IMG/VR virus record: IMGVR_UViG_3300025120_000060
Location: 1 to 57,269 of that record
DNA length: 57,269 nt
Strand: one strand, 5' to 3'
Source of the DNA: a virus
Taxonomy: Duplodnaviria > Caudoviricetes
Shown here: piece after piece, positions 1 through 57,269 of the stretch
Layout of the letters: each line of letters begins with the position of its first letter
How positions within the stretch are numbered: position 1 is the first letter of the stretch
Translations under genes and position numbers: made by a program
Notes under the pieces: generated by a model
What the model saw: the letters and a program-made list of their open reading frames with translations, nothing else
The model's database searches: none
What the model was told of the DNA's origin: nothing

Positions 1-274
1 AATGAAAGTGGCAGCAGTAAGTTTGTTGTGTCAGGACCATCGTGTCTGGACGAGTATGAAAAATGCCGGGACCCCGTGCCCTGTAGACGGTCTCATCGGC
101 GCCGAGGCCGCTGCTTACTGGCAAGACAATCCTGAAAAAATTCCAGAGGGATCACCTTACAGAGATGATTATTTACAAGTGAAAAAAGATGAAACAAAGG
201 AGTTTAGTGATGCTAGTTCTATTGCACTTTATAAGGCTTTCTTCCTTATTACTACTGGTCTCCTCTTATTCTAA
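1..274 (+). CDS. C-terminal half of a secreted/membrane phage protein (continues from 56998 across the circular junction)
   Basis: ...TAC GG (57269) + A (1) ATG AAA GTG gives continuous SRALYSYGMKVAAVSLLCQD; hydrophobic C-terminus. Confidence 0.85.
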   Translation, partial: MKVAAVSLLCQDHRVWTSMKNAGTPCPVDGLIGAEAAAYWQDNPEKIPEGSPYRDDYLQVKKDETKEFSDASSIALYKAFFLITTGLLLF

Positions 275-1907
275 AGCAGACTGCTTACCTGATACTGAAG
301 GACTCTGTACTCCTGGTGTAACCATCACGGAAGATACACAAATTGACATTACTGAAGAAGATCTTGGTACAGAAATTGTTACAACTACTGTAACCACAGA
401 GACTACAACAACCACTACTGTAACTAATGAAAACTCAGATAATATACTTGATGGCTCAAACGGATATGTAGGCACAAGTAACGAAGGAGACATGGATATT
501 GATTGGGGTGGTCAAGGTCCTGCTAGTATGCCAACAGGTAATGCTTGTTATGGATTAGGTTCTGATAAATGTGCAACTATTACAGGATCAGGTAACTCTA
601 CTTCGACAATGGGGGTTGATGGTATGGGCACCACGTTTATACAGACTGTTGATTTCTCTGAATTGAATATTAGTAATGGTGGCGAAGTTAAATACTCTAT
701 AGAGGTAGACAAACAGGATGATCAAGATCGAATATACATGCACATTACAGGACTTAATGGAACTAGTCAGGTCTTTTCAGGCACTGACATCTTGTCTGAG
801 TCTGGAGTATCAACAGGGTATCAATCTTATAACGGGTCTTTCGATTTCAGTGGTATATTAAACAAAGTTACTATTGAGATAGGTGGTAGAGATATTAATC
901 TCGCAGTGGGTCCGGTCTTTGATGATGTGAGCGTTGACGTATTCTATAATGTAATCAATACAATTATTACTCAACAAATAACTACAGTAGAAGAAATTTA
1001 TTACCTGAATCTTTTAGATACAGAGATTAACTTTGCAGAAGAAGTATTTGAATTTAATGACATAGCTACAAATGATATGGGTGAAATAGATTTTATGCCT
1101 TTTGAACCTGAGTATGAAGAAGTAACCTATGAGTCTGTTGAAATTGAAATGGCTGAAATAGAATTAGAATTTGAATATGTAGAAATTTCTTACGATGTTA
1201 CTTTTGATGCCCCTCCTCCGATGGAATTATTACCCCCGCCTGATATGAACATGGACTTTGAAATGCCCGTCAATATAGAGACTGTTACATTAGAGATCGA
1301 AATGGAAATGGATCTACCTCCCCCAGATATGGTAGCTTCAGTAGAGGAAATAGCACCTCCAATTGAAATTGAACCCGAGATAGTAGAAACAGAAGTAGAA
1401 GAAACAAAACCACAAATCGAAGAAGTTCAAGAGGAGCCTAAGATGATTGAACCCGAGCCTGAGGAAACTGTCGAAGAAGCACCTGAAGAAGTAGAGGAAA
1501 TTGAAGAGGTAGAAGATGTAAAAGAACCAGAGGAAGAAGCACCTGAGGAAATAGAAGAAGCTGAAGAAGAAGTAAAAGAGGAGCCGAAGAAAGAGGAAAA
1601 AAAGGAAGAACCTAAAAAGGAAGAAAAAAAAGAATCTTCAGCTAAAGAAAAAGCAGCAACTAAGATAGTAAAAAAGATTGACGATAAAGCTCGTTATGAT
1701 GATGCAGCTCAAACTAAAACTTTAATTGTTATGCAGATTCTTGGTAATACAAAAACATTCTTTGATACACAGTCTTATATTCAAGATACAAACGTTACAG
1801 AATATTTAAACAAGACAATAGATGACCAGTATGGTATGTTGTTTGATATGGCACAAGGACAGATAATGGATGATATGGTGAACTCACAATGGCAGAAGTC
1901 TCAGTAG
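189..1907 (+). CDS. Very acidic, Glu/Pro-rich exported or membrane-anchored protein, function unknown
   Basis: 572-aa ORF; hydrophobic N-terminal signal-like stretch, Thr-rich run, long E/P low-complexity linker, KEE repeats. Confidence 0.75.
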   Translation: MKQRSLVMLVLLHFIRLSSLLLLVSSYSKADCLPDTEGLCTPGVTITEDTQIDITEEDLGTEIVTTTVTTETTTTTTVTNENSDNILDGSNGYVGTSNEGDMDIDWGGQGPASMPTGNACYGLGSDKCATITGSGNSTSTMGVDGMGTTFIQTVDFSELNISNGGEVKYSIEVDKQDDQDRIYMHITGLNGTSQVFSGTDILSESGVSTGYQSYNGSFDFSGILNKVTIEIGGRDINLAVGPVFDDVSVDVFYNVINTIITQQITTVEEIYYLNLLDTEINFAEEVFEFNDIATNDMGEIDFMPFEPEYEEVTYESVEIEMAEIELEFEYVEISYDVTFDAPPPMELLPPPDMNMDFEMPVNIETVTLEIEMEMDLPPPDMVASVEEIAPPIEIEPEIVETEVEETKPQIEEVQEEPKMIEPEPEETVEEAPEEVEEIEEVEDVKEPEEEAPEEIEEAEEEVKEEPKKEEKKEEPKKEEKKESSAKEKAATKIVKKIDDKARYDDAAQTKTLIVMQILGNTKTFFDTQSYIQDTNVTEYLNKTIDDQYGMLFDMAQGQIMDDMVNSQWQKSQ

Positions 1908-2404
1908 GCGGCGTTTCTTTTAAAGGTGGACGCATGATGGCAGTCATCCTAGCATTAAGTAGTGCTGTAGGAGTTTTATATGGCGGGTTCGAGGCTTTCA
2001 AAAAATTTCAAGATATGTCAGAAAAAATTGAGTCCTATACTGCGCCGGATTTAAGCGGATTTGATAAGAAGATTGCTCTTGTGGAAACACAAACAAAAGC
2101 ACAAGTTGAACTTGTATCACAACAATTAGACGCTTTGAAAAGCGAGTTAGAAATTATACTGGGTGAAATAGACCTAATAAGTCAGGTTAGTCGGGAACTT
2201 AAAGATGACCTTAAAACGGATTTGCGCAACGTTGAGCAAGACGTACGACACATAACCGAGATTGTAAATGACGTGGAAGATAGACAAAAAGAAGATTCAA
2301 GAGAGCTTATAGAAGAGATGAAGTTAATGGAAGAAAGCCTTGACTTGAAGATTAATAAGGCTTTAAATAACCCTTTAAGTGGAATGTCCGCAAAAACAAA
2401 ATAG
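1889..2404 (+). CDS. Membrane-anchored coiled-coil protein
   Basis: N-terminal TM (MMAVILALSSAVGVLYGGF) followed by heptad-rich helix; ends ALNNPL. Confidence 0.75.
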   Translation: MAEVSVGGVSFKGGRMMAVILALSSAVGVLYGGFEAFKKFQDMSEKIESYTAPDLSGFDKKIALVETQTKAQVELVSQQLDALKSELEIILGEIDLISQVSRELKDDLKTDLRNVEQDVRHITEIVNDVEDRQKEDSRELIEEMKLMEESLDLKINKALNNPLSGMSAKTK

Positions 2405-2446
2405 GAGTATAACTATGTGCAATTGTAAAACAGATTTGGACTGTAC

Positions 2447-2650
2447 ATGTCGTTTAAGATAGAGCTAAAAACTCTACTACCATATGTAGTTTTGATTGGC
2501 ACTTTAGGAATGACTTGGGGCATGTGGAGCGAACGACTCAATGCCGTGGAACAAAAGGCAGATAGTGTTGCAGAAATGCAACAGGACTTAGCAATAGTTA
2601 AAGAAAAGATTATGTGGATAGAGGAATATTTAATTAACGATGGAAAATGA
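2447..2650 (+). CDS. Small TM plus coiled-coil protein
   Basis: LLPYVVLIGTLGMTWGMW TM segment then helix. Confidence 0.7.
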   Translation: MSFKIELKTLLPYVVLIGTLGMTWGMWSERLNAVEQKADSVAEMQQDLAIVKEKIMWIEEYLINDGK

Positions 2651-2698
2651 AGTTGATATTATTTGGGAACCTGATTTTGAAATTGGCACAGTTCATTA

Positions 2699-2833
2699 AT
2701 GAAACAATGCCAAATATGTGGTTGTCTCTGTCACTGTTCTTTAGGGACTCCTTGCATGTGCGAGTGTCCAAGGTGTGTTCATGATCAGCCGAGCTCAGAT
2801 GAGCAAACAAATAATGAAACCGGGAAGGGGTAA
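2699..2833 (+). CDS. Cys-rich metallothionein-like 44-aa peptide (not in ORF track)
   Basis: Hand translation MKQCQICGCLCHCSLGTPCMCECPRCVHDQ...; 9 Cys in the first 26 aa; TAATG coupling to the upstream stop. Confidence 0.6.
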   Translation: MKQCQICGCLCHCSLGTPCMCECPRCVHDQPSSDEQTNNETGKG

Positions 2834-2838
2834 GAAAA

Positions 2839-3156
2839 ATGGCAAAATTGTGCGCAAAAGGAAAAGCCGCCGCAAAGCGAAAGTTTAAAGTATATCCTTC
2901 AGCATACGCAAACATGTACGCGGGTGCAGTATGCTCAGGTAAAGTTACACCTGGAGGAAAGAAAAAAGTTCAAAAGAAAGCTATGGGTGGTAGATTGACA
3001 ACAACAGTTCCACCGGAAAGAGGTCCTAATCCAGAAGGTACTTTAAACAAATTATCACAATCAAGAAAAATGATTTCAAGTTACGACCAAGGTGGTATCG
3101 CTAGAGGATGTGGTGCTGTTATGAAAAATCGTAGAAAAGTTACAAAGAGAGCCTAA
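2839..3156 (+). CDS. Small basic protein (PSAYAN motif), probably virion-associated
   Basis: KRKFKVYPSAYANMY; Lys-rich; GG motifs. Confidence 0.75.
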   Translation: MAKLCAKGKAAAKRKFKVYPSAYANMYAGAVCSGKVTPGGKKKVQKKAMGGRLTTTVPPERGPNPEGTLNKLSQSRKMISSYDQGGIARGCGAVMKNRRKVTKRA

Positions 3157-3281
3157 TGAAACAAGCTAAAAGAAAAATTAAAAAAGTCATTAAAGGACTT
3201 AACAAAGCCTCTAAGCTTCATGCAAAACAAGCTAAAACTTTAAGTGGAGTTATTAAAAAAAATGGCAAAAAAAGGTCTTAA
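3156..3281 (+). CDS. Small Lys-rich peptide (KASKLHAKQAKTL)
   Basis: Hand-translated 41-aa ORF coupled TAATG to the upstream gene. Confidence 0.55.
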   Translation: MKQAKRKIKKVIKGLNKASKLHAKQAKTLSGVIKKNGKKRS

Positions 3282-3531
3282 AGCTTGGGTTAAAGAAAAT
3301 TGGGTAGACATAGCCAATAAAAAAGCCGACGGGTCTTATCCTAAATGTGGCCGAAGCGGTAAAGAGAAAAGAAAAAATTATCCTAAATGTGTCCCGGCTG
3401 CAAAAGCAGCGTCTATGTCTAGGGGACAAAAAGCTAGTGCGGTCAGCAGAAAACAAAAGGCAGGTAATCCAGGTGGTAAACCCACAATGGTAAAAACAAT
3501 TGTCAAGAAGAAAACAAGCAGAAAAAATTAA
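3262..3531 (+). CDS. Small basic protein (WVDI...CGRS...YPKCVP motif)
   Basis: ORF 3244..3531, likely start MAKKGLKAW at 3262. Confidence 0.75.
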   Translation: MAKKGLKAWVKENWVDIANKKADGSYPKCGRSGKEKRKNYPKCVPAAKAASMSRGQKASAVSRKQKAGNPGGKPTMVKTIVKKKTSRKN

Positions 3532-4090
3532 AGAAGACGTAGTTGAATGGTCTAAGCAAGTCTTAGAACCAATGAACAAACACATAGGTTTTCCTGCATG
3601 TCCTTTTGCAGCTAAATGGAGAAAAGATAATAAACTACGAATTGAAGTTCGTATGGATAAATCTAAGTATGAAAAACAACTTACAGATGTAATTAAATCT
3701 TGGAATAAAAAACAACACGACATTATCATTTATTGCGATCCTTTTTTTGATCAATATTCTTTTGAACAGTTCAATGATAAAGTTAATTTTTACAATAAAC
3801 TGTATAACAAAAAAGATGTGTATTTTATGGGCTTTCATCCAGACGTGCCTGCTACAGTAGAGGGACAAGAATTTTTAGTAGATCCCACAGATAATTGCGC
3901 ATATGAAGGAGATCTTGAGTATTCTATGATGTTGATACAAAAATTTAAACAGCTCTATGATGCAAGTTGCAAACTACATAAGATAGGTTATTATAAAAAA
4001 TGGCCGGCTGAGTATTACGACGAGGTCGTAAAAACTAGGCAAGATAAGTACGAAAAACTTTTTAAAAAGGAGAAAAAAAATGCGAGGTAA
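3500..4090 (+). CDS. Hypothetical protein with CPFA and FHP motifs (DUF1415-like)
   Basis: PACPFAAK and FMGFHPD motifs. Confidence 0.6.
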   Translation: MSRRKQAEKIKEDVVEWSKQVLEPMNKHIGFPACPFAAKWRKDNKLRIEVRMDKSKYEKQLTDVIKSWNKKQHDIIIYCDPFFDQYSFEQFNDKVNFYNKLYNKKDVYFMGFHPDVPATVEGQEFLVDPTDNCAYEGDLEYSMMLIQKFKQLYDASCKLHKIGYYKKWPAEYYDEVVKTRQDKYEKLFKKEKKNAR

Positions 4091-4211
4091 GACAAAAAAC
4101 GTAGTGGGAAGAAAAATGCGCGGTGGCGGTAAGGTTATGCCTATGATGAAGGGTGGCGGTAAAGTCACTAAAAAAGGCAAGAAAAAATCTGTCGTTAAAA
4201 AAAGAGGATAA
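4080..4211 (+). CDS. Small Lys/Gly-rich peptide (MxGGGKV twice)
   Basis: Hand-translated 43 aa; AGGAG upstream. Confidence 0.6.
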   Translation: MRGKTKNVVGRKMRGGGKVMPMMKGGGKVTKKGKKKSVVKKRG

Positions 4212-4216
4212 TTTAG

Positions 4217-4888
4217 ATGGCCACGTCTGGAACAACAACTTTTAATTTAGAGCTTGATGATATTATTCAAGATGCTTATGAAAGATGTGGCTTATCTGGA
4301 AGTAGAACAGGTTATCAACTACAGTCTGCTAGAAGAAGTTTAAACCTTCTGTTATCCGAATGGGGTAACAGAGGAGTTCATATTTGGAAAGTAGAAAACC
4401 ATACTCAAAATCTTACAGCAGGTACAACTACCTACACAGCACCTTCAGATGCTAGTGACGTATTAGAAATGGTTTTTAGAAATGGTAGCACAGATACTAC
4501 AATGACAAAAGTTTCAAGATCAGAGTATCAAGCAATACCTAATAAAAGTTCTCAAGGACAACCAACTCAATATTTTATTCAACGAAATTTATCTAATGTA
4601 ACAATTACATTGTACTTAACTCCTAATACTACAGATACTCAAATTAATTATTATTATTTAGGAAGAATAGAAGACGCGGGTGCTTACACAAACAATCCAG
4701 ATGCACCTTATAGATTTTTACCTTGCATGGTTTCAGGCCTTGCGTATTTTTTATCACAAAAAATTTCTCCAGAAAGAACTCAGTCTTTAAAATTATACTA
4801 TGAAGACGAAATGCAAAGAGCGTTAACTGAAGACAGTCAATCAACTTCTGTTCACATAGTTCCACAAAATTATTTCGTAGGTAGCTAA
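4217..4888 (+). CDS. Head-tail connector / tail tubular protein A-like
   Basis: MATSGTTTF, ARRSLNLLLSEWGNRG, GQPTQYF; position after the head genes. Confidence 0.7.
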   Translation: MATSGTTTFNLELDDIIQDAYERCGLSGSRTGYQLQSARRSLNLLLSEWGNRGVHIWKVENHTQNLTAGTTTYTAPSDASDVLEMVFRNGSTDTTMTKVSRSEYQAIPNKSSQGQPTQYFIQRNLSNVTITLYLTPNTTDTQINYYYLGRIEDAGAYTNNPDAPYRFLPCMVSGLAYFLSQKISPERTQSLKLYYEDEMQRALTEDSQSTSVHIVPQNYFVGS

Positions 4889-4889
4889 C

Positions 4890-5222
4890 ATGGGTGCTTT
4901 TGCTAATGGTAAATACGCCATAGCGTTATGTGATCGTTGCGGTCAACAATATGATTTTCACAGGCTTAGAGAAGAATGGAATGGTTTAATGACTTGTCCG
5001 GAATGCTTTGAAACAAAGCATCCACAATTAGACCCGCCTCATCACAATGCAGATCCTCAAGCTCTTCCCTGGACAAGACCCGCTAGACAAGAACCTATGA
5101 CTGTATTTGTTTCTGCACCGGGAGACACTTCGTTTGAGTCAAACGGTATGATGCCGTCTACTCCAAGTAGATCGTTGATTATTGGTTCAAGTGTTGGTAA
5201 AGTGACTGTGGTAATATCATGA
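4890..5222 (+). CDS. Virion-module protein with CxxC...CxxC
   Basis: CDRCG...EWNGLMTCPECFETKHPQL. Confidence 0.65.
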   Translation: MGAFANGKYAIALCDRCGQQYDFHRLREEWNGLMTCPECFETKHPQLDPPHHNADPQALPWTRPARQEPMTVFVSAPGDTSFESNGMMPSTPSRSLIIGSSVGKVTVVIS

Positions 5223-5914
5223 ATTATTCTGAACTTTTAGACAATGTAAGAAACTACACAGAAGTAACAAGTGACGTTCTATCTAACAGTGTCATCAATG
5301 TTTTTCTTACTAACATTGAAAATAAAATAGATAGAGCAATTGACGGTGATTATCAAAGAAGATTTGCAACATCTACCTTTGAGGCAAACAATGCTTTTTT
5401 AGACGTATCTGGGCCCGAAGGCGGATTCAGATTTGCTAGAGCTCTACAGTTAGTTGAAACAGACGGAACAAGAACTTGGCTTGAACAAAAAGACACAACT
5501 TTTATGGATGAATACTCTCCTGAGAGATCTACCACAGATACAAATTTTACAGGTAAACCTAAATATTGGGGTAATTGGGATGCTACCACTTTAATTGTAG
5601 CTCCTACTCCAAACGCAGCTTACACAGTTGAGATGTGGTATCAAGAAACTCCTGAAAGATTGGGCAACGGCACTGGCTCTACTAGTACAACAACTTTTAT
5701 ATCCAATAAAGCACCTGAGGTACTTTTGTACGGAACTTTAGCAGAAACGTTTTCTTACTTGAAAAACACACAGGATATGCAAGTATACGATCAGAAGTTT
5801 CAAGCTGCCTTAAGCGAGTTTGCTCAAGAGCAGATGGGACGTAAACGTAGAGATGAGTATGTAGACGGTGTCTTAAGACTCCCTCTAAGATCAGTAGACC
5901 CAGGAGGTAAATAA
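5219..5914 (+). CDS. Head-tail adaptor / tail tubular protein
   Basis: GKPKYW, VAPTP, PEVLLYGTL motifs. Confidence 0.7.
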   Translation: MNYSELLDNVRNYTEVTSDVLSNSVINVFLTNIENKIDRAIDGDYQRRFATSTFEANNAFLDVSGPEGGFRFARALQLVETDGTRTWLEQKDTTFMDEYSPERSTTDTNFTGKPKYWGNWDATTLIVAPTPNAAYTVEMWYQETPERLGNGTGSTSTTTFISNKAPEVLLYGTLAETFSYLKNTQDMQVYDQKFQAALSEFAQEQMGRKRRDEYVDGVLRLPLRSVDPGGK

Positions 5915-5916
5915 AC

Positions 5917-6360
5917 ATGGCAATAAATCAAGCAGTCTGTGCTTCATTTAAAAAAGAGCTGTTAGCGGGCGATCATGATATTGATAATGATACAATTAAT
6001 CTCGCTCTGTATACAAACTCTGTAACTTTAAATGGAAACACAACAGCCTATTCCGCAACAAACGAAGTAGGTAATTCAGGAACATACGCAGCAGGTGGTA
6101 TAACTTTAACAAGTCCAACCATTGGCTTAACAGCAACAAGTGCTACAGCTTCTACAGCATTTGTTGATTTTGCAAACGCAAGTTTTACATCAGCAACAAT
6201 TTCTGCACAAGCAGCTTTGATCTATAACAGATCTTCAGCTAACACAAATGCAGCTATTGCAGTTCTTGATTTTGGTGCAGTAAAGACATCAACAAACGGT
6301 ACATTCACAATCGCATTCCCAACTAATGATGCTTCAAGTGCTATATTAAGATTATCTTAA
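5917..6360 (+). CDS. Structural tail-associated protein
   Basis: SFKKELL...H, LALYT, ALIYN, VLDFG motifs. Confidence 0.7.
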   Translation: MAINQAVCASFKKELLAGDHDIDNDTINLALYTNSVTLNGNTTAYSATNEVGNSGTYAAGGITLTSPTIGLTATSATASTAFVDFANASFTSATISAQAALIYNRSSANTNAAIAVLDFGAVKTSTNGTFTIAFPTNDASSAILRLS

Positions 6361-6377
6361 TATAAGGTAGCATTACC

Positions 6378-7364
6378 ATGGCAGATGCTTGGGGTGAAAA
6401 TAATTGGGGCGAAGGCGCATGGGGCCAACAAAGCTCAATTACAGTATCTGTTACTGGACTATCGACAACAACAGCTATAGGAACTGAGTCTGTTGTTGCA
6501 GATGCAATAGTATCCGTTTCAACTTTATCTATGACCAGTGCGTTAGGCACTGCAGTAGGTGAACCTGAACACGTAGTATCTCCCACAGGTGTTTCATTCG
6601 AAACACAACTCTCTGGAGGATTAGTAATTAACGAAGGCGCAGGCGTAGTGCTTGGTAGCCTTTCTATGGCTTTCACTGCAGGTGATGAAACAGGTTCAGG
6701 TACAGTAGATGCAGGTTGGGGAAGAAACACCTGGGGATCTTTTGCTTGGAACGAAAACATAACACAAGAGGTTAGTGTCACAGGTGTGGCTATGACCACA
6801 ACACTTGGAACAACTACTCAAGAAGTTGGAACAGGTGTCATTGTAAGTCCAACAGGATTAGCGATGACAAGTGCTCTTGGCACAACATCTCAAACAGGAA
6901 CGGCAGTAGAAACTTTAGATAGTTTAACTGTTGGCGTAGCTTTATCGGGAGCCACTGTTTCTGGTGAAGGAAGTGCTGCAGTAATAGCACCTTCCGATCA
7001 ATTAGACTTTGCTATAGGAACTCCTACTATTGAAATATTCACACAAGTAGATCCTTCAGCAGTTACGATGACCTCAGCTTTAGGCACTGCTGTTGCAGAA
7101 GCTGACGCTCTGGTAACTCTGGGCAGTTTAAGCATGAGTTCTGCGCTAGGCACTGAAACTGTAGAGGTAGGTACAGGAGTTATTGTAAGTGTTTCAACAG
7201 TAGCCTTATCTTTTGCAGAAGGCACAGCTACAGTGGGAGCAGGAGCCACAGTCAATGTGACAGGTCTTGATCTATCAATAATCACAGGAAACCCTTTTGC
7301 AACTCCTTGGGCAAATGTAGTAACAGGTGCAAGCAATACATGGACACAGGTGGATGCAGCATAA
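6378..7364 (+). CDS. Thr/Val/Gly-rich virion structural protein with WG repeats
   Basis: WGENNWGEGAWG and WGRNTWG; internal MTSALGT repeats. Confidence 0.7.
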   Translation: MADAWGENNWGEGAWGQQSSITVSVTGLSTTTAIGTESVVADAIVSVSTLSMTSALGTAVGEPEHVVSPTGVSFETQLSGGLVINEGAGVVLGSLSMAFTAGDETGSGTVDAGWGRNTWGSFAWNENITQEVSVTGVAMTTTLGTTTQEVGTGVIVSPTGLAMTSALGTTSQTGTAVETLDSLTVGVALSGATVSGEGSAAVIAPSDQLDFAIGTPTIEIFTQVDPSAVTMTSALGTAVAEADALVTLGSLSMSSALGTETVEVGTGVIVSVSTVALSFAEGTATVGAGATVNVTGLDLSIITGNPFATPWANVVTGASNTWTQVDAA

Positions 7365-7414
7365 AAAGTGTTGCTTGAATAACAAAAAAAGATATATTTT
7401 AGAGAGGTAAAAAC

Positions 7415-8512
7415 ATGGCAAGTACATTTACAAGTAGATTTAAATTAGAGAAGATGGAAACAGGGGCTAACGCCAATACCTGGGGTACCAGAACTAACAA
7501 TAACTTAGACGTTTTAGACGCTTTTGGAGGAGGCTACTTAGCCAAATCTGTAGCAGGTTCTGCCAACATTACTCTTTCAACTGCTGATGCAGATGCAACT
7601 GCTGAGTCCTCTAATAAAATAATTGAACTCACAGGAGCTTTAACGGGAGACATTGTTGTATTTGTACCCGCTACTGAAGGTGAATATGTTTTCTTTAATA
7701 ATACAACAGGTTCACAAACTTTAACAATAGCATCAACTGGACATACTGCTAACGGTATTGCAATCACTCAAGGTGCCTACTCACATATTTATAATGACGG
7801 TTCTGCTAATTTTAAAATGTATAACGCTGTCGACAAATTAGGGGCAACAACTTTTAAAGATACTGTAACTGCGGGTTCATCAGGACAAATTATTCTTAGA
7901 ACAAATGGTGCTGTAACTGCCACAACTTTTACAGGTGATGGTTCAAATTTAAGTGGAGTTGAACCTTTTCCTTCAGGTACCAAACAAGTTTTTTATCAAG
8001 CATCTGCTCCAACAGGTTGGACTAAAGATACAACTGCTGCACTTAATGAAGCCGTTATGTCAGTTGTCACAGGATCAGGTGGTGGTACAGGTGGTTCAAC
8101 TGCGTACTTCTCATCTTTCTTAGCAACAACTAATAAAGCGGGAACAGATACAGCGACTGTCACAGGATCAGTTGCGGGAACAGTGGGAGCAACAACTCTA
8201 TCCACGCCTACCATAGCATCTCACAGCCATACTTTTCCTATTGGTCATAGACAACCTGAAAACGCAGGTCCATCAAGTCCTAGTTGTTTAATATTTAATG
8301 TTTGTTGTCTAGGCGCTCCTTTTGTGCCAGGTCAACCTGGTGGTGTGCCACCAGGCAATCGAGGAAGTTCAGAAACTAACGATGCAGGTGGTGGTGGATC
8401 ACACACTCACCCCTTTAGTGGATCTTTATCAAGTGCATCAGCAGATGTTTCTGTAACTGTCCCTGCTGCTAACGTAAAATACGCAAACGTAATTATAGCT
8501 GCTAAAGACTAA
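7415..8512 (+). CDS. Tail fibre / collar-domain protein
   Basis: N-terminal MASTF...NANTWG; FTGDGSNL; APTGWT; SHSH/HTHP repeats. Confidence 0.75.
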   Translation: MASTFTSRFKLEKMETGANANTWGTRTNNNLDVLDAFGGGYLAKSVAGSANITLSTADADATAESSNKIIELTGALTGDIVVFVPATEGEYVFFNNTTGSQTLTIASTGHTANGIAITQGAYSHIYNDGSANFKMYNAVDKLGATTFKDTVTAGSSGQIILRTNGAVTATTFTGDGSNLSGVEPFPSGTKQVFYQASAPTGWTKDTTAALNEAVMSVVTGSGGGTGGSTAYFSSFLATTNKAGTDTATVTGSVAGTVGATTLSTPTIASHSHTFPIGHRQPENAGPSSPSCLIFNVCCLGAPFVPGQPGGVPPGNRGSSETNDAGGGGSHTHPFSGSLSSASADVSVTVPAANVKYANVIIAAKD

Positions 8513-9016
8513 TTGATTCAAATAAAAGATAATTTCTTTGTAGATATTAATAAAATTAAAGAAAGTTTACAAAAAGTTCCTATATATAACGCTAAGGATT
8601 GGGAAACTTCTTTTGATACAGAAGTATACTGGCAAGGAAATAGAAGTCGTGATTTTAAATTATCTCATTCAAACTTGTTTGATACAATAAAAAAAAATAT
8701 TCAAGATACTTTTGAAAAGCAATATAAAATAAACACAATGTGTATGCATGAAAGAAAAGATGATAAAATGAATCCTCACATAGATGATGATGATAGTGAT
8801 ACTAATTGTTTAATTTTTATTACTGGTAAAGAGGGGTTTTGTAATGGAACAGGATTTTATAACGATAAGGAATTATCTATTGCCGCAGGTTTTAAAGAAA
8901 ATAGAGCTTTGTTATTTCCTTCGAATTATTTACACTCTTGTATGCAAGCTTTATATCCAGATACAGCTACGTCAAGAGTCACTATTAATTGTTTTATGAG
9001 TCTTGTAACAAATTAA
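8513..9016 (+). CDS. 2OG-Fe(II) oxygenase superfamily protein
   Basis: PHID, GTGFY, NRALLFPSNYLH, RxT motifs. Confidence 0.75.
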   Translation: MIQIKDNFFVDINKIKESLQKVPIYNAKDWETSFDTEVYWQGNRSRDFKLSHSNLFDTIKKNIQDTFEKQYKINTMCMHERKDDKMNPHIDDDDSDTNCLIFITGKEGFCNGTGFYNDKELSIAAGFKENRALLFPSNYLHSCMQALYPDTATSRVTINCFMSLVTN

Positions 9017-9480
9017 TGCCTATATTTGATCCTGATGGAATGTGTCCTCTTTTAAAAAAGAAGTGTATAAAACATCGATGTATTTGGTACAATATGCTTC
9101 AAGGTAAAAATCCACAAACAGGTTTAGACGTTCAAGAATGGGGTTGTTCTATTGCTTGGATTCCTTTACTTTTGGTAGAAAATTCTAGGCAAACAATGCA
9201 AGTCCAAGCAGCCACAGAATCCTTTAGAAATGAAATGGTTGATTCTAACAAAGCTATGGAAGGGCTATTGCAAAAAAGTGATACAGCATCGAATTTAATG
9301 CGAAATACTACGACAATATTTAATTTGTTAGCTAGACAACAAAGAGCTGTTATGGAAGGAGATAAGAGTTTAGCAGACGAAACAATTGGACAATTAAGCA
9401 ATAATAATATAAAAATTAAAAAGAAGCCTAAAAAGGCTTTAGCTAAAAAGGTGAAAAAAAATGGCAACAACAGTAAATAA
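9016..9480 (+). CDS. Cys-containing tail-region protein
   Basis: CPL...C...CIW, GKNPQTG, WGCSIAW, ESFRNE; start refined to ATG 9016. Confidence 0.7.
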   Translation: MPIFDPDGMCPLLKKKCIKHRCIWYNMLQGKNPQTGLDVQEWGCSIAWIPLLLVENSRQTMQVQAATESFRNEMVDSNKAMEGLLQKSDTASNLMRNTTTIFNLLARQQRAVMEGDKSLADETIGQLSNNNIKIKKKPKKALAKKVKKNGNNSK

Positions 9481-9934
9481 CACAACAGTTCAAAGTAGAA
9501 TCACAGTAATTTTTGATGCTGCGGGTTCTTTAGATGGAAACGGCCCTGCAAAAGGCACAGGAGATACTGAGTCAGATGTTTATTTAGATAGCACTGTGCA
9601 TTATAACATTCGATCTCACACAGAAATAGACTCAAATGTACATGCTTTACAATGGGATGCGAGTACAAATACAGGTCATCTTGAATACATTGATACTCGA
9701 GATAATCTTTCAATCTCTTCTTTTCCTCAATGGGCTACCAATGTAGTGATTAGAGCGGAAGCTCAAGATGTTTGGAATACAGCTTACAATGCAAATCTCA
9801 CAGCACAAGGTAACACTTGGAAAGCTGCAAACCCTGGAGTTGAAGAAGGATTCTCTGCCGACACCTCACAGGCAACTAGCGTAGCCGACACAGAAAGAAA
9901 CAACTATCTTTCTGCACACAGTATTACTTTCTAA
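9461..9934 (+). CDS. Tail-fibre-associated (assembly-like) protein
   Basis: VHALQW motif; position beside the fibre gene. Confidence 0.55.
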   Translation: MATTVNNTTVQSRITVIFDAAGSLDGNGPAKGTGDTESDVYLDSTVHYNIRSHTEIDSNVHALQWDASTNTGHLEYIDTRDNLSISSFPQWATNVVIRAEAQDVWNTAYNANLTAQGNTWKAANPGVEEGFSADTSQATSVADTERNNYLSAHSITF

Positions 9935-9955
9935 GTAATTGTGTATAAATAGAAA

Positions 9956-10498
9956 ATGAAAGAATACATATTAGACGTTAAAAAACTAATACCCCAAACT
10001 TTTTGCAAGAAAATTATTTCTTATTTTGATAGTGACTATGAGGATGCAAGAACCGTGGGAGGTGTTAGCAAAGATACAAGAAATTGTGTATCAAGAAATA
10101 TTTTAGAAACTAAAACATTTGGTGAAAAAATTTGTTTAAATGCAGTTCAAGAAAAAATATTTGAATGTGTACAACACTATAAAAATAAACACGATATACA
10201 TATCGAAAAAATTTCACAATTAGATATTCTTAAATACGAAAAAAATGATCATCAAGCGGGTTATAAATTTCATCAGGATTTTGGCCCCACAGTTACAGAA
10301 AGACATTTGTCTATTTCTGTTTGTTTAAATAATGAATATGAAGGTGGAGAGTTTGTTTTTGATTTACCCTCAGGAAATCATGTGGTTCCACAAAATATAG
10401 GTGATGCTGTTATTTTTCCGTCTAATTTTATGTTTTCTCATCAAGTCAACAAAATTACAAAGGGGACACGATACGCTTTAATAGGGTGGGTAATATAA
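9956..10498 (+). CDS. 2OG-Fe(II) oxygenase (prolyl-4-hydroxylase-like)
   Basis: HQD, YEGGEF, FPSNFMFSHQV, GTRYA. Confidence 0.9.
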   Translation: MKEYILDVKKLIPQTFCKKIISYFDSDYEDARTVGGVSKDTRNCVSRNILETKTFGEKICLNAVQEKIFECVQHYKNKHDIHIEKISQLDILKYEKNDHQAGYKFHQDFGPTVTERHLSISVCLNNEYEGGEFVFDLPSGNHVVPQNIGDAVIFPSNFMFSHQVNKITKGTRYALIGWVI

Positions 10499-11088
10499 TG
10501 GAACCAATTTTTATAAAAGAATTTTTACCACAACAAGTTTTAAATCTAGTGTATTCCTATTCAGTTGTTAAATATTCAAATCAAAAAAAATTTAATGTTG
10601 ATTCTCAAACAAATTCTTTGATTGGAGAACATAGTGATTATTTGATGGAAACTTTAATGGAGGCTAGCACTTCCGTTATAGAACAAAACATAGGGAAAAA
10701 ATTGTGGCCCACTTATTCTTATTTTAGAATTTATGATAAAGGTTCCGATTTAAAAATACACACTGATAGAGAGTCTTGTGAATATACAGTTGCTCTTTGT
10801 TTAGGGGCAGATCCTATTGATCAACCTTATGAAATATTCGTTGGGGAAGAAGATGAGACTTCAGATTATAAATACTATAGCTCTGACGGAAAATATAATA
10901 GATACAGGATAGATCATAAATTTTCTATGCTTCCTAATAATGCAGTGATCTTCAAAGGAATGGATAAGATTCATTGGAGAGAGATGTGTAAACACGATCA
11001 TTTTACTACTGTGTTTTTACATTATGTAGATCAAGAAGGTGATTACGCAGAATACAAATATGATAAAAGAAAAATGCTTGGAGAATGA
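10486..11088 (+). CDS. 2OG-Fe(II) oxygenase
   Basis: PTYSYFRIY, HTDRESCE, HWRE, FLHYV. Confidence 0.85.
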   Translation: MGNIMEPIFIKEFLPQQVLNLVYSYSVVKYSNQKKFNVDSQTNSLIGEHSDYLMETLMEASTSVIEQNIGKKLWPTYSYFRIYDKGSDLKIHTDRESCEYTVALCLGADPIDQPYEIFVGEEDETSDYKYYSSDGKYNRYRIDHKFSMLPNNAVIFKGMDKIHWREMCKHDHFTTVFLHYVDQEGDYAEYKYDKRKMLGE

Positions 11089-11891
11089 AAAATGATCTCT
11101 ATGTATTAAATGGAGGCATAGGTAAAAACATCTGCTTTACGAATTGTTTGAATGAATTAAACAATATTACGATTATGTCGACTTGGCCTATGATTTTTAA
11201 AAACCATCCTAAGGTAAATTTTGCTTATCATTATGATTTATGTGGATGGAAAGATGATACAAATTTCTTAAATAAATTTAATAAAGTGCATTTGGTAGAG
11301 GGATATAGTTCTTATTTTTTAACTAATAAAGTACACCTAATAAATAGTTTTAGGCACTCACTTAATATTGAAATAACAAAAGATTTGTATAATGAGATAT
11401 ACTTTACAGAGGATGACGAGAAAGAAATGCAACCTCTGCTGCAACAACTTGAAAACTATGTAATGGTGCAGTTTGTAGGTAGTGACGAGCAACACAATGA
11501 AACGGATTTTGTTGGATCAAGATGTTTAACCAAAAAACAATCTCAAGAGATTATTAATATCTTAAATTTTGATTTAAAATTAAATGTTTTAAATGTTTTT
11601 TCTGTAAAAAATTTCTTCGAAAATACTTGCAAAATAGATGTTTCTTTTGATTACATGCATTATGCTCATTTGATTAAGTATGCAAAAAGCTTTATTGGAA
11701 TAGATAGTTCACTTAATCACATGTCTTCTAACAAGTTTTGTAAAACAAAAGGAGTTGTGCTTTGGAATGATGCAAATGTTTCAGAAAGATTTTATTATGA
11801 TAAAAATATAAATCTTATAACAAATACACCAAAGGTAATGAGATTTGATGTAAACTCAGTTATAGACAATTTAAAAAAACAATTAATTTAA
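11085..11891 (+). CDS. Glycosyltransferase, GT9/heptosyltransferase-like
   Basis: GGIGK N-terminus; FIGIDSSLNH; VVLW. Confidence 0.7.
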   Translation: MKNDLYVLNGGIGKNICFTNCLNELNNITIMSTWPMIFKNHPKVNFAYHYDLCGWKDDTNFLNKFNKVHLVEGYSSYFLTNKVHLINSFRHSLNIEITKDLYNEIYFTEDDEKEMQPLLQQLENYVMVQFVGSDEQHNETDFVGSRCLTKKQSQEIINILNFDLKLNVLNVFSVKNFFENTCKIDVSFDYMHYAHLIKYAKSFIGIDSSLNHMSSNKFCKTKGVVLWNDANVSERFYYDKNINLITNTPKVMRFDVNSVIDNLKKQLI

Positions 11892-11909
11892 AAAAGCACA
11901 GGAGAACAA

Positions 11910-12722
11910 ATGATTAAACCAGAAGAAATAAAAAATAAGAACTTTAGAATTTTTTTAGGAATGCCGATGTACGGCGGGATGCTAACAGAAAGCACTTTAC
12001 ATGGTCTGTTAGAATTACAGTCTTGGACTGCAGCTAATAACGTAAACCTTAGGATACAAACAATAGGTAACGAAAGTCTTATAACTAGAGCTAGAAATAC
12101 AGTAGTATCTATGATGTTTGATCAACAAGATTTTGTAGCAACTCACTTACTATTTATAGATGCGGACATAGGTTTTACATGGCAGAATATTGAAAGATTA
12201 CTTTGCGCTGAAAAGGATGTGGCTTGTGGTATTTATCCAAGAAAACACTTACATTTAGAGAAATTAAAAAAAATTCTCGAAGAAAATCCTAACGCACAAC
12301 CTGATGAAATAGAAGCAAGAGCCTTAGGTTATAATGTAAATTTTGATGATCCTTTTAATTTAAAAGGAGAACATGGTTTTTTCCCTGTACAAGAAGCTGC
12401 AACAGGAATGATGCTTGTAAAAAGGAGCGTCTTTAGAACAATGATGAAAAAATTTCCTGAAAGAAAGTATGAGTCGGATCAAATAGTTAATGGCGGATCT
12501 TATAAGTCTGATAACTGTTATGATTTATTTGCAGTCGGACCTTACGAAACAAAGACTGTTGAAGGAAAAACACAAAAAAGATACTTATCTGAAGACTATT
12601 ATTTTTCTCGTTTATGGCAAGAGTGTGGTGGAGAGATATGGGCAGATTTAGCCATGCCTTTGACTCATTTTGGTAATAGAGCATTTAAAGGCCACGTTGG
12701 GTCTTTAGTTGCTAAAAAATGA
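11910..12722 (+). CDS. Glycosyltransferase, GT-A fold
   Basis: ESLITRARN, LFIDADI (DxD), ATGMMLV, LSEDYYF. Confidence 0.85.
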   Translation: MIKPEEIKNKNFRIFLGMPMYGGMLTESTLHGLLELQSWTAANNVNLRIQTIGNESLITRARNTVVSMMFDQQDFVATHLLFIDADIGFTWQNIERLLCAEKDVACGIYPRKHLHLEKLKKILEENPNAQPDEIEARALGYNVNFDDPFNLKGEHGFFPVQEAATGMMLVKRSVFRTMMKKFPERKYESDQIVNGGSYKSDNCYDLFAVGPYETKTVEGKTQKRYLSEDYYFSRLWQECGGEIWADLAMPLTHFGNRAFKGHVGSLVAKK

Positions 12723-13225
12723 TCGAAACAATTATTCATAAAGATTCTTTTTTTACTAATGAATATACTGGAGATATAAATCAAATAGATGCACACATAA
12801 AACATCTTATTACTTTTGATAAAGGAAGAGTGTTAAGTAATGAGGGGGGATATCAAAGCAATGACATTACCTTTGGTTTTCACGAACTTATAGTGTTTGC
12901 CATCAACAGTTTAAATTCAATTAATCAAAAGGTAAAACTAGCAAATTTTTGGGTAAATATAAATAAGGGAGAACACTCTAACAAAGTACACAATCATACT
13001 TTGGACAGTTGGTCAGCAGTATACTATCACAAAGTTTGTTGTGAAAAGTCATCTTTAAATTTTCACAATCTTATTCCTATTATAAATAGCAGTGTTTGCT
13101 CATATTATCCAAAAGAAAAACAAATGATTTTTTTTAAAGGAGTACAACCTCACTCTGTAAGTGCCTGTAATGGCGTGGACCACGAAAGAATTTCAATAGC
13201 TTTTAATTTACCTAAATGCTCCTAG
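12719..13225 (+). CDS. 2OG-Fe(II) oxygenase
   Basis: GGYQS, WVNIN, HNH, HSV, RISIAFN. Confidence 0.85.
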   Translation: MIETIIHKDSFFTNEYTGDINQIDAHIKHLITFDKGRVLSNEGGYQSNDITFGFHELIVFAINSLNSINQKVKLANFWVNINKGEHSNKVHNHTLDSWSAVYYHKVCCEKSSLNFHNLIPIINSSVCSYYPKEKQMIFFKGVQPHSVSACNGVDHERISIAFNLPKCS

Positions 13226-13234
13226 TGAAATATA

Positions 13235-13714
13235 ATGAGTGTAGATACAAAAATAATAGAGTTCTATTTACCTAAAAATGATTGTTTAAATATATCTAAT
13301 TTTGTTTATCAAGAAAAAGATAAATGGGCTAAAGATTTAAAAAATGTCAAGTCACTAACCTCAGGTTTTAATCCAGATTATAAATTTATACATGACATAG
13401 GCTATCTTTGTTGTGATGAAATTTTACCTCAAAAAACAGATATAAAAAAATGGGAAAAAACCTGGTGGTGGATAAACTTTTATGAAAAAGGTCATTACGC
13501 TGCAAGACATCATCATAATCCTGAACATTATTCAATGATAATGGTTATTAAGCCTTCAACTAATAATTGTTTAAATTTTAATATAGAAGATAAAGATTTA
13601 AAGGTAGAAGAAAAAGAAGGTTTATCATTAATATTTCCTTCTACAATCGAGCATTGGGTAGATCCTGTTGAATCAGATAGAATATCTATTGCTATGGATT
13701 TCCGACCCTTTTAA
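13235..13714 (+). CDS. 2OG-Fe(II) oxygenase
   Basis: WINFY, HHH, IFPS...HWV, RISIAMD. Confidence 0.8.
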   Translation: MSVDTKIIEFYLPKNDCLNISNFVYQEKDKWAKDLKNVKSLTSGFNPDYKFIHDIGYLCCDEILPQKTDIKKWEKTWWWINFYEKGHYAARHHHNPEHYSMIMVIKPSTNNCLNFNIEDKDLKVEEKEGLSLIFPSTIEHWVDPVESDRISIAMDFRPF

Positions 13715-13742
13715 TTTTATTAAATTGTAGTATATTAATCAA

Positions 13743-15572
13743 ATGCCCTTAGTAAATTTTAGACCAACTCCTGGTATTAATAAAGAAGTCACTGATTATA
13801 CAGGTGCCGGTAAATGGACTGATGGAGATAATGTACGTTTTTTTCAAGGGTTACCACAGAAAATTAAAGGGTGGCAAAAATTTATTTCTACAACTTTAGT
13901 AGGTGTTGTACGGGATCAGCACGCTTGGATATCTCTTGACGGAACAAGACATAATGCAGTTGGCACTGATAGAAAATTATATGTTATTCAAGAGGGTGAA
14001 GCTTACGACATAACACCTTTAAGAAAAACAACGAGCTCCTTATCAAATCCTTTTACTACAAATGCTTCAGTTTCTGTTGTAGTCACCGATACATCTCATG
14101 GCGCACAAAAAGGTGACTTTGTTACCTTTGACTCTTTTTCAGCTATTGATGGTCTAGACATGAACAAAGAATTTGAAGTTACTTCAGTAGCTAATAACAA
14201 TGCCTATGTGGTCACAGCGACTTCTGCTGCTTCTGGATCAACTTCAGGCGGCGGTGGAACTGGCAATGCAAAGTATCAAATTAATATAGGTCCTGAGTTT
14301 TCATTACCCGCTTTTGGTTGGGGAACAGATACTTGGAGTTCAGGTACATGGGGAACACCCTCTACAACTTCAAACGTAACCTTAGAAGCAAGACAATGGT
14401 CTCTTGATAATTTTGGTGAAGACTTAATTGCAGTTGTATTAAATGGTGGGGCTTTTAAATGGGACACATCAGGAGGTGTATCAACAAGAGCAGCAGCTAT
14501 TACAAACGCACCAACTAAGTCAAGATTAGGTTTAGTATCTACACCTGATAGACATTTACTTTTAATGGGGTCTCAACCTACTATCGGTGGAACTAATGCT
14601 CAAGATGATTTACTTATAAGATTTTCAAACCAAGAAGACATTGAAACATACCAACCTACAGCAGAGAATACTGCAGGCACATTAAGAATTGCTGACGGAT
14701 CACGAATCGTGGCCGCAGAGCGATCAAGAGGTCAAATACTTGTATGGACTGACACCTCATTACACTCAATGCAATTTATTGGTCCTCCTTTTACTTTTGG
14801 TTTAAGACAACTTGGTCAAAACTGTGGCATCATAGGGCAACACGCAGGTATAGATATTAATGGTGTTTCTTATTGGATGTCTCAAGATTCTTTCTTTCTC
14901 TTTGATGGTACAGTTAAAAAATTACCTTGCACAGTGGAGCAATACATATTTGATAATATTAATCAAACAGGATCTGAAAATGCTTTTGCAGGACACAATG
15001 GTGAGTACAACGAAATTTTATGGTTCTACAATAGAACAGGATCAAATCAAATTAATGCAGTGGTTGCTTATAACTATTTAGAACAAACTTGGTGGATCGG
15101 AACATTGGATAGAACAGCTTGGATTGATAGAGAGGTTTACGATAACCCGGTGGCCTCAGATTACTTACCAACGACCACGGCCAACAATGAAGTCATATCT
15201 GGATTAACAGACGGAGCTAGTCAAATGTTCTTGCATGAAGTTGGTAACAACGGTGATGATGAAGCTATCACTGCATATGTTAAATCAGGTTCTGTTGAGA
15301 TTGGCACAGGTGATGAGTTTTCTTTTGTATCAAAGCTTATTCCTGATGTGCAAAATCAAGAGGGAACATTGAATATGAGTTTAGAATTTAAAAACTATCC
15401 AAACAATAGCACTAGTGTAATTAAAACTACTAGTTTTGTAGACAGCACACAGTTTGTCAGTTTGAGAGGACGAGGTAGAGAGTTTACAGTCAATGTTGTT
15501 TCCAACACCACAGGCACAGCTTGGAGACTAGGAACACAACGTTTTGAAATACAGCCTGATGGTAGAAGATAA
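13743..15572 (+). CDS. Tail tubular protein B / packaged-DNA stabilisation (nozzle) protein
   Basis: 609 aa; PGINKE...W.DGDNVRF, WSLDNFGEDL, NTAGTLR, ends PDGRR. Confidence 0.75.
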   Translation: MPLVNFRPTPGINKEVTDYTGAGKWTDGDNVRFFQGLPQKIKGWQKFISTTLVGVVRDQHAWISLDGTRHNAVGTDRKLYVIQEGEAYDITPLRKTTSSLSNPFTTNASVSVVVTDTSHGAQKGDFVTFDSFSAIDGLDMNKEFEVTSVANNNAYVVTATSAASGSTSGGGGTGNAKYQINIGPEFSLPAFGWGTDTWSSGTWGTPSTTSNVTLEARQWSLDNFGEDLIAVVLNGGAFKWDTSGGVSTRAAAITNAPTKSRLGLVSTPDRHLLLMGSQPTIGGTNAQDDLLIRFSNQEDIETYQPTAENTAGTLRIADGSRIVAAERSRGQILVWTDTSLHSMQFIGPPFTFGLRQLGQNCGIIGQHAGIDINGVSYWMSQDSFFLFDGTVKKLPCTVEQYIFDNINQTGSENAFAGHNGEYNEILWFYNRTGSNQINAVVAYNYLEQTWWIGTLDRTAWIDREVYDNPVASDYLPTTTANNEVISGLTDGASQMFLHEVGNNGDDEAITAYVKSGSVEIGTGDEFSFVSKLIPDVQNQEGTLNMSLEFKNYPNNSTSVIKTTSFVDSTQFVSLRGRGREFTVNVVSNTTGTAWRLGTQRFEIQPDGRR

Positions 15573-15742
15573 TGGCAAAGTTAGTTTTACAAAGATTTCC
15601 TGATCCAAGACCTGAGTATGATGCTCAGCAGTCTGCTGAACTTATTAGACAATTAGAAGAGTTAATTCAACAGTTGAATACTCAGTATACACAAGACACT
15701 CAAGAAGAGGCCACAAGAAGGGCATGGTATTTTAGTGGCTGA
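15572..15742 (+). CDS. Small virion-module protein (56 aa, not in track)
   Basis: Hand translation MAKLVLQRFPDPRPEYDAQQ...RRAWYFSG; coupled to both neighbours. Confidence 0.7.
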   Translation: MAKLVLQRFPDPRPEYDAQQSAELIRQLEELIQQLNTQYTQDTQEEATRRAWYFSG

Positions 15743-16091
15743 TGTATTTAAAAGATTTATAGCCAATGTCACTACAACAGATCTGACAACAGTCTTTACA
15801 GTTCCAACTGCCGATGTAGCTGCAACACCACCAGTTCCTGTATCTACTTTTATTGTAAAAACAATTAACACCCACAACTACGATGGATCAAATGCAGTCA
15901 CTGTAAATATTGACCACAATAATGGTAGTGCAGACCTTCAAGTATTTCAAGTTGATGTCTCTGCAAGTGATACCAATACAATATCTACTAGTATGGTATA
16001 TGCTGAGGGTGACTCCCTAAAAGTTCAGGCTAATGCTGCGAGCAGAGCTATGATTGAAGTATCTGTTTTAGAGATAAAACAACAACAATAA
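15735..16091 (+). CDS. Structural protein
   Basis: Beta-rich; GDSLKV...SVLEI end. Confidence 0.65.
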   Translation: MADVFKRFIANVTTTDLTTVFTVPTADVAATPPVPVSTFIVKTINTHNYDGSNAVTVNIDHNNGSADLQVFQVDVSASDTNTISTSMVYAEGDSLKVQANAASRAMIEVSVLEIKQQQ

Positions 16092-16098
16092 TCTTATT

Positions 16099-16638
16099 TT
16101 GAATTATCCTCTCTTAAGAAACTTTAGTGTCGATCCTTTAATAACAAAATTTTTAATAGACAAATACGAGAGCTATAGAAATTCTAACCCTATGACATGG
16201 CAAGAAAATACCTCTTTTAATAATAATGAAAAAAACTCAGGGTATCAGACACCTAACTTACATAAATGGCAAGATGAGGAGTTTCAAACTTTTTTAAATA
16301 ATGGTCTTTCTAAATTTGTATCTGAGCAATTAGGAACAGATAAATTCTCTTACTTTTGGGTTCATTATTTAGAGTATGAGAATGGAGGGGGTATGGACAT
16401 ACACAAACATTGGCATAATGAGGATTTTGTTTTATTTCTTTATCTTTCAACCTGTAATTCAGGACATACTGTTTTCTATCTAAATGATTACAATCAAGAA
16501 CACATGGAAAGAACCTGTATTAGAGTGCAGCCTATAAAGAGTACAGGCACTTGTTTTTCTTCTCTATTATCTCATAAAGGCGAATTTACATACGAAAATA
16601 AAAAAATATTTGTCGTAGGATTAAAACTTAATCCTTAG
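16099..16638 (+). CDS. 2OG-Fe(II) oxygenase
   Basis: GYQT, HKH, LYL, GHTVFY, HKG. Confidence 0.7.
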   Translation: MNYPLLRNFSVDPLITKFLIDKYESYRNSNPMTWQENTSFNNNEKNSGYQTPNLHKWQDEEFQTFLNNGLSKFVSEQLGTDKFSYFWVHYLEYENGGGMDIHKHWHNEDFVLFLYLSTCNSGHTVFYLNDYNQEHMERTCIRVQPIKSTGTCFSSLLSHKGEFTYENKKIFVVGLKLNP

Positions 16639-16682
16639 TAAAACCTATTGATTTCTTAGCCCTTTCTCGATAAAACTATAAT

Positions 16683-16934
16683 ATGGCAAAGATTTTAGAC
16701 GAACCTGTTTTATTACGTTATGATGAAATAGGTGGTCAAAGAATACCTGTTTATAGCGCTAAAGTTGAAACTACTGTAACTAACTTAAAAACAGGGCACG
16801 AATACAGTTCACACGAAGAATGTCAGGCCGATATTGACAATTCAGAAACAGACACAACAGAGGCAGATATTAGAAGAGATGTCCACGTAACAGCTCCGAA
16901 TGTATTTGCGGGGGCACACACACTGCCGGAATAG
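16683..16934 (+). CDS. Hypothetical protein
   Basis: Clean ORF after a promoter-like TTGATT-N17-TAAAAC. Confidence 0.7.
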   Translation: MAKILDEPVLLRYDEIGGQRIPVYSAKVETTVTNLKTGHEYSSHEECQADIDNSETDTTEADIRRDVHVTAPNVFAGAHTLPE

Positions 16935-16937
16935 AAA

Positions 16938-18242
16938 ATGTTAAAAAATTTTATTGAAGGAATCAAAGATGTTCTACCGGCGGTTGCCGGAACAATTGGA
17001 TACGCGGTTGCAGGACCGGCGGGAGCTGCAATTGGTTCAGGAATAGGTTCTTTAGTCAGAGGCGATGAAGGTCAAGAAGCTTTAAACAATGCGTTAATTG
17101 CAGGAGCTGTCGGTTATGGTGGTCAAAGATTCCTATCCGGAGGTTCAGGACCTTTAGGAAAGTTTTTCTCTCAAGGAAATATACCAGGTATCGTTGGCGG
17201 TGAATCGGGTATACTAAAATCATTTGGTCAACGTAGTTTCTCTCCAGGCATGACTCAAATGGGCTTTGGTGGTAAGTATTTACCGAGTCAAGCAGCAGAA
17301 GCTTCAAGAATGATAGGTGGAAAACCAATATATGATCCTTTACAAGGTGGAATGAGAACCGGCATAGGATCAGGCACAGAGATTAGTGGTGCAACCTTAA
17401 AAGAATTTGATGCATTAAAAGCTTTAGGAACTGGTTCATCGGACGCAGATCTTCTAGCTAGAGCACAAGAAACTGTTTTAAGTGGAAACGCAGGCACAGA
17501 TGCTACAGGGGGAATTCTTTCTAAGTTTACAGAATTTGCAAAAACTAATCCTGAACTTCTTATAGGTGCTCTTGGTTTAGCCGGAACTTCAGGTTTCTTT
17601 GATGAAAGCGATATAGAAAATTTGCCAAGTGGTCCTGAGGTAGGAAGTCAAGGTGCTTTACCAACTGGTATGGCCTCTCTTATTAACCCGGTTGCAGGTC
17701 AAGGCGGACTTTATTCTTATAACATGGCCAAAGATGGTGGTATCATGCACGCTAAAAAAGGTGAGCAGGCCGACGATGGTTTTAGTCAGGCAGATAAAGA
17801 CATGCTTGAAATGTTAAGAGAACAACGTAGGCAAGAGATACTTCAACAGATGCAAGAAGAAAAATTTAAATTTGATCAATATGAAAACCCTAAGATTTTT
17901 CAAACTGGTCCAGGAAAAGGTGTTCTAACAATAGGAGCCGCAGAGGGTATGATGATGGACGGCAATATAGATAATTTTAAAATGAACAGTCCAAGAAGAG
18001 ATTTATTTTTAGAGAGAGAAGGTCCAATATCCGATGACCGCGGATCACCGAACAAGGACACTGTGTATGCTAAACTAGCTGACGGAGAGTTTGTCGTTAA
18101 TGCTAAGACAGTAGCTGATATAGGTTACGGCATGGGTGCAGAAGATTTAGATCAAGCGAAAGAAATGGGCGGTTCTTTCTTTTATGGCTTACAAGACGCA
18201 CAGAAAAAAGGTATATTAGGTAACATGGTAGGGACAGCATAA
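16938..18242 (+). CDS. Internal virion / ejection protein
   Basis: Gly-rich TM-like N-terminus; AKDGG; DTVYAKLADGEFV. Confidence 0.65.
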   Translation: MLKNFIEGIKDVLPAVAGTIGYAVAGPAGAAIGSGIGSLVRGDEGQEALNNALIAGAVGYGGQRFLSGGSGPLGKFFSQGNIPGIVGGESGILKSFGQRSFSPGMTQMGFGGKYLPSQAAEASRMIGGKPIYDPLQGGMRTGIGSGTEISGATLKEFDALKALGTGSSDADLLARAQETVLSGNAGTDATGGILSKFTEFAKTNPELLIGALGLAGTSGFFDESDIENLPSGPEVGSQGALPTGMASLINPVAGQGGLYSYNMAKDGGIMHAKKGEQADDGFSQADKDMLEMLREQRRQEILQQMQEEKFKFDQYENPKIFQTGPGKGVLTIGAAEGMMMDGNIDNFKMNSPRRDLFLEREGPISDDRGSPNKDTVYAKLADGEFVVNAKTVADIGYGMGAEDLDQAKEMGGSFFYGLQDAQKKGILGNMVGTA

Positions 18243-19201
18243 TGGCAGTTAACGAACAAATTATTAGACAACCGGAGTTTATTGAGAAAAGAGCAGAACA
18301 ATTACTTGAATCTGTTTTTGGAGCTAACGGTGTAGCTAACGTTGCTCAAACTATTCCTGCTGCCTCTGTAGCACAGTTTCAACCTTTTCAAAATGCAGCT
18401 ATGTCTGCAGCAAACACTGATATTACAGGCAATACCTTTTCTTCTGGTATCGGAGCTTATCAACCTTATCTAGGTGCAGCTTCTCAACAACTAGGTGCAG
18501 CGGGTACTACTTTAGGAGCGGGTATTGGTACTATAGGACAGGGTGTAAACATGGTAGGTCCTTCTGGAGTTGCACAGTTTATGGATCCGTATCAATCACA
18601 AGTTACACAAAATGTTTTAGCTGAAATTGATCGTCAAGGCGCTATGGCTCAGAATCAAGCTTCGGCACAAGCAATAGGAGCAAATGCTTTTGGTGGTGGT
18701 CGTGAAGGTGTGCAAAGAGCAGAATTAGCTAGAAACTTACAAGACATCAAATCAAGAAGAATTGCTGAAGACGTACAAAGAAATTTTTTACAAGCTCAAC
18801 AACAACAGTTACGATCTGCTGCAACACTAGGTCAGTTAGGTCAACAGACATTAGCAGGAGGCATAGCGCAACAAGGTATAGCTGAACAAACAGCAGGCTT
18901 AGGTGCTATGGCCCAAAGAAGTGGTTTTCAAGACATAGGTCAGCTATTGGGTCTTGGAGGACTACAACAACAACAAGATCAAATGCAACGTGATGTAGCT
19001 CGTCAAAATACTTTAGAAGCTCAAAGAGAACCTTTTGGTAGAATACAATTTGCTTCAGATATTTTACGAGGTGTTCCTTCTGGTCAACAGGTATTTACAA
19101 CACAACCTTCACCCTCTCCATTTAGTCAATTACTTGGTGCAGGAGTAGGCTTAGCAGGTATTAGTTCTTTGTTAGGTGATTCAGGGTTTAGTTTCTCATA
19201 G
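18242..19201 (+). CDS. Internal virion / DNA transfer protein
   Basis: FMDPYQ, GAFGGGR-like motif, Q/A-rich helix. Confidence 0.7.
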   Translation: MAVNEQIIRQPEFIEKRAEQLLESVFGANGVANVAQTIPAASVAQFQPFQNAAMSAANTDITGNTFSSGIGAYQPYLGAASQQLGAAGTTLGAGIGTIGQGVNMVGPSGVAQFMDPYQSQVTQNVLAEIDRQGAMAQNQASAQAIGANAFGGGREGVQRAELARNLQDIKSRRIAEDVQRNFLQAQQQQLRSAATLGQLGQQTLAGGIAQQGIAEQTAGLGAMAQRSGFQDIGQLLGLGGLQQQQDQMQRDVARQNTLEAQREPFGRIQFASDILRGVPSGQQVFTTQPSPSPFSQLLGAGVGLAGISSLLGDSGFSFS

Positions 19202-19209
19202 GATAGTGA

Positions 19210-21915
19210 ATGTCAAATGTACTTAATAGACAAATGTTTGTTAAAGGTTACCGGGGAGGGTCTTCGGTAAGAGGCGAACCTCGTGGTGCTCGTCCGGAAA
19301 GTGTCTACGACTCAGGTCTTTTTAAACCCATTTTAGGTTTTGACTTTTTAAGCGGCATAGCCAAAGGTATTGAAACTTCTAAAAGAGAGAAAGAGACAGG
19401 CACAAGTGCTTATTTTACAAAAGGAATTGTAGATAATCTTAAAGAAACTTTTAGAGCTACTCCTGATTACTATGGAGATATGTTTAATTACATATTAGCT
19501 CCTGTCGAAGATTTAAATAGAGGTTTAGTTCAAGAACTAGGAACTGCTGTTTTTGGTTTAGATAGAGGATCAATTAATACAGGCGAGGGTTCTGGCTTTA
19601 GAGCTAAAACGGAAAGAAATCCATATGGTTTTCCCGATCAACTGAACCAAAACCCAATGACTTACTTTAGTGAGAACTTTCCAGTAGGATCAAAGAAAAG
19701 ATTAAACTTTTTAATAGACGCAGTTAGACAACCTAACTTTGCATTTGATTTAGCAAAGATTGGTGTTGGAGCAAGTGAGATAAGACAAGCTGAAAAAGCC
19801 TTGGTTGAAGGATTTAGACAAGGTAGAGAAAGAGGGTTAAAAGATGACCAGGCAGCAGGTGTCTATGACTTTCCTCAAGATGAAGAATTAGTTCAACAAG
19901 CAGAGGCCATAGGTGGTCCTATTGCGCCTTTCAAAGATGTTAAAACTGGCGACCTGTCTTTAATGGAAGACTTAGCTAAGGAAGGTCCTTTCCCTCAACC
20001 ACAAACAGATTTAACAAGAGGTGGTGAGAGTCCAATTAAAATAGACAAAAGAGCAAAAGATTTAATTAATTTATTAGGTGGCGGGGAAGAGAAGCCTAAC
20101 GATGACATAGTAAATGAGAAAAAAGATGAAGTTATAAATGAAAGCAGTGGTGGTGAAGAAGGCTTTGCTAACAAAGATGCAGCTCAAAACGATCTTGCAA
20201 ATAGAGAAGCAGGTACTTTTGATTTTGAAAGAGAAACTGAACGTTTTAAAGGTTTACTTAGAGATGCTACTGAAACAAAAGACTCAACCACTCCTGCTCT
20301 TCTTTTATTACAACTAGCTTCTAACTTAGTATCAGGTAAGACTAATGAAAAAGGTGTTGCAGGTTTCTTAGATGTATTAGGTCAGGCTAGTGGTCCTGTT
20401 CTTGATGGTGCTATCAAACTTGCTCAAGAAAGAAAAGCATATGATAGAGAACTTGGTGCAAGTGCCGTATCTATGGCTTTTCAAAAAGAACAAGACATGT
20501 TAGATAGAGCAGCGTCAATCGCTGCGGATTCAGCAAAGCTTAATCAACCTTTTGACAAAGCAATGTTTTTAAGAGGAGTTGAGTATGCACCCGACGGAAG
20601 TTTTCTTAGATTTACAAGTGCAGTCACTCAAGTAAATAGTCCACTAGAAGCAGAGCAACTCAATCCTATAACAGATATAACAACATCTGATGGAACAGTT
20701 ATTAGAAATCGTAATTTCGTTCTTGTCGATAGTAGAGAAGATGCTACCTATTACAAAGGTCTTCGTGATCCAACTTCCTTCTTTAAAGAGGGCAATGAAA
20801 GAATGAATCAATTGTTGGGTTCCATAAACTTTGTTACTGCTATTGCAGGAGAAGATTTAGTTAACGAACGTGGTGAAGCAATTGTTGGTCCGAAAGCATT
20901 GTTAAGTTTATTTCTTGGTAAAACCGCCGATATTGCAGGTGCTTTAACAAATAATGTAGACACCGCACAGCTATATAACGCGAAGGAAGCTCAAGACATA
21001 GAATTGGCTTTTTCAGAAATTGAAAATTTTGATACAGGTTTAACAGGAGACGCTGACAAAGAATTAAAAGCAAGAATGAGACAAAACTTAATCCTTAAAA
21101 CACAAGGAATAGATTACAATCAACAGTTTGTAGATCTTTTAAATGAAGAAATTTATCAAAACAAAGCTTTTGGTGACTTTACTATAAACGACATATTACA
21201 GAATCCTGATGCTGTTGATGAATTTATGAAAGCAAAAGGATACAACGAAAACAGTACGATACCTGTTGCAAATGAAATGGGTGAAACTACTTTAATGGCG
21301 ATCGGTGATGTTAAACAAGACGCTCAAGATACTTTTAATTTTCTTGTAGATACAGCTGCAGAAGAAGGAATTCAGTTTATAGATGGTAAGTTTATAAGAC
21401 CTGAAGCTACTTCTAAAGAAAGATACAACTTTAGTTTTGCAGGCAAGCAATTAAGTATTGATCCTAAAGTATTTCAATTAGGCTTAAAGGGTAAGATTTT
21501 AGGTATTCAGTTTGCACGTTTTCAACAACCTCAACAAAGATTATTAAAAGACACAATTGAATCTTCTATAGGTGAGTTTAAAATGGATAGTGTTACTCAA
21601 GGTCCTATAGAGTTAAGTAATAAGCTTGGAGGTTTTAAAGAGTCAATGATAAAAAGATACGACACGCTTGTTCAACAGAACTTTCAAACAGAAGAGCCGG
21701 GTATTTATGACCTTTACAAATGGCAACCAAACAAAGTTTCAGTTTTTCAAATGCCTACATCATCAACTCAAGGCAATTATGTTAAACCTACAGAACAAGT
21801 GCCGATAGAAAAACTTAATCAAAACGCTTTACAATCAACTGGTCAGAACAATACTCAAAAATCAGATTATTTTAACTTAAAAGGTATATTAGAAGAATAT
21901 GGAATGACATTATAA
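19210..21915 (+). CDS. Large internal virion / ejection protein
   Basis: 901 aa; N-terminal VLNRQMF...GG; position in the ejection cluster. Confidence 0.6.
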   Translation: MSNVLNRQMFVKGYRGGSSVRGEPRGARPESVYDSGLFKPILGFDFLSGIAKGIETSKREKETGTSAYFTKGIVDNLKETFRATPDYYGDMFNYILAPVEDLNRGLVQELGTAVFGLDRGSINTGEGSGFRAKTERNPYGFPDQLNQNPMTYFSENFPVGSKKRLNFLIDAVRQPNFAFDLAKIGVGASEIRQAEKALVEGFRQGRERGLKDDQAAGVYDFPQDEELVQQAEAIGGPIAPFKDVKTGDLSLMEDLAKEGPFPQPQTDLTRGGESPIKIDKRAKDLINLLGGGEEKPNDDIVNEKKDEVINESSGGEEGFANKDAAQNDLANREAGTFDFERETERFKGLLRDATETKDSTTPALLLLQLASNLVSGKTNEKGVAGFLDVLGQASGPVLDGAIKLAQERKAYDRELGASAVSMAFQKEQDMLDRAASIAADSAKLNQPFDKAMFLRGVEYAPDGSFLRFTSAVTQVNSPLEAEQLNPITDITTSDGTVIRNRNFVLVDSREDATYYKGLRDPTSFFKEGNERMNQLLGSINFVTAIAGEDLVNERGEAIVGPKALLSLFLGKTADIAGALTNNVDTAQLYNAKEAQDIELAFSEIENFDTGLTGDADKELKARMRQNLILKTQGIDYNQQFVDLLNEEIYQNKAFGDFTINDILQNPDAVDEFMKAKGYNENSTIPVANEMGETTLMAIGDVKQDAQDTFNFLVDTAAEEGIQFIDGKFIRPEATSKERYNFSFAGKQLSIDPKVFQLGLKGKILGIQFARFQQPQQRLLKDTIESSIGEFKMDSVTQGPIELSNKLGGFKESMIKRYDTLVQQNFQTEEPGIYDLYKWQPNKVSVFQMPTSSTQGNYVKPTEQVPIEKLNQNALQSTGQNNTQKSDYFNLKGILEEYGMTL

Positions 21916-24726
21916 ATGAAAAATTATTTAACACTTGATGATCTTTACTTAGCTAGACTTCAGTTTCAACAAAGCACTGACAATCCTGAAGTAATGGATG
22001 GAATTACTTTACAAGATGTAAAAGAATTTGCTGAGGGAGATTTAGTCGAGGGAGAAGACGATAAGACTTTAGAACCAGGGGCAGAGCTACCTACAGTATT
22101 AGGTTTTAAACAAGCTGCATCAAAGTATGAGACAGCAGGTAAATTTGCTTCAGCTAAAATTCCTTTAGAAGGAATGAAAAAAATAATTTCACAAGTTTCA
22201 ACAGTAGGAATGCAAAAAGGATTACCTGAACAAGAAATAATTAAAAACATTGAGTATTTTATGAATCAATACGGATACACAGATAGAATGATGCATCCTG
22301 AAACATATGATTTGAATGAGCTTGATGACAAGTTTCAATATTTTACAGACAGACCTAATCCATTACCTGGCTTAAAACTATTAACAAGTCTTTCCTCATC
22401 TTTGGGAGGAACAGTAGCGGGAGCTAAGCTAGGAGCTAACATTGGTAAATTTTTTGGTTTACCTGGAGCAGCCGTAGGCGCTGTATTGGGTGGAACCGCA
22501 GCTTATATATCTTCTTTAGCAGGCTACGAAGGTTTGATGACTCATCTAAATTCAAAAGGAGTTTTATACAGTCCTACTTTTGATGAGTACGGAGAAATGA
22601 TTGGTTATGAAACAGGTATCAATAGACCAACTCGAGATCAGTTAGTTGATTATTTAAAAAAAGAAACACAGTTTGACTTAATGTTAGGTGGTGGTTTAAC
22701 AGCAGTTAGACCAGTCATGAGCTTATTCAAAGCAGGTGGAACAAGATTACTTTCTCCTAATCCAACTGTTTATAATAGATTAAAAAACATAGGAGTAGAA
22801 CCAGGCAGAGCAGAGGTTTCAAATATTCCTATTGTAAGTTCTTTACCTAACGTTTTAGGTAGAGTTCCTTTCTTTGGTCCTGAGTTTGAAAAAGCCTATG
22901 CTAAAAACGTAGGTGGTTTTATTAAAAAAGGTGAAGGCACGGTTCCTGGATTTAAACAACTCGTTGACGCTGCAAAAGGAGGACCTTCTAGCGTAATGGC
23001 TAAAATGGGATACAACGTTCGAGAAGCTTTTTTATCTGGTGATAAAAAAATGATGAGTGATATTTTAGACAAGTACAGACTTCGCGACGAGTCTGGAAGA
23101 CTTCTCAACAAAGCTTTTGACATTGAAAGTTTAAGAACCTACTCAAAAGAAATGTTAGACAGGCTAGGTGCCGGAACTGACTTTGGTAAGGCATCAGGAG
23201 ATCTTAAAATGGTTTCTGATATATTTAAAGAAATAGTTGAACCAAAAAATGTAAACAATGTTGGTCGTTTTGTGGACTATGACAGAATTAAATACACTAG
23301 AGATGTAATAGCAACTACTCTTGGAGAGTTATCTGAGAGAGGCACAAGCAGAGTGGGTAAGGCATCCGTTGATGATTTAATGGGAGCTCAAGACTTTCTT
23401 GAAAGAATTTTAGGTAACCCTATCAAACCTGCAAACGTTACTGACGAAGCTTTTGACAAATTAAAAAAAGCATACTTAGATAATTTAAACGTAGCCGATA
23501 AAGAGTATGCTCAGTATGCGATACTCATGGGAGATCAAAAGAAAAACTTTAAAGGAGCAGGTAATTTTTATTTTCAAGATAAAGTTTTAATGGGTGGTAG
23601 TTTTTTAGATACTTTATTTGACAAAGCTTTTACCTTATCTAACCCACAGGGTGTTAGAACAATTCATAAGATTTTTAAAAATGCAAAAGTAGAAGACTTA
23701 AGAGCGGCCGGTATTCAAGGAACAGGTGAAGATGCTTTTAAAGAAGCTATGACTTTTAAATTAGGAAGAGCTTTTCAAGAAGCTTTTACAACAACAAATA
23801 AGGGTAGTGCAGGACTTGCAGATGACCTGGGCAAGATGACCTTCGATGTTCAAAAATATAAAATGAATTTAGGACTAGATCAATTTGGCAGGTTAGATGA
23901 TGGAGGCTTACGTGGTCTTAGTGAAGGTTTAAACTTAGCTAAATTAAAAGACGCTGATGGAAAAGCATTAACAGTGGATACCTTAAGAGAGTTTGCGGAT
24001 GCTTCTGCTATTTTCTTTAATAATAAAAACTTTAACCTTTCTACCTTCTTGGCCAGAAGAGCTCAGATCGGTGGTGTACGTTCTTTCTTAAGAGGTATAA
24101 CTGGTGCAGGTTTAGTGGGTGCTTCTACTTTAACAGTAGGTCCTATAGGAACTATTGCTGCTGTTTTATTATCTAAGTATTCTGCTCGTCTCATGGCTCA
24201 ACCTTTTGTTTTAAGACCTATGACAGAGGCTATGAAAGATTTATCAACTGGTAAGTATTTAAAGAACCCAAGTAGTTTAGTCAGCTTAGGAAGAGCATTA
24301 GAAAGATTCTTTGACAACGATCAAGCTTTAGAAGATTCATTAGAGAATGATTTCACTAAACTTGGTTTAATAGAGTCTGCTGAGGATTCATATAGTCGAT
24401 TTGGTGGATTAAAAGAGGTAACTATGGCAAACAATCTTAACACATCAAAGTTCATAGATAGTGTAAAGCAGAAACTTATACCTGATACAAGGCAAGACGA
24501 AGCTGTACGACCAGAAACTGTTATCTCAACTTCAGACGCAGCTCAACAACCAGAAACCGCGGTCAAGGTTCCTGATGCCAATCAGGTAAGTAGACCGTCA
24601 AGCGTTCCAAACATTAACGAAGTTATCAATCAGCCTTTAACTACCGGAACACCTGATGTACAAACGGCAGAGGCTTTATTCCCACAAGATGGATTACTAC
24701 AGGCATCTTTAAGGAGAAGAGTATAA
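21916..24726 (+). CDS. Large internal virion / ejection protein
   Basis: 936 aa; Gly/Ala TM-like segments; ends ALFPQD. Confidence 0.6.
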   Translation: MKNYLTLDDLYLARLQFQQSTDNPEVMDGITLQDVKEFAEGDLVEGEDDKTLEPGAELPTVLGFKQAASKYETAGKFASAKIPLEGMKKIISQVSTVGMQKGLPEQEIIKNIEYFMNQYGYTDRMMHPETYDLNELDDKFQYFTDRPNPLPGLKLLTSLSSSLGGTVAGAKLGANIGKFFGLPGAAVGAVLGGTAAYISSLAGYEGLMTHLNSKGVLYSPTFDEYGEMIGYETGINRPTRDQLVDYLKKETQFDLMLGGGLTAVRPVMSLFKAGGTRLLSPNPTVYNRLKNIGVEPGRAEVSNIPIVSSLPNVLGRVPFFGPEFEKAYAKNVGGFIKKGEGTVPGFKQLVDAAKGGPSSVMAKMGYNVREAFLSGDKKMMSDILDKYRLRDESGRLLNKAFDIESLRTYSKEMLDRLGAGTDFGKASGDLKMVSDIFKEIVEPKNVNNVGRFVDYDRIKYTRDVIATTLGELSERGTSRVGKASVDDLMGAQDFLERILGNPIKPANVTDEAFDKLKKAYLDNLNVADKEYAQYAILMGDQKKNFKGAGNFYFQDKVLMGGSFLDTLFDKAFTLSNPQGVRTIHKIFKNAKVEDLRAAGIQGTGEDAFKEAMTFKLGRAFQEAFTTTNKGSAGLADDLGKMTFDVQKYKMNLGLDQFGRLDDGGLRGLSEGLNLAKLKDADGKALTVDTLREFADASAIFFNNKNFNLSTFLARRAQIGGVRSFLRGITGAGLVGASTLTVGPIGTIAAVLLSKYSARLMAQPFVLRPMTEAMKDLSTGKYLKNPSSLVSLGRALERFFDNDQALEDSLENDFTKLGLIESAEDSYSRFGGLKEVTMANNLNTSKFIDSVKQKLIPDTRQDEAVRPETVISTSDAAQQPETAVKVPDANQVSRPSSVPNINEVINQPLTTGTPDVQTAEALFPQDGLLQASLRRRV

Positions 24727-25544
24727 TGTCAAGATTCGACTCAGGTATGGCTCTTTCTCCAGGCACAACTGCTAAGGGAAAATTTAGAGTAAACCCTGTA
24801 GTTCAAGCACAAGCAGATGCTATCGAAAAAGAATATGGAAGACCTGCTAATTTAAAAGATTATTTTGAAAAAACTAGGGTGTACAACCAAGGTAGGAGAT
24901 TGGGTGGAACTGAAGCAACAGATGCCTCCGGTATCACTAGATTAAATACTGTTAATTTAGGTCTTAAAGATCCTAATACAGGAGGAACCATACTATCTTT
25001 AACTAAACCTCAAGTAAATGCTATTGGACCACGAAACTTTGGAGAGTTTGCGGGTGACTTTACTAGAGCAGCAGGCGATACGTTGGGTAAAGTTGGTGAA
25101 AGAGTACTGAGTGGTGGAGTCACTGCTGATCTACTGAACTTTGTAAAAGAAAAGTATGAAGGTGGCAAACAAAAGGTAGATAGATTTTTAAACCCTCCAG
25201 GTGAACAGTTAAATCAAAACTTAGAAGGTATATTGGAAGGTGCAGGGGCTTCTAACAATCCTTTGTTCAGAAATATGTCTTTCGATCCCATAAAAGTTAG
25301 CGACATGGATACTTCAAACATGTTAGCAGACAACACAGGTGTTCAAGCTATATATGATAGGATTGAACAACTTAAAAATTTAGGAACAAGTTATGGATTA
25401 GATAATTTTGACATCAATCCTTTCAACCTTAACCAAGGAATAGGATACAATAATAGCTTTATGTTTAACGATACTCCCATTGATTATAATTTAAGAGCCA
25501 CTCCTTCAGGAGATTTTAATTTTGGCTTAGGCTTTCAGTATTAG
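24726..25544 (+). CDS. Hypothetical (probably virion) protein
   Basis: Coupled ORF; aromatic-ended beta-type C-terminus FNFGLGFQY. Confidence 0.6.
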   Translation: MSRFDSGMALSPGTTAKGKFRVNPVVQAQADAIEKEYGRPANLKDYFEKTRVYNQGRRLGGTEATDASGITRLNTVNLGLKDPNTGGTILSLTKPQVNAIGPRNFGEFAGDFTRAAGDTLGKVGERVLSGGVTADLLNFVKEKYEGGKQKVDRFLNPPGEQLNQNLEGILEGAGASNNPLFRNMSFDPIKVSDMDTSNMLADNTGVQAIYDRIEQLKNLGTSYGLDNFDINPFNLNQGIGYNNSFMFNDTPIDYNLRATPSGDFNFGLGFQY

Positions 25545-25689
25545 TATGTTATTGAAAATTAAAACGTTATTTAGTAAAATACTTTTTTTTAAAAGAAAGG
25601 AAGTAGATGAACATGAAAGACATTGGGGAATCGGTAGTTGAAATCTGCCCTGTTTGTGAACTCGATGTTGAGGATTGTGATTGTTTGGA

Positions 25690-26139
25690 ATGATAAAAAT
25701 AACTGATGAGCTGAAAGCTCGAGTGCAGGACCATGAAGGCCTAAGGACTTCTGTATACTTGGACAGCTTAGGCAAAAAAACTGTGGGTATAGGCCACCTT
25801 GTGCAGGCACATGAACTTGAAAAGTTTGCTGAAGGAGTAGAGATACCTTTAGAAGACATCATGGAAATATTTGAAATGGATTTAAACAGAGCTGCAGCAG
25901 GAGCCGACATGTTAATAGAAGATAAGATTGGTCACGATGTACCGCAACACATAGGTGAGGTAATTTTGGAAATGGTTTTTCAGTTGGGAACCACAGGCGT
26001 TGGAAAGTTTCTCAAGTTTTTTAAAGCTTTAAGAGTTAAAGATTATAAGACAGCCGCAGCTGAAATGCAGGATTCTAGGTGGCATTCACAGACACCAAGG
26101 CGCTGTGAACATCTTGCCGAAATTGTAGCTAAGACCTAG
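25690..26139 (+). CDS. Lysozyme / endolysin, GH24 T4-like
   Basis: HEG...YLDSLG..TVGIGH catalytic motif; MVFQLG; DSRW..QTPRR. Confidence 0.92.
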   Translation: MIKITDELKARVQDHEGLRTSVYLDSLGKKTVGIGHLVQAHELEKFAEGVEIPLEDIMEIFEMDLNRAAAGADMLIEDKIGHDVPQHIGEVILEMVFQLGTTGVGKFLKFFKALRVKDYKTAAAEMQDSRWHSQTPRRCEHLAEIVAKT

Positions 26140-26341
26140 CGTGTTCTTCTAAGGCTTCCCAGACTTCAACTTTAGACCAGTGTTGCATGACGGCTTTATT
26201 AATGTCTTCGTGCAACACTTTTAAATTACCTAAATCTAATCGTATAGGTGTTCCATTATTTTCTGAAACGTTTTTAACTTCTGCTTTGGTTAGACTTAGA
26301 TATAAATCACCGTCTTGATAGACTATCCTCATACTCCGCAC
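26129..26341 (-). CDS. Hypothetical protein
   Basis: ORF coupled downstream of the PAPS-reductase-like gene. Confidence 0.65.
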   Translation of the reverse strand: MRSMRIVYQDGDLYLSLTKAEVKNVSENNGTPIRLDLGNLKVLHEDINKAVMQHWSKVEVWEALEEHARS

Positions 26342-27186
26342 ATCCCATCACAATCATTGATTGCAACACCACCTAGTTCATCAAACATGGACATCTGACC
26401 ATTGTCTTTTGCTTTTTCATCAATATCAATTTCGCTCAGCGGTTTACCTTCTTTAGTAACAAAGACCGTGTAGCCTTCTCTCATACCTTTGAAGCCACCA
26501 TTAATTTTCTTTTCAAACTCAATAACATGTTGAAATTCCTCTGGTGAATTATCTTTTAAATTTTTCCATTCTTTCCAGGTTTTATAAGGACAGAAAGTAC
26601 ATGCTGATCTTGGAGGCTTTGGCATAGCATGATCTTCAAACCATTTCTTGCACATGGCTCTAGTAATATTTCTCTCTACCAAAGGATACATGTTTTTGAT
26701 CCAAGGCTTTCTAGCTTCTTTTACACGATAAGTTTCATCACGAGATATACCCATGATCATTTCTACAACAGTTCCTTTTTTAACACGTTGTCCTTTTTGA
26801 TAACCCATATATTGTCTACAAAACTTGTGAATAGGTTCGATCTTGTAGTGCCCGGTACACTGACGGGTTAAGATACCCATGCTGTGTTTCTTTGGGTCTT
26901 TAGTAAAAAAAGGTGGGGTTCTTGAAGTATGCAAACCTTCTGCTGCTTCAATGGAATCTCGTTCTATGTCTCCTGCACTAATAACATGAATAGGATAATT
27001 TTTAATCTTAGTCTTCATCCATTCAAACCATTCGTAAACTTCTTTGGGTTCTGCCATTGTATCTGCAAAAACAGCGAAGTCAGGCATAGGGCCTATCTCA
27101 CCATACTCGTACATAAATGCTAAAGTGCTAGACTGCACTCCTGCGCCTAAAGATAATACTCTAGGACCTTTAATTAAATCAGCCAT
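26329..27186 (-). CDS. PAPS-reductase-like (PP-loop) protein with Cys clusters
   Basis: LSLGAGVQS, FADT..EP, RQCT..YK, SACTFCPY, CDGMC. Confidence 0.8.
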   Translation of the reverse strand: MADLIKGPRVLSLGAGVQSSTLAFMYEYGEIGPMPDFAVFADTMAEPKEVYEWFEWMKTKIKNYPIHVISAGDIERDSIEAAEGLHTSRTPPFFTKDPKKHSMGILTRQCTGHYKIEPIHKFCRQYMGYQKGQRVKKGTVVEMIMGISRDETYRVKEARKPWIKNMYPLVERNITRAMCKKWFEDHAMPKPPRSACTFCPYKTWKEWKNLKDNSPEEFQHVIEFEKKINGGFKGMREGYTVFVTKEGKPLSEIDIDEKAKDNGQMSMFDELGGVAINDCDGMCGV

Positions 27187-28616
27187 TGTTTTAACTCCTC
27201 TCCCATGACTTGCGTCGCTATGTTAATCTTATTTCTTAAACTTTGTACAATCTTTTCATCCACAGTGCCTTCGGTTACTAGGTCAACATAAGTGACCTTT
27301 GATGTTTGTCCTATGCGGTGCACCCTATCCTCAGATTGTAATCGGACTTCTAAGTCATAAGAGTTACTATAATATATCACAGTGTGACTTCTAGTTAAAG
27401 TCAAACCATAACCGCCTGTTTTAGGATTACCTACGAAATATCTTAACTCTTCTTCGTTTTGAAACCTATCTACAATGCTTTGTCTCTCTTCACTGTGAGT
27501 GTCTCCATAAAAAGTAGCAACGGAACCTGGACCATGAACCTTGGCAATTTCTTTTGCAATCGTTTGTATGTCGTGTCTATAGTTTGCCCAGATAAGAACT
27601 TTGCCGGATGTTTCACCAAGTATGTTCATGAGTTCTTTTATCCTGTTGTTTTCAACTTCCTTTACTTCACCGTTGTCAAGCTTTACGTGTCCACATACTA
27701 TTTGATGTAGTCTTAAAATTTGTGTTAGAGCTGACAGTGCAGTTAATCTCTCTCCTTCAATGTTGGCGATAGCCATCCTCTTCATAGAAACATAAGCTTC
27801 CATTTGTTTTGGAGTCATTGATACATGACGCACTTGATATATCTTTTCAGGTAGATCAAGACAATCATCTTTAAGCACGCGGTAGCTAAAATGTTCAATC
27901 TTTTCTGCAAGCTCTTCGAGTCTTTGATACCTTACAATCATGTTAAAGTTATGAGTAGGCATGTTTCTTCTAACCATTACACAGTATCTGTTTTTAAAAG
28001 CCCAGAAAGAACTAAAGCCCAATAAATCTTCGTCCAAAAAAGCACACTGAGAATAAAGATCTATAGGTGATCGAGTAACAGGAGAACCTGTCATGATTCT
28101 TTTGTACTTAATCAGAGGTGACATCTTTAAAATATTTTTAGTTCGAGCAGCTGTAGGGTTTTTTATAGTTGTGCTTTCATCAATGGCCACCATACATCTG
28201 TGAGAAAGAAAAAACTTCTTAGCGAAGTCAACTCCCTTTTTTGTACTGAACGCTTCTATGTTCATAAGAAAAATTTTAAACTTATCGTTAGGTAAAAAAA
28301 TCTTATCTAATTTTTTTCTATCTTCTGCTTTGTTATCAGAGCCCCATATAAAAATGTCAGGCACAATGTGTTCCGGTAAATGATTATTAAGTTCTCTTAT
28401 CCAGTTTTTGTAAACTGTTTTAGGAGCTATAACACATAGGCTTTCAATATGTCCATTGTCATAAAGATAGCTAGAGTTATAAATAGCTACAAGAGTTTTA
28501 CCTGTACCCATTTCCATAAACCAGGCAAAATTATCTTTTTCTAAAGCTGCACCTAATGCAGCTAGCTGATGAGCAAAAGGCTCAGTCTTAAACGGATAGT
28601 CCTGTATTTTATTCAT
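27174..28616 (-). CDS. SNF2-family helicase
   Basis: MEMGTGKT, DEST, MTGSP, GGYGLTLT, QSEDRVHRIGQ. Confidence 0.93.
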   Translation of the reverse strand: MNKIQDYPFKTEPFAHQLAALGAALEKDNFAWFMEMGTGKTLVAIYNSSYLYDNGHIESLCVIAPKTVYKNWIRELNNHLPEHIVPDIFIWGSDNKAEDRKKLDKIFLPNDKFKIFLMNIEAFSTKKGVDFAKKFFLSHRCMVAIDESTTIKNPTAARTKNILKMSPLIKYKRIMTGSPVTRSPIDLYSQCAFLDEDLLGFSSFWAFKNRYCVMVRRNMPTHNFNMIVRYQRLEELAEKIEHFSYRVLKDDCLDLPEKIYQVRHVSMTPKQMEAYVSMKRMAIANIEGERLTALSALTQILRLHQIVCGHVKLDNGEVKEVENNRIKELMNILGETSGKVLIWANYRHDIQTIAKEIAKVHGPGSVATFYGDTHSEERQSIVDRFQNEEELRYFVGNPKTGGYGLTLTRSHTVIYYSNSYDLEVRLQSEDRVHRIGQTSKVTYVDLVTEGTVDEKIVQSLRNKINIATQVMGEELKQWLI

Positions 28617-28619
28617 TCT

Positions 28620-28692
28620 TTCTAATTATAAATATAGTGCTTGTAATTGGGATTGCAACTACTATATAATACGCAACGAGAAAGAAGGAAAT
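28620..28692. promoter_or_regulatory. Divergent sigma70-like promoters between the helicase and the replication operon
   Basis: TTGTAA 28641...TATAAT 28665 on +; TTGCAA...TATATT on -; TTGGGAT box between. Confidence 0.55.
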
Positions 28693-29010
28693 ATGAGCAT
28701 AGTATATATTGTACAAGAAATGCCTGGTAGGGACATCTTATCTGCCGATAAGTATGGTAAGTTAGTTCCAGTCATGCCCCCTGGTTTTCAGGTAGTTTTA
28801 TCACCTGGACCTGCAGTTGCCAAAATTAAGAAGGTAATCAAAGAGTATACTGACGATGATTACATTCTTTGTCTTGGTGATCCTTCACTCATAGGCATAG
28901 TGTGTGCGCATTGCTCAGATATTAACAGGGGTAGATTTAATCTATTGAAGTGGGATAAAAGACATCAAAAGTATTATCCAATTGAAGTAGATATGAATAG
29001 GAGAACGTAA
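28693..29010 (+). CDS. Conserved hypothetical protein of the replication module
   Basis: VYIVQE, DYIL.LGDP, LLKWD. Confidence 0.75.
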   Translation: MSIVYIVQEMPGRDILSADKYGKLVPVMPPGFQVVLSPGPAVAKIKKVIKEYTDDDYILCLGDPSLIGIVCAHCSDINRGRFNLLKWDKRHQKYYPIEVDMNRRT

Positions 29011-29576
29011 TGAACAACGCATCAGTGCTGAGTTCTTTAGAACAATCATCTAAAGATCTTAGTAAGTTAGATGATGGATCTTTGTCCTCTTTGGGGTCAA
29101 AATGTCAAGATATCGAATCAACTATGGCTGAAATTAGTAATATTGAGTTACATAAAAAAGACTTAAATATTAAACTTCAGAAGTTGTACGACGAGACAGC
29201 TGATCTTTTAAGATCAAAGAATCTAACATCGTTAACACTCGCGAATGGATCAAAAGTGACTGCATCCGAAAGAGTAGTGGCGCACATCAAGAAGGACTTA
29301 CAAGAGTCTGCCTTTGAGGTGTTACGCGAAAAAGGATTTGGTGACTTAATCAAACGTGAAGTAAAAGCAAGCTTCGCTAAAGGCGAAGACTCTCAAGCGC
29401 AACAATTCATTCATGCGATCGAAGAGCAAGGATTACAGCCTGTGGACAATGCCTCAGTACATCCAAGCACTCTTAAAGCTTTCTTTAAAGAGCAGCTAGA
29501 TAAAGGCAACCCGACTGAAATACCTTTAGATCTTTTCGGGGTACATGTTTTGAACGAAATAAAGATAAGGAGATAA
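29010..29576 (+). CDS. Hypothetical replication-module protein
   Basis: GFGDLIK, VHPSTLKAF motifs. Confidence 0.75.
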   Translation: MNNASVLSSLEQSSKDLSKLDDGSLSSLGSKCQDIESTMAEISNIELHKKDLNIKLQKLYDETADLLRSKNLTSLTLANGSKVTASERVVAHIKKDLQESAFEVLREKGFGDLIKREVKASFAKGEDSQAQQFIHAIEEQGLQPVDNASVHPSTLKAFFKEQLDKGNPTEIPLDLFGVHVLNEIKIRR

Positions 29577-29577
29577 C

Positions 29578-30414
29578 ATGCGTAAAACTAAAAAAACGAA
29601 AAGTACGAAGAAGCTGTCTACAGGTAAGGCAGTTGAGACTAAGAAAAACTCTGAGGTTGCTGCGGTAACCTTGTCGAGTCTCGAAGCATTGTCAGGTAGA
29701 GGTTTACAAAACGTATCTACTGACACAATGGCTACACCAAGAATTAAAATCTTGATGCAGCTTTCGCCTGAACTGGAAGAAATTGAAGGTGCGAAAGCAG
29801 GAATGATTTACAATACTGTAACTCAAGAACTGTTTAAGTCAGAAGAAGGTATCAAAATTATACCTTGTTACTTTCAATTACAGTACGTTGAATGGACTGA
29901 TAGAGGACAGGGCAGTAGTGCGCCTATCAATGTTTATGATGCTAGTTCTGACATTCTCATGAAGACTAAAAGAGATGAGCAGAACAAAGATAGACTTGAG
30001 AGTGGCAACTACATCGACACTTGTCACAATCACTTTGTTCTAGTCATGGAAAAGAATGGTGTACCTTCGCCCGCTGTAATTACGTTTAAGTCAACACAGC
30101 TTAAGCATAGTAAGCGTTGGAACACTATGATGAAAAGACAGTTCTTGAAAAACGAAAACGGTACTTTATTTGCCGCTCCTTCTTTTGCTCACGTTTACAA
30201 GTGGTCAACTATGAAAGAGTCAAATGATAAAGGCACCTGGTATGGTTGGAACGGCCCCATAAAAGATGCCGTGATAACTGAGTTAGATAATAGTTCTGAG
30301 ATTTTACAGATGGCAAAAGACTTTGAAGAAAGCTGTCGTAAAGGTGAGAGAAACGTTTCATACGAGGAAAGTGAAACATCTTCTACTAAACTCGACGAGA
30401 ACATACCATTTTAA
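29578..30414 (+). CDS. Single-stranded DNA-binding-like protein
   Basis: Acidic tail ending DENIPF; STQLK.SKRWN; NDKGTWYGW. Confidence 0.7.
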   Translation: MRKTKKTKSTKKLSTGKAVETKKNSEVAAVTLSSLEALSGRGLQNVSTDTMATPRIKILMQLSPELEEIEGAKAGMIYNTVTQELFKSEEGIKIIPCYFQLQYVEWTDRGQGSSAPINVYDASSDILMKTKRDEQNKDRLESGNYIDTCHNHFVLVMEKNGVPSPAVITFKSTQLKHSKRWNTMMKRQFLKNENGTLFAAPSFAHVYKWSTMKESNDKGTWYGWNGPIKDAVITELDNSSEILQMAKDFEESCRKGERNVSYEESETSSTKLDENIPF

Positions 30415-30420
30415 CTTTAG

Positions 30421-30443
30421 AGGGGGCTTCGGCCCCCTTTTTT
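30421..30443 (+). terminator. Intrinsic terminator with UUCG tetraloop
   Basis: GGGGGC-TTCG-GCCCCC followed by T run. Confidence 0.9.
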
Positions 30444-30457
30444 AATCAGGAGATGTT

Positions 30458-31960
30458 TTGGATTATAAGAAATTTAGAGAGATATTTAGGGGTTTAGATA
30501 GAGCCTATGGTGTTTACTACAAAGGAGAGACTAAAGAGAATGGTAAATTATCAGGTAAAGCTTATATCAAAAAAGAGCCTTTATTAGAGGAATACTATAG
30601 AAATCACTTGCTAGGACAGGACCCTTCGTTGGGTGTTGTTCCTATCATGGATAATTCCAATTGTTTTTGGGGTTGCTGTGATATCGATAAGTATCCGCTT
30701 GATTTTAAATCAATAATAAAAAAGCTTAGACTAAAGAAAATTCCTATGAGTGTTTGTCGTTCTAAGAGCGGCGGGGCACACCTGTTTCTATTTACAAAGC
30801 AAGCAGTATCAGCAACTGTAATGAGAAACAAGTTGTATGAAATAGCTGCCTTTCTTGGTTACGCTGATTGTGAAATATTTCCTAAGCAGACTGAGATCAA
30901 AGCAGATAGAGGTGACACAGGTAATTTTTTGAATCTGCCTTATCACGGCGGTAATGAAAGTATGCGTTATGCTATGGATGATGAGGGTCAGTCCTTATCA
31001 GTAGAAGAATTTTATAAGCATTATGACAACATAGTGTTAACACCAAAAGAATTAAAAGAGATTAGTGTGGTTGACGAGTCTCGTGAGCTTAAAGACGGAC
31101 CACCTTGTTTAGAAACTTTAATGGCCGAAGGTTTTCCTGAAGGCACAAGAGATAATGCTTTATATCAATATGCTGTTTATGCTAAGAAAGCTTTTCCTGA
31201 TCTCTGGCAGGATAAAATATCAGAGTTTAATCACAAGTACATGGACCCTTCTTTGTCTATTGCGCAAGTCAACAAGACTATTAAGCAACATGAGAAAAAA
31301 GAATATGCATACAAGTGTAAGGATCAACCAATGTGTTCACATTGTAATTCAAACCTATGTAGACAAAGAGTCTATGGGGTTGGTCCTGACTACGAACATA
31401 AGTTTGGTGACTTGACTAAGTATCAGTCAGATGAATCTGTTTGGTTTTTAAATGTAGATGGACAAAGACTCGAGCTCACAACAGACTCTCTCTTTGATCA
31501 GTCAAAGTTTAGAAAAGCGTGTATGGATAACTTAAACGTTTTACCTAACCCTATGAATACAAGGGACTGGACCGCAAGAATTCAACAGTTATTACAGGGT
31601 GTAGAGATCATTGAGATGCCTAAAGAAGTTAGAAAAGAAGGTCGCTTTGAACAGCACCTTGATAACTTTATTAATGATCAAGGTAAAGCAATGAACATAG
31701 AAGAAATATTAATTGGTAAGGCCTGGGCTGAGGAAGGTAAAATATTTTTTAAGATGTCTTCTTTAGAAGAGTACCTACAGAAAAAAAGATTCTTTGAGTT
31801 TACTACAACACAGATGGGTGCAAGGATAAAACAGTTAGGTGGTGGTGACACACGAAAAAGAGTGAGAGGTAAAGTAGTTTACATGTGGTATGTTCCTGAT
31901 CAAAGTGGTGAGGAAGTTAATTTAGATCTACCAAGTATGAAGGAGACAATACCTTTCTAA
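30458..31960 (+). CDS. Primase (AEP/prim-pol type with PriCT-like domain)
   Basis: CDID, RSKSGGAH, GNFLNLPY, GPPCL, EGTRDN. Confidence 0.8.
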   Translation: MDYKKFREIFRGLDRAYGVYYKGETKENGKLSGKAYIKKEPLLEEYYRNHLLGQDPSLGVVPIMDNSNCFWGCCDIDKYPLDFKSIIKKLRLKKIPMSVCRSKSGGAHLFLFTKQAVSATVMRNKLYEIAAFLGYADCEIFPKQTEIKADRGDTGNFLNLPYHGGNESMRYAMDDEGQSLSVEEFYKHYDNIVLTPKELKEISVVDESRELKDGPPCLETLMAEGFPEGTRDNALYQYAVYAKKAFPDLWQDKISEFNHKYMDPSLSIAQVNKTIKQHEKKEYAYKCKDQPMCSHCNSNLCRQRVYGVGPDYEHKFGDLTKYQSDESVWFLNVDGQRLELTTDSLFDQSKFRKACMDNLNVLPNPMNTRDWTARIQQLLQGVEIIEMPKEVRKEGRFEQHLDNFINDQGKAMNIEEILIGKAWAEEGKIFFKMSSLEEYLQKKRFFEFTTTQMGARIKQLGGGDTRKRVRGKVVYMWYVPDQSGEEVNLDLPSMKETIPF

Positions 31961-33480
31961 TGGATAACACAACAATTATATTTGGGCCTCCAGGCACTGG
32001 CAAGACGACAAAGTTATTGAACATAGTAGAACAAGAATTGGAACGCGGAACACCACCCGACCGCATAGGATACTTTGCGTTTACTCGTAAGGCTTCACAA
32101 GAAGCTGTCGCTAGAGCTTGTTCTAAGTTTAATATAGAGAGAAAACAATTTTCTAATTTTAGAACATTACATAGTCTTGCTTACAGGTCTTTGAAACTAG
32201 ACAAAACAAATGTTATGAAGGACGAACACTACAAGGATTTAGAAAGTATACTGCAGGTCAGGCTTACAAACCCTGACTCTACTATCAATACCTTTGGAGC
32301 TTTTGTTGCAGACGACATTTATATGCAGTTGATAAACCTGGCTAAGGTAAAAAATGAGCCGTTAGAAAAAGTATTTCATCAGTTTGGTCATGTGCCAGGG
32401 GGTTGGTTAAAGTTAGAATATGTTGACAGGGCTTTAAAAGCTTACAAAAAAGAAAGAAACTTATTTGATTATACTGACATGATTATTGAATATAACGAGC
32501 AAACGCCTAATCCTAATTTAGATGTTCTTATTGTAGACGAGGCTCAAGACTTGTCTTTTATACAGTGGGAAATGGTAAAGCATATGCAAAGTCTTGTAGC
32601 AAGGGTTTATATTGCAGGGGACGATGACCAAGCTATTTTTAAATGGTCAGGAGCTCAACCGGAGTTCTTGATTGATTTACCAGGTAAGAGAGAAATATTA
32701 AATCAGTCTTATCGTGTGCCTATTGCAGTGCATGGTGTAGCTAATAAGTTAGTAAACAGGATAGAGAACAGGGTGCCTAAAGACTATAGGCCTAAAACTG
32801 CATCTGGGTTTCTTGAAAAACATATACATCGCTTTGACTCTGTAAACTTGAAACACGGATCATGGCTCTTACTAGGTAGAACTAACTACGTTGCAGAACA
32901 GTTAGTTGATGAGCTAAGAAGCATGGGTGTTTACTATGAAAAGTTTGACAACCCTTCTGTATCACAGAAATTAGTTGAGGGCATAAGAACCTGGGAGGCC
33001 TTACAAAGAGGTGAGCAAGTAAACTTTAATCAAGTAAAGAATTTTTATTCTTATTTAAAATTAGATAAGGATGTAGCACGCGGGCATAAAGGATTGTCAG
33101 GAGTTGATGAAAAGAAGATGTTTAACATTGCAACATTAGGAGTTGAACATGGTCTTAAGATAGAACAAAGAACCCCCTGGCACTATGCTTTGACACAAGT
33201 ATCTGAAACAATGAAAGTTTATGTTTTATCTTTGTTAAGAAATAATGAAGAGATAGATTTAAAACCTAGAATAAAAGTTTCAACAATACATGGTGCTAAA
33301 GGTGGAGAGGCTGACAATGTAATGTTGCTTACTGATCTTACAAAGAGAGTTGAGCAAGGTTACTTAGCTAACCCCGACGACGAGAGAAGAGTATTTTACG
33401 TTGGAGCTACGAGAGCAAAACAGTCCTTGCATCTTGTTGCTAGTCAAAGTAATTTAGAATTCTCAGAAATTTTTAGATGA
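31960..33480 (+). CDS. UvrD/Rep-family SF1 helicase
   Basis: GPPGTGKT, DEAQD, GDDDQAI, TIHGAKGGEA, YVGATRAK. Confidence 0.93.
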   Translation: MDNTTIIFGPPGTGKTTKLLNIVEQELERGTPPDRIGYFAFTRKASQEAVARACSKFNIERKQFSNFRTLHSLAYRSLKLDKTNVMKDEHYKDLESILQVRLTNPDSTINTFGAFVADDIYMQLINLAKVKNEPLEKVFHQFGHVPGGWLKLEYVDRALKAYKKERNLFDYTDMIIEYNEQTPNPNLDVLIVDEAQDLSFIQWEMVKHMQSLVARVYIAGDDDQAIFKWSGAQPEFLIDLPGKREILNQSYRVPIAVHGVANKLVNRIENRVPKDYRPKTASGFLEKHIHRFDSVNLKHGSWLLLGRTNYVAEQLVDELRSMGVYYEKFDNPSVSQKLVEGIRTWEALQRGEQVNFNQVKNFYSYLKLDKDVARGHKGLSGVDEKKMFNIATLGVEHGLKIEQRTPWHYALTQVSETMKVYVLSLLRNNEEIDLKPRIKVSTIHGAKGGEADNVMLLTDLTKRVEQGYLANPDDERRVFYVGATRAKQSLHLVASQSNLEFSEIFR

Positions 33481-35393
33481 AAGAACATAATTGGATACTA
33501 CCAGAGTATAAGGAAGGAAAGATAGAATCTTACATGAGTAATCAAATACCTATGTTTCAACCACCAAGCGAGTGGTTGCCGCCAGAAAACATTCCTAATT
33601 TAGATGACGCTAAAGAAATAGCTGTTGATTTAGAAACAATGGACCCTGACATAAAAACAAAAGGCCCTGGTTGGGCTACCGGGAACGGTGCAATCATTGG
33701 TGTAGCCATGGCAGTAGAAGGTTGGAAGGGTTACTTTCCTTTACGACATCCTGGTGGTGGTAACTTTGATGAGAAAATATTTTTTAGAAATTTTAAAAAG
33801 ATGATGTCTTTACCCAATAGAAAGATTTTTCATAATGCTATGTATGATGTTGGTTGGCTTAAACATCAAGAGATACCTGTCAACGGCACGTTGATTGATA
33901 CAATGATAGCAGCTCAAATCATAGACGAGAATCGTATGGGTTACTCTCTTAACGCTGTTGCTAAAGACTATTTGGGTGAAAAGAAATCAGAAGCTTTACT
34001 TTATGAGGCTGCAAAAGAGTGGGGTGTAGACCCTAAAGGCGAGATGTATAAGCTCCCCGCACAGTTTGTAGGACCTTATGCTGAACAGGATGCCGAGCTC
34101 ACACTGAAGTTGTGGGGTCGCCTGGAGTCAGAAATATATAAACAAGATTTAGTTTCCATATTCTCATTAGAGACGAACATTCTTCCGGCTTTAATTGAGA
34201 TGAAGTGGAGAGGTGTCCGTGTTGACACCAGTCGTGCTGCTCAGATAAAAGAGAAACTCCTTCAAGAAGAGAATCTTCTTCTTTCCTCTATCCAAAACAT
34301 CTCAGGGGTTTCTGTTGATTTGTGGGCAGCACGTTCAGTTGCGAAAGCATTTGACTCTATGGACATACCTTACGAAAAGACTGCAAAGTCGAAGGAACCT
34401 AAGTTCGATAAGAATTTTTTAGGAACTCACCCAAGTAAGTTGGCTAACTTAATTGTTCAGGCTCGTGAGATAAATAAAGCCAGGACAACTTTTATTGACA
34501 CAATTATGAAGCATCAACACAAAGGTAGAATACACGCTGAGATACATCAAATGAGATCTGACCAGGGCGGAACTGTTACAGGTAGGTTCTCAATGAGTAA
34601 CCCTAACCTTCAACAGATACCTGCAAGAAACGCAAAGATTGGACCAATGATAAGAAGTTTATTTATACCTGAAGAAGGAGCGAAGTGGGGTTGCTTTGAT
34701 TACAACCAACAAGAACCACGGCTCGTGGCTCACTACGCTGCTATAACCAGGAATGGTTTAGAAGGTGCTGATAAAGTTATTGACGGATATAATAGTGACC
34801 TGGACTTCCATGGCACTGTTGCAGAGATGGCTAACATTGATCGTAAAACTGCAAAGACAATTAACCTGGGGCTGTTCTATGGAATGGGTAAAGGTAAATT
34901 AAAAAGTCAGCTTGGGTTAAACGATGAACAGGCCGATGCTTTGTTTAAAACTTATCACAGTCGTGTGCCTTTTGTTAAACAGCTCACGGAACAGGCCTCT
35001 AAGTCTGCACAAGAGAATGGTTTTGTTAGAACTTTACTGGGACGTAAGTGTCGTTTTGATTTATGGGAGCCCGCAAGCTTCGGTATTCATAAGCCATTGC
35101 AACGTGAACAAGCGACCAGGGAACATGGAAAAAATATTAAACGTGCGTTTACATACAAAGCTTTGAATAGATTGATACAAGGTTCAGCAGCTGACATGAC
35201 AAAGAAAGCAATTTTAGATTTATATAAAGAAGGAATAGTTCCACACATACAAGTGCATGATGAATTAGATTGTTCGTTTGAATCAGAAATACATGCAAAG
35301 AAAATTGAAAAGCAAATGGTAGAGTGTGTTGAGTTAAAGGTACCTGTTAAAGTTGATTGTGAAGTTGGCTCTAGTTGGGGCGATATTAAATAA
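33477..35393 (+). CDS. polA: DNA polymerase family A with 3'-5' exonuclease
   Basis: DLET, HNAMYD, YAEQDA, TGRFS...PNLQQIP, DYNQQEPR, AKTINLGLFYG, IQGSAAD, QVHDE. Confidence 0.95.
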   Translation: MKEHNWILPEYKEGKIESYMSNQIPMFQPPSEWLPPENIPNLDDAKEIAVDLETMDPDIKTKGPGWATGNGAIIGVAMAVEGWKGYFPLRHPGGGNFDEKIFFRNFKKMMSLPNRKIFHNAMYDVGWLKHQEIPVNGTLIDTMIAAQIIDENRMGYSLNAVAKDYLGEKKSEALLYEAAKEWGVDPKGEMYKLPAQFVGPYAEQDAELTLKLWGRLESEIYKQDLVSIFSLETNILPALIEMKWRGVRVDTSRAAQIKEKLLQEENLLLSSIQNISGVSVDLWAARSVAKAFDSMDIPYEKTAKSKEPKFDKNFLGTHPSKLANLIVQAREINKARTTFIDTIMKHQHKGRIHAEIHQMRSDQGGTVTGRFSMSNPNLQQIPARNAKIGPMIRSLFIPEEGAKWGCFDYNQQEPRLVAHYAAITRNGLEGADKVIDGYNSDLDFHGTVAEMANIDRKTAKTINLGLFYGMGKGKLKSQLGLNDEQADALFKTYHSRVPFVKQLTEQASKSAQENGFVRTLLGRKCRFDLWEPASFGIHKPLQREQATREHGKNIKRAFTYKALNRLIQGSAADMTKKAILDLYKEGIVPHIQVHDELDCSFESEIHAKKIEKQMVECVELKVPVKVDCEVGSSWGDIK

Positions 35394-35507
35394 ACCGCGT
35401 AAAATAACGAAAATAAAACAGCTTTTAAGAGCCATACAGGGGTGTCTTTTATATGCTCCTGTATGATTGCATTCAGGTAAAAATAACAATTAATATCTTT
35501 TTAGGAG

Positions 35508-35537
35508 TTGACATAATTAGTTGAGATATTATATACT
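35508..35537 (+). promoter_or_regulatory. Sigma70-like promoter upstream of the RHH / RAMP-like / array operon
   Basis: TTGACA 35508-35513; TATACT 35532-35537. Confidence 0.7.
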
Positions 35538-35695
35538 TACCATAGAAATAAAGAAAGGAGTTCAACATGGAATATACAATACCAAGTTGGGTAGAACTTA
35601 TATTAATAGACAGCGAAGGGAGCGACGATGATGATTAGTATTATTATCGGATGCGTTATAGCCATTCTAATTGTAAATCATTTGGGGTGGATATA

Positions 35696-35848
35696 ATGAC
35701 AGACATATCAAGGTACAAGTCTGTAGCTATTAAAAAAGATAGTTACAAAAAACTAAAAGGCATGGCAGATCAAGATTACAGATCAGTGGCAGGCTTTATA
35801 GAATACTTAATAGACAAAGAAATAGAGGAGAGAAGAAATGCCAAGTAA
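35696..35848 (+). CDS. Ribbon-helix-helix (CopG/Arc-like) DNA-binding protein
   Basis: YKSVAI beta strand then LKGMA...RSVAGFIEYLI; start refined to ATG 35696. Confidence 0.65.
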   Translation: MTDISRYKSVAIKKDSYKKLKGMADQDYRSVAGFIEYLIDKEIEERRNAK

Positions 35849-36464
35849 GAAAGAACCAGAAAACATTACAGTCCCAGGCGTGGTGCTACAAGACTGTGTA
35901 ATAACACTCAAAGGTGATTCACCTTTAATATGCAACAAATGGTCAGAGAAGGCCAAACAAGAAATAAGAGATAAGCAGATGAAGATAGCTAAAGCTGCGG
36001 GTAGACAAGCTAAGGATCCTGAAAAATGTTTTAGAGATTCTTTATATCAAATGCCAAATGGTAAAGATTACGGCTTCCCGGCTATTGCTTTTAAAGCTGC
36101 TGCTGTGAATGCTTGTTCTCACATTGATGGTCTTACAAAGGTCTCGGCTCGTGGATCATTTCACATTCCGTGTGACTTAATTAAGATCATTGGTAAACCA
36201 GTCATGAGAGAAGACATGGTGCGTGTTGGTATGGGTGCCGCTGATCTTAGATACAGAGGTGAGTTTACTAAATGGGAAGCTGAAGTTCCTGTAAGATACA
36301 ACGGAAATGCCTGGTCAATTGAACAATTGATTAACGTTTTTAACGTAGCGGGGTTTGCGTCTGGTGTTGGTGAATGGAGACCGCAAAAGAACGGTAACTT
36401 TGGAATGTTCAAAGTAACTAATGTAACAAAAATCGAAAGAAAGAAAGAGGTAAAAGTTGCGTAG
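35838..36464 (+). CDS. RAMP/Cas7-like RNA-binding protein (Vipr-like effector)
   Basis: ITLKGDSPLI first strand; FPAIAFKAA equivalent to the RAMP P.ss.KG helix; C-terminal G-rich loop AGFASGVGEWRPQKNGNFGMFKV. Confidence 0.75.
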   Translation: MPSKKEPENITVPGVVLQDCVITLKGDSPLICNKWSEKAKQEIRDKQMKIAKAAGRQAKDPEKCFRDSLYQMPNGKDYGFPAIAFKAAAVNACSHIDGLTKVSARGSFHIPCDLIKIIGKPVMREDMVRVGMGAADLRYRGEFTKWEAEVPVRYNGNAWSIEQLINVFNVAGFASGVGEWRPQKNGNFGMFKVTNVTKIERKKEVKVA

Positions 36465-36966
36465 AAAAATAATACAGTCCTATCAATTTAGGGGCAGCAA
36501 GACAACAAAGTATTCAGTGGACGCTCAAGTTGTTGGAGAAGAACTTGAAGCGATAACTAACAAGCACGGGACACTCAATCCACACGTTGTGGTGAAGGCG
36601 GCAGAAAGAAAGAGTTCGCCGCTTCACAAGTGCTTCACGTGGGATGATGCTTCTGCTGCAGATAAGCATCGGTTGCACGAAGCAAGGATGCTCATTGGTT
36701 CTGTCATGGTCGTCACGCAGCATGTAGACGAACCGGTGCGTGCTTTCCATAGTGTAAAGGTGACTACGTCGAACGGAGATGACGACACATCTGAGCGTAG
36801 TTACGTTCCATTGGATATTGCGTTGAGCGATGATGATTATCGAAGGCAGATCTTAGAACAGGCTGCCAGAGATCTTCATACTTGGAGAAGAAAATATGGG
36901 GAACTAAGAGAACTTCATAAATTTTTCTCTGAGGCTCAGCGTATCATTGATAAGTATGCAGCTTAA
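36457..36966 (+). CDS. Partner protein of the RAMP-like gene, function unknown
   Basis: LNPHVVV..A...SPLHKCFTWDD..AA..HRL.EAR.LI motif; overlaps the RAMP-like stop. Confidence 0.7.
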   Translation: MRRKIIQSYQFRGSKTTKYSVDAQVVGEELEAITNKHGTLNPHVVVKAAERKSSPLHKCFTWDDASAADKHRLHEARMLIGSVMVVTQHVDEPVRAFHSVKVTTSNGDDDTSERSYVPLDIALSDDDYRRQILEQAARDLHTWRRKYGELRELHKFFSEAQRIIDKYAA

Positions 36967-37127
36967 CAGGCATACTAGATGTAGTGGTGTTGCAAAAACG
37001 CAACACCACATATAGAGGAAGGATTAATTAATTATGAAAAAATATACTTATAAACATATCATAGAAATTTTATTAAAAAAAGAGGGTTGGATTAGAGTTC
37101 CTCTTTATTTACCTACGAGGGTTATCG

Positions 37128-37334
37128 ATGGCAAGTAGTGATGAATACTATGAAGAGAAGGTAAACGAGTTACGTGAATTGTATGACCATCTCGAAAATG
37201 CTTTGATAGCAGTCAGTAATGCTTCTCGATGTAAAGGTCGATTGCATTTACAGAAAGATCAACAAGATGAAATGAATACCATGATATTGGACCTTGAAGA
37301 TCTGTTGGCTACAGTCGATGACATAGAACCTTAG
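37128..37334 (+). CDS. Small acidic helical protein
   Basis: GAGG RBS; its TAG stop overlaps the first base of the array. Confidence 0.6.
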   Translation: MASSDEYYEEKVNELRELYDHLENALIAVSNASRCKGRLHLQKDQQDEMNTMILDLEDLLATVDDIEP

Positions 37335-37799
37335 GCAGGCTTAGCGAGGCTAGTTATGGCCCGGTGAGGTGAGTTTTTGGTGAGGCAGGCAAGGTCAGGT
37401 TTTGCGGGGTAAGGTGCGGTGTGGAGCGGTGTGTCAAGGCAGGATAGGTAAGGCGAGCATTGTTCAGGATCGGTTTGATTGCGGCAGGCGTGGTAAGTTA
37501 GGGACAGGACAGGTAGGGCCTGGATTGGTGTGGATTGGCGAGGCAGGCGAGGTGAGGTTTGTTGCGTTTTGATATGTTGAGTTTAGTTGAGGCAGGCGTG
37601 TTGAGGTCGGGTACGTTCTGGTGGTGTAAGGTGTGGTGATACAGGAGTGGTAAGTTTGAGTGAGGTATGGTCGGGTTTGTTGCGGCAGGCGGGGTGAGGT
37701 GCGTTCAGGTGAGGAGTGTTATTGGTATGTTGAGGCAGGCCAGGTATGTCCAGGTTTGGTATGATCCGGACGGGTAAGGCAAGTTAAGGTAAGGCCGGA
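37334..37799 (+). ncRNA. Array of nine GGCAGG-delimited units of (GGY-NN)n pentamers; putative guide-RNA array
   Basis: Delimiters at 37334, 37384, 37438, 37483, 37542, 37591, 37640 (TACAGG), 37684, 37734 and 37793 (GGCCGG); 5-nt periodicity; no ORF in track. Confidence 0.8.
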
Positions 37800-37810
37800 A
37801 AGGAGATAGC

Positions 37811-37951
37811 ATGGAAAAACTCATGACTGGTAGCCGGGCAATGAAAATTGTCAAGGATTACATAATTAAGGATATTGCCGACGAGGACGTTACAGTAGCG
37901 GTTCTTGCGTTGGAGAAATATATAAAAAGTTTGGAAAAGAGTGTTAAGTGA
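37811..37951 (+). CDS. Small hypothetical protein (46 aa)
   Basis: AAGGAG RBS immediately after the array; hand translation MEKLMTGSRAMKIVK... Confidence 0.6.
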   Translation: MEKLMTGSRAMKIVKDYIIKDIADEDVTVAVLALEKYIKSLEKSVK

Positions 37952-38074
37952 GATAGTCTATCACTCGGATTATCAATCCCACCCTAATCCAAAGGGTCGA
38001 CACCTGGTCTTTAGCCTCTTAACCCAGGTACGTGGTGTGACTGATGGAGAGACATCAACCAAGAAAGGAAAGAG

Positions 38075-38242
38075 ATGAACAAGACTATAGACAAACTCGT
38101 TAAGACAAAAAGATCAAAAGAAGTAGACAAGATAGAAGAGATGAAGTTAAAAAATATTATTGAAGTTGCTGTAAGAAAACGAGCTCCAGAGTGGTTAAAA
38201 GAACTTATCAAGGCCGACGACGCACGGATCACGAAACATTAA
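38075..38242 (+). CDS. Small hypothetical protein (55 aa)
   Basis: AAGGA RBS; MNKTIDKLVKTK... Confidence 0.55.
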   Translation: MNKTIDKLVKTKRSKEVDKIEEMKLKNIIEVAVRKRAPEWLKELIKADDARITKH

Positions 38243-38319
38243 AATGTCAATAGTAAAGAGTATTTGCTGTTGGGATTCTAATTTTATATATTGATCGTTC
38301 GCGCAAAATGGAGGTCAAA

Positions 38320-38451
38320 ATGGAAGAACTACAGGAAAAATATGAAGGTGCTTTGGAGGCGATAGCCTACCTGCACAATGAACTACTGGCTGTAAAGCAT
38401 TGTCAATGTGATGATGAAACAGTCGAAACTGAAGAGGATAGCGGGGCCTAG
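38320..38451 (+). CDS. Small acidic protein (43 aa)
   Basis: GGAGG RBS; own promoter-like TTGCTG-N17-TATATT. Confidence 0.6.
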   Translation: MEELQEKYEGALEAIAYLHNELLAVKHCQCDDETVETEEDSGA

Positions 38452-38667
38452 TTATAGGCCTTCGTGTCCTTGCTCAAAGTACTTATTCTTTAAGTGCCTC
38501 TCCCAAAAATCTTTGCCGTTGGCAACAATAGTATTCCATTCACGATGATTAAATCGTTCTGTAGAACCATTCTTGTACTCAACCTCGTAAACCATTTCAT
38601 GGCCCACTGAAGAATCTGTTTGTAGCTCATACACTTTAAGGTTTTTAATTATATCTTTTAGCTTCAT
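38452..38667 (-). CDS. Hypothetical protein
   Basis: Clean ORF in the minus-strand mini-operon. Confidence 0.65.
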   Translation of the reverse strand: MKLKDIIKNLKVYELQTDSSVGHEMVYEVEYKNGSTERFNHREWNTIVANGKDFWERHLKNKYFEQGHEGL

Positions 38668-38926
38668 TGTAAGTTAAATACCTTACTTCTTTTACCATAC
38701 CTTTGGGAATAATTGCAACCCTTCCTCCCTCGTCAAAACCATCATCACACCAGTCAGCCATCAGGGACATTTCTTCTTCGTCGTCTTTTACTAGCCAACC
38801 TATAGAAAAACAGCCGGCAGCGGTCTTTTTAATTATATCTTTGTATGCTGCCCAACCGGAAAAAGGTTCAGTCGCATCTTTCCATCGGACTATCACAATC
38901 GGACAAGTCTTCAGGTTAAATTTCAT
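38645..38926 (-). CDS. Conserved phage hypothetical protein
   Basis: VRWKDA...W...SIGWL...IPKGMV motif. Confidence 0.7.
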   Translation of the reverse strand: MKFNLKTCPIVIVRWKDATEPFSGWAAYKDIIKKTAAGCFSIGWLVKDDEEEMSLMADWCDDGFDEGGRVAIIPKGMVKEVRYLTYNEAKRYN

Positions 38927-39555
38927 TTGATTAATATATTTTGTCCCGGGACTAGTTTGCTACAAATAGGCACTTCTGTTTTTTTTGAGACACTAAACCA
39001 TTGTTCACGACCGACGATATAATCTGTTGCACTAGCGTCGACGCATTTTTTTGAGCCTATGGTATCAGTCACGGCTTGTTGTACAGAAGCCAGGGACATG
39101 TCATCACCGACCATGGACCCGCCGTCTTTAAGCTTGGGCCACCAGTTCATTATGTCATCCATGACTGCTTCGTATTCATGGGCTCCATCAATAATGATAC
39201 CTTGAAAGTGTTTATCATTGAATCTTGCCAGGGTGTTTACATCATCTGATCTACATTTAAGCGGTGTAAGAACGCCTTTGTCTATGTATTCTTGACAGTT
39301 TTTTAGAAAAATATCGTAGTAAGTTGTGCCTGTATCTAAGTCAGCATGTTCAGAGCTACCTTCAAAAGTGTCTAGTGCGTATAGGTGAACTTTTTTTCCA
39401 GAGTTGATAATGTTTGTTGATATGTAGGATGTGGATCGACCCATGAAAGGACCTATCTCTAAAATTTCATCACCATCTTCACAGTGATCAAGTATCTGGT
39501 CATATGCTTCGTGCATATTGAACCAACCCGGTATCGTAAAATATTTGTGTTTCAT
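38923..39555 (-). CDS. Class I SAM-dependent methyltransferase (Methyltransf_24-like)
   Basis: LEIGPFMGRST, DTFEGS, IDGAHEYE, GGSMVGDD; start refined to 39555. Confidence 0.85.
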   Translation of the reverse strand: MKHKYFTIPGWFNMHEAYDQILDHCEDGDEILEIGPFMGRSTSYISTNIINSGKKVHLYALDTFEGSSEHADLDTGTTYYDIFLKNCQEYIDKGVLTPLKCRSDDVNTLARFNDKHFQGIIIDGAHEYEAVMDDIMNWWPKLKDGGSMVGDDMSLASVQQAVTDTIGSKKCVDASATDYIVGREQWFSVSKKTEVPICSKLVPGQNILIK

Positions 39556-39682
39556 TTTCTCTCTTTTTTCTGAGACTCGTGAGTCTAGACTGATCTTGCG
39601 GAGACAAGTTTTAATTGTTACAAAGGAGGAACACCTCACGAATCTCGTTGCAATAATATCTGATTAATAGCATATTGAAAGC

Positions 39683-39886
39683 ATGAAATACTTCCTAATT
39701 ATATGGTTGTGTGTCAATGATCCTAATGTTTCTTTGAAAAATACCTGTGAACAGGTGATCTTGGACAATGAATCATACAATACCATGTACGAGTGTGCGA
39801 AAGATGGGGCTGATTTATATAAACAATTAGAACCAATGGGTAATGTATATTTGACAACCTTTTGTTCATTAAAGCCTGCAGTGTAA
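39683..39886 (+). CDS. Small Cys-containing, possibly secreted protein
   Basis: Hydrophobic N-terminus; 4 Cys. Confidence 0.6.
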   Translation: MKYFLIIWLCVNDPNVSLKNTCEQVILDNESYNTMYECAKDGADLYKQLEPMGNVYLTTFCSLKPAV

Positions 39887-40126
39887 CTTGTGCATATAGT
39901 ATTAAATATATAAATACAAAAATAAAAAAATAAATTAGCCGAAATGTTACGTAACACTATAAATATACTACTATTAGTATTGAGTATAAACAATTTGAGG
40001 GTGTTACGTGGGTGTAACGTGAGGGTCAATTGTAACGTTACGTTGGGATATATTGGGTATTGATATAGCTTATTTTTACCTTAAAGTGTATCTACATGAC
40101 AGAAAACCACGTTACAGACGTTACAA
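39881..40126. repeat. GTAAC/GTTAC iteron-like cluster with AT-rich tract (candidate origin)
   Basis: TGTTACGTAACA 39945, GTAACGTTAC 40032 and further copies; A/T tract ~39895-39936. Confidence 0.5.
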
Positions 40127-40635
40127 CCACTTTACAGGAACGCTTTGATCATTTTCCTGGACTAACCCCAAAACAAGCTAAATTTGCACAATTGATTGTA
40201 TTGTATGAAGGTAGAAAAACAGCCACTCAAATAGCTATAGAGTGTGGTTTTTCAGAGAAGACCGCAAGACAACAAGCAAGTAATATGCAAAACACTAAAA
40301 GTTTTCCCAAAGTAGTTGAAGCAATTAATCATTATAGAGTACAGTTTTATAGAAAGTATGAAGTCAGTTATGACAAACACTTAAAGAGAATGTATGAGCT
40401 GTCTGCAAAAGCTGAGGAAGCAGGCAATTGGAATGCTGCTGTTGTTGCTGAAAAGAACAGAGGTCAGGTAGCAGGTTTATACATTGATAAGAAAGAAATT
40501 AAATATGGAACTATTGATAGTATGAGCATGGAGGAAGTGGATGCTAAAATTAATGAATTGGAAAATAGATTATCAGGAGACTTGGCAAAGCCAGTGGTAA
40601 TCGATGGTGACGAACGACAAACATCTCAAGGGTAA
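40096..40635 (+). CDS. terS: Terminase small subunit
   Basis: LTPKQAKFA, TATQIAIECGFS HTH, AAV.AE..RGQVAGLY. Confidence 0.8.
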   Translation: MTENHVTDVTTTLQERFDHFPGLTPKQAKFAQLIVLYEGRKTATQIAIECGFSEKTARQQASNMQNTKSFPKVVEAINHYRVQFYRKYEVSYDKHLKRMYELSAKAEEAGNWNAAVVAEKNRGQVAGLYIDKKEIKYGTIDSMSMEEVDAKINELENRLSGDLAKPVVIDGDERQTSQG

Positions 40636-40984
40636 TTGGGCACATCAAAGAGCTATATTGTGGTTATCCGAAAAAGGTTATTACGTTTTTACTAATGTAT
40701 TTGGGACAGGTCCTATTGATCTTATCGCTATTGATGATCTCGGACACGTTGAGCTATTTGATGTGAAGTTAGCAGGGTTCAGAAGTAACAAAGATACGTT
40801 GAGTTCTAAACAAATGATCAATAGAGTTTTAACATCAGAACAAAAAGAGTTGGGAGTTAAGTTATTGTATGTATTTGATAACGGAGAGTGTCGTGTTCAA
40901 TTGAGCAGAGCGAGTTGGTTGAAAAAACAACATCAAGGTAGAGATAAGAAAGGCAGATTTAAAGGTACAGATGAGAAAACCTGA
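40604..40984 (+). CDS. PD-(D/E)xK nuclease, Holliday-junction-resolvase-like
   Basis: WL..KGY.V, GPIDLIA, FDVK. Confidence 0.65.
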   Translation: MVTNDKHLKGNWAHQRAILWLSEKGYYVFTNVFGTGPIDLIAIDDLGHVELFDVKLAGFRSNKDTLSSKQMINRVLTSEQKELGVKLLYVFDNGECRVQLSRASWLKKQHQGRDKKGRFKGTDEKT

Positions 40985-41438
40985 GGGTAGGTTTAGCAAC
41001 ACACTAAGATCGAACTGTAACAAAATACACTTCTTAAAAATAGACTCCTGGTCCACTCCGGGAATGCCTGATTTGTATGGTTTATATGAGCACCCAGATA
41101 ATAGATTGCCTGGCACTTTTTGGGCAGAATTGAAGTGTACATCAATTAACAAGATTGGACTGTCTCCACAGCAAGTTGCTATAAATCTCAAGCTATCCGA
41201 GTACAACGTACCCAATTATATACTTGTGAGAAGCCTCTCTAAGAGAGCCCTTAAGATATTTCCAGGACACCTGGTTGCTGATGCATCAACCGATGGCTTT
41301 AAATCCAAGAGCCATGTTGCATGCTTCGAAGACCCTCTCCCTTGGTCCGAGATTCAGAAATCCCTGATGGTGGACCCCCAAATTATTTTTGAGGGTTATG
41401 GTAAGATCTTTACCGGGCGCAGCGTCCAGGCAGGATAA
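40971..41438 (+). CDS. VRR-NUC-like PD-(D/E)xK nuclease
   Basis: PE..F, PGMPDL, WAELK, LSPQQ. Confidence 0.7.
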   Translation: MRKPEGRFSNTLRSNCNKIHFLKIDSWSTPGMPDLYGLYEHPDNRLPGTFWAELKCTSINKIGLSPQQVAINLKLSEYNVPNYILVRSLSKRALKIFPGHLVADASTDGFKSKSHVACFEDPLPWSEIQKSLMVDPQIIFEGYGKIFTGRSVQAG

Positions 41439-41557
41439 ATCCCTCGTAAATCCCTGGGCTTCAACCCCACGTTTCGTTGGTTCTATAATATAAAAGAAGT
41501 TCCCCGGCGCGCTCACGCTTCTGGCGAAAGACCAGTGCATAAATTTTTTTTAAGGGG

Positions 41558-41586
41558 TTGACATCCCAACAATTAGCAACTATATA
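41558..41586 (+). promoter_or_regulatory. Sigma70-like promoter
   Basis: TTGACA-N17-TATATA, then AAGG RBS and ATG 41611. Confidence 0.7.
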
Positions 41587-41610
41587 TATAAGTAGAAAGG
41601 TAGAATAAAC

Positions 41611-41841
41611 ATGTCAAAATTTTATGGAACTATCAACGAATCCGCAAGGAGAACGGTGCCCACTGCCAGAGGTCATCATAGCATCGGAACAACTGCAGCC
41701 AGTTGGGAAGGGTGCATCAAGGTTCGCCTATGGGAGGATCATGCAACAGGAGATATTTGCTTTAGGGTGGAACAAGAGCCCTGGCACGGGAACGGAGTCC
41801 GGCAGGTCATTGCCGATGGCATCGTGGGCCGTGAATGTTAA
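41611..41841 (+). CDS. Hypothetical (early-type) protein
   Basis: MSKFYG...TARGH...ASWEG; promoter and RBS upstream. Confidence 0.7.
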   Translation: MSKFYGTINESARRTVPTARGHHSIGTTAASWEGCIKVRLWEDHATGDICFRVEQEPWHGNGVRQVIADGIVGREC

Positions 41842-42411
41842 TACAAGCATTTCTGTTCACTGCAATTTTTTGGTTGCTTGGGGCTACACGGCCCCAGGCC
41901 ATCACCGTTTTTGTTTTGTTCTGTGTCTTCTACATCGGCAACGAGGCTGCCGACGCTGTCAAATCCTTAGAAATCCCTGACGAGATACCCCTAGCTTCAA
42001 CATACTTCTAATATAAAGTTCGCAGCCCGCTCGCGCCAGGAGTTGGTAGAAAATCCCAGATGTTCGACCCCAAGCTTTTCACATCTTATAATATAAAGTT
42101 GGAGCTACCGGGACGCTAGTTGGCAGATGAATCCTTACAAAATCCGAGAAGGTCGACCCCCTTTGTTTCGATTCGTATAATATAAGACTTCGTCCCGCCC
42201 GCTCGCGCCGAGAAAAAAAAAACAAAGAAAAAAATTTTCGGTGCTACGCACAACTTGGTTTAAAGATTGCAGACTTGATTATAATGTCATAACGAGGTTG
42301 TGGATAAGTCAGAAAAAAAGATTAATTTTTTTTAATTTAGGTGTTGCTATTTGTTGGGATAAGTAGATACTTTAATCTGTCTTATATGACAAGAAAGAGA
42401 GAAATGCTAAT

Positions 42412-42816
42412 ATGCAAAATATCAGTAAAGAAGATAGAGCAAAAATTGACGATTACGCAAGGTTGTCAATTCTTAAGTCTATCTTTGTAAAAGAATGGCA
42501 AGAAACTTGCCGAAAAGAACTTGCCTTTATGAGTGGCAAGTATCTTGGTTTCTTATTGGGTGAGGAATTTCAGTTTTCCCATAAGAAAAGACAAGGTGGT
42601 TTATCTCAAAGTAAGATGACTACTTTTATTAAAGAGAAGTTTGGTTTCTCAGATGACCAAATGAAAGAGATGTTTGGTAGTGAAACTACTATTAATGTAT
42701 TCACACCTAAGCCATTAATCTCTAGTATTCAGCAACAAAAGAAATGTAAAGATAGTATCTTACGTTCTAATGTTATGAATTTAATTCCTAACTATCAAGA
42801 TAAGGTGGTCTTATAA
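42412..42816 (+). CDS. Hypothetical protein
   Basis: Clean ORF after a promoter-like TTGCTA...GATACT. Confidence 0.7.
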   Translation: MQNISKEDRAKIDDYARLSILKSIFVKEWQETCRKELAFMSGKYLGFLLGEEFQFSHKKRQGGLSQSKMTTFIKEKFGFSDDQMKEMFGSETTINVFTPKPLISSIQQQKKCKDSILRSNVMNLIPNYQDKVVL

Positions 42817-43106
42817 TGCCTAATGATTTATTAAGACTTTTAAACTTACCTACTCAAAACACTAATACAGAAATGGATAATCAAAATGATAACACTAGTG
42901 TTAATTGGCAAGGTGATCTTTTGGGTTGGGTTTATTCTAATACTTTGGAAAGTATTCTCTTAACTTGGTTGACTAATAACTCAATGTCAAAGCAAGACTT
43001 GGCAAGAACTTTGGTTTCAGTCATTAGCAATAAACCAAATGGTCAAGGCACAGATGCCACCAGTCAAGTATTAGAAAAACTAACTAGACTTATAAACCAG
43101 TCCTAA
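42816..43106 (+). CDS. Hypothetical protein
   Basis: TAATG-coupled; followed by a terminator. Confidence 0.7.
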   Translation: MPNDLLRLLNLPTQNTNTEMDNQNDNTSVNWQGDLLGWVYSNTLESILLTWLTNNSMSKQDLARTLVSVISNKPNGQGTDATSQVLEKLTRLINQS

Positions 43107-43122
43107 TACTGGATACGATACT

Positions 43123-43157
43123 AACCCCCATCTCTTTTTTGAGATGGGGGTTTTTTT
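43123..43157 (+). terminator. Intrinsic terminator
   Basis: AACCCCCATCTC-T6-GAGATGGGGGTT plus T run. Confidence 0.85.
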
Positions 43158-43395
43158 ATGCCTGATCCATTTCCATCTTGTTCAGATCCCCCAAAATCTA
43201 GTACACCTCACCACGTTCACCTACTATATCTAGTAGTCCCATTTCTCACGAAAACTCGAAACGTTTTTTCTGGCACCCCCACACCCCCCTTGTTTTGCGG
43301 GCTTGTTATAATCTAGACTGAAAGTCAAGTTTTACTCATACAGAGTCCCCAGAAAATACTTTTGAAAAGGGGACCCAATTTGATATAAGAAGTCA

Positions 43396-44862
43396 ATGGG
43401 AATGCAAATCGAGGGCCTGACCCCTTTTGAACAAGAAGAAGCCTTAAAGAAACTCGTACTTCGAAAAAAAATTTTAGAATTACAAGGCAAACAGAAAGAT
43501 GATTTTTTATTGTTTGTCAGGTCTGTTTGGCCAGAGTTTATTGCAGGCAATCACCATAAACTTATCGCAAAAAAATTCGAGGCTATCGCCAACAAGAATA
43601 TTAAAAGACTTATTGTTAATATGCCACCACGACACACGAAATCTGAGTTTGCGTCTTTTCTTTTCCCTGCATGGATGATGGGCCGTGAACCACGGCTAAA
43701 GATAATTCAAACATCTCACACGGCAGAATTAGCACAACGCTTTGGTCGTAAGGTAAGAAACTTAATCGACACACAAGATTATCAAAATATTTTTCCGGGC
43801 ATGGAATTATCGGCGGACTCTAAAGCTGCGGGTCGTTGGGAAACAAATGCCGGGGGTGAATATTTTTCTGCCGGTGTCGGCGGTGCTATTACAGGTCGTG
43901 GTGCTGATCTATTAATTATCGACGATCCCCATTCCGAACAAGATGCTTTGAGTGCTACAGCTCTAGAAAATGCGTGGGAGTGGTATTCTTCTGGTCCTCG
44001 TCAGCGTCTGCAGCCAGGGGGTTCTATTGTGATTGTTATGACTCGTTGGAATACAAAAGATATTACCGGAGAACTAATCAAGTCCCAAGGACAACCGAAA
44101 GCGGATCAATGGGACGTAATTGAGTTTCCTGCTATCTTGCCGAATGAAAAACCGGTCTGGCCAGAGTATTGGGAAAAAGAAGAATTAGAATCTGTTAAGG
44201 CATCTATATCAATTGCAAAATGGAATGCGCAGTGGCAACAGAATCCTACAGCAGAAGAAGGAGCTATCATCAAACGTGAATGGTGGCAGCCGTGGGAAAA
44301 ATCTGACATGCCTGGTCTGATGCACGTGATACAATCTTATGATACTGCTTTCAGTAAAAAAGAAACGGCGGACTATTCCGCTATCACTACATGGGGTATA
44401 TTCATGCCTGACGAAAAAACACCTAATATAATTTTGCTTGATGTGAAAAAAGGTAGGTGGGACTTTCCTGAGATGAAAGAGATCGCTTATGATAGCTTCA
44501 AGTATTGGGAACCGGAGTCCGTGGTCATTGAAGCAAAAGCATCAGGTACGCCGCTAACGCAAGAACTTCGTATGCGTGGTATTCCTGTTATCAACTTTAC
44601 ACCTTCTAAAGGCAATGATAAGTTGAGCAGAGTTAACGCCGTAGCGCCTTTGTTTCAATCAGGTGTTGTTTGGTATCCTGAAGGTGAAGTATGGGCCGAA
44701 GAACTAATTGAAGAGTGTGCAGCCTTTCCTTACGGAGAGTATGATGACTTGGTGGATTCTACGACACAAGCGTTGATGCGATTTAGACAAGGTCACTGGG
44801 TAAATCTTGAAGATGATTTTGAAGACGAGCCAGGAGACTATGGGAAAAAGGAATATTATTAA
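43396..44862 (+). CDS. terL: Terminase large subunit
   Basis: MPPRHTKS, TGRGADLLIIDDP, VMTRW, YDTA, EAKASG, DDLVDSTTQ. Confidence 0.95.
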   Translation: MGMQIEGLTPFEQEEALKKLVLRKKILELQGKQKDDFLLFVRSVWPEFIAGNHHKLIAKKFEAIANKNIKRLIVNMPPRHTKSEFASFLFPAWMMGREPRLKIIQTSHTAELAQRFGRKVRNLIDTQDYQNIFPGMELSADSKAAGRWETNAGGEYFSAGVGGAITGRGADLLIIDDPHSEQDALSATALENAWEWYSSGPRQRLQPGGSIVIVMTRWNTKDITGELIKSQGQPKADQWDVIEFPAILPNEKPVWPEYWEKEELESVKASISIAKWNAQWQQNPTAEEGAIIKREWWQPWEKSDMPGLMHVIQSYDTAFSKKETADYSAITTWGIFMPDEKTPNIILLDVKKGRWDFPEMKEIAYDSFKYWEPESVVIEAKASGTPLTQELRMRGIPVINFTPSKGNDKLSRVNAVAPLFQSGVVWYPEGEVWAEELIEECAAFPYGEYDDLVDSTTQALMRFRQGHWVNLEDDFEDEPGDYGKKEYY

Positions 44863-47603
44863 TGTCAATTTTTGACAGATTTAGAGACATAGCAAGTTTT
44901 TTAAACACCAGACCTGAATCACGGACACAGGAACAGGAGAAGGTGGGAGAGGAACTTGAGGGTGCAGCCAAGACAACTCAAGAGATAGCGGAGTCCCGAT
45001 TACAGGGAACCTCAGATGAAGAAGCAAGAGGATTAGCAGACCTTGTTCGTGATTTCTTTAGCTCTGATGAAAAAGGCATAAAAAAATTTCGAGAAAAAAA
45101 TAAAGATCAGATAGCTCAAGATAAAAAATTTGTAAATAGTATTTTAAAAAAAACACCTGCAGGAGCGGTTAAGGACTTTGTTGTTAAACAAGTAATTCAA
45201 AGATACGGCCCACAGGTAGCTGAGTTGAGCACTGATTTTTTTAATCAAATTATGGAGCCCGAGACTCCTAAAGCAGGAGGTCAGTTTGACTTCATGGGAA
45301 CTATCTACAGTGACCAAGATTATTTTGATGCAGGAAAGATAAAACCTAACGAAAGTGGTCTTTATAAGATTGATCAAGGAAGAGGAGGTGTCAGCAACAT
45401 AAAAGCTTTTATTAATTTATTACCTGATGACTATTCTAAACTACCCACACAAGTTTATAATGATTTTAGACAAGTTAAAAAAAATTATCCTAATACACCT
45501 TTTGCAGATTTCTATGATCCGTCTTCTTTAAAAACTTCAGGGCTTGAATATAATTTGTTAGTAGCAAATCAAGAAAGACCAGATCTTCCAATTACTAAAG
45601 CAAATCTTTTAGATTTAATTGAAGAAGGAGGCGATCTAGATTCCTCAGTTACAAAGACTCGATACAACAGAGGAGAGAGTGGTTCAACTGAAATTTCAGC
45701 AACTCAAAAACGAGTGCAGGAAGCAATCGATCAGCTAGCCGGTTATTCCGCTAATCAATATGTTGGCAAATATTTTCCAGATCTTAATCAATATCTATTA
45801 GATGTTCGAGATGCCTTGGTCACAGAACAAGATAGGTTACGTGCCGGGGAACGTGAGGACTTTTCTGAAACAGAGAAACAACAATACAGTGAGGCTTTAT
45901 CACTAGAGTTTGGAAACAGACTTAACAAAGTTATAGAGTCGTTAAAAACTGAGCGTCCTGGTTTCGTTGATCCCTTAGTCACTACGCTGAACTTTGACAA
46001 CTTACCTGGATCAGAAGCAAGAAACGCTATAATAGAAAAAGCTCGTGTCACTGCTGAAACAAATTATTTTAACGTCATTGACGAATTAGTTTCGGGTCTT
46101 AACAATAACGTTCGAAGTGCTCTTGCTCCACCTTCCGACGATGGTGTTACACCTACCGGAGATAGAATACCTACATACGGAAACATGGCTGTTATGGGAA
46201 CTGGCAACTATGACGTGCAAGGTATCACTGTAAAAGAAAGAGAAGCTTTGAGTGAAAGATTAAACACAGGCTCTCATTACTCTGGTGATTATAAAGGACC
46301 CAATAGAGTGGATTCTTTTCACTTTCGCACAGGACAACTTAACGGAGACGCAGGTCCTATTAACTATTTAATTGAGGTTCAATCTGATCTTGAAGAGAGT
46401 ATGAGAAAAAGCAACAAGTCATACGATCCTTCTGAGGGAATAAAGTTATACAACTTAGCTGAAAAAAATATTAAGTATGCAGCTGAAAAACTTCCTGAGA
46501 TAGAAAACTTTTATAAGATTACAGAAGGTGAGAAAGAATCTTTGAATACGATTCAAAACTTTATGCGTTACGATCCAGATTCAAGTCGAACTATTTTTGC
46601 TTATCAAAGTTTAGAAGATCCAACAAACGTTTACGTTAGAGCAGGTCCTTTAGGAACTTTTCAAAATGCAAATGGAGATGCCTTAGATGATATGAATGCG
46701 ACCGCTGCAGATTTTAAAGTATATAGAAACTCACCGGATCAAGAGTTTATTCCTGCGGGTAGTGAAGTTATGAAGACTTTTTTAGAAGTTTATTTTGGTG
46801 ATGACAATGCAGTGATGACAGATAGGATTCCTGCTGCCAACTTAAATAATTATTTAGCGAAAAACGATAGAAATGATGAGCTCCTTAAATACATGAAAAA
46901 ATTAAATGTGTTTAGAGAAGATATTTTTAAACAAGATAAAATAGGAAGGGAAAACCAAGAAGGTGCTTATAGTAAGACAATACCTTATGCTACTAGCCCT
47001 CAAGCTTACGCTGAAAAAGCGGTGTACGAATTTATAAACGATTCTGTAAGACAAGGAGTTGATAAAGTTTCTTGGGTGCCTGGTGAAGTTAGTACACAAA
47101 TTCAATTTGCAAGGGAATCAGACCCTTCCGGTTTCACAGATCATGACACTACTTTAAGCACACATCACAGTAATACACAATCACGAGGTATGTTTGATTT
47201 TTATGGAAGTTCAAAACAAACTAAAGATAATCATATGTATCGTGCAGCGGAAGTAGTTGTTGATAAGATATCTAAAATAGGAACTAGAATTTATGGAGAA
47301 GATTTTGTTGCACCTAAGGTATATGAGCAAGGAGCCACGAACGAAGCGGGTCAATTCATAAATCCAATTGATGCAACTTATTTTACTAATGACAGAATTA
47401 ATCAATATAACAAAGGAGAGGTTATGCCAGGTATAACACAAGGATGGGGTTTTATTGATCTTAAGCCTATGCTTGATTCTATTAAGGGCGAAAACAAAGC
47501 TGAGATAGTTCAACAGATTTTAGGAAACTACGTTGAACGTAAAAGAGGTGGACAAATAGAAAGTCCTAGTTTACTTTCCTTAGATGAGGTCATAAATGGT
47601 TGA
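44862..47603 (+). CDS. Large (913 aa) hypothetical protein between TerL and portal
   Basis: FHFR...LIEVQSD motif; ends KRGGQI. Confidence 0.7.
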   Translation: MSIFDRFRDIASFLNTRPESRTQEQEKVGEELEGAAKTTQEIAESRLQGTSDEEARGLADLVRDFFSSDEKGIKKFREKNKDQIAQDKKFVNSILKKTPAGAVKDFVVKQVIQRYGPQVAELSTDFFNQIMEPETPKAGGQFDFMGTIYSDQDYFDAGKIKPNESGLYKIDQGRGGVSNIKAFINLLPDDYSKLPTQVYNDFRQVKKNYPNTPFADFYDPSSLKTSGLEYNLLVANQERPDLPITKANLLDLIEEGGDLDSSVTKTRYNRGESGSTEISATQKRVQEAIDQLAGYSANQYVGKYFPDLNQYLLDVRDALVTEQDRLRAGEREDFSETEKQQYSEALSLEFGNRLNKVIESLKTERPGFVDPLVTTLNFDNLPGSEARNAIIEKARVTAETNYFNVIDELVSGLNNNVRSALAPPSDDGVTPTGDRIPTYGNMAVMGTGNYDVQGITVKEREALSERLNTGSHYSGDYKGPNRVDSFHFRTGQLNGDAGPINYLIEVQSDLEESMRKSNKSYDPSEGIKLYNLAEKNIKYAAEKLPEIENFYKITEGEKESLNTIQNFMRYDPDSSRTIFAYQSLEDPTNVYVRAGPLGTFQNANGDALDDMNATAADFKVYRNSPDQEFIPAGSEVMKTFLEVYFGDDNAVMTDRIPAANLNNYLAKNDRNDELLKYMKKLNVFREDIFKQDKIGRENQEGAYSKTIPYATSPQAYAEKAVYEFINDSVRQGVDKVSWVPGEVSTQIQFARESDPSGFTDHDTTLSTHHSNTQSRGMFDFYGSSKQTKDNHMYRAAEVVVDKISKIGTRIYGEDFVAPKVYEQGATNEAGQFINPIDATYFTNDRINQYNKGEVMPGITQGWGFIDLKPMLDSIKGENKAEIVQQILGNYVERKRGGQIESPSLLSLDEVING

Positions 47604-49968
47604 TAATGTAGATAAAGCAATAAACCCTGCTGAAATAATTGAAATTGAAAAAGTAGGACAAGAAATTACTTTAGAAGGTAAACAAGACGAAGGACAATTT
47701 TTAGAACAAGAAGACGGTTCTGTAATAGTTAATCCAGAAGAAAAAAAAGAAGAAGGAATTCCTTTCGGGGCAAACTTAGCAGATTTTATCGAAGACGATA
47801 CTTTAGATGAGTTGTCTAACGAACTTCAAGCAGAGTATGCATCAGACCGTAGCTCTAGAGAAGAATGGGAACAAGGATATACCAAAGGTTTAGATTTACT
47901 TGGTTTTAAGTACGAAGAAAGATCTCGACCTTTTTCAGGTGCAAGTGGAGTGTATCACCCGCTACTCTCAGAGTCTGTTGTCCAGTTTCAAGCTCAGTCA
48001 TACAAAGAATTATTGCCTGCAGGAGGACCTGTTAAAACTCAGATTTTAGGAACGTCAACTCCTGAAATAGAATCTCAATCTGAAAGAGTTAAAGATTTTA
48101 TGAACTATTACATTTCAGATGTGATGGAAGAGTACGATCCTGAAATGGATCAAATGTTATTTCACTTACCTCTAGCAGGAAGTGCATTTAAAAAAGTTTA
48201 TTATGATGGCGGCATGGGTAGAGCTGTGTCTAAATTTATCGCAGCAGAAGATTTGATAGTTCCTTACATGACTTCTGATTTAGAATCTGCAGAGCGTGTA
48301 ACTCACGTTGTTAAAATGACAGAGAACGAAATCAAGAAGCAACAAGTTTCTGGTTTCTATCGTGATGTAAAAATTAGTCCTTATGATGTAGATGATGACA
48401 TTCAAGAAAAGTACGATGAGATGGAAGGTGTTAGAAAAGAACAGACCTATCAAGATTTTACTTTATTGGAAATGCATATCTTGTTGGACCTAAAAGGTTT
48501 CGAAGAAGATAACGGACTTAAAGTACCTTACATTGTTACTATTGATGAAGGGTCTGGTAAGATACTTTCTATTTACAGAAACTTTAACAAACAAGACAAT
48601 AAAAAAATTCAATACTTTGTTCACTACAAGTTCTTACCTGGTCTAGGTTTTTACGGCTTTGGTCTCATCCACATGTTGGGTGGTCTAAGTAGAACTGCAA
48701 CAGCAGCTCTTCGTCAATTACTTGATGCCGGAACTTTGTCTAACTTACCTGCGGGATTCAAGTCGCGTGGTTTTAGAATAAGAGATGATGATCAACCTCT
48801 ACAGCCTGGAGAATTTAGAGACGTTGATGCACCTAACGGAGTCCTACGAGATTCTTTAATGCCACTACCTTACAAAGAACCATCAGCTACTTTATTTAAT
48901 CTTCTAGGTTTTTGTGTGGACGCAGGTAGAAGATTTGCTTCCATAGCTGATCAGAAACTTGCAGAGGGAGGCAGTCAAGAAATGCCAGTTGGCACAACTA
49001 TGGCGTTGCTCGAAAGAGGAACAAAAGTTATGTCAGCGATTCACAAGAGATTACACTACGCACAGAAAATTGAATTCAAGTTATTAGCAAAAGTATTTTC
49101 AACATACCTACCTCCAATGTATCCTTACAACGTAGCCGGTGGTAATGCCTTTGTTAAAGCTCAAGACTTTGATCAAAGAGTTGATGTTGTACCTGTTTCA
49201 GATCCAAACGTTTTTTCAATTTCACAAAGAGTGACAATGGCACAAATGCAATTACAACTGGCACAATCCAATCCGCAATTACATAATTTGTATGAGGCAT
49301 ACAATAGAATGTATCAAGCCTTGGGTGTTCAACAAATTGAAAATATTTTACCACCTCCTCAACAACCCGTTCCTACCGATCCAGGAATGGAAAATGCACA
49401 AGCATTAAAGGGTGCACAATTACAAGCTTTCATTCAACAAAATCATGATGCTCACATTGAAGCTCATAGATCTTTTATGTCTTCTCAATTGGTTAAGGGA
49501 CAGATTGCTATTCTTGCTATTTTACAAGGACATGTATCGGAGCATATCTCTTTGGCTGCTAGAGCACAGATTCAAGCAGTTGTACAACAACAGTTAATGC
49601 AAATAGCTCAGCAAATGGGTGGACAAGTTCCTCCTCAAGTTGCTCAACAGATTCAAGCAGAAGGTGAAAATCAAATTTCTCAAATTATTGCAGTTGTAAC
49701 TAACAAAATGGTTCAAGAAGAACAACAAGGTTTGATGCAACAGGGCCAAGATCCAATAGTAGAGCTTAAAAATAAAGAGTTAGAGCTTCGCGGTGCGGAC
49801 ATTGAGCGTAGAGCAAAGGAATCTATGATGCAGTTCCAGATGGATCAACAAAGATTAGAGCAAGATAGAGATATAGCTGAAAAGAAACTTCAAACTCAAG
49901 AGGATTTGACAGAGTATAGACAAGAAATGGCTCTAAGAAGAGACGAATTAAAGAGGAGTAGTAAGTAA
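47596..49968 (+). CDS. Portal protein
   Basis: GASGVYHPLL, PAGGPVKT, GSAFKKVYYD, PGEFRDVD, PYKEPS, Q-rich tail. Confidence 0.9.
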   Translation: MVDNVDKAINPAEIIEIEKVGQEITLEGKQDEGQFLEQEDGSVIVNPEEKKEEGIPFGANLADFIEDDTLDELSNELQAEYASDRSSREEWEQGYTKGLDLLGFKYEERSRPFSGASGVYHPLLSESVVQFQAQSYKELLPAGGPVKTQILGTSTPEIESQSERVKDFMNYYISDVMEEYDPEMDQMLFHLPLAGSAFKKVYYDGGMGRAVSKFIAAEDLIVPYMTSDLESAERVTHVVKMTENEIKKQQVSGFYRDVKISPYDVDDDIQEKYDEMEGVRKEQTYQDFTLLEMHILLDLKGFEEDNGLKVPYIVTIDEGSGKILSIYRNFNKQDNKKIQYFVHYKFLPGLGFYGFGLIHMLGGLSRTATAALRQLLDAGTLSNLPAGFKSRGFRIRDDDQPLQPGEFRDVDAPNGVLRDSLMPLPYKEPSATLFNLLGFCVDAGRRFASIADQKLAEGGSQEMPVGTTMALLERGTKVMSAIHKRLHYAQKIEFKLLAKVFSTYLPPMYPYNVAGGNAFVKAQDFDQRVDVVPVSDPNVFSISQRVTMAQMQLQLAQSNPQLHNLYEAYNRMYQALGVQQIENILPPPQQPVPTDPGMENAQALKGAQLQAFIQQNHDAHIEAHRSFMSSQLVKGQIAILAILQGHVSEHISLAARAQIQAVVQQQLMQIAQQMGGQVPPQVAQQIQAEGENQISQIIAVVTNKMVQEEQQGLMQQGQDPIVELKNKELELRGADIERRAKESMMQFQMDQQRLEQDRDIAEKKLQTQEDLTEYRQEMALRRDELKRSSK

Positions 49969-50267
49969 TGGCCACCCAAAAACTAACAAGATCACAAATT
50001 CAACAGCTACAGCAGCTTGTTAAGAAACAAAGTAGGAATAAAAGGCTTAATCCTACTAATTACATGGCTTCTTTAATGAAAAATGTTGTTCAAACTAGAG
50101 CTAGTGGCGGAAAAATGTCTGTTGATGAGGCTTTTAAGGAAGTAAAAAAGAATCCACCTAAGATTCTAAAGAAAACAGCGAAAAAACATGGCAAAAAAAG
50201 AGCAGAAAAACAAAAAGTTGCAATCGCCCTCTCAAAAGCAGGAAAGTCTCGTCCCAAAAGGGCTTAG
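49968..50267 (+). CDS. Small basic protein
   Basis: KNPPKIL, VAIALSKAG. Confidence 0.7.
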   Translation: MATQKLTRSQIQQLQQLVKKQSRNKRLNPTNYMASLMKNVVQTRASGGKMSVDEAFKEVKKNPPKILKKTAKKHGKKRAEKQKVAIALSKAGKSRPKRA

Positions 50268-50511
50268 AGGCACCCTAGCAACAATAACTCCGGAACAATT
50301 AGAGGATTTGCAGACTGTCATTAGAGAACAGACCGCATCTAGCTTAGAATATATCACAAGTGAGTTTGAACCTTTGATTGTTGCAAGTGCTTACCTATCC
50401 ATAGTAAGACAACTTTACATGCTGTACCTAAATAAAGAAGAAGCAGAGGCTTTGTTCGAGTGGGCAAGGTTAAATATGGAGCCTGGCTTTAAATCGGGAC
50501 ACTTGCATTAG
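50188..50511 (+). CDS. Hypothetical protein
   Basis: ORF ending GHLH. Confidence 0.55.
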   Translation: MAKKEQKNKKLQSPSQKQESLVPKGLRGTLATITPEQLEDLQTVIREQTASSLEYITSEFEPLIVASAYLSIVRQLYMLYLNKEEAEALFEWARLNMEPGFKSGHLH

Positions 50512-50536
50512 AAACAAAATAGTATAATTTTTTATT

Positions 50537-50860
50537 ATGGCTGAACCAACAAAACTATCTTCTTCAATAAGACCACTTATTGAATCTATTTTAAAAAAGT
50601 CATTAGATAACAAAAGTCTTTCACAAAAAGGTTACGACGAAGCTATTCGTAAACTAGATTTGACCGATGCCGGTAAAATCGATAATAAGAAAAAAGGTGG
50701 TCAAATGAAAAAGAAGAAGAAAAAGAAAAGTTTTCCAGATATGGATGGTGACGGCAAAGTTACCAAAAAAGATATTCTCATTGGTCGTGGTGTCATTAAA
50801 AAAGCTAAAGTTGGCATGCAAATGAAGGGCACAAGCCCGTTATTAAAAGGAAGAAGATAA
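50537..50860 (+). CDS. Small basic protein with EF-hand/dockerin-like loop
   Basis: FPDMDGDGKVTKKDIL.GRGV. Confidence 0.7.
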   Translation: MAEPTKLSSSIRPLIESILKKSLDNKSLSQKGYDEAIRKLDLTDAGKIDNKKKGGQMKKKKKKKSFPDMDGDGKVTKKDILIGRGVIKKAKVGMQMKGTSPLLKGRR

Positions 50861-51159
50861 TGTCACAAACCCTAGCAAAAACACAAGCTGCAAGAGAAAC
50901 TGAAAAAGTTAAAGAAAAGATTAGACTTAAAAAAATAAAAGAAGATAAAGAAAAATCTGATCCTGGCGAAGTAATTCAACCCTTTGGAGAGAACATGGAT
51001 AAGATTAAAGAAAGTCGAAGCAAAGGAACTAACATGAAAAATTTAAAAAAATCTATTGAATTTTTAGAAACTATAGATTTAAAAAGTGGTGGACAGATTA
51101 AATGTGGCGTGCAGATGAAAGGCACGAGCCCACTAATCAAAAAAAGAAAGGGGAAATAG
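50860..51159 (+). CDS. Small basic protein
   Basis: Shares C-terminal GxQMKGTSPL with the upstream gene. Confidence 0.65.
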   Translation: MSQTLAKTQAARETEKVKEKIRLKKIKEDKEKSDPGEVIQPFGENMDKIKESRSKGTNMKNLKKSIEFLETIDLKSGGQIKCGVQMKGTSPLIKKRKGK

Positions 51160-51407
51160 TTATGGATAAAGCTACAGAAAATTTTACAATCATTGATGGT
51201 AAAAAAGTGCCTTACAAAGAGCCAGTTATGGATCCGAAGAAATCAAGCACTGCGGGTCAAAAACCAGTTCAAGTAAAAAAGGTACCGTTTAAAGGAGTAT
51301 TCTAATGGATATGATTAAATCCCTAAAAACTAAATGGGACAACCTAAATAAGAAGGGCAAGATGTTGATTGGCGTTGCAGTTGTTGTAGTCGTCGTTTTA
51401 ATTATCA

Positions 51408-51806
51408 ATGTTTAACTTACTTATAGGTCCCCTATCCAACTTGGTTGGCAACGCGGTCAAAGGCTTCGTTGAAACAAAGAAAGCTAAAGCAGAATTAGCT
51501 CTAACAGAAATTAAAGCACAGAAGTCGCTCAAAGAACAGCAGATTGCCGGGACAATTGGGTGGGAGGCCTCGGCGATCGATCAGATGAAGGGCTCCTGGA
51601 AAGACGAACTAATTTTAATATGCCTGTTGGTTCCGGCGGTAGCAGTATTTATTCCCGGATGGACTCCACATATTAAAGCAGGGTTTGAGGCACTTCACTC
51701 ATTACCTGATTACTACAAACATCTTTTATACATAGCTTGTTCTGCAAGCTTTGGAATTAAGGGTGCCAAAGGGGCCATGGGCCTAATTACTAAGAAAGGT
51801 AAATAA
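51408..51806 (+). CDS. Holin-like membrane protein
   Basis: SWKDE followed by TM helices; basic C-terminus. Confidence 0.65.
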   Translation: MFNLLIGPLSNLVGNAVKGFVETKKAKAELALTEIKAQKSLKEQQIAGTIGWEASAIDQMKGSWKDELILICLLVPAVAVFIPGWTPHIKAGFEALHSLPDYYKHLLYIACSASFGIKGAKGAMGLITKKGK

Positions 51807-52153
51807 TGACAATATTAGAAAACGAACTACCTGATAATTTATTAGGCAGCACATCAACTATAAAATTCACTTTAGATGATAGTGGATATGTTAAAATTGA
51901 AAAAGATTTTACTACAGGTGGATGGGATGTAGATGTTACAGGAACGATTACTGATCCAGACGGAACAACCTGGCAAATGGAAGTTAAAACTTCTGCAGGT
52001 TCTGATCACAATAAATCAGGAGTTGCAACAGGACAATCAGAAGAATTTACACTCAAAACTAACTTTGATAAAACAACTGTAACGCTAAAACTTTGGGCTG
52101 AAAATGGCACTGCTTCTGCAGGGGCTGTTGGACATATAAGTCTAAAATATTAG
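51806..52153 (+). CDS. Hypothetical beta-rich protein
   Basis: Coupled ORF. Confidence 0.65.
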   Translation: MTILENELPDNLLGSTSTIKFTLDDSGYVKIEKDFTTGGWDVDVTGTITDPDGTTWQMEVKTSAGSDHNKSGVATGQSEEFTLKTNFDKTTVTLKLWAENGTASAGAVGHISLKY

Positions 52154-52344
52154 TGGACATATTTCAGTTATTCACGATCTTTAAAAAACGAATTGAAGAA
52201 AGAGAAGAAGACCTTTTAGACTTATTGAGTTCTGGTGTTAAAGACTGGAATGAATATAAGTATTTGACAGGTAAGCTAGAAGCATTAAGATCAACTAAAT
52301 TAGAAATGCAAGAAACAATGAAGAGGTTTGAAGAAAATGAGTAA
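52153..52344 (+). CDS. Conserved small protein upstream of GroES
   Basis: GVKDWNEYKYLTGK motif. Confidence 0.7.
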   Translation: MDIFQLFTIFKKRIEEREEDLLDLLSSGVKDWNEYKYLTGKLEALRSTKLEMQETMKRFEENE

Positions 52345-52744
52345 ACTAATATTACCTGATTATTTGGGTAAAAAAGAAGAGAAAGCCAAAGAGCTTTCAG
52401 ATATGGAAAAGCTTCCAAAGCCAACTGGTTGGCGAATGTTGATCATGCCACACACAGGCATACGAAAAACAAAGGGAGGCGTGCATCTCACAGACAAGGC
52501 TCAAGAGGAAATTCAACTTACAACTAATGTAGGATTAGTCTTGAAAATTGGTCCAGATGCGTATAAAGATAAAGCAAGGTTTCCTGAAGGCCCTTGGTGC
52601 AAGGAAAGAGATTGGGTTCTTTTTGCTAAGTACGCGGGTTCAAGGATTAAGATAGACGGGGGTGAACTAAGACTTCTGAACGATGATGAAGTTTTAGCAG
52701 TGGTTGAAGATCCGGAAGACATATTGCATGCAACATATAAATAG
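52328..52744 (+). CDS. groES: Co-chaperonin GroES (Cpn10)
   Basis: PTGWRMLI, KTKGG, GPDAY, FAKYAG, LLNDDEVLAVV. Confidence 0.9.
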   Translation: MKKMSKLILPDYLGKKEEKAKELSDMEKLPKPTGWRMLIMPHTGIRKTKGGVHLTDKAQEEIQLTTNVGLVLKIGPDAYKDKARFPEGPWCKERDWVLFAKYAGSRIKIDGGELRLLNDDEVLAVVEDPEDILHATYK

Positions 52745-52764
52745 ACACATGGAGGTCATGTCCC

Positions 52765-53715
52765 ATGCCGGAAAAAATGGTAGATATAGATACATCAGGC
52801 AATCCTGTTGATGTAGATATAAAAGAAGAACAGAAACAAGACGAAGTCGAAGTTCAAGAACAACAAGAACAGGATTCTTCAGTTCGTGAAGTAAAAACAC
52901 AACAAGACGAACAATCAAACGAAGAAGAACTTAATGAGTATTCTGACGGCGTAAAGAAACGTATTGATAAGTTAACCGCAAAAATGCGGGAGGCTGAGAG
53001 ACGCGAAAAAGCTGCTATTGAATATGCTGATGGTATTAAAAGACAATACACAGATTTAGATAAAAAATATCAAGATCTAGATACTGGTTACTTAAGTGAA
53101 TTCAAAAGCAGAATTGAAATATCAAAAGCAGCCCTTCAAGACAGATACCAAAAAGCTGTTTCAGATAATGATGTCAAAGCTCAGGTTGAAGCACAAGAAG
53201 AACTTACTAAACTAACTATAGACTCAGAGCGTCTAAGAGCTAGTGAAGCAAGAAACAGTGCGAAAGTAGATGAGGCTAAAGACGGCAAACAAGTTGCAAC
53301 ACCTGCAGCTCCTGCTCCGCCACCATCTCCACCTGATCCACGTGCAGAAAGATGGGCATCAGATAATTCATGGTTTGGTAGTGACGAAGCCATGACATAC
53401 ACAGCAATATCAATTCACAAAAAACTTGTGGGACAAGAAGGATTTGACCCGAAGACTGAAGAGTACTATAGTGAGATTGATAAACGCATGAAAAACGAAT
53501 TTCCTCATAAACTCAGTCAAAATGAGGCTGAAGTGAACGATACATCTGCTGATGACAGGCCCGTGCAGGCTGTAGCAAGCGCAAATCGTTCATCTTCTAA
53601 AAATGCACGCAGCAAGACTGTGAGACTCACATCCTCTCAAGTCGCTATTGCCAAGAAACTAGGTGTGCCACTAACAGAGTACGCAAAGTACGTTAAACAA
53701 GGAGGTCAAGCATGA
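52765..53715 (+). CDS. Capsid scaffolding protein
   Basis: Acidic coiled coil; YSDGVKKRI; WFG; LTSSQVAIAKKLGVPL..YAK. Confidence 0.8.
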   Translation: MPEKMVDIDTSGNPVDVDIKEEQKQDEVEVQEQQEQDSSVREVKTQQDEQSNEEELNEYSDGVKKRIDKLTAKMREAERREKAAIEYADGIKRQYTDLDKKYQDLDTGYLSEFKSRIEISKAALQDRYQKAVSDNDVKAQVEAQEELTKLTIDSERLRASEARNSAKVDEAKDGKQVATPAAPAPPPSPPDPRAERWASDNSWFGSDEAMTYTAISIHKKLVGQEGFDPKTEEYYSEIDKRMKNEFPHKLSQNEAEVNDTSADDRPVQAVASANRSSSKNARSKTVRLTSSQVAIAKKLGVPLTEYAKYVKQGGQA

Positions 53716-54170
53716 CAACTAAAACTCCAAGAACTGCTGACACGCGAGACAAGTCTCAGCGTAAACGTGTCTGGCAGCGCCCGTCATCACTTGATGCACC
53801 CACTGCGCCCGATGGTTATATCCATCGTTGGATAAGAGCTGAAGTCCAAGGATTTCAAGACACTAAGAACGTTATTAGCCGTCTTCGTGAAGGCTACGAA
53901 CTAGTAAGAGCGGATGAATACCCGGACTGGCAATTACCAACAGTAGACGATGGTAAACACGCAGGGGTCATAGGAGTAGGTGGCTTATTACTGGCTCGCA
54001 TTCCAGAGGAACTTATTGAGCAACGTAATTCTTATTATGATGGTCTCACAAGAGATCAGATAGAAGCAGTTGACAATGATTTACTCAAGGATGCTCACCC
54101 CAGTATGCCAATCAGTAAACCTGATAGGCAAAGTAGGGTAACATTCGGTGGCTCACAAAAGACTGAATAA
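53712..54170 (+). CDS. Conserved head-module protein
   Basis: LDAP.APDG..HRWIR, LREGYE, IGVGGLLLARIP. Confidence 0.75.
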   Translation: MTTKTPRTADTRDKSQRKRVWQRPSSLDAPTAPDGYIHRWIRAEVQGFQDTKNVISRLREGYELVRADEYPDWQLPTVDDGKHAGVIGVGGLLLARIPEELIEQRNSYYDGLTRDQIEAVDNDLLKDAHPSMPISKPDRQSRVTFGGSQKTE

Positions 54171-54228
54171 GTTTTTTACAGGCCATTGTTAGTTACATAA
54201 ATAAACTTTACTTTTAAGGAGTAAAACA

Positions 54229-54807
54229 ATGGCAAATCAACAAGGCAACTTTGGACTTCGTCCGGTGCTTATGCTAGGTTCCGCTTATCAGGGACAAGGT
54301 CAACAGGAAATGAAGATCAATAGCAATGAGACGAACTCCATTTTCATGGGAGATCCCGTTGTGCTAAACGCAAACGGTGCTATCTCTCGTGGATCAAGTA
54401 AGGGTGCTGAGCTAGTTGGTGTTTTCAATGGTTGTTTCTACACAGATCCAACTACATCAAAACCAACTTTCTCAAACCATTACCCTGGTGGCATTGTAGC
54501 GAGTGATATCGTTGCAAACGTCATTAGTGACCCGGATGTAATATTCGCTATCAAAGTGGATGATACAAACGGTGGACGAGCACAAGTGGGTTCAACTGCT
54601 AACATCGCAACATATGCTGCAGGATCTACCAAATCAGGTATTTCAGGCGTATCATTAGATGGTGGTAGCTTCGCAACCAGTAACGGCTCTAACCTCGCTG
54701 TTTATGATCTTTCAACAGATCCTGATAACAGTGACTATACTGCAGCTAACGCTAACATTCTTGTTAGAATTAACTTACACCAGTATAGAGATAGCACAGG
54801 AGTATAG
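54229..54807 (+). CDS. Capsid decoration / auxiliary head protein
   Basis: FGLRP, GDPV, GVFNGCFYTDP; directly upstream of MCP. Confidence 0.7.
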   Translation: MANQQGNFGLRPVLMLGSAYQGQGQQEMKINSNETNSIFMGDPVVLNANGAISRGSSKGAELVGVFNGCFYTDPTTSKPTFSNHYPGGIVASDIVANVISDPDVIFAIKVDDTNGGRAQVGSTANIATYAAGSTKSGISGVSLDGGSFATSNGSNLAVYDLSTDPDNSDYTAANANILVRINLHQYRDSTGV

Positions 54808-54810
54808 ACT

Positions 54811-55734
54811 ATGGCTATATCAAGAAGTCAACTCGTTAAAGAGTTGGAGCCAGGTCTAAACGCACTGTTTGGCTTGGAGTACGGAAGGTACGAGAATGAA
54901 CACGCTCAAGTTTTCGACGAGGAAACATCAGATCGTGCATTCGAAGAAGAAGTAATGTTAGCCGGTTTCGGTTCAGCACCAACTAAAGCAGAAGGTGCCG
55001 GAGTATCTTTTGATACAGCAACCGAAGCGTTCACAGCTCGTTACACACATGAAACAGTTGCATTAGCTTTCGCAATCACAGAAGAAGCTATCGAAGATAA
55101 CCTCTACGATAGACTTGCTGCTAGATACACAAGAGCTCTTGCAAGATCAATGGCAAACACAAAACAAGTTAAAGCCATGGATGTTTTAAACTCAGCTTTC
55201 GCAGGTGCAGGTGCCGCGGGAACTAACCCAGGTGGTGATGGTGTGTCACTTATTAATACACAACATCCATTAGCCCAAGGCGGTGTGTTCTCAAACAGAC
55301 TTGCAACAGACGCTGATCTTAATGAAACTTCATTAGAGCAATCCTTAATTGACATCGCTGCATTCGTAGACGAGCGTGGATTAAAGATAGCCGCTCAAGG
55401 TAGAAAACTTATAATTCCAAAAGAATTACAGTTTACTGCTGACAGACTAATGGCTTCTGCATTAAGAACAAGCACAGCTGATAATGACATTAATGCTATA
55501 AGAAATATGGGTATGATCCCAGAAGGTTATGTAGTTAACCATTTCTTAAATGACATCAATGCATTCTATATCAAAACTGATGTACCGAACGGTTTCAAAA
55601 TGTTTAATCGTTCACCAATCAGAACTTCTATGGAAGGTGATTTTGATACAGGTAACGTAAGATACAAAGCTAGAGAGAGATACTCATTTGGTTTCTCAGA
55701 TCCTAGATGTGTTTTCGGTACTTCTGGTGCATAG
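54811..55734 (+). CDS. Major capsid protein (HK97 fold)
   Basis: MAISRSQLVKELEPGLNALFG, FAITEEAIEDNLY, GDFDTGNVRYKARERYSFG. Confidence 0.92.
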   Translation: MAISRSQLVKELEPGLNALFGLEYGRYENEHAQVFDEETSDRAFEEEVMLAGFGSAPTKAEGAGVSFDTATEAFTARYTHETVALAFAITEEAIEDNLYDRLAARYTRALARSMANTKQVKAMDVLNSAFAGAGAAGTNPGGDGVSLINTQHPLAQGGVFSNRLATDADLNETSLEQSLIDIAAFVDERGLKIAAQGRKLIIPKELQFTADRLMASALRTSTADNDINAIRNMGMIPEGYVVNHFLNDINAFYIKTDVPNGFKMFNRSPIRTSMEGDFDTGNVRYKARERYSFGFSDPRCVFGTSGA

Positions 55735-55758
55735 AACTTAACCGTTATAATTAATATT

Positions 55759-55793
55759 AAAGGGGCGTATGTCTTTGACTGCGCCCTTTTTTT
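55759..55793 (+). terminator. Intrinsic terminator after MCP
   Basis: AAAGGGGCGTA...TGCGCCCTTTTTTT. Confidence 0.75.
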
Positions 55794-55808
55794 ATGCCAT
55801 ATTTAAAC

Positions 55809-55878
55809 TCTAGCAAAATAGATTACACAAACTGAGCTAGACAGACTTATATAGAGATTGTGTAATCGGTCTATATAA
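55809..55878 (+). ncRNA. Two-hairpin kissing-loop leader RNA
   Basis: Stems TCTAGC/GCTAGA and TTATATAGA/TCTATATAA; loops GATTACACAA and TTGTGTAATC are complementary. Confidence 0.6.
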
Positions 55879-55893
55879 CCAAGGAGGTTTAAT

Positions 55894-56439
55894 ATGGCAA
55901 ACACTACATTTGATGGTCCAGTCAGATCCAGAAATGGCTTTCAGGCAATTGGTCCAGGAGCAGTACCTGCTTTAACTTTAGCGACAGATTTAACTGTAAA
56001 AGATCATGCGGGTAGACTATTAACATTTGATCCTGCAGGAACACCAACAGCGATCACAATACCTGCAATCGTAACAGGAGCAGATGCATCAACAGCAGGC
56101 CCTGGTAGCGATCCAAACAATCCAAGCACAATCGGAACCACTTTTGAAATTCTTTTCATAGATGATTTCACAGGTACAATTCAAACAAAAAACACAGCCG
56201 ATAAGTTTGTTGGAATGGTAACACTTGGAATTGATGCTTCCGTATCAGGTAAACAATTTGTACCCGCTACAGCAAACAATGAGATGAATCTCAATGGTGA
56301 AGCAGGTGCATCAGTTGCAACTACAGGTGGATTAAAAGGCACATATGTTAAGTTCACAGCAGTAGCAGCTAATCTTTACTACGTTGAAGGATTGCTTAAC
56401 GCAACAGGATCTATCGCTACACCTTTTGATAGCCAGTAA
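55894..56439 (+). CDS. Virion structural protein
   Basis: MANTTFDGPVRS.NGF; AAGGAGG RBS. Confidence 0.75.
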   Translation: MANTTFDGPVRSRNGFQAIGPGAVPALTLATDLTVKDHAGRLLTFDPAGTPTAITIPAIVTGADASTAGPGSDPNNPSTIGTTFEILFIDDFTGTIQTKNTADKFVGMVTLGIDASVSGKQFVPATANNEMNLNGEAGASVATTGGLKGTYVKFTAVAANLYYVEGLLNATGSIATPFDSQ

Positions 56440-56450
56440 GGAGTTAATAA

Positions 56451-56723
56451 ATGATTAACTATAGATCGGCTAAAGTAACGGCTACAGGAAACGTAGGGTC
56501 AGGCCCTGCAAGACTGATTGCTATTCATGCTGTCTGTGGTGGAACTGCAGGAAGCATCGTTTTAAAAGATAGTAGCACTGGAGCAACTTTGTTAGACATT
56601 GATACTCCTGCTTCTGCTACAGCGGTGATTGAAACTTACATAGGTGATACAGGTATGAGATTTCAAAATGTGATTCATGCTACATTAACTAATGTAACTT
56701 CATTGACTTGCATCTTTGGATAA
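56451..56723 (+). CDS. Small virion protein
   Basis: Beta-rich; G.RF motif; AAGGAG RBS. Confidence 0.7.
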   Translation: MINYRSAKVTATGNVGSGPARLIAIHAVCGGTAGSIVLKDSSTGATLLDIDTPASATAVIETYIGDTGMRFQNVIHATLTNVTSLTCIFG

Positions 56724-56998
56724 TGGCAGACAAACAGCCGCCAAAAACTAAAAAATATTTCCGCTCCACCAAAAGTGGGGCGGGGATGACTAAAGCGGGC
56801 GTTAAGAAATATAGAGCTGATAACCCAGGTTCCAAATTAAAAACAGCAGTCACAGGTAAAGTCAAACCCGGTAGTAAAGCTGCTAAAAGAAGAAAATCTT
56901 TCTGTGCTAGAAGTGCAGGACAAATGAAAAAATTTCCCAAAGCTGCTAAAGATCCTAACTCAAGGTTAAGGCAAGCTAGAAAAAGATGGAGATGTTAG
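56708..56998 (+). CDS. Small basic protein (RRKSFCARS...SRL..AR.RW.C)
   Basis: GMT.AG...NPGSKL; probable start MADKQ near 56723. Confidence 0.75.
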   Translation: MHLWIMADKQPPKTKKYFRSTKSGAGMTKAGVKKYRADNPGSKLKTAVTGKVKPGSKAAKRRKSFCARSAGQMKKFPKAAKDPNSRLRQARKRWRC

Positions 56999-57269
56999 TG
57001 AAGCAACTTGCAATCATATTACTTTTATTCACCACTGTAGCTATCGTTACAGACTCAAGAGCAAATACAAATACCGTGTCGTCAACAGTTTTAAACAATG
57101 CACCTGCTACAGCGAACGCACCGACTGTCCTCAACTCAAATTCTGATATTTGCAAAATTGGAATTGGCGGAAGTGTTCAAAATAATATTTTAGGTGTAGC
57201 TACAGGTTACGTCATCACAGACGAATTTTGTGAGCGTGTTCGCACAAGTCGTGCATTATATTCCTACGG
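56998..57269 (+). CDS. N-terminal half of the protein spanning the circular junction
   Basis: GTG start; signal-like KQLAIILLLFTTV; open to the window end and in frame with 2..274. Confidence 0.8.
   Translation, partial: MKQLAIILLLFTTVAIVTDSRANTNTVSSTVLNNAPATANAPTVLNSNSDICKIGIGGSVQNNILGVATGYVITDEFCERVRTSRALYSY

Follow-up and report, generated by a model that had tools for sequence, protein, structure and literature searches.

We found that an uncultured lineage of marine phages carries a complete VIPR (Viral Interference Programmable Repeat) system, with a tail-less, staggered array of guide units and a conserved RHH regulator. We put the probability of this reading, a VIPR system belonging to a marine tailed phage, at about 87%. 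The locus lies at positions 35508–37810 of the window, by which we mean the whole stretch of 57,269 nt that was analysed (IMG/VR record IMGVR_UViG_3300025120_000060), and the window is a phage genome with an estimated completeness of 95% and a GC content of 37.7%. Judging from the sequence, the guides appear to target conserved enzyme genes in other viruses and in bacteria.

VIPR, a phage counterpart and relative of CRISPR in which a gapped RNA code reads the DNA, was described in 2026 (bioRxiv 10.64898/2026.04.26.720920 and 10.64898/2026.04.26.720927). As these preprints present it, the survey covers 664 loci of types I–VII with accessory classes vap1–6 (10.64898/2026.04.26.720920), and the biology rests on work with a single E. 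coli phage and its satellite. In the cryo-EM account there is one protomer per repeat, with GGY sequestered and NN presented, which is the mechanism that the earlier note on this DNA had inferred. That note had put the locus forward as a candidate for a non-CRISPR RNA-guided system. It is not new in kind, being a relative of the VIPR systems already described.

The operon parts that the earlier note had listed (a TTGACA promoter, an RHH gene, a 208-aa ORF, a partner gene, two small ORFs and a G-rich tract) are all in place on the + strand. On the 5' side is a sigma-70-like promoter candidate at 35508–35537 (TTGACA-18 nt-TATACT, 11 of 12 matches). It is the top-scoring of eight promoter-like sites in 35350–38300, a region where such sites are not in excess of what shuffles give (6.5 ± 2.6). 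We found no promoter-like site between 37062 and 37848, so the array probably relies on read-through from 35508–35537. The first gene (35696–35848) encodes a 50-aa ribbon-helix-helix, CopG-like protein that matches Pfam RHH_5 with an E-value of 1.6e-5 and 25.0 bits, slightly below the Pfam cut-off of 26. This gene is immediately 5' of vipr in 18 of the 19 related loci L002–L020, and the remaining locus begins within vipr. The RHH protein is the probable regulator of the operon.

After vipr (35838–36464) comes a vap-like accessory gene (36457–36966, 169 aa, TTG start, phrog_15946) that overlaps it by 8 nt and is directly 3' of vipr in all 19 of these loci. Its product is 33% identical to gp52 of Mycobacterium phage Saal (E 2e-20) and has no match in Pfam or PADLOC. 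Structure searches with it gave nothing significant, either with Foldseek, where the top match was a MarR-like protein (E 0.49, probability 0.08), or with VIA (best Z 5.1, limited to the C-terminal helical hairpin). Just 3' of vap, at 36979–37013, there is a hairpin with a perfect 10-bp core stem (-21.2 kcal/mol, z -5.9), and none of 200 shuffles folds equally well. It has no T-run and may be a processing site or an attenuator. Two small ORFs follow. The 34-aa ORF (37034–37138) has a tblastn match in 19 of 19 loci at 58–81% identity and no family match. The 68-aa ORF (37128–37334), whose stop codon abuts the array, has one in 18 of 19 loci at 39–64% identity, the 19th being cut there, and has no family match below E 0.1. 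The non-coding tract ends at the ATG of the next gene at 37811.

Nineteen related marine viral contigs keep the order RHH-vipr-vap-two small ORFs-array. Public runs from 11 studies hold near-identical DNA (in contigs only), and a megablast search of the locus against cultured phages gave no match. Rfam found no family above threshold on 35300–38300 and no hammerhead between the units; a sub-threshold match to 'Vimentin3' at 35400–35468 was judged to be chance.

The 208-aa protein (phrog_4652) is a Vipr-family RAMP. A profile built from 62 homologues matches PDB 36pp_D, the 'SUSP1 Vipr protein' of Escherichia phage SUSP1 (type II VIPR; PDB 36pp), with an E-value of 2.2e-13 over chain residues 4–188 of 202, and this chain is the sole PDB sequence that the profile finds at E ≤1. 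The link to VIPR, which the earlier note had offered tentatively, is borne out by this match. The single-sequence similarity is marginal (phmmer E 8.3e-4), with GVGEWRP aligned to GVGDWRP. In the alignments, E179, W180 and R181 of the window protein are opposite D177, W178 and R179 of SUSP1, and R140 is opposite R138. According to the cryo-EM preprint, these SUSP1 residues contact G1, G2 and Y3. An Asn is opposite SUSP1 H17, and R140, W146, G176 and R181 are invariant across the 62 homologues.

The protein has the RAMP layout that had been read from its letters, with SPL at residues 28–30, PAIAFKAA in a model helix at 82–95 and the G-loop GVGEWRP at 176–182. The AF2 model (pLDDT 93.1) has one RRM-like core, a beta hairpin at 121–143 and a helical insert at 37–68, so the protein is a single-RRM RAMP with a G-loop and a thumb that is related in sequence to known Vipr proteins. 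The comparison with Cas7, Csm3 and Cmr4 that the earlier note proposed returned a Csm3/Cas7-like fold. Foldseek gave 67 matches at E ≤0.001, the best being Csm3 of the L. lactis Csm complex (E 7.4e-6, TM 0.54), and every match listed comes from a type III or type VII CRISPR effector complex. The structure library is dated 8 April 2026, before the VIPR preprints, and no Vipr structure is among the matches listed.

In Cas7 backbones, one subunit is placed per fixed step of guide RNA. The window protein shares the RRM core, glycine-rich loop and beta-hairpin thumb of the Cas7 family (Csm3, Cmr4, type VII Cas7); the best Foldseek E-values are 7e-6 to 2e-4, with TM of about 0.45–0.57 and 8–13% sequence identity. 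The step is 6 nt in Cas7 effectors and 5 nt in VIPR. In contrast to Cas7 effectors, the VIPR guide is itself the repeat and the pairing is gapped, using two of five guide bases and two of three target bases. The window also differs from Cas7 systems in having no CRISPR array and no core Cas protein, in line with what the earlier note had said of it. PADLOC core Cas models had no match among the 53 ORFs submitted, out of 72 ORFs of at least 60 aa, and gave only generic 2OG, helicase and PrimPol domain matches. No CRISPR array or CRISPR-like repeats were found in the window. What a class 1 (type III-like) CRISPR-Cas system would have, repeats and spacers with cas genes (cas1/2, cas6, cas10 or a large subunit), is not there; a Cas7-fold backbone subunit is, and this fold resemblance is common to all Vipr proteins. 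What is there is a minimal VIPR locus: vipr and an accessory vap, with neither cas genes nor a CRISPR array.

The G-rich tract has 206 G in 476 bases. The autocorrelation of G is 0.40, 0.35 and 0.37 at lags of 5, 10 and 15 and at most 0.13 at every other lag. The six strongest period-5 windows across the whole 57 kb all start within 37201–37701, and with both strands examined, 37271–37840 (+) is the sole region of the window that stands out in a GG...GG density test. The tract is absent from the list of Tandem Repeats Finder, as expected, because the units carry variable NN. The array fold has no stable structure (z +0.72).

We parsed the array at 37334–37800 into nine head-to-tail units, each with a 4-nt head GGCA followed by 8–11 pentamers of the form G-(G/T)-Y-N-N. 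U1 (37334–37383), U6 (37591–37640) and U8 (37684–37733) have nine pentamers and one extra nucleotide, and U3 (37438–37482) has eight and one extra nucleotide. U2 (37384–37437) has ten pentamers, U4 (37483–37541) has eleven, and U5 (37542–37590) has nine, many of them with GTT replacing GGY. U7 (37641–37683) has a degenerate head, ACA, and eight pentamers; its unit family is the most widespread one among the relatives. U9 (37734–37800) has nine guide pentamers up to about 37782, after which its G-rich end extends into the ribosome-binding site of the following gene. We took a VIPR array to consist of four or more YNNGG (GGY/NN) repeat units in tandem, next to vipr and on its strand, and the nine units of 8–11 pentamers form such an array. 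In the pentamers G1 is 84% G, G2 is 70% G (T 23%), Y3 is 80% pyrimidine, and N4 and N5 are mixed. Position 2 is thus looser than the published GGY, and the VIPR preprint does mention related consensus forms of the repeat (10.64898/2026.04.26.720920).

The array can also be parsed so that each unit ends in the pentamer GGCAG, the last G of which belongs to the following unit as well. This is a 'staggered' layout. By the legend of fig. S18 (10.64898/2026.04.26.720920), staggered vrRNA arrays of other VIPR types have a 1-nt overlap, where the end of one vrRNA is the start of the next. As far as that legend describes them, the GGCAG|GC.. junctions of the window can be read as the same 1-nt sharing.

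The earlier note expected homologues of the protein to sit beside 5-nt-periodic GG arrays, and they do: in 20 of 22 related loci the density test detects an array, on the same strand as vipr. The exceptions, L012 and L019, end about 800 nt past vipr, short of where the relatives' arrays start. The GGCAGG punctuation is also in 17 related arrays, and among 78 unique units 58 have a length of 5k-1 nt and 20 a length of 5k. These units have diverse NN at every pentamer index, so NN is hypervariable from one vrRNA to the next on a GGY scaffold that is retained. Within 21 unit families, the variable columns at pentamer positions 1–5 number 7, 27, 36, 16 and 6 of 197. Positions 2 and 3 together vary more than positions 4 and 5 (63/394 versus 22/394, Fisher p 3e-6), and this conservation of NN within families, with drift at positions 2–3, is expected if the NN carry target information. 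Strains with 95% identical Vipr proteins differ in whole units, which behave as cassettes that are shuffled, gained or lost.

We also considered that the tract is not a guide array at all and only happens to adjoin a RAMP-like gene. It would then be a regulatory or packaging element that binds protein or forms G-quadruplexes, or else the degenerate remains of a coding sequence. Its G runs could form quadruplexes, short ORFs of 34–56 aa can be drawn across it, and the one RNA-library run gives no evidence of transcription, having only contigs of depth 2–3 over parts of vipr and the array, possibly carried-over DNA. We give this hardly any credence. Its period is 5 rather than 3, and in 20 of the 22 related loci the tract has the same strand as vipr, while lying 5' of vipr in Saal and 3' in the marine loci. 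In addition, its units are shuffled like cassettes, the position-specific conservation agrees with a GGY/NN code, and the NN strings, read in frame, give protein motifs that are found in other genomes, as described below.

Read as a guide array, the locus has much in common with that of SUSP1. The Vipr proteins are homologous (208 aa here, 202 aa in SUSP1) and conserve the G-loop GVG(D/E)WRP and the thumb Arg. In both, a phage-encoded vipr is followed by a downstream accessory gene without cas genes, and a pentamer GGY/NN RNA array is on the same strand. Both also follow a rule of skipping one nucleotide, with the skip on the codon wobble, as the preprints give it for SUSP1 and as our predicted targets have it here. 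The differences are mostly in the array. The preprints describe SUSP1 vrRNAs as about 100 nt long, with 9–16 repeats and, at the 3' end, an invariant tail folding into a pseudoknot; they place them both upstream and downstream of the genes. The window has nine tail-less, abutting units of 43–59 nt with a GGCA head, all downstream, and T is often at pentamer position 2. The RHH gene and the two small ORFs belong to the conserved operon here, and the predicted targets are enzyme-family motifs, compared with a recombinase of the satellite in the published account of SUSP1.

Vipr homologues with 36–39% identity are found in Mycobacterium phage Saal (gp51) and in 26 other Mycobacterium and 5 Gordonia phage records; gp51, gp52 and their counterparts are annotated as 'hypothetical protein'. 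Saal has the same arrangement of a Vipr homologue (gp51) followed by a Vap homologue (gp52), and it has a GGCNN array with the GGCA punctuation. Unlike in the window, the array of Saal occupies a 250-nt gap 5' of vipr, and its repeats are almost exclusively GGC-NN. The host of Saal is an actinobacterium, and the locus adjoins immunity and antirepressor genes.

If the published mechanism holds here, the operon transcript would be cut into vrRNAs of about 45–60 nt, and one Vipr protomer would bind each pentamer with GGY buried and NN exposed. The NN dinucleotides of the filament would then pair with two of every three target bases in double-stranded DNA, passing over the third, and transcription would be blocked. 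Because the skipped base is the codon wobble position, the guides are predicted to read codon positions that are invariant in conserved protein motifs. The predicted targets of at least three units are of this kind: HIT genes of large marine phages, C5 cytosine DNA methylase genes and SPFH/Band-7 genes.

We scanned for targets with the exact NN pattern under the published 1-nt-skip rule, so only perfect matches were detectable, and conserved motifs of very abundant families are what such scans find most easily. Seven units were searched, and three of them (U2, U6, U9) match conserved protein motifs in frame. U9 has 20 exact viral matches, of which 16 are in frame at PHIH[FL][IM]PR of HIT genes in large marine phages, and all five of the matched ORFs that we tested are PF01230. 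The reversed U9 pattern has no match. The variants of this unit follow the variants of the site: the eighth NN is AA in the window, which suits PRK[NK] sites, and TA in the relatives, which suits PRYK sites perfectly. In the U9 family a tenth NN carries the match on into the next codon. A tblastn search for a HIT gene in the window found none, and with two HIT proteins against cultured phages, one matched only Streptomyces phage phiSASD1 (32% identity) and the other matched nothing.

The full 20-base NN pattern of U2 has 14 matches in metagenome contigs and none in viral contigs. Five of the 14 are in frame at KQ[LF]GNAVAV, and the four of these ORFs that were tested are all PF00145 (C5 DNA methylase); the other nine are in unrelated genes and are chance background. 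A relative's variant of U2 matches the same methylase site shifted by exactly one codon (18/20). For U6, the two viral matches are both in frame in Band_7 ORFs. In genome contigs, 39 of 73 matches are within the motif ..VERTLG[KN]V.., and the remaining 34 are in unrelated genes, again chance background. Five of five matched ORFs tested are PF01145. The SPFH matches are mostly in Woeseiaceae and other genomes of 51–68% GC, compared with 37.7% for the phage, which makes these carriers unlikely hosts.

The other four units searched (U3, U4, U7, U8) have no convincing target. U3 has a weak candidate in a virion structural gene: 14 of 16 NN bases, or 15 of 16 with a relative's variant, match in frame at a single site, in an ORF of a large phage (L064:5568–5978, phrog_13138). 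The full 22-base pattern of U4 has no match in viral or metagenome contigs, and none with up to three mismatches in five HIT-bearing records. The 18-base pattern of U8 has no match in viral contigs. The 16-base pattern of U7 has 10 viral matches with no gene in common in the sense frame. Four of these 10 are in long antisense ORFs, a signal we judged to be chance because these ORFs belong to just two contig groups, which are unrelated and one of which has 73% GC. When all 78 units were compared with the relatives' own loci there was no excess over controls, and in the five HIT-bearing records nothing stood out except the U9 family and a single site of the U3 family. Self-target searches gave no match reaching 80% in the window, and no member of the HIT, C5 methylase or SPFH families was found in the genome of this phage. 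By computation, and in scans with a 1-nt skip only, the predicted targets have the NNx spacing on the codon wobble with no self-targets.

It is possible that the locus is a genuine VIPR system whose HIT, C5 methylase and SPFH targets are artefacts, the real targets being absent from the collections. A codon-phased, degenerate pattern will occasionally spell a conserved motif of an abundant family, the collections were scanned for exact matches only, four of seven searched units gave nothing convincing, the background is plentiful (U6 and U2 above), and the SPFH carriers are high-GC sediment bacteria. We nevertheless think this unlikely. Three of seven patterns each fall in frame on a single family, well removed from the observed background, and the reversed U9 pattern found nothing where U9 found 20. 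The relatives' guide variants follow natural variants of the targets, with the tenth NN reaching the next codon, and a relative's methylase guide is the same guide moved by exactly one codon. The conservation of NN within unit families while positions 2–3 drift also argues against an artefact.

The three predicted targets are all coding-strand matches in sense orientation, and so the guides cannot pair with the mRNA and could pair only with the template DNA strand. This bears on another explanation, that the RAMP does bind the repeat RNA, but in a complex whose target is RNA, as for a type III CRISPR backbone, and not double-stranded DNA. The nearest solved folds in the structure library are indeed RNA-targeting Csm3, Cmr4 and type VII Cas7 subunits. 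However, that library predates the VIPR preprints and gave no Vipr structure among the matches listed, and the SUSP1 homologue binds dsDNA with the same code in the published account. With guides that share the sense of the mRNA, we consider an RNA-acting complex very improbable.

The system probably serves to silence genes of co-infecting viruses or resident elements, and possibly host genes too. The aim at rival phages or host genes that the earlier note suggested is thus kept, with predicted candidates in HIT, C5 methylase and SPFH genes, and refined in that the DNA would be read with a one-base skip. More tentatively, the guides of this clade may target invariant motifs of whole protein families and not one rival element, which would make the system a motif-directed, family-wide transcriptional silencer. 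The motifs in question, the HIT His-triad, QxGNAV of C5 DNA methylases and VERTLG of SPFH proteins, are catalytic or structural. We regard this reading as plausible but short of probable. If it is true, one guide of about 45 nt could silence a gene family across genomes as far apart as 28% and 48% GC, possibly host genes included, and the cassette-like array would be a modular repertoire of 'gene-family switches' that is shuffled between near-identical phages.

The locus offers natural target candidates for a clade whose targets the main texts of the VIPR preprints do not discuss. The published idea, in the form the preprints give it, is that skipping the wobble base defeats synonymous escape. 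If motif-level targeting is real, it would extend this idea, as one guide can cover a whole gene family, and HIT, C5-methylase and SPFH genes would be stakes in the conflicts of marine viruses. The Vipr family itself is very large, with 3296 representatives at 50% identity, and is still without a name in Pfam, PHROGs and PADLOC. We therefore expect that many phage genomes carry unannotated VIPR loci, those of well-studied mycobacteriophages included.

Neither Pfam nor PADLOC recognized the 208-aa protein encoded at 35838-36464 of the window, and in PHROGs it falls in a family of unknown function (phrog_4652). Its best single-sequence match in the PDB is 36pp_D, the 'SUSP1 Vipr protein' (E 8.3e-4), from an Escherichia phage with a studied type II Viral Interference Programmable Repeat (VIPR) system; the alignment pairs GVGEWRP in our protein with GVGDWRP in SUSP1. 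Searching PDB sequences with a profile of 62 homologues gave 36pp_D at E 2.2e-13, the alignment covering residues 4-188 of its 202, and it was the sole PDB sequence at E 1 or better. In both the single-sequence and the profile alignments, E179, W180, R181 and R140 stand opposite D177, W178, R179 and R138 of SUSP1. According to the text of the VIPR preprints (10.64898/2026.04.26.720920 and 10.64898/2026.04.26.720927), cryo-EM shows these SUSP1 residues holding G1, G2 and Y3 of every repeat, and alanine at D177 or R138 abolishes silencing. Across the 62 sequences R140, W146, G172, G176, R181 and G189 are invariant. Asn33 is opposite H17 of SUSP1, where the family consensus is His.

The earlier note had read this protein as a Cas7-like RAMP, to be checked with AlphaFold and Foldseek. 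AlphaFold models it with high confidence (pLDDT 93.1, pTM 0.86) as an RRM-like core with a helical insert (residues 37-68) and a beta hairpin (residues 121-143). Against a PDB library ending on 8 April 2026, Foldseek found 67 matches at E 0.001 or better; among the matches listed, all are chains of type III or type VII CRISPR effector complexes, with 6xn3_F at the top (E 7.4e-6, TM 0.54). A viral structure library gave three matches at E 0.001 or better, one of them titled 'Cas system-associated RAMP superfamily protein'. With the SUSP1 profile match, these structures bear out the RAMP reading. We found no core Cas proteins and no CRISPR array in the window, in agreement with the earlier note.

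The Vipr family is very large, with 7110 of 7260 candidates at E 0.001 or better; after clustering at 50% identity, 3296 representatives reach E 0.001 and 404 reach 1e-30. The carriers among cultured phages are 27 Mycobacterium records (Mycobacterium phage Saal and 26 others), 5 Gordonia phage records and 1 cyanophage record, and all of these homologues are annotated as hypothetical. In Saal (NC_023580.1), gp51 (2833-3579) and gp52 (3594-4049), both annotated hypothetical, are homologues of Vipr and of Vap, the 169-aa accessory protein encoded after vipr in the window, and gp52 directly follows gp51. Upstream of gp51, a 250-nt gap (2590-2840) consists almost purely of arrayed GGC-NN pentamers with GGCA punctuation as in the window, and the locus adjoins immunity repressor, antirepressor and excisionase genes. 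Vap (phrog_15946) has 33% identity to gp52 (E 2e-20) and only 12 word-sharing homologues; its model is middling (pLDDT 78.7, pTM 0.48), and structure searches with it returned no significant match.

The operon is laid out as the earlier note had placed it. The best-scoring promoter-like site of the region (TTGACA-18-TATACT, 11/12) is at 35508-35537, and the count of promoter-like sites in the VIPR region is not above that in shuffles. Next come a 50-aa ORF (35696-35848) that matches the ribbon-helix-helix model RHH_5 at E 1.6e-5, missing the Pfam cut-off by one bit, then vipr (35838-36464), vap (36457-36966), two small ORFs, orf34 and orf68 (37034-37138 and 37128-37334), and a G-rich tract from 37334 to about 37800 that ends just 5' of an ATG at 37811. 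Directly 3' of the vap stop, a hairpin (36979-37013) with a perfect 10-bp core stem (-21.2 kcal/mol, z -5.9) and no T-run may separate the protein genes from the small ORFs and array further 3', as a site of processing or attenuation. The stretch from the promoter to the RHH gene contains two very short ORFs (35568-35697), one with an acidic C-terminal run and the other coding for a 22-residue hydrophobic peptide. A 13-bp hairpin at 35433-35465, between the DNA polymerase gene and the VIPR promoter, is probably a terminator-like element (35395-35475 folds at -20.3 kcal/mol, z -2.65), and a sub-threshold Rfam 'Vimentin3' match to it is probably due to chance.

The 57,269-base IMG/VR record has an estimated completeness of 95% and a GC content of 37.7%. 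PHROG matches to terminase, portal, head, lysozyme, family-A DNA polymerase, primase, helicases and several 2OG-Fe(II) oxygenases identify it as a tailed phage, and DNA near-identical to it is present in marine and viral metagenome runs from 11 studies. Five ORFs (8513-9013, 9956-10495, 12719-13222, 13235-13711 and 16099-16635) match 2OG-Fe(II) oxygenase-type models in PHROGs and/or PADLOC, and another (10486-11085) matches a PHROG labelled 'ferrochelatase'; the auxiliary genes of 8513-13711 and 16099-16635 form an unusually dense cluster amid structural genes. On the minus strand, 26332-28616 holds a divergent pair, a PAPS-reductase/SspD-like gene (PADLOC SspD E 1e-19; phrog_424) and a ZorD/DpdE-like SNF2-type helicase (phrog_62), which could be a phage DNA-modification module.

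We then come to the G-rich tract, in which the earlier note had seen an array of GGY-NN pentamers. G accounts for 206 of 476 bases; lags 5, 10 and 15 give G autocorrelations of 0.40, 0.35 and 0.37, and all remaining lags give at most 0.13. The six strongest period-5 windows in the 57 kb all start within 37201-37701, and in a GG...GG density test on both strands the tract was the sole such region in the window. Splitting at GGCAGG gave nine units, U1 to U9, starting at 37334, 37384, 37438, 37483, 37542, 37591, 37641, 37684 and 37734. Each has a 4-nt head, GGCA (degenerate in U7, at 37641, as ACAGG), and then 8-11 pentamers, with one additional base in some. The period of 5 and the nine units at 37334-37800 confirm the array. 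No stable fold was found in it (z +0.72) and no Rfam family, and thus no interspersed hammerheads.

The GGCAGG punctuation is common to 17 related arrays, and two distant viral loci also show GGCA punctuation. Among 78 unique complete units, 58 have a length of 5k-1 nt (44, 49, 54, 59 or 64) and 20 a length of 5k (45, 50, 55 or 60). Their pentamers are G (84%), G (70%, with T 23%) and Y (80%), followed by two mixed positions. At a unit junction, the last pentamer may be taken as GGCAG, lending its final G to the start of the next unit. This fits the 'staggered' arrays of the discovery preprint, described in its fig. S18 legend as vrRNAs (guide RNAs) with a 1-nt overlap (10.64898/2026.04.26.720920). 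In relatives (L005, L013 and others), 50-nt units of the U6 family have one additional base in the 3' half (..GGTGG T AGCAA GGTGT..) that shifts the register by one, and the NN after the shift (AA, GT) still resemble those of the window.

The earlier note had proposed looking for a 5-nt array beside homologues of the protein, and this association holds. Relatives of the window Vipr are encoded on 21 viral contigs (39-96% identity); counting Saal, 20 of 22 loci have an array on the vipr strand, and the two array-less loci end about 800 nt 3' of vipr. The related marine loci L002-L020 share the gene order polA, RHH, vipr, vap, orf34, orf68, array, orf46, with vap and orf34 in 19/19 and RHH and orf68 each in 18/19, the misses falling at locus ends. 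Though Vipr is about 95% identical, the arrays are mosaic, with single units reappearing at 88-96% identity in a different place or order. Contigs of three other marine runs (X5, X6, X20) differ from window 37439-37792 in unit-sized steps with ends at or near unit junctions: a skip of 37440-37641 (202 nt), a skip of 37733-37791 (59 nt) and 131 nt replaced by 44 other letters. This suggests cassette gain and loss via recombination between conserved junctions. Within 21 unit families, variable columns number 7, 27, 36, 16 and 6 of 197 at pentamer positions 1 to 5, or 63/394 at positions 2 and 3 versus 22/394 at positions 4 and 5 (Fisher p 3e-6). The NN thus differ among units yet are protected inside a unit family, as would be expected if they carry the target address.

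For predicted targets, we scanned both strands with unit patterns, placing one wildcard for each GGY, which is the rule given in the text of the VIPR preprints (10.64898/2026.04.26.720920, 10.64898/2026.04.26.720927). No site in the window matched at least 80% of the NN with a 1-base skip. The U9-family pattern (17 specified bases) has 20 exact matches in viral_contigs, of which 16 fall in frame at AGQ..(P/L/V)HIH(F/L)(I/M)PR within ORFs some 120-150 aa long. This is the histidine-triad motif; all five of the target ORFs tested have Pfam HIT, and the pattern read backwards, as a control, had 0 matches. GC content spans 28% to 48% among the 16 HIT loci, and their skipped bases differ. With the eighth NN of the relatives (TA), the U9 family scores 9/9 at PRYK sites (L041, L047), the AA of the window's U9 suits PRKN and PRKK sites (L044, L051), and the tenth NN (GA) of one relative's unit lengthens the match into an Asp codon at 7/15 loci. 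In this family, guide variants follow target variants.

In the window itself no HIT gene is present (best tblastn E 0.2). Five HIT-bearing viral records (G001-G005) are fragments of 15-146 kb, 4-40% complete by CheckV, and the two annotated, G001 and G003, contain family-B polymerase, PhoH, QueD/QueE of the queuosine pathway, GTP cyclohydrolase, a Lon-like protease and virion genes, which marks them as large phages. Among cultured phages, tblastn with two HIT proteins found no close relative, the single match for one of them being Streptomyces phage phiSASD1 at 32% identity. G001-G005 (L056-L072) are uncultured marine large-phage fragments, and G002 has a 4901-codon open frame.

The U6 pattern (about 17.5 specified bases) is in frame at 2/2 viral matches and 39/73 genome_contigs matches, at ..G(N/H)(V/I)xVERTLG(K/N)V.. 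or YLETVERTLG.., and all six ORFs tested have SPFH/Band_7. Most carriers are MAGs of Woeseiaceae and other Gammaproteobacteria, with some Roseobacter-group genomes and Hydrogenophaga; the remaining 34 genome_contigs matches are scattered. U2 (20 specified bases) has 0 viral and 14 metagenome matches, five of which are in frame at (Y/M)KQ(L/F)GNAVAV. All four of these ORFs that were tested proved to be C-5 cytosine DNA methylases, and the fifth, in L155, is truncated, with a 29-base site identical to that of L154. A relative's unit fits the methylase site exactly one codon shifted (18/20). At the HIT, SPFH and methylase sites alike the guide runs in the coding-strand sense, so it could pair with the template DNA strand only and not with the mRNA. 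The other four units searched gave less: U3 has a single 14-15/16 site, in a virion structural gene, U7 has 10 viral matches with no common gene, U4 has 0 matches in two collections, and U8 has 0 in viral_contigs.

The earlier note's link to VIPR was correct, and the feature is real. Vipr homology and fold, array anatomy, array-gene linkage, position-specific conservation and in-frame matches to three protein families were all shown by computation, and the locus has every VIPR property open to in silico testing. Compared with the studied type II systems, its units are tail-less and staggered, pentamer position 2 is looser, the operon has an RHH gene and two conserved small ORFs, and the predicted targets are of a different nature. 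In a full-text search, 'vrRNA' occurred in the three VIPR preprints, once in a language-model preprint and in two unrelated papers. The text of the discovery preprint (10.64898/2026.04.26.720920) does not contain Mycobacter, marine, histidine triad, methyltransferase or SPFH, and neither does that of the October preprint (10.64898/2026.10.15.759431); the supplements of either may list the window's clade.

In SUSP1, as the text of the VIPR preprints describes it, one protomer binds each repeat with the GGY buried and the NN presented, the complex binds dsDNA skipping one base, and VIPR represses transcription and is used against competing elements (10.64898/2026.04.26.720920, 10.64898/2026.04.26.720927). 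In the window phage, the array would be co-transcribed from the operon promoter and its transcript cut at the GGCA junctions, and the resulting guides may silence genes of the HIT, methylase and SPFH families, whether these belong to co-infecting phages, to resident elements or to the host. VIPR is a known, very recent kind of system, and the target predictions for this phage are new and testable.

What the first reader, a model, noticed from the sequence alone, without database searches (positions are those of the whole stretch)
37334..37799. Grammar of the array: nine units, fixed triplet plus variable dinucleotide
Seen: delimiter starts are spaced 50, 54, 45, 59, 49, 49, 44, 50 and 59 nt apart. 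That is 5n+4, except three units with one extra base. Example unit 2 (37388): GGC AA GGT CA GGT TT TGC GG GGT AA GGT GC GGT GT GGA GC GGT GT GTC AA GGC-A. Triplets are mostly GGT/GGC/GTT/GGA, while the dinucleotides differ in every unit. NN strings: U1 TT GA TA AT CC GA GA (TTT) GA; U2 AA CA TT GG AA GC GT GC GT AA; U3 TA AA GA TT CA TC TT (TGC); U4 GT AA AG CA CA AG CT TT GT TT GA; U5 GA GA TT GC TT AT GA TA GA; U6 GT GA CG AC CT GG AA GT GA; U7 GT AA TG GA AT CG TT GC; U8 GG GA GC CA GA GT (ATT) AT GA; U9 CA AT CA TT AT CC CG AA AA AA AA. Inference: GGC-A-GGC breaks the phase and marks processing sites, giving nine ~45-60-nt guides, each carrying 16-22 informative nucleotides. A slippage-derived satellite would homogenise NN; here it stays diverse.
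Basis: partly seen in the sequence, partly recalled or inferred. Interest (0 to 1): 0.85.

Follow-up and report, generated by a model that had tools for sequence, protein, structure and literature searches.

The report
Phage VIPR guide-RNA array, staggered type
This G-rich stretch of a marine phage is an array of nine short guide RNAs of the recently described VIPR system, sitting beside its Cas7-like protein gene, and several guides appear aimed at conserved motifs of genes carried by rival phages.

Summary
Window 37334-37792 is nine units of GGY-NN pentamers, each introduced by a 4-nt GGCA step (spacing 5n+4). Period-5 signal: z=16, unique in the 57-kb phage record.

It is a known kind: a VIPR locus (bioRxiv 10.64898/2026.04.26.720920). 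Just upstream lie a Vipr (Cas7-like RAMP) gene, 35838-36464, which matches PDB 'SUSP1 Vipr protein' (profile E 3.7e-8), and a conserved 169-aa partner gene. Units abut with no structured tail, matching that paper's 'staggered arrays', which it did not confirm by RNA sequencing.

Under the published 1-nt-skip rule, 3 of 6 guides scanned give in-frame, wobble-aligned matches in other phages:
- U2: C5 DNA-methyltransferase motif KQ[IM]GNAV[AP]V (at least 119 loci).
- U9: HIT motif HIHLIPR[KY]K (4 of 5 hits).
- U6: an SPFH lipoprotein (2 of 2 hits).

U4 and U5 gave no convincing target and U8 was inconclusive. Among orthologous units of 90%-related phages, NN varies less than triplet positions 2-3 (17/234 vs 36/234 columns).

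Cleavage at the delimiters and transcription are not shown. Verdict: new member of a known kind, moderate interest. Sibling notes of this scan on the same stretch had proposed the RAMP link and the HIT reading.

The parts
35508..35537 (+). Sigma-70-like promoter candidate (TTGACA-18-TATACT) upstream of the RHH-vipr-partner operon
   Evidence: 11 of 12 consensus matches, the best site in 35300-38400. The total number of sites in the region is no more than in shuffles, so this is only a candidate.
35651..35848 (+). 65-aa ribbon-helix-helix (Arc/CopG-like) gene, overlapping the vipr start by 11 nt; lineage-specific
   Evidence: phrog_3180 E 1.3e-5; the best Pfam match, RHH_5, at 24.1 bits is below its 26-bit cut-off. 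tblastn hits only in the 10 close relatives L002-L011 and in none of the 120 pattern-found loci.
35838..36464 (+). vipr: 208-aa Cas7-like RAMP protein, the predicted vrRNA-binding filament subunit
   Evidence: PDB 36pp_D 'SUSP1 Vipr protein': E 8.3e-4 alone and 3.7e-8 with profile A1. AF2 model pLDDT 79.5. The listed Foldseek matches with E <= 1.9e-4 are all chains of type III Csm, type VII or Cas7-11 CRISPR effector complexes. 7110 homologs at E<=1e-5. phrog_4652.
36457..36966 (+). 169-aa conserved partner gene (candidate vap), overlapping the vipr stop; motif PLH..F.WDD..AA...R..AR
   Evidence: phrog_15946. A homolog is present in 39 of 68 array-bearing loci against 1 of 52 loci without an array. 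AF2 pLDDT 87.3. No PDB relative by sequence or by fold.
37128..37334 (+). 68-aa ORF whose stop codon overlaps the first delimiter; lineage-specific, function unknown
   Evidence: No family match. Homologs only in the 10 close relatives.
37334..37383 (+). Unit U1 (50 nt; GGCA + 9 repeats, one of them 6 nt)
   Evidence: No ortholog at the 0.78 cluster threshold in the fetched relatives; best ungapped match 0.71, L009. Not scanned for targets: the longest regular run is 7 NN.
37384..37437 (+). Unit U2 (54 nt; 10 NN): reads K-Q-[FL]-G-N-A-V-A-V-[KN]; predicted target is the C-terminal motif of C5 cytosine DNA methyltransferases
   Evidence: The degenerate 9-NN pattern hit at least 119 viral loci, with 119 of 119 testable sites open in the guide frame. 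The window variant scores 19/20 at best (L221) and has a 9-NN perfect match in a methylase-like context in L234. The exact 10-NN pattern gave 0 hits.
37438..37482 (+). Unit U3 (45 nt; 7 regular NN + one 6-nt repeat)
   Evidence: Unique to the window among relatives. Not scanned.
37483..37541 (+). Unit U4 (59 nt; 11 NN)
   Evidence: Unique to the window. The exact skip-1 pattern gave 0 hits in viral, metagenome and genome collections.
37542..37590 (+). Unit U5 (49 nt; 9 NN)
   Evidence: Unique to the window. 0 viral hits. The 41 genome hits are spread over unrelated proteins.
37591..37639 (+). Unit U6 (49 nt; 9 NN): reads V-E-R-T-L-G-N-V-x; predicted target is the N-terminal region of an SPFH/Band-7 lipoprotein
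   Evidence: 2 of 2 viral hits are in frame in homologous Band_7 proteins. The window variant matches 17/18 and the relatives' variant 18/18.
37640..37683 (+). Unit U7 (44 nt; 8 NN), with a mutated delimiter TACAGGAG
   Evidence: The NN string is identical in all 10 members of its ortholog group, while five triplet or delimiter positions vary. Not scanned: only 16 specified bases.
37684..37733 (+). Unit U8 (50 nt; one 6-nt repeat); its 5' half is shared with two other unit families in relatives
   Evidence: groups 7, 8 and 10. The metagenome scan of the bulge parse gave 87 hits in many unrelated proteins, which is inconclusive.
37734..37792 (+). Unit U9 (59 nt; 11 NN): the first 9 NN read H-I-H-L-I-P-R-K-K; predicted target is the histidine-triad motif of HIT-family genes
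   Evidence: 4 of 5 viral hits are in frame in PF01230 HIT proteins. 18/18 on L204 and L206, 19/22 over all 11 NN. Contigs in two RNA-library runs skip exactly these 59 nt.
37793..37810 (+). Array end GGCCGGAAAGGAG, which contains the ribosome-binding site of the next gene (46-aa ORF 37811-37951)
   Evidence: The same GGCCGGAAAGG end follows the last unit in relatives L005 and L007 (group 12).

Best explanation
The stretch is the guide-RNA (vrRNA) array of a VIPR system (Viral Interference Programmable Repeat) carried by a marine phage. The operon RHH - vipr - 169-aa partner - 68-aa ORF is transcribed rightwards into the array.

Taken from the published SUSP1 system: one Vipr protomer (a Cas7-like RAMP) binds each pentamer, buries the G-G-Y bases and presents the two N bases. 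The NN pairs read double-stranded DNA while skipping every third target base. A guide therefore reads codon positions 1-2 of a gene and ignores wobble positions, and binding represses transcription.

Specific to this locus: the array is of the tail-less 'staggered' kind. A 4-nt GGCA step, equivalent to a 1-nt overlap of two pentamer registers, shifts the phase by -1 every 8-11 pentamers and so separates nine guides of 7-11 NN.

Shown here:
- the grammar of the array;
- the Vipr homology and fold;
- the genome-wide association of such arrays with vipr, on the same strand and downstream;
- conservation of NN within orthologous units;
- in-frame, wobble-aligned matches of U2, U6 and U9 to conserved motifs of C5 DNA methyltransferase, SPFH lipoprotein and HIT genes in other phages;
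- absence of self-targets.

Inferred, not shown:
- that the array is transcribed and cut, or functionally divided, at the GGCA steps;
- that Vipr of this clade follows the same 1-nt-skip rule biochemically;
- that the outcome is silencing of rival phages' accessory genes during co-infection.
For: 1. Protein. ORF 35838-36464 matches PDB 36pp_D 'SUSP1 Vipr protein' (E 8.3e-4; profile E 3.7e-8). The aligned G-loop reads GVGEWRP against SUSP1 GVGDWRP. E179, R181 and P182 are invariant and W180 is at least 90% conserved in 38 homologs, and the Arg aligned to SUSP1 R138 (window R140) is invariant. These are the residues the cryo-EM paper names as G1/G2/Y3 contacts. In the fold search of the AF2 model, the listed matches with E <= 1.9e-4 are all chains of type III Csm, type VII or Cas7-11 effector complexes.

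2. RNA grammar. Entropy is 0.34/1.00/1.27 bits at the triplet against 1.91/1.75 at NN. The same holds in 3297 pentamers of 355 units from 77 loci. Spacing is 5n+4.

3. Association. A DNA-only pattern scan returned 120 loci, of which 68 have period-5 arrays. 42 of those 68 carry a Vipr homolog within the fetched DNA, against 1 of the 52 without arrays. The G-rich strand is the vipr sense strand in 42 of 42, and the array lies downstream in 40 of 42.

4. Selection. In 13 ortholog groups of units from the window and 11 relatives, variable columns by pentamer position 1-5 are 6/121, 16/117, 20/117, 11/117 and 6/117. NN against triplet positions 2-3 gives Fisher p=0.008.

5. Targets under the published skip-1 rule.
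- U2-family pattern: at least 119 loci and 120 sites, with 119 of 119 testable sites open in frame. Peptides are KQMGNAVAV (75) and KQIGNAVPV (39). The three I checked are PF00145 methylases.
- U9: 4 of 5 hits in PF01230 HIT genes on HIHLIPR[YK]K.
- U6: 2 of 2 hits in PF01145 proteins.
- Guide variants track target variants. Window U9 (AA) matches the Lys-codon targets and the relatives' U9 (TA) the Tyr-codon targets. A relatives' U2 variant matches KQIGNAVPVE 20/20 at 6 sites.

6. No self-target. The best self match is 14/18, and the window and its relatives have no HIT, C5-methylase or SPFH homolog.

7. No RNA structure (z=+0.78). That fits a protein-coated guide without a tail.
Against: - Three of the six guides scanned gave no convincing target. 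U4 had 0 hits in three collections. U5 had 0 viral hits and 41 scattered genome hits. U8 had 87 metagenome hits spread over many unrelated proteins.
- The window's exact 10-NN U2 pattern had 0 hits. Its own U2 and U6 variants are one mismatch from the common targets, and the last two NN of U9 do not match.
- Hits inside one protein family are not independent, so each supported guide is essentially one event plus its reading frame.
The chance rate is judged only from the 0-1 unrelated hits of the other patterns.
- In my small local test (3.5 Mb), skip-1 gave only a modest excess over shuffled guides (150 vs 98 sites at 2 mismatches), and two of its three perfect hits were circular.
- There is no direct evidence of transcription or of RNA ends. 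The RNA-library data are low-depth contigs that may be DNA carry-over.
- 31% of triplets are not GGY, and 11 of 80 have A at position 3. The cryo-EM paper says the Y pocket excludes purines in SUSP1 Vipr.
- Homology to SUSP1 Vipr is detected by sequence only over the C-terminal ~66 residues.
- The partner protein could not be equated with any published vap.
Confidence: 0.9

Rival explanations
1. It is a VIPR array, but the GGCA steps are not processing sites. The array would work as one long RNA, or a few, coated by a continuous or kinked Vipr filament, with the 4-nt steps only resetting the reading register between guide segments.
For: No RNA ends were observed. There is no hairpin, ribozyme or tail that could direct cleavage (Rfam 0 hits). 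Units abut with a 1-nt overlap, so both neighbours cannot keep the shared base. The seventh delimiter is mutated to TACA in the window but the -1 step is kept. The discovery paper did not confirm staggered arrays by sRNA-seq.
Against: The legend of fig. S18 of the discovery paper draws boundaries of 'individual processed vrRNAs' at these positions. Full-length target matches stop at unit ends (20/20 for a 10-NN unit and 18/18 for 9-NN units). Whole units are gained, lost and reordered between relatives, and a 59-nt unit is skipped in contigs of two runs. These points show modular units, but not cleavage.
Confidence: 0.25
2. It is a G-rich structural or regulatory element without guide function, for example a run of two-tier G-quadruplexes (GG-N3 repeats) or an R-loop-prone zone on the non-template strand, or a microsatellite made by slippage.
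For: G is 203 of 466 bases with strong GC skew. GGNNN repeats fit a G2N3 quadruplex pattern in principle (my inference, not tested).
Against: Slippage would homogenise units, yet TRF finds nothing and NN entropy is 1.75-1.9 bits. A composition-only element would not explain four things: the strict association and co-orientation with vipr, the stronger conservation of NN than of triplet positions 2-3 in orthologs, the -1 steps that are ten times commoner than +1 steps (742 vs 73), or the in-frame matches to protein motifs.
Confidence: 0.03
3. It is a protein sponge or assembly RNA in the manner of TRAP-binding leaders (triplets separated by 2-nt spacers wrapped on an oligomer). It would titrate or scaffold Vipr or another protein, with NN free to drift and carrying no information.
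For: The fixed-triplet plus 2-nt-spacer grammar resembles TRAP sites (recalled knowledge, no call). Three of six guides have no identified target.
Against: NN is not drifting freely. It is more conserved than triplet positions 2-3 among orthologous units, and U7's NN string is identical in 10 phages while its triplets vary. NN strings of three units spell conserved protein motifs in frame.
Confidence: 0.03

Closest known systems
VIPR systems, 'staggered vrRNA arrays' (bioRxiv 10.64898/2026.04.26.720920, fig. S18 legend; I read Results, Methods sections 18 and 20, and passages)
   Same: A Vipr RAMP gene plus one conserved accessory gene in a phage. GGY/NN pentamers. Neighbouring guides share one nucleotide, which gives the 5n+4 spacing seen here. 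Targets are in other phages with the skipped base on the codon wobble position. No self-targeting.
   Different: That paper does not report sRNA-seq support for this architecture. The type (I-VII) of the present locus could not be assigned because the data files and figures are not available to me. The triplets here are looser (GTT 15 and GGA 10 of 80). The predicted targets are family-wide catalytic or conserved motifs of accessory genes rather than a satellite or lysogeny regulators.
Type II VIPR of Escherichia phage SUSP1 (same preprint; cryo-EM in 10.64898/2026.04.26.720927, sections 5-6 read; competition study 10.64898/2026.10.15.759431, abstract and passages read)
   Same: One protomer per repeat (published). 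The G-loop [D/E]-W-R and the thumb Arg are conserved in the window protein. Guides of 9-16 repeats. The wobble-aligned targeting logic aimed at catalytic cores.
   Different: SUSP1 vrRNAs are about 100 nt, each with an invariant ~40-nt 3' tail that forms a pseudoknot. Here units are 44-59 nt, abut directly and show no predicted structure. The window Vipr is only distantly related: sequence similarity is detectable over the C-terminal third, and tblastn of the window protein against cultured phages at E<=1e-3 returned only Mycobacterium, Gordonia and cyanophage records. The partner gene has no detectable similarity to solved structures.
Class 1 CRISPR crRNA-Cas7 backbone
   Same: A RAMP-fold subunit polymerises on a guide RNA. 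A thumb interrupts pairing periodically. Arrays of many guides lie next to the protein gene. The listed fold matches are chains of Csm, type VII or Cas7-11 effector complexes.
   Different: There are no long direct repeats, no spacers of contiguous sequence and no other cas genes. The period is 5 nt with only 2 read bases, instead of 6 nt with 5 read bases (the latter recalled).
TRAP-binding RNA leaders (recalled, not tested)
   Same: Fixed triplets separated by two variable bases, about 10 per unit.
   Different: No TRAP-like gene is present. The triplet is GGY, not GAG/UAG. The spacers here carry conserved information.

Membership tests
VIPR system | A Vipr protein (minimal RAMP: RRM core, G-loop, thumb) encoded at the locus | tested here: met
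   PDB 36pp_D SUSP1 Vipr E 8.3e-4 and 3.7e-8 with a profile. AF2 pLDDT 79.5. The listed Foldseek matches are chains of Csm, type VII or Cas7-11 effector complexes, E from 1.8e-6.
VIPR system | RNA-contact residues named in the cryo-EM study (G-loop D177-W178-R179, thumb R138, beta-sheet H17) | tested here: inconclusive
   The G-loop aligns as E179-W180-R181 and the thumb Arg as R140. E179, R181 and R140 are invariant and W180 is at least 90% conserved in 38 homologs. H17 and K33 lie in the N-terminal part, which HMMER did not align, so they were not checked.
VIPR system | vrRNA of at least 4 tandem YNNGG/GGYNN repeats with conserved GGY and hypervariable NN | tested here: met
   80 regular pentamers in 9 units. 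Entropy is 0.34/1.00/1.27 against 1.91/1.75 bits. z=16 against shuffles. Caveat: 31% of triplets are GTT, GGA or other.
VIPR system | An accessory vap gene next to vipr | tested here: inconclusive
   A 169-aa gene overlaps the vipr stop and co-occurs with arrays in 39 of 68 loci.
VIPR system | NN strings match DNA targets with one skipped base per NN, with the skip on the codon wobble, in other mobile elements | tested here: met
   Met for 3 of 6 guides scanned: U2, U6 and U9. Not met for U4 and U5. U8 is inconclusive. U1, U3 and U7 were not scanned.
VIPR system | No self-targeting at 80% or more NN match | tested here: met
   The best self matches are 11/14 to 14/18, all below 80%.
VIPR system | vrRNAs expressed as discrete small RNAs that co-purify with Vipr | not testable with these tools
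   Only assembled contigs from three marine RNA libraries cover parts of vipr, the partner gene and the 3' part of the array at depth 2-3. Contigs show neither ends nor strand and may be DNA carry-over.
VIPR type II (SUSP1-like) | An invariant structured 3' tail (pseudoknot) after each repeat tract | tested here: not met
   Units abut at GGCA with no intervening sequence. The fold energy is no better than shuffles, z=+0.78. So it is not filed as type II.
VIPR staggered array | Successive vrRNAs overlap by 1 nt, so the end of one marks the start of the next | tested here: met
   Six of nine spacings are 5n+4, and GGCAG/GGCNN share one G. In 79 array regions elsewhere there are 742 four-nt steps (555 of them GGCA) against 73 six-nt steps, mostly with 7-12 pentamers between steps.
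CRISPR array | Direct repeats of roughly 24-48 nt alternating with unique spacers, plus cas genes (repeat size recalled) | tested here: not met
   The only constant element is 7 nt. TRF finds no repeat. PADLOC finds no defence-system protein among the four locus proteins tested.
Rfam RNA families | A match at gathering score to any curated family | tested here: not met
   0 matches in the whole window.

The most novel reading that the evidence does not exclude
In tail-less staggered arrays the -1 register step (GGCA) may itself be the guide boundary. It would end one Vipr filament and seed the next without any RNA structure, and perhaps without cleavage.

This marine phage lineage would then use such compact arrays for family-level interference. 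Single guides read invariant codon positions of catalytic or conserved motifs (C5 methyltransferase C-terminal motif, histidine triad, SPFH). One guide could thereby silence that gene family in very many unrelated rival phages, for instance stripping a competitor of its anti-restriction methylase.
Probability: 0.35. Interest if true: 0.6.

Novelty: new member of a known kind. Interest (0 to 1): 0.42.

Why it matters
VIPR is a months-old discovery, and its experiments rest on a few enterobacterial and Pseudomonas systems with tailed vrRNAs.

This locus shows the untested staggered architecture in an uncultured marine phage. A simple DNA pattern recovers the same architecture in at least 68 viral contigs and in cultured Mycobacterium and Gordonia phages, which offers tractable models.

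The predicted targets widen the picture of what such guides are aimed at. They are not one satellite or one repressor but conserved motifs of widespread accessory genes. If confirmed, that means one 50-nt guide can recognise a whole protein family at the DNA level.

For annotation, it also shows that G-rich period-5 intergenic tracts are sometimes called as genes, and should instead be read as guide arrays. In Gordonia phage Pipp, CDS 43 lies on the array.

Tried and rejected
- Similarity to deposited phages: blastn of 36400-38700 found no match.
- Rfam at gathering thresholds: nothing in the window.
- TRF: nothing.
- PADLOC on four locus proteins: nothing.
- Before finding the preprint I considered a TRAP-like ring-binding RNA, a small-terminase pac site, primase-site clusters, an R-loop origin, G-quadruplex arrays and type III antitoxin RNA. 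The vipr association and the target matches displaced all of these, and none was tested further beyond what the rival explanations state.
- Local target search of the nine window guides against 3.5 Mb of fetched loci gave only noise.
- The same search with 276 distinct guides from all fetched arrays gave a modest skip-1 excess and one non-circular perfect hit, an L127 guide on an AAA_24 gene in L129. That is too little to validate the rule independently.
- Exact-pattern scans without a convincing result: U4, U2 exact 10-NN, U5 and U8.
- The scans take exact matches only, so targets with even one mismatch are invisible. U1, U3 and U7 have too few specified bases to scan.
- Partner protein: sequence and fold searches gave no assignment. 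The best fold row was a transcriptional regulator at E 0.18 and TM 0.18, which is not meaningful.
- RNA libraries: three marine metatranscriptome runs hold small shares (0.05-0.09 of words). When laid, they give 2-5 short contigs each. This shows neither transcription, strand nor ends. Parts of the stretch without cover mean nothing.
- VIPR type assignment and comparison with vap1-6 were not possible. Figures and supplementary data (data S3, S4, fig. S16-S18) are not held, and they may already contain this clade and its targets.
- I did not search for 'C5 methyltransferase' targets of VIPR beyond a word search inside one paper, which found 0 occurrences of 'methyltransferase'.
Full report
**1. 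What is there**

The window is a complete IMG/VR virus record of 57,269 bases, estimated 95% complete. DNA runs that hold it are marine or seawater metagenomes and viromes, plus one sponge metagenome.

Bases 37334-37799 are G 203, T 125, A 85, C 53. Sequence identity at lags 5, 10 and 15 is 0.46, 0.45 and 0.46, against 0.21-0.29 off phase, with a further peak at lag 49. The period-5 score is 0.224. One thousand shuffles give -0.001 +/- 0.014 (z=16), and no other 466-nt window of the genome exceeds 0.047.

The seventh (37640) is TACAGG in this phage and GGCAGG in its relatives. Each unit is a 4-nt GGCA followed by 8-11 pentamers. Six units are 5n+4 long and three have one 6-nt repeat.

Over the 80 regular pentamers, entropy is 0.34, 1.00 and 1.27 bits at the triplet and 1.91 and 1.75 bits at NN. 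TRF reports no tandem repeat, Rfam has no match, and the RNA is predicted to be no more structured than shuffles (z=+0.78).

**2. How it was identified**

Sixty-eight of them have a strong period-5 signal. In GC-rich phages the array reads (GGCNN)n with GGCA steps and unit lengths of 34-84 nt, all 5n+4 among the 355 regular units I collected.

A full-text search for pentanucleotide repeats in phages then found bioRxiv 10.64898/2026.04.26.720920. It describes VIPR as follows:
- A minimal RAMP protein (Vipr) and an accessory gene (vap).
- vrRNAs of alternating GGY/NN, whose NN bases pair with double-stranded DNA while skipping one base per repeat.
- Targets in competing phages and satellites.
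- Seven types, and among the array architectures 'staggered arrays with overlapping vrRNAs'. The legend says individual vrRNAs derive from 1-nt overlapping positions.

A 1-nt overlap of two pentamer registers is exactly the 5n+4 spacing seen here. The paper lists three further architectures and says the latter two (hammerhead-interspersed arrays and single-vrRNA systems) were confirmed by sRNA-seq. That leaves the staggered one unconfirmed.

Three further preprints exist:
- A cryo-EM study, 10.64898/2026.04.26.720927 (outline and sections 5-6 read).
- A competition study, 10.64898/2026.10.15.759431 (outline and passages).
- A language-model survey that recovers 99 period-5 clusters, 10.64898/2026.10.21.760802 (passages).

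**3. The proteins**

The 208-aa ORF 35838-36464 matches the PDB chain named 'SUSP1 Vipr protein' (E 8.3e-4 alone, 3.7e-8 with a 38-sequence profile). The alignment covers the C-terminal ~66 residues. It places GVGEWRP on SUSP1 GVGDWRP and an invariant Arg (window R140) on SUSP1 R138. These are the G-loop and thumb residues that the cryo-EM paper reports as contacting G1, G2 and Y3.

The AF2 model (pLDDT 79.5) finds type III Csm, type VII and Cas7-11 effector-complex chains as all its listed PDB matches (E from 1.8e-6). The family is large: 7110 proteins at E<=1e-5.

The 169-aa ORF 36457-36966 overlaps the vipr stop. It has a confident model (pLDDT 87.3) but no relative among solved structures by sequence or fold. 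I therefore call it a candidate vap.

Among the 120 pattern-found loci:
- Vipr is found in 42 of the 68 with arrays and in 1 of the 52 without.
- The partner is found in 39 of the 68 and in 1 of the 52.
- The G-rich strand is the vipr sense strand in 42 of 42.
- The array lies downstream of vipr in 40 of 42.
- Several of the 26 arrays without a Vipr hit sit at or near an end of the fetched locus.

The RHH gene and the 68-aa ORF occur only in the ten close relatives.

**4. Do the NN bases carry information?**

Ten relatives with ~95%-identical Vipr and ~90%-identical partner protein (L002-L011), plus L134, have arrays built from partly the same units in a different order. U2, U6, U7, U8 and U9 have orthologs. 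U1, U3, U4 and U5 have none that cluster with them.

Across the ortholog groups with more than one distinct sequence (among 13 groups with more than one member), the fraction of variable columns is 5%, 14%, 17%, 9% and 5% for pentamer positions 1-5. NN against triplet positions 2-3 is 17/234 against 36/234 (Fisher p=0.008).

NN is therefore the most diverse part between units and among the best conserved within a unit. U7's NN string is identical in all ten phages while five triplet or delimiter positions vary.

**5. Predicted targets**

I wrote each guide as NN-x-NN-x... and scanned public collections for exact matches.

- **U9.** With W at one position that differs between the window and its relatives, the pattern gave 5 viral hits. 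Four lie in frame on HIHLIPR[YK]K of PF01230 HIT proteins, with every skipped base on a wobble position. The fifth looks like chance. The window's variant fits the Lys-codon targets L204 and L206 (18/18). The relatives' variant fits the Tyr-codon targets L203 and L205 (18/18).
- **U6.** 2 hits, both in frame on VERTLGNVK of homologous SPFH/Band-7 lipoproteins. The window scores 17/18 and the relatives 18/18.
- **U2.** 119 of 119 testable sites are open in the guide frame. The encoded peptides are KQMGNAVAV (75) and KQIGNAVPV (39), with 6 others. The three proteins I checked are PF00145 C5 cytosine methylases, and the motif sits at the end of the Pfam model. From memory this is the conserved 'motif X'. 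The window's own U2 reaches 19/20 (L221) and has a perfect 9-NN match in L234. A relatives' variant has six 20/20 matches ending exactly at the unit end.

Against this:
- U4 found nothing in the viral, metagenome or genome collections.
- U5 found nothing viral, and its 41 genome hits are scattered.
- U8's 87 metagenome hits fall in many unrelated proteins.
- The exact 10-NN U2 pattern found nothing.
- I could not run shuffled-pattern controls in the collections.
- Hits within a family are one event, not many.

The window has no self-target (best 14/18) and, like its relatives, no HIT, C5-methylase or SPFH homolog.

**6. Mechanism, and what is inferred**

By homology with SUSP1, one Vipr protomer should bind each pentamer, hide GGY and present NN. 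Target pairing should skip every third base and silence transcription.

For this architecture I infer that the 4-nt GGCA step ends one guide and starts the next. In 79 array regions elsewhere, -1 steps outnumber +1 steps 742 to 73. 555 of the -1 steps are GGCA, and they mostly recur every 7-12 pentamers. These loci were chosen for having three GGCAGGC, so the count is biased towards that word.

Whether the RNA is cut there is unknown. Indirect hints of modularity:
- Units are reordered between relatives.
- Contigs in two RNA-library runs skip exactly the 59 nt of U9.
- A tRNA-Cys gene lies directly upstream of the array in two relatives.

Differences from the published model system:
- There is no 3' tail or pseudoknot.
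- The triplets are looser (GTT 15 and GGA 10 of 80), although the SUSP1 structure excludes purines at Y3.

**7. Novelty and verdict**

The kind is in print (four 2026 preprints), including the staggered layout and the wobble logic aimed at catalytic cores. This locus is a new member.

- Quantitative confirmation of the grammar.
- The NN-conservation test.
- The spread of the GGCA-stepped layout (68 viral contigs in one capped scan, plus cultured Mycobacterium and Gordonia phages).
- Concrete target predictions: C5 methylase, HIT and SPFH motifs.

Sibling notes of this scan on the same stretch had already proposed the RAMP link and the HIT reading. I reached both independently before reading them.

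Noticed in passing
L002:4880-4953 and L004:3299-3372: A tRNA-Cys(GCA) gene sits five or six bases upstream of the first array delimiter in two close relatives, but not in the window or in L003, L006, L009 and L010. It could supply a processed 5' end for the array transcript.
   Followed up: partly
window 37733-37791 (joint 37732->37792): Contigs in two marine RNA-library runs from different studies join 37732 to 37792, skipping exactly one 59-nt unit (U9). The best independent DNA holder (X2) shows loose ends at 37677 and 37736 and much higher contig depth inside the array (128-246) than beside it (15-38). This suggests many co-existing array variants that share units.
   Followed up: partly
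L457:3102-3371 (Gordonia phage Pipp, CDS 43) and L456:2093-2330 (Mycobacterium phage Saal, upstream of gene 51): Cultured actinobacteriophages carry GGCNN arrays with GGCAGGC steps next to a Vipr homolog (37-39% identity). In Pipp the array lies where a hypothetical protein gene is annotated, which is probably a miscall. In Saal the array lies upstream of vipr, not downstream.
   Followed up: partly
L079:4390-5450 (and similar ~80-kb phage contigs among L012-L081): Distant homologs of the 169-aa partner (28-30% identity) are followed by a 1-kb A-rich intergenic region. It holds several short tracts with period 5 built on CA/TA-type motifs rather than GGY, each followed by non-periodic sequence, and then a Vipr-like gene (27% identity). 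This may be a non-canonical vrRNA set of the kind mentioned in 10.64898/2026.10.21.760802.
   Followed up: partly
L127 (- strand, unit at 1170) and L129:997-1019: A guide unit of another phage's array matches an AAA_24 ATPase gene of a different viral contig at 16 of 16 NN positions, in frame and under the 1-nt-skip rule. It is the only non-circular perfect hit in my local all-against-all test.
   Followed up: partly
units starting L004:3674, L009:5126, L010:5224, L011:5224, L134:135 (group 7); window 37684, L005:1792, L007:3269 (group 8); L002:5304, L006:5136 (group 10): Three unit families share their first five NN (GG GA GC CA GA) and then diverge. Translated, the divergent parts look like variants of one peptide motif, which suggests sets of guides tracking variants of one target family, or recombination inside units.
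   Followed up: no
window 36984-37012: A perfect 10-bp hairpin (GTGGTGTTGC / GCAACACCAC) lies just after the partner gene's stop. It has no T-run and was not called a terminator. Weak promoter-like sites follow at 36947-36976 and 37034-37062.
   Followed up: no

Follow-up and report, generated by a model that had tools for sequence, protein, structure and literature searches.

A probable VIPR guide-RNA array of the staggered kind beside a distant Vipr homologue in an uncultured marine phage

VIPR (Viral Interference Programmable Repeat) systems were first described in 2026, from the E. coli phage SUSP1 and a Pseudomonas fulva prophage, and, according to the available text of the preprint, consist of a minimal RAMP protein of ~20 kDa, Vipr, encoded beside non-coding arrays (10.64898/2026.04.26.720920). 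The vrRNAs carry at least four, typically 9-16, tandem YNNGG repeats, in which GGY is conserved and NN is variable. The accessible text sets out a '1-nt skip rule', by which only the NN bases pair, with one strand of double-stranded DNA, and one target base is skipped between pairs; the skipped bases fall mostly at codon wobble positions. Targets lie in competing phages, satellites, and prophages, those published for SUSP1 and P. fulva being mostly satellite and prophage regulators, and binding represses transcription. Several guides of SUSP1 converge on their targets, and VIPR is described as free of self-targeting (10.64898/2026.04.26.720920).

Seven VIPR types are distinguished in the accessible portion of the same preprint, including 'staggered' arrays, in which the vrRNAs overlap by 1 nt (fig. 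S18 legend). The vrRNAs of type II are ~100 nt long and end in an invariable 3' tail of ~40 nt with a pseudoknot, and accessory genes, vap1-6, form a two-gene operon with vipr, vap1 being reported to enhance repression (10.64898/2026.04.26.720920). The Vipr fold is given as an RRM core with a glycine-rich loop and a thumb (10.64898/2026.04.26.720920, 10.64898/2026.04.26.720927). In the part of the structural preprint that was available, one SUSP1 protomer occupies each repeat, with G-G-Y flipped out and sequestered and the two N bases presented, and GGY is held by R138, D177, W178, and R179 (10.64898/2026.04.26.720927).

The window analyzed here is the whole stretch of 57,269 nucleotides of IMG/VR record IMGVR_UViG_3300025120_000060, from an uncultured marine phage, and its region 37334-37792 is very probably the guide-RNA array of a VIPR system. 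It is well supported that this array, a Vipr protein, and a partner gene together constitute a VIPR system, one whose array is staggered and which differs from the characterized type II. The kind of array is already known from the two 2026 preprints, and the present locus is another member of it, not a new code. The features of the locus are as follows.

35838..36464, plus strand: vipr, predicted 208-aa minimal RAMP protein (Vipr homologue), from phmmer, profile search, and AF2/Foldseek
36457..36966, plus strand: conserved 169-aa partner gene, a putative vap-like accessory, overlapping the end of vipr by 8 nt
36984..37009, plus strand: perfect 10-bp hairpin with a 6-nt loop and without a T run, just 3' of the partner gene, read from the sequence
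37334..37792, plus strand: staggered vrRNA array of nine units, from a dynamic-programming parse and its period

The similarity of the 208-aa protein to SUSP1 Vipr is limited to the C-terminal third of the sequence. A phmmer search of the PDB aligned ~65 residues with 36pp_D, 'SUSP1 Vipr protein' (E=8.3e-4), and a profile built from 46 homologues matched 36pp at E=3.2e-8 over residues 129-194. In the profile alignment, R140 and E179-W180-R181 are paired with SUSP1 R138 and D177-W178-R179, with D replaced by E at 179. The thumb Arg and the acid-Trp-Arg of the G-loop are invariant or nearly so across the family, as is the G-loop sequence G-x-G-E-W-R-P; SUSP1 H17, K33, and E71/M72 fall outside the stretch covered by this residue comparison. 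The AF2 model (pLDDT 81) returned 74 Foldseek matches at E≤0.001, headed by Cas7-type RAMPs from type VII and type III Csm complexes (E ~4e-6, probability 1.0, TM ~0.5), and the protein is predicted to fold like Cas7/Csm3. With this modeled fold and the profile match, the 208-aa ORF qualifies as a putative Vipr-family RAMP. The family comprises 7110 homologues at E≤0.001, and all of the 120 listed are named 'hypothetical protein'.

The 169-aa protein encoded by the partner gene fits PHROG 15946, a family of unknown function. It has no Pfam match and no PDB sequence match below E=0.048, and its AF2 model (pLDDT 78) finds no significant fold in the PDB, the best Foldseek hit being a weak one of winged-helix type at E=0.54. 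Of the 49 Vipr-bearing loci among the matches listed in a search by array pattern, 45 have a homologue adjoining vipr in the same orientation; conversely, a match to the Vipr profile is present in 77 of the 80 IMG/VR loci that were found through the 169-aa protein. Since the two co-occur so regularly, the 169-aa gene behaves as an accessory gene.

The parse divides positions 37334-37792 of the plus strand into nine abutting units, each opening with a 4-nt GGCA step and continuing with 8-11 pentamers of the form G-[G/T]-[C/T]-N-N, and it reproduces exactly the NN strings that the initial annotation had given for units 2, 6, and 9. The register slips by -1 at each GGCA, which marks the unit boundaries, and GGCAGG occurs at 37334, 37384, 37438, 37483, 37542, 37591, 37684, and 37734. 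The individual units are listed below.

37334..37383, plus strand: unit 1, 9 NN, with one irregular pentamer and one 6-nt step
37384..37437, plus strand: unit 2, 10 NN
37438..37482, plus strand: unit 3, 8 NN
37483..37541, plus strand: unit 4, 11 NN
37542..37590, plus strand: unit 5, 9 NN, with GTT instead of GGY in most pentamers
37591..37639, plus strand: unit 6, 9 NN
37640..37683, plus strand: unit 7, 8 NN, with the degenerate head TACA in place of GGCA
37684..37733, plus strand: unit 8, 9 NN
37734..37792, plus strand: unit 9, 9 NN fitting the HIT motif, followed by two more pentamers

The units are 44-59 nt long, and GGCA is the only constant element between them (a constant element of 4-7 nt). 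Within the array, lags 5 and 10 give autocorrelations of 0.46 and 0.45, far above the 0.24 of lags 2-3. In the pentamer scaffold, position 1 is G in 89%, position 2 is G in 69% and T in 25%, and position 3 is T/C in 85% and A in 14%, with the NN positions mixed; the array is G/T-rich overall (G 197, T 125, A 83, C 50; n=455). Runs of at least four G[GT][CT]NN pentamers number eight in the 57-kb window, and all of them lie within 37348-37797 on the plus strand.

Tandem Repeats Finder reported no tandem repeat in the array because the units are too dissimilar to each other. An Rfam search at E≤10 gave three chance matches only, all outside the array, and nothing relevant to the GGCAGGC motif in phages was found among the literature matches listed, judged by title and abstract. 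A CRISPR array was rejected on the Tandem Repeats Finder result, on the length of the constant element, 4-7 nt compared with direct repeats of ~23-50 nt, and on the lack of cas neighbors. Chi-like sites, primase recognition sites, and a type III antitoxin mimic were other candidates, abandoned when the Vipr gene and the preprints explained both the period and the conservation of NN.

The array starts 870 nt past vipr and 368 nt past the partner gene, on the same strand as both. Upstream, the stop codon of a 68-aa ORF overlaps unit 1, and downstream, the ribosome-binding site of a 46-aa ORF comes directly after the last unit. Nearby genes encode a methyltransferase and, 2 kb upstream of the array, a primase, a helicase, and PolA; the GC skew at the array is 0.43. 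The hairpin at 36984..37009 was not called by the terminator scan, and the scan for promoters and terminators remained at the shuffle level (promoters, 8 vs 6.7 expected; terminators, 1 vs 1.3 expected).

A blastn search of 35800-39700 against the phage collection returned no match; the stretch is present in marine and viral metagenome runs. Within 35500-38500, short contigs from three RNA libraries of two studies partly cover the array and the ORF that follows it, the stretches lacking such contigs being uninformative, and libraries of this kind can hold DNA. Contigs from two of the RNA libraries lack exactly 37733-37791, i.e., unit 9, from which it follows that unit 9 is a presence/absence polymorphism; transcription of the array does not follow from these contigs.

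Relatives were collected with the 169-aa partner protein as the probe, and 80 IMG/VR loci were kept, 10 of them close (88-90% identity). An array is located at the same place in 9 of the 10 close relatives, the tenth locus stopping short of the array position. The arrays of the relatives have 5-9 units and span 257-494 nt; the unit types are kept, and their presence and order vary. The NN string of unit 7 is identical in 14 arrays, and types related to unit 1 differ at the first and the eighth NN. In four relatives, a tRNA-Cys gene that ends 5 nt before the first unit replaces the 68-aa ORF, and in one distant relative short arrays occupy three intergenic gaps around vipr and the partner gene.

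Orthologous units were compared in 49 pairs, which are not independent of each other, drawn from 55 distinct unit sequences of 15 related arrays. The GGCA step differs at 0 of 208 sites, and the per-site differences amount to 1.6% at position 1, 10.4% at position 2, and 13.3% at position 3, but only 4.9% at the first N and 3.6% at the second. The NN bases thus appear to be under stronger constraint than scaffold positions 2 and 3, which indicates that the NN bases carry information.

The wider distribution was searched with a pattern of a unit start and two GGT pentamers, which recovered at least 119 viral contigs. Among the matches listed, there are 64 array loci, on contigs of 37-71% GC, opening with the same GGCA-GGC step. 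A Vipr-profile match accompanies 48 of these 64 loci, compared with 1 of 54 non-array matches (Fisher p=7e-18, among the matches listed), and, in the same set, the Vipr match lies on the strand of the array in 48 of 48 loci at a median distance of 0.5 kb. The 16 listed array loci that lack a Vipr match include arrays at contig ends.

By analogy with SUSP1, we infer how the array may work in the present phage, what role GGCA may have in processing, and which genes may be its natural targets. Each unit would be one guide of 8-11 NN, i.e., of 16-22 specified bases that are read as NNxNNx, and the skipped base would usually fall on a codon wobble position; therefore, each guide would in effect specify a short peptide motif. 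As described for SUSP1, the guide coated with Vipr may bind double-stranded DNA and repress transcription in competitors. Unit 9 would specify H-I-H-L-I-P-R-K-K/N, the catalytic histidine-triad motif, and its likely natural targets would be the HIT-domain genes of large, low-GC phages of ~360 kb. Unit 6 may be directed at an SPFH/Band-7 lipoprotein gene and unit 7 at genes for virion or ejection proteins.

The initial annotation had proposed, from the raw sequence alone, that the NN strings are read as NN-x-NN-x and that skipping the third base would defeat synonymous escape. This reading coincides with the published '1-nt skip rule', as stated in the available text, and the window carries a Vipr homologue (10.64898/2026.04.26.720920; structural basis, 10.64898/2026.04.26.720927); reasoning from the letters had thus recovered a real recognition code.

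Searches of the sequence collections for targets were performed as exact pattern scans, with one control each for reversed NN order and for a 2-nt skip; in the IMG/VR scan of unit 9, the eighth NN could be that of the window or the variant of its relatives. With a skip of one base, unit 9 has five exact matches in IMG/VR, four of which are in frame in HIT-domain genes (PF01230, E 5e-9 to 1e-22), so the HIT-like motif noticed earlier in this unit does fall on real HIT-domain genes. The four matches sit on ..PH[LVI]HIHLIPR[KY][KN]GD.., which is the H-x-H-x-H motif, in small proteins; at the DNA level there are three versions, distinguished by their skipped bases. The unit 9 of the window fits the R-K-K/N allele of the HIT gene at 18 of 18 bases (two matches, one R-K-K and one R-K-N), and the variant of the relatives fits the R-Y-K allele, also at 18 of 18 (two matches). 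The records concerned are a complete virus of 359,943 bp with terminal repeats, two fragments with estimated completeness of 11% and 20%, and a contig of 6 kb; the GC content is 26-32% in the complete virus and the two fragments and 41% at the 6-kb locus.

The excess over controls that the initial annotation had anticipated was not found, since the five exact matches of unit 9 are not above the eight obtained with reversed order or the six obtained with a 2-nt skip. Three of the eight reversed-order matches are identical DNA, and one is in frame (in a 54-codon open frame), with no family; four of the six 2-nt-skip matches are nearly identical DNA. Real and control matches of unit 9 therefore differ only in kind, the real ones being in frame, in one family, and variable at the skipped bases. 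In the prokaryote collection, the unit 9 pattern of the window hit HIT genes in 3 of 20 matches, compared with 4 of 5 in IMG/VR (Fisher p=0.012); the non-HIT matches there lie in mixed phases, and 15 of the 20 look random, at about the chance rate.

The first eight NN of unit 6 have 10 exact matches in IMG/VR, of which three are in SPFH/Band-7 lipoproteins at ..GVERTLGNVK..; two others share a virion-protein family, and another falls in a major head protein. For two of the SPFH matches, the 9-NN variant of the relatives fits at 18 of 18 bases and that of the window at 17 of 18. Wobble alignment was found for 6 of the 10 by the longest-open-frame rule and for 7 of 10 when one frame was set by its PHROG match; one unit 6 match, at 74% GC, has an ambiguous frame. 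Unit 7 also has 10 exact IMG/VR matches, four of which, in two DNA versions, fall at ANRISQFT on the opposite strand with wobble alignment; the proteins concerned are virion structural or DNA-ejection proteins. For both units, the wobble-aligned matches within a family vary in DNA at the skipped bases. Unit 2 (20 bases, 1-nt skip) has no exact match in IMG/VR, and unit 4 (22 bases) has none in metagenome contigs. Unit 8 (18 bases) has 87 exact metagenome matches over several unrelated families; in a set of 80 of these, the opposite strand carries 46 that are out of phase, many of them copies of one conserved gene, and a further 27 are in frame in genes of several families; no particular target emerges.

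For units 6, 7, and 9 together, 11-12 of 20 distinct matches are wobble-aligned. The codon-phase bias is modest when one third is taken as the expectation (p=0.04-0.01), and it is not significant relative to the single small control (1/6; p about 0.1). Within the window, the best self-matches with a 1-nt skip reach 12-15 of 16-22 bases, which is the chance level and no better than with skips of 0, 2, or 3, in agreement with the earlier view that the phage contains no full match to its own guides; the accompanying suggestion that targets lie elsewhere is borne out insofar as unit 9 fits the HIT catalytic motifs of other viruses. Only unit 1 has a self-match of at least 80% of its NN bases (83%, 15/18, at one site), and the maxima are similar at other skips. 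Convergence was examined with 38 distinct guides, from the window and 14 related arrays, on four target records, complete or partial, of 520 kb in total. No second guide stood out on these four records beyond the two guide types already known to match, and, because the records had been picked via 1-nt-skip matches, the comparison is no independent test of the skip length.

The principal alternative accepts the VIPR array and attributes the HIT, SPFH, and virion matches to chance or to database abundance, with the real targets elsewhere, e.g., in regulators or promoters of competitors; we consider this unlikely, though a serious contender. It would account for unit 9 counts that equal or fall below those of the controls, since 18-base patterns match large collections by chance at about the observed rate, as well as for the spread of unit 8 over unrelated families, where the commonest match is an out-of-phase, over-represented gene. 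The lack of convergence of the guides on the candidate target genomes points the same way, as does the predominance of satellite and prophage regulators among the SUSP1 and P. fulva targets named in the available published text. However, chance does not readily place four of five viral unit 9 matches in frame on one catalytic motif, nor does it lead two guide variants each to fit a different natural allele at every specified base, and the control matches consist of copies of the same DNA or of singletons whose phases are mixed. The conservation of NN between orthologous guides also argues against it.

Two further explanations dispense with targeting altogether. In Bacillus, the trp leader RNA is read by the TRAP oligomer as (G/U)AG triplets spaced by two free bases, with a period of 5. 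A G/U-rich RNA could similarly titrate, or be coated by, an oligomeric protein at 5 nt per subunit, or it could serve as a ribosome sponge through the Shine-Dalgarno-like AGGTG/GAGG, the NN having no targeting role in either case. The period of 5 with a conserved triplet, the acceptance of G or T at position 2, as a protein pocket might allow, and the extension of the array right up to the ribosome-binding site of the next ORF are compatible with such a coat or sponge. On the other side, the coating protein has been identified as a Vipr-family RAMP by homology and predicted fold, the stronger conservation of NN than of positions 2 and 3 is not predicted by a pure scaffold or sponge, and the 8 to 11 or more pentamers per unit do not suit a ring of fixed size, so this explanation is highly improbable. 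Barely credible is the proposal that the region acts as DNA, i.e., as a replication origin, an R-loop or two-tetrad G-quadruplex, or a recombination hot spot. Its proximity to replication genes, its GC skew, and the occurrence of GG every 5 nt, which could form two-tetrad quadruplexes, favor this proposal; yet many pentamers lack GG, and those of unit 5 are mostly GTT. Moreover, arrays go with vipr, and not with replication genes, in phages across the whole GC range given above, and the distant relative distributes its short arrays over three gaps around vipr and the partner gene.

Returning to the VIPR array, we propose tentatively, as a possibility that falls short of an even chance, a joint reading in which the staggered guides aim at invariant peptide motifs, namely the HIT core, the SPFH N-terminus, and virion or ejection proteins, with guide alleles that track their targets, guides that are swapped at GGCA, and a cut at tRNA-Cys in some relatives. 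One gapped guide of 18 bases could then cover competitors of widely differing DNA (26-66% GC), and phages of ~360 kb would have a HIT-family gene silenced by a marine phage of 57 kb. Guide alleles would follow target alleles, as with R-K-K vs R-Y-K, and recombination at the GGCA boundaries may add or remove whole guides. In the relatives in which tRNA-Cys is positioned 5 nt upstream, the tRNA may supply the first processing cut.

With this window, VIPR gains a member from an uncultured marine phage, whose Vipr is distant and whose staggered array is compact. It also provides concrete candidates for natural targets, and the HIT guide suggests which accessory genes may matter in the competition between marine phages. 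The value of a wobble-skipping code would be that escape requires a changed catalytic residue.

Compared with the type II systems of SUSP1 and P. fulva, as far as the accessible text of the preprints describes them, the present locus is similar in having a small RAMP beside non-coding arrays, a conserved GGY with informative NN, and a phage-encoded location, and also in the lack of self-targeting, in putative NNx targets that skip the wobble base in coding DNA, and in the conservation of the GGY-binding residues. In contrast, the present 208-aa protein is only distantly similar to SUSP1 Vipr (single-sequence E=8.3e-4), and the units are 44-59 nt long and abut with GGCA, whereas the type II vrRNAs in the published text are ~100 nt long with a pseudoknot tail. 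A guide has 8-11 repeats here and 9-16 in the published description, and the present scaffold is more degenerate than the wording that accompanies the published logo. The partner belongs to a 169-aa family without a significant fold match, and the phage has an uncultured marine organism as its host. Between the present units, which abut directly, no ~40-nt 3' tail or pseudoknot is found; thus, in the absence of an invariable 3' tail, the system is not placed in type II. The -1 slip at GGCA fits instead the 1-nt overlap of adjacent vrRNAs that the legend of fig. S18 gives for staggered arrays.

The comparison extends to class 1 CRISPR-Cas systems, in which a Cas7/Csm3 backbone assembles on the crRNA. 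The fold is the same, as predicted here, and, in the available description, the thumb periodically breaks the pairing between guide and target. However, the present locus contains no CRISPR repeats, spacers, adaptation genes, or nuclease genes, and the VIPR guide, according to the same partial text, has a period of 5 nt with two paired bases per repeat and reads double-stranded DNA with a 1-nt gap. The present array resembles the RNA bound by TRAP in its conserved triplet and two free bases with a period of 5; it differs in that the triplet is GGY, the free bases are conserved in orthologues and match foreign genes, and the protein is a predicted RAMP.

The last of the nine guide-RNA units of the array, unit 9, is variable in presence. 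Two RNA libraries of a single study have contigs in which position 37732 is fused to 37792, so that exactly the 59 nt of unit 9 (37733-37791) are absent, and the joint carries four bases that are common to both sides. Gain or loss thus affects entire guides, at the GGCA boundaries.

The 5' flank of the array differs between the window and four of its close relatives, which carry a tRNA gene there:

L001:5880-5953, tRNA-Cys (GCA) gene
L003:3299-3372, tRNA-Cys (GCA) gene
L004:1615-1688, tRNA-Cys (GCA) gene
L006:3092-3165, tRNA-Cys (GCA) gene

In these four close relatives, the 3' end of the tRNA gene lies 5 nt upstream of the first array unit. In the relatives that bear the gene, tRNA processing could generate the 5' end of the first guide. 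The place of the tRNA-Cys gene is occupied in the window by a 68-aa ORF. Two further features were noted in the window:

36984-37009, perfect hairpin with a 10-bp stem and a 6-nt loop, without a T run, directly 3' of the 169-aa partner gene
38923-39639, minus strand, class I SAM-dependent methyltransferase gene (Pfam Methyltransf_24, E=2.3e-15)

The hairpin separates the protein genes from the array and could serve in RNA processing or stability. The methyltransferase gene lies on the opposite strand and is convergent with the array region. The stretch 37952-38074, about 120 nt long and downstream of the 46-aa ORF, is almost invariant among the relatives, contains inverted repeats and is overlapped by a 45-codon GTG frame; it could encode a small protein or form a structured RNA.

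Farther along, the word GTAACGT occurs nine times in the window vs a mean of 3.6 in shuffled sequences, and five of the nine copies are grouped at 40014-40124, on both strands, at the junction between the minus-strand genes and the following plus-strand block. The relatives also have GTAACGT words, in a stretch rich in AT, and 40014-40124 is a candidate for a regulatory region or an origin.

Among the loci L011-L080, viral contigs of ~80 kb carry a gene of the 169-aa family, followed ~1 kb downstream by a distant match to the profile of the window's Vipr family (E 2e-5 to 1e-18). A scan for 5-nt periodicity detected a GGY/NN array in none of L011-L080 except L023, and the loci without a detected array may have a different repeat consensus or one short vrRNA. 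L023 falls within this numbering but outside the ~80-kb contig group; in this GC-rich distant relative (4100-5760), the partner protein is 37% identical, and short GGCNN arrays lie in three intergenic gaps: one upstream of vipr, one separating it from the partner gene, and one downstream of the partner gene. Far bigger arrays are present in some viral contigs of 56-68% GC (L184, L128, L193 and others), where as many as 30 GGCAGG words occur close to the match, and L184 contains two Vipr-profile ORFs side by side.
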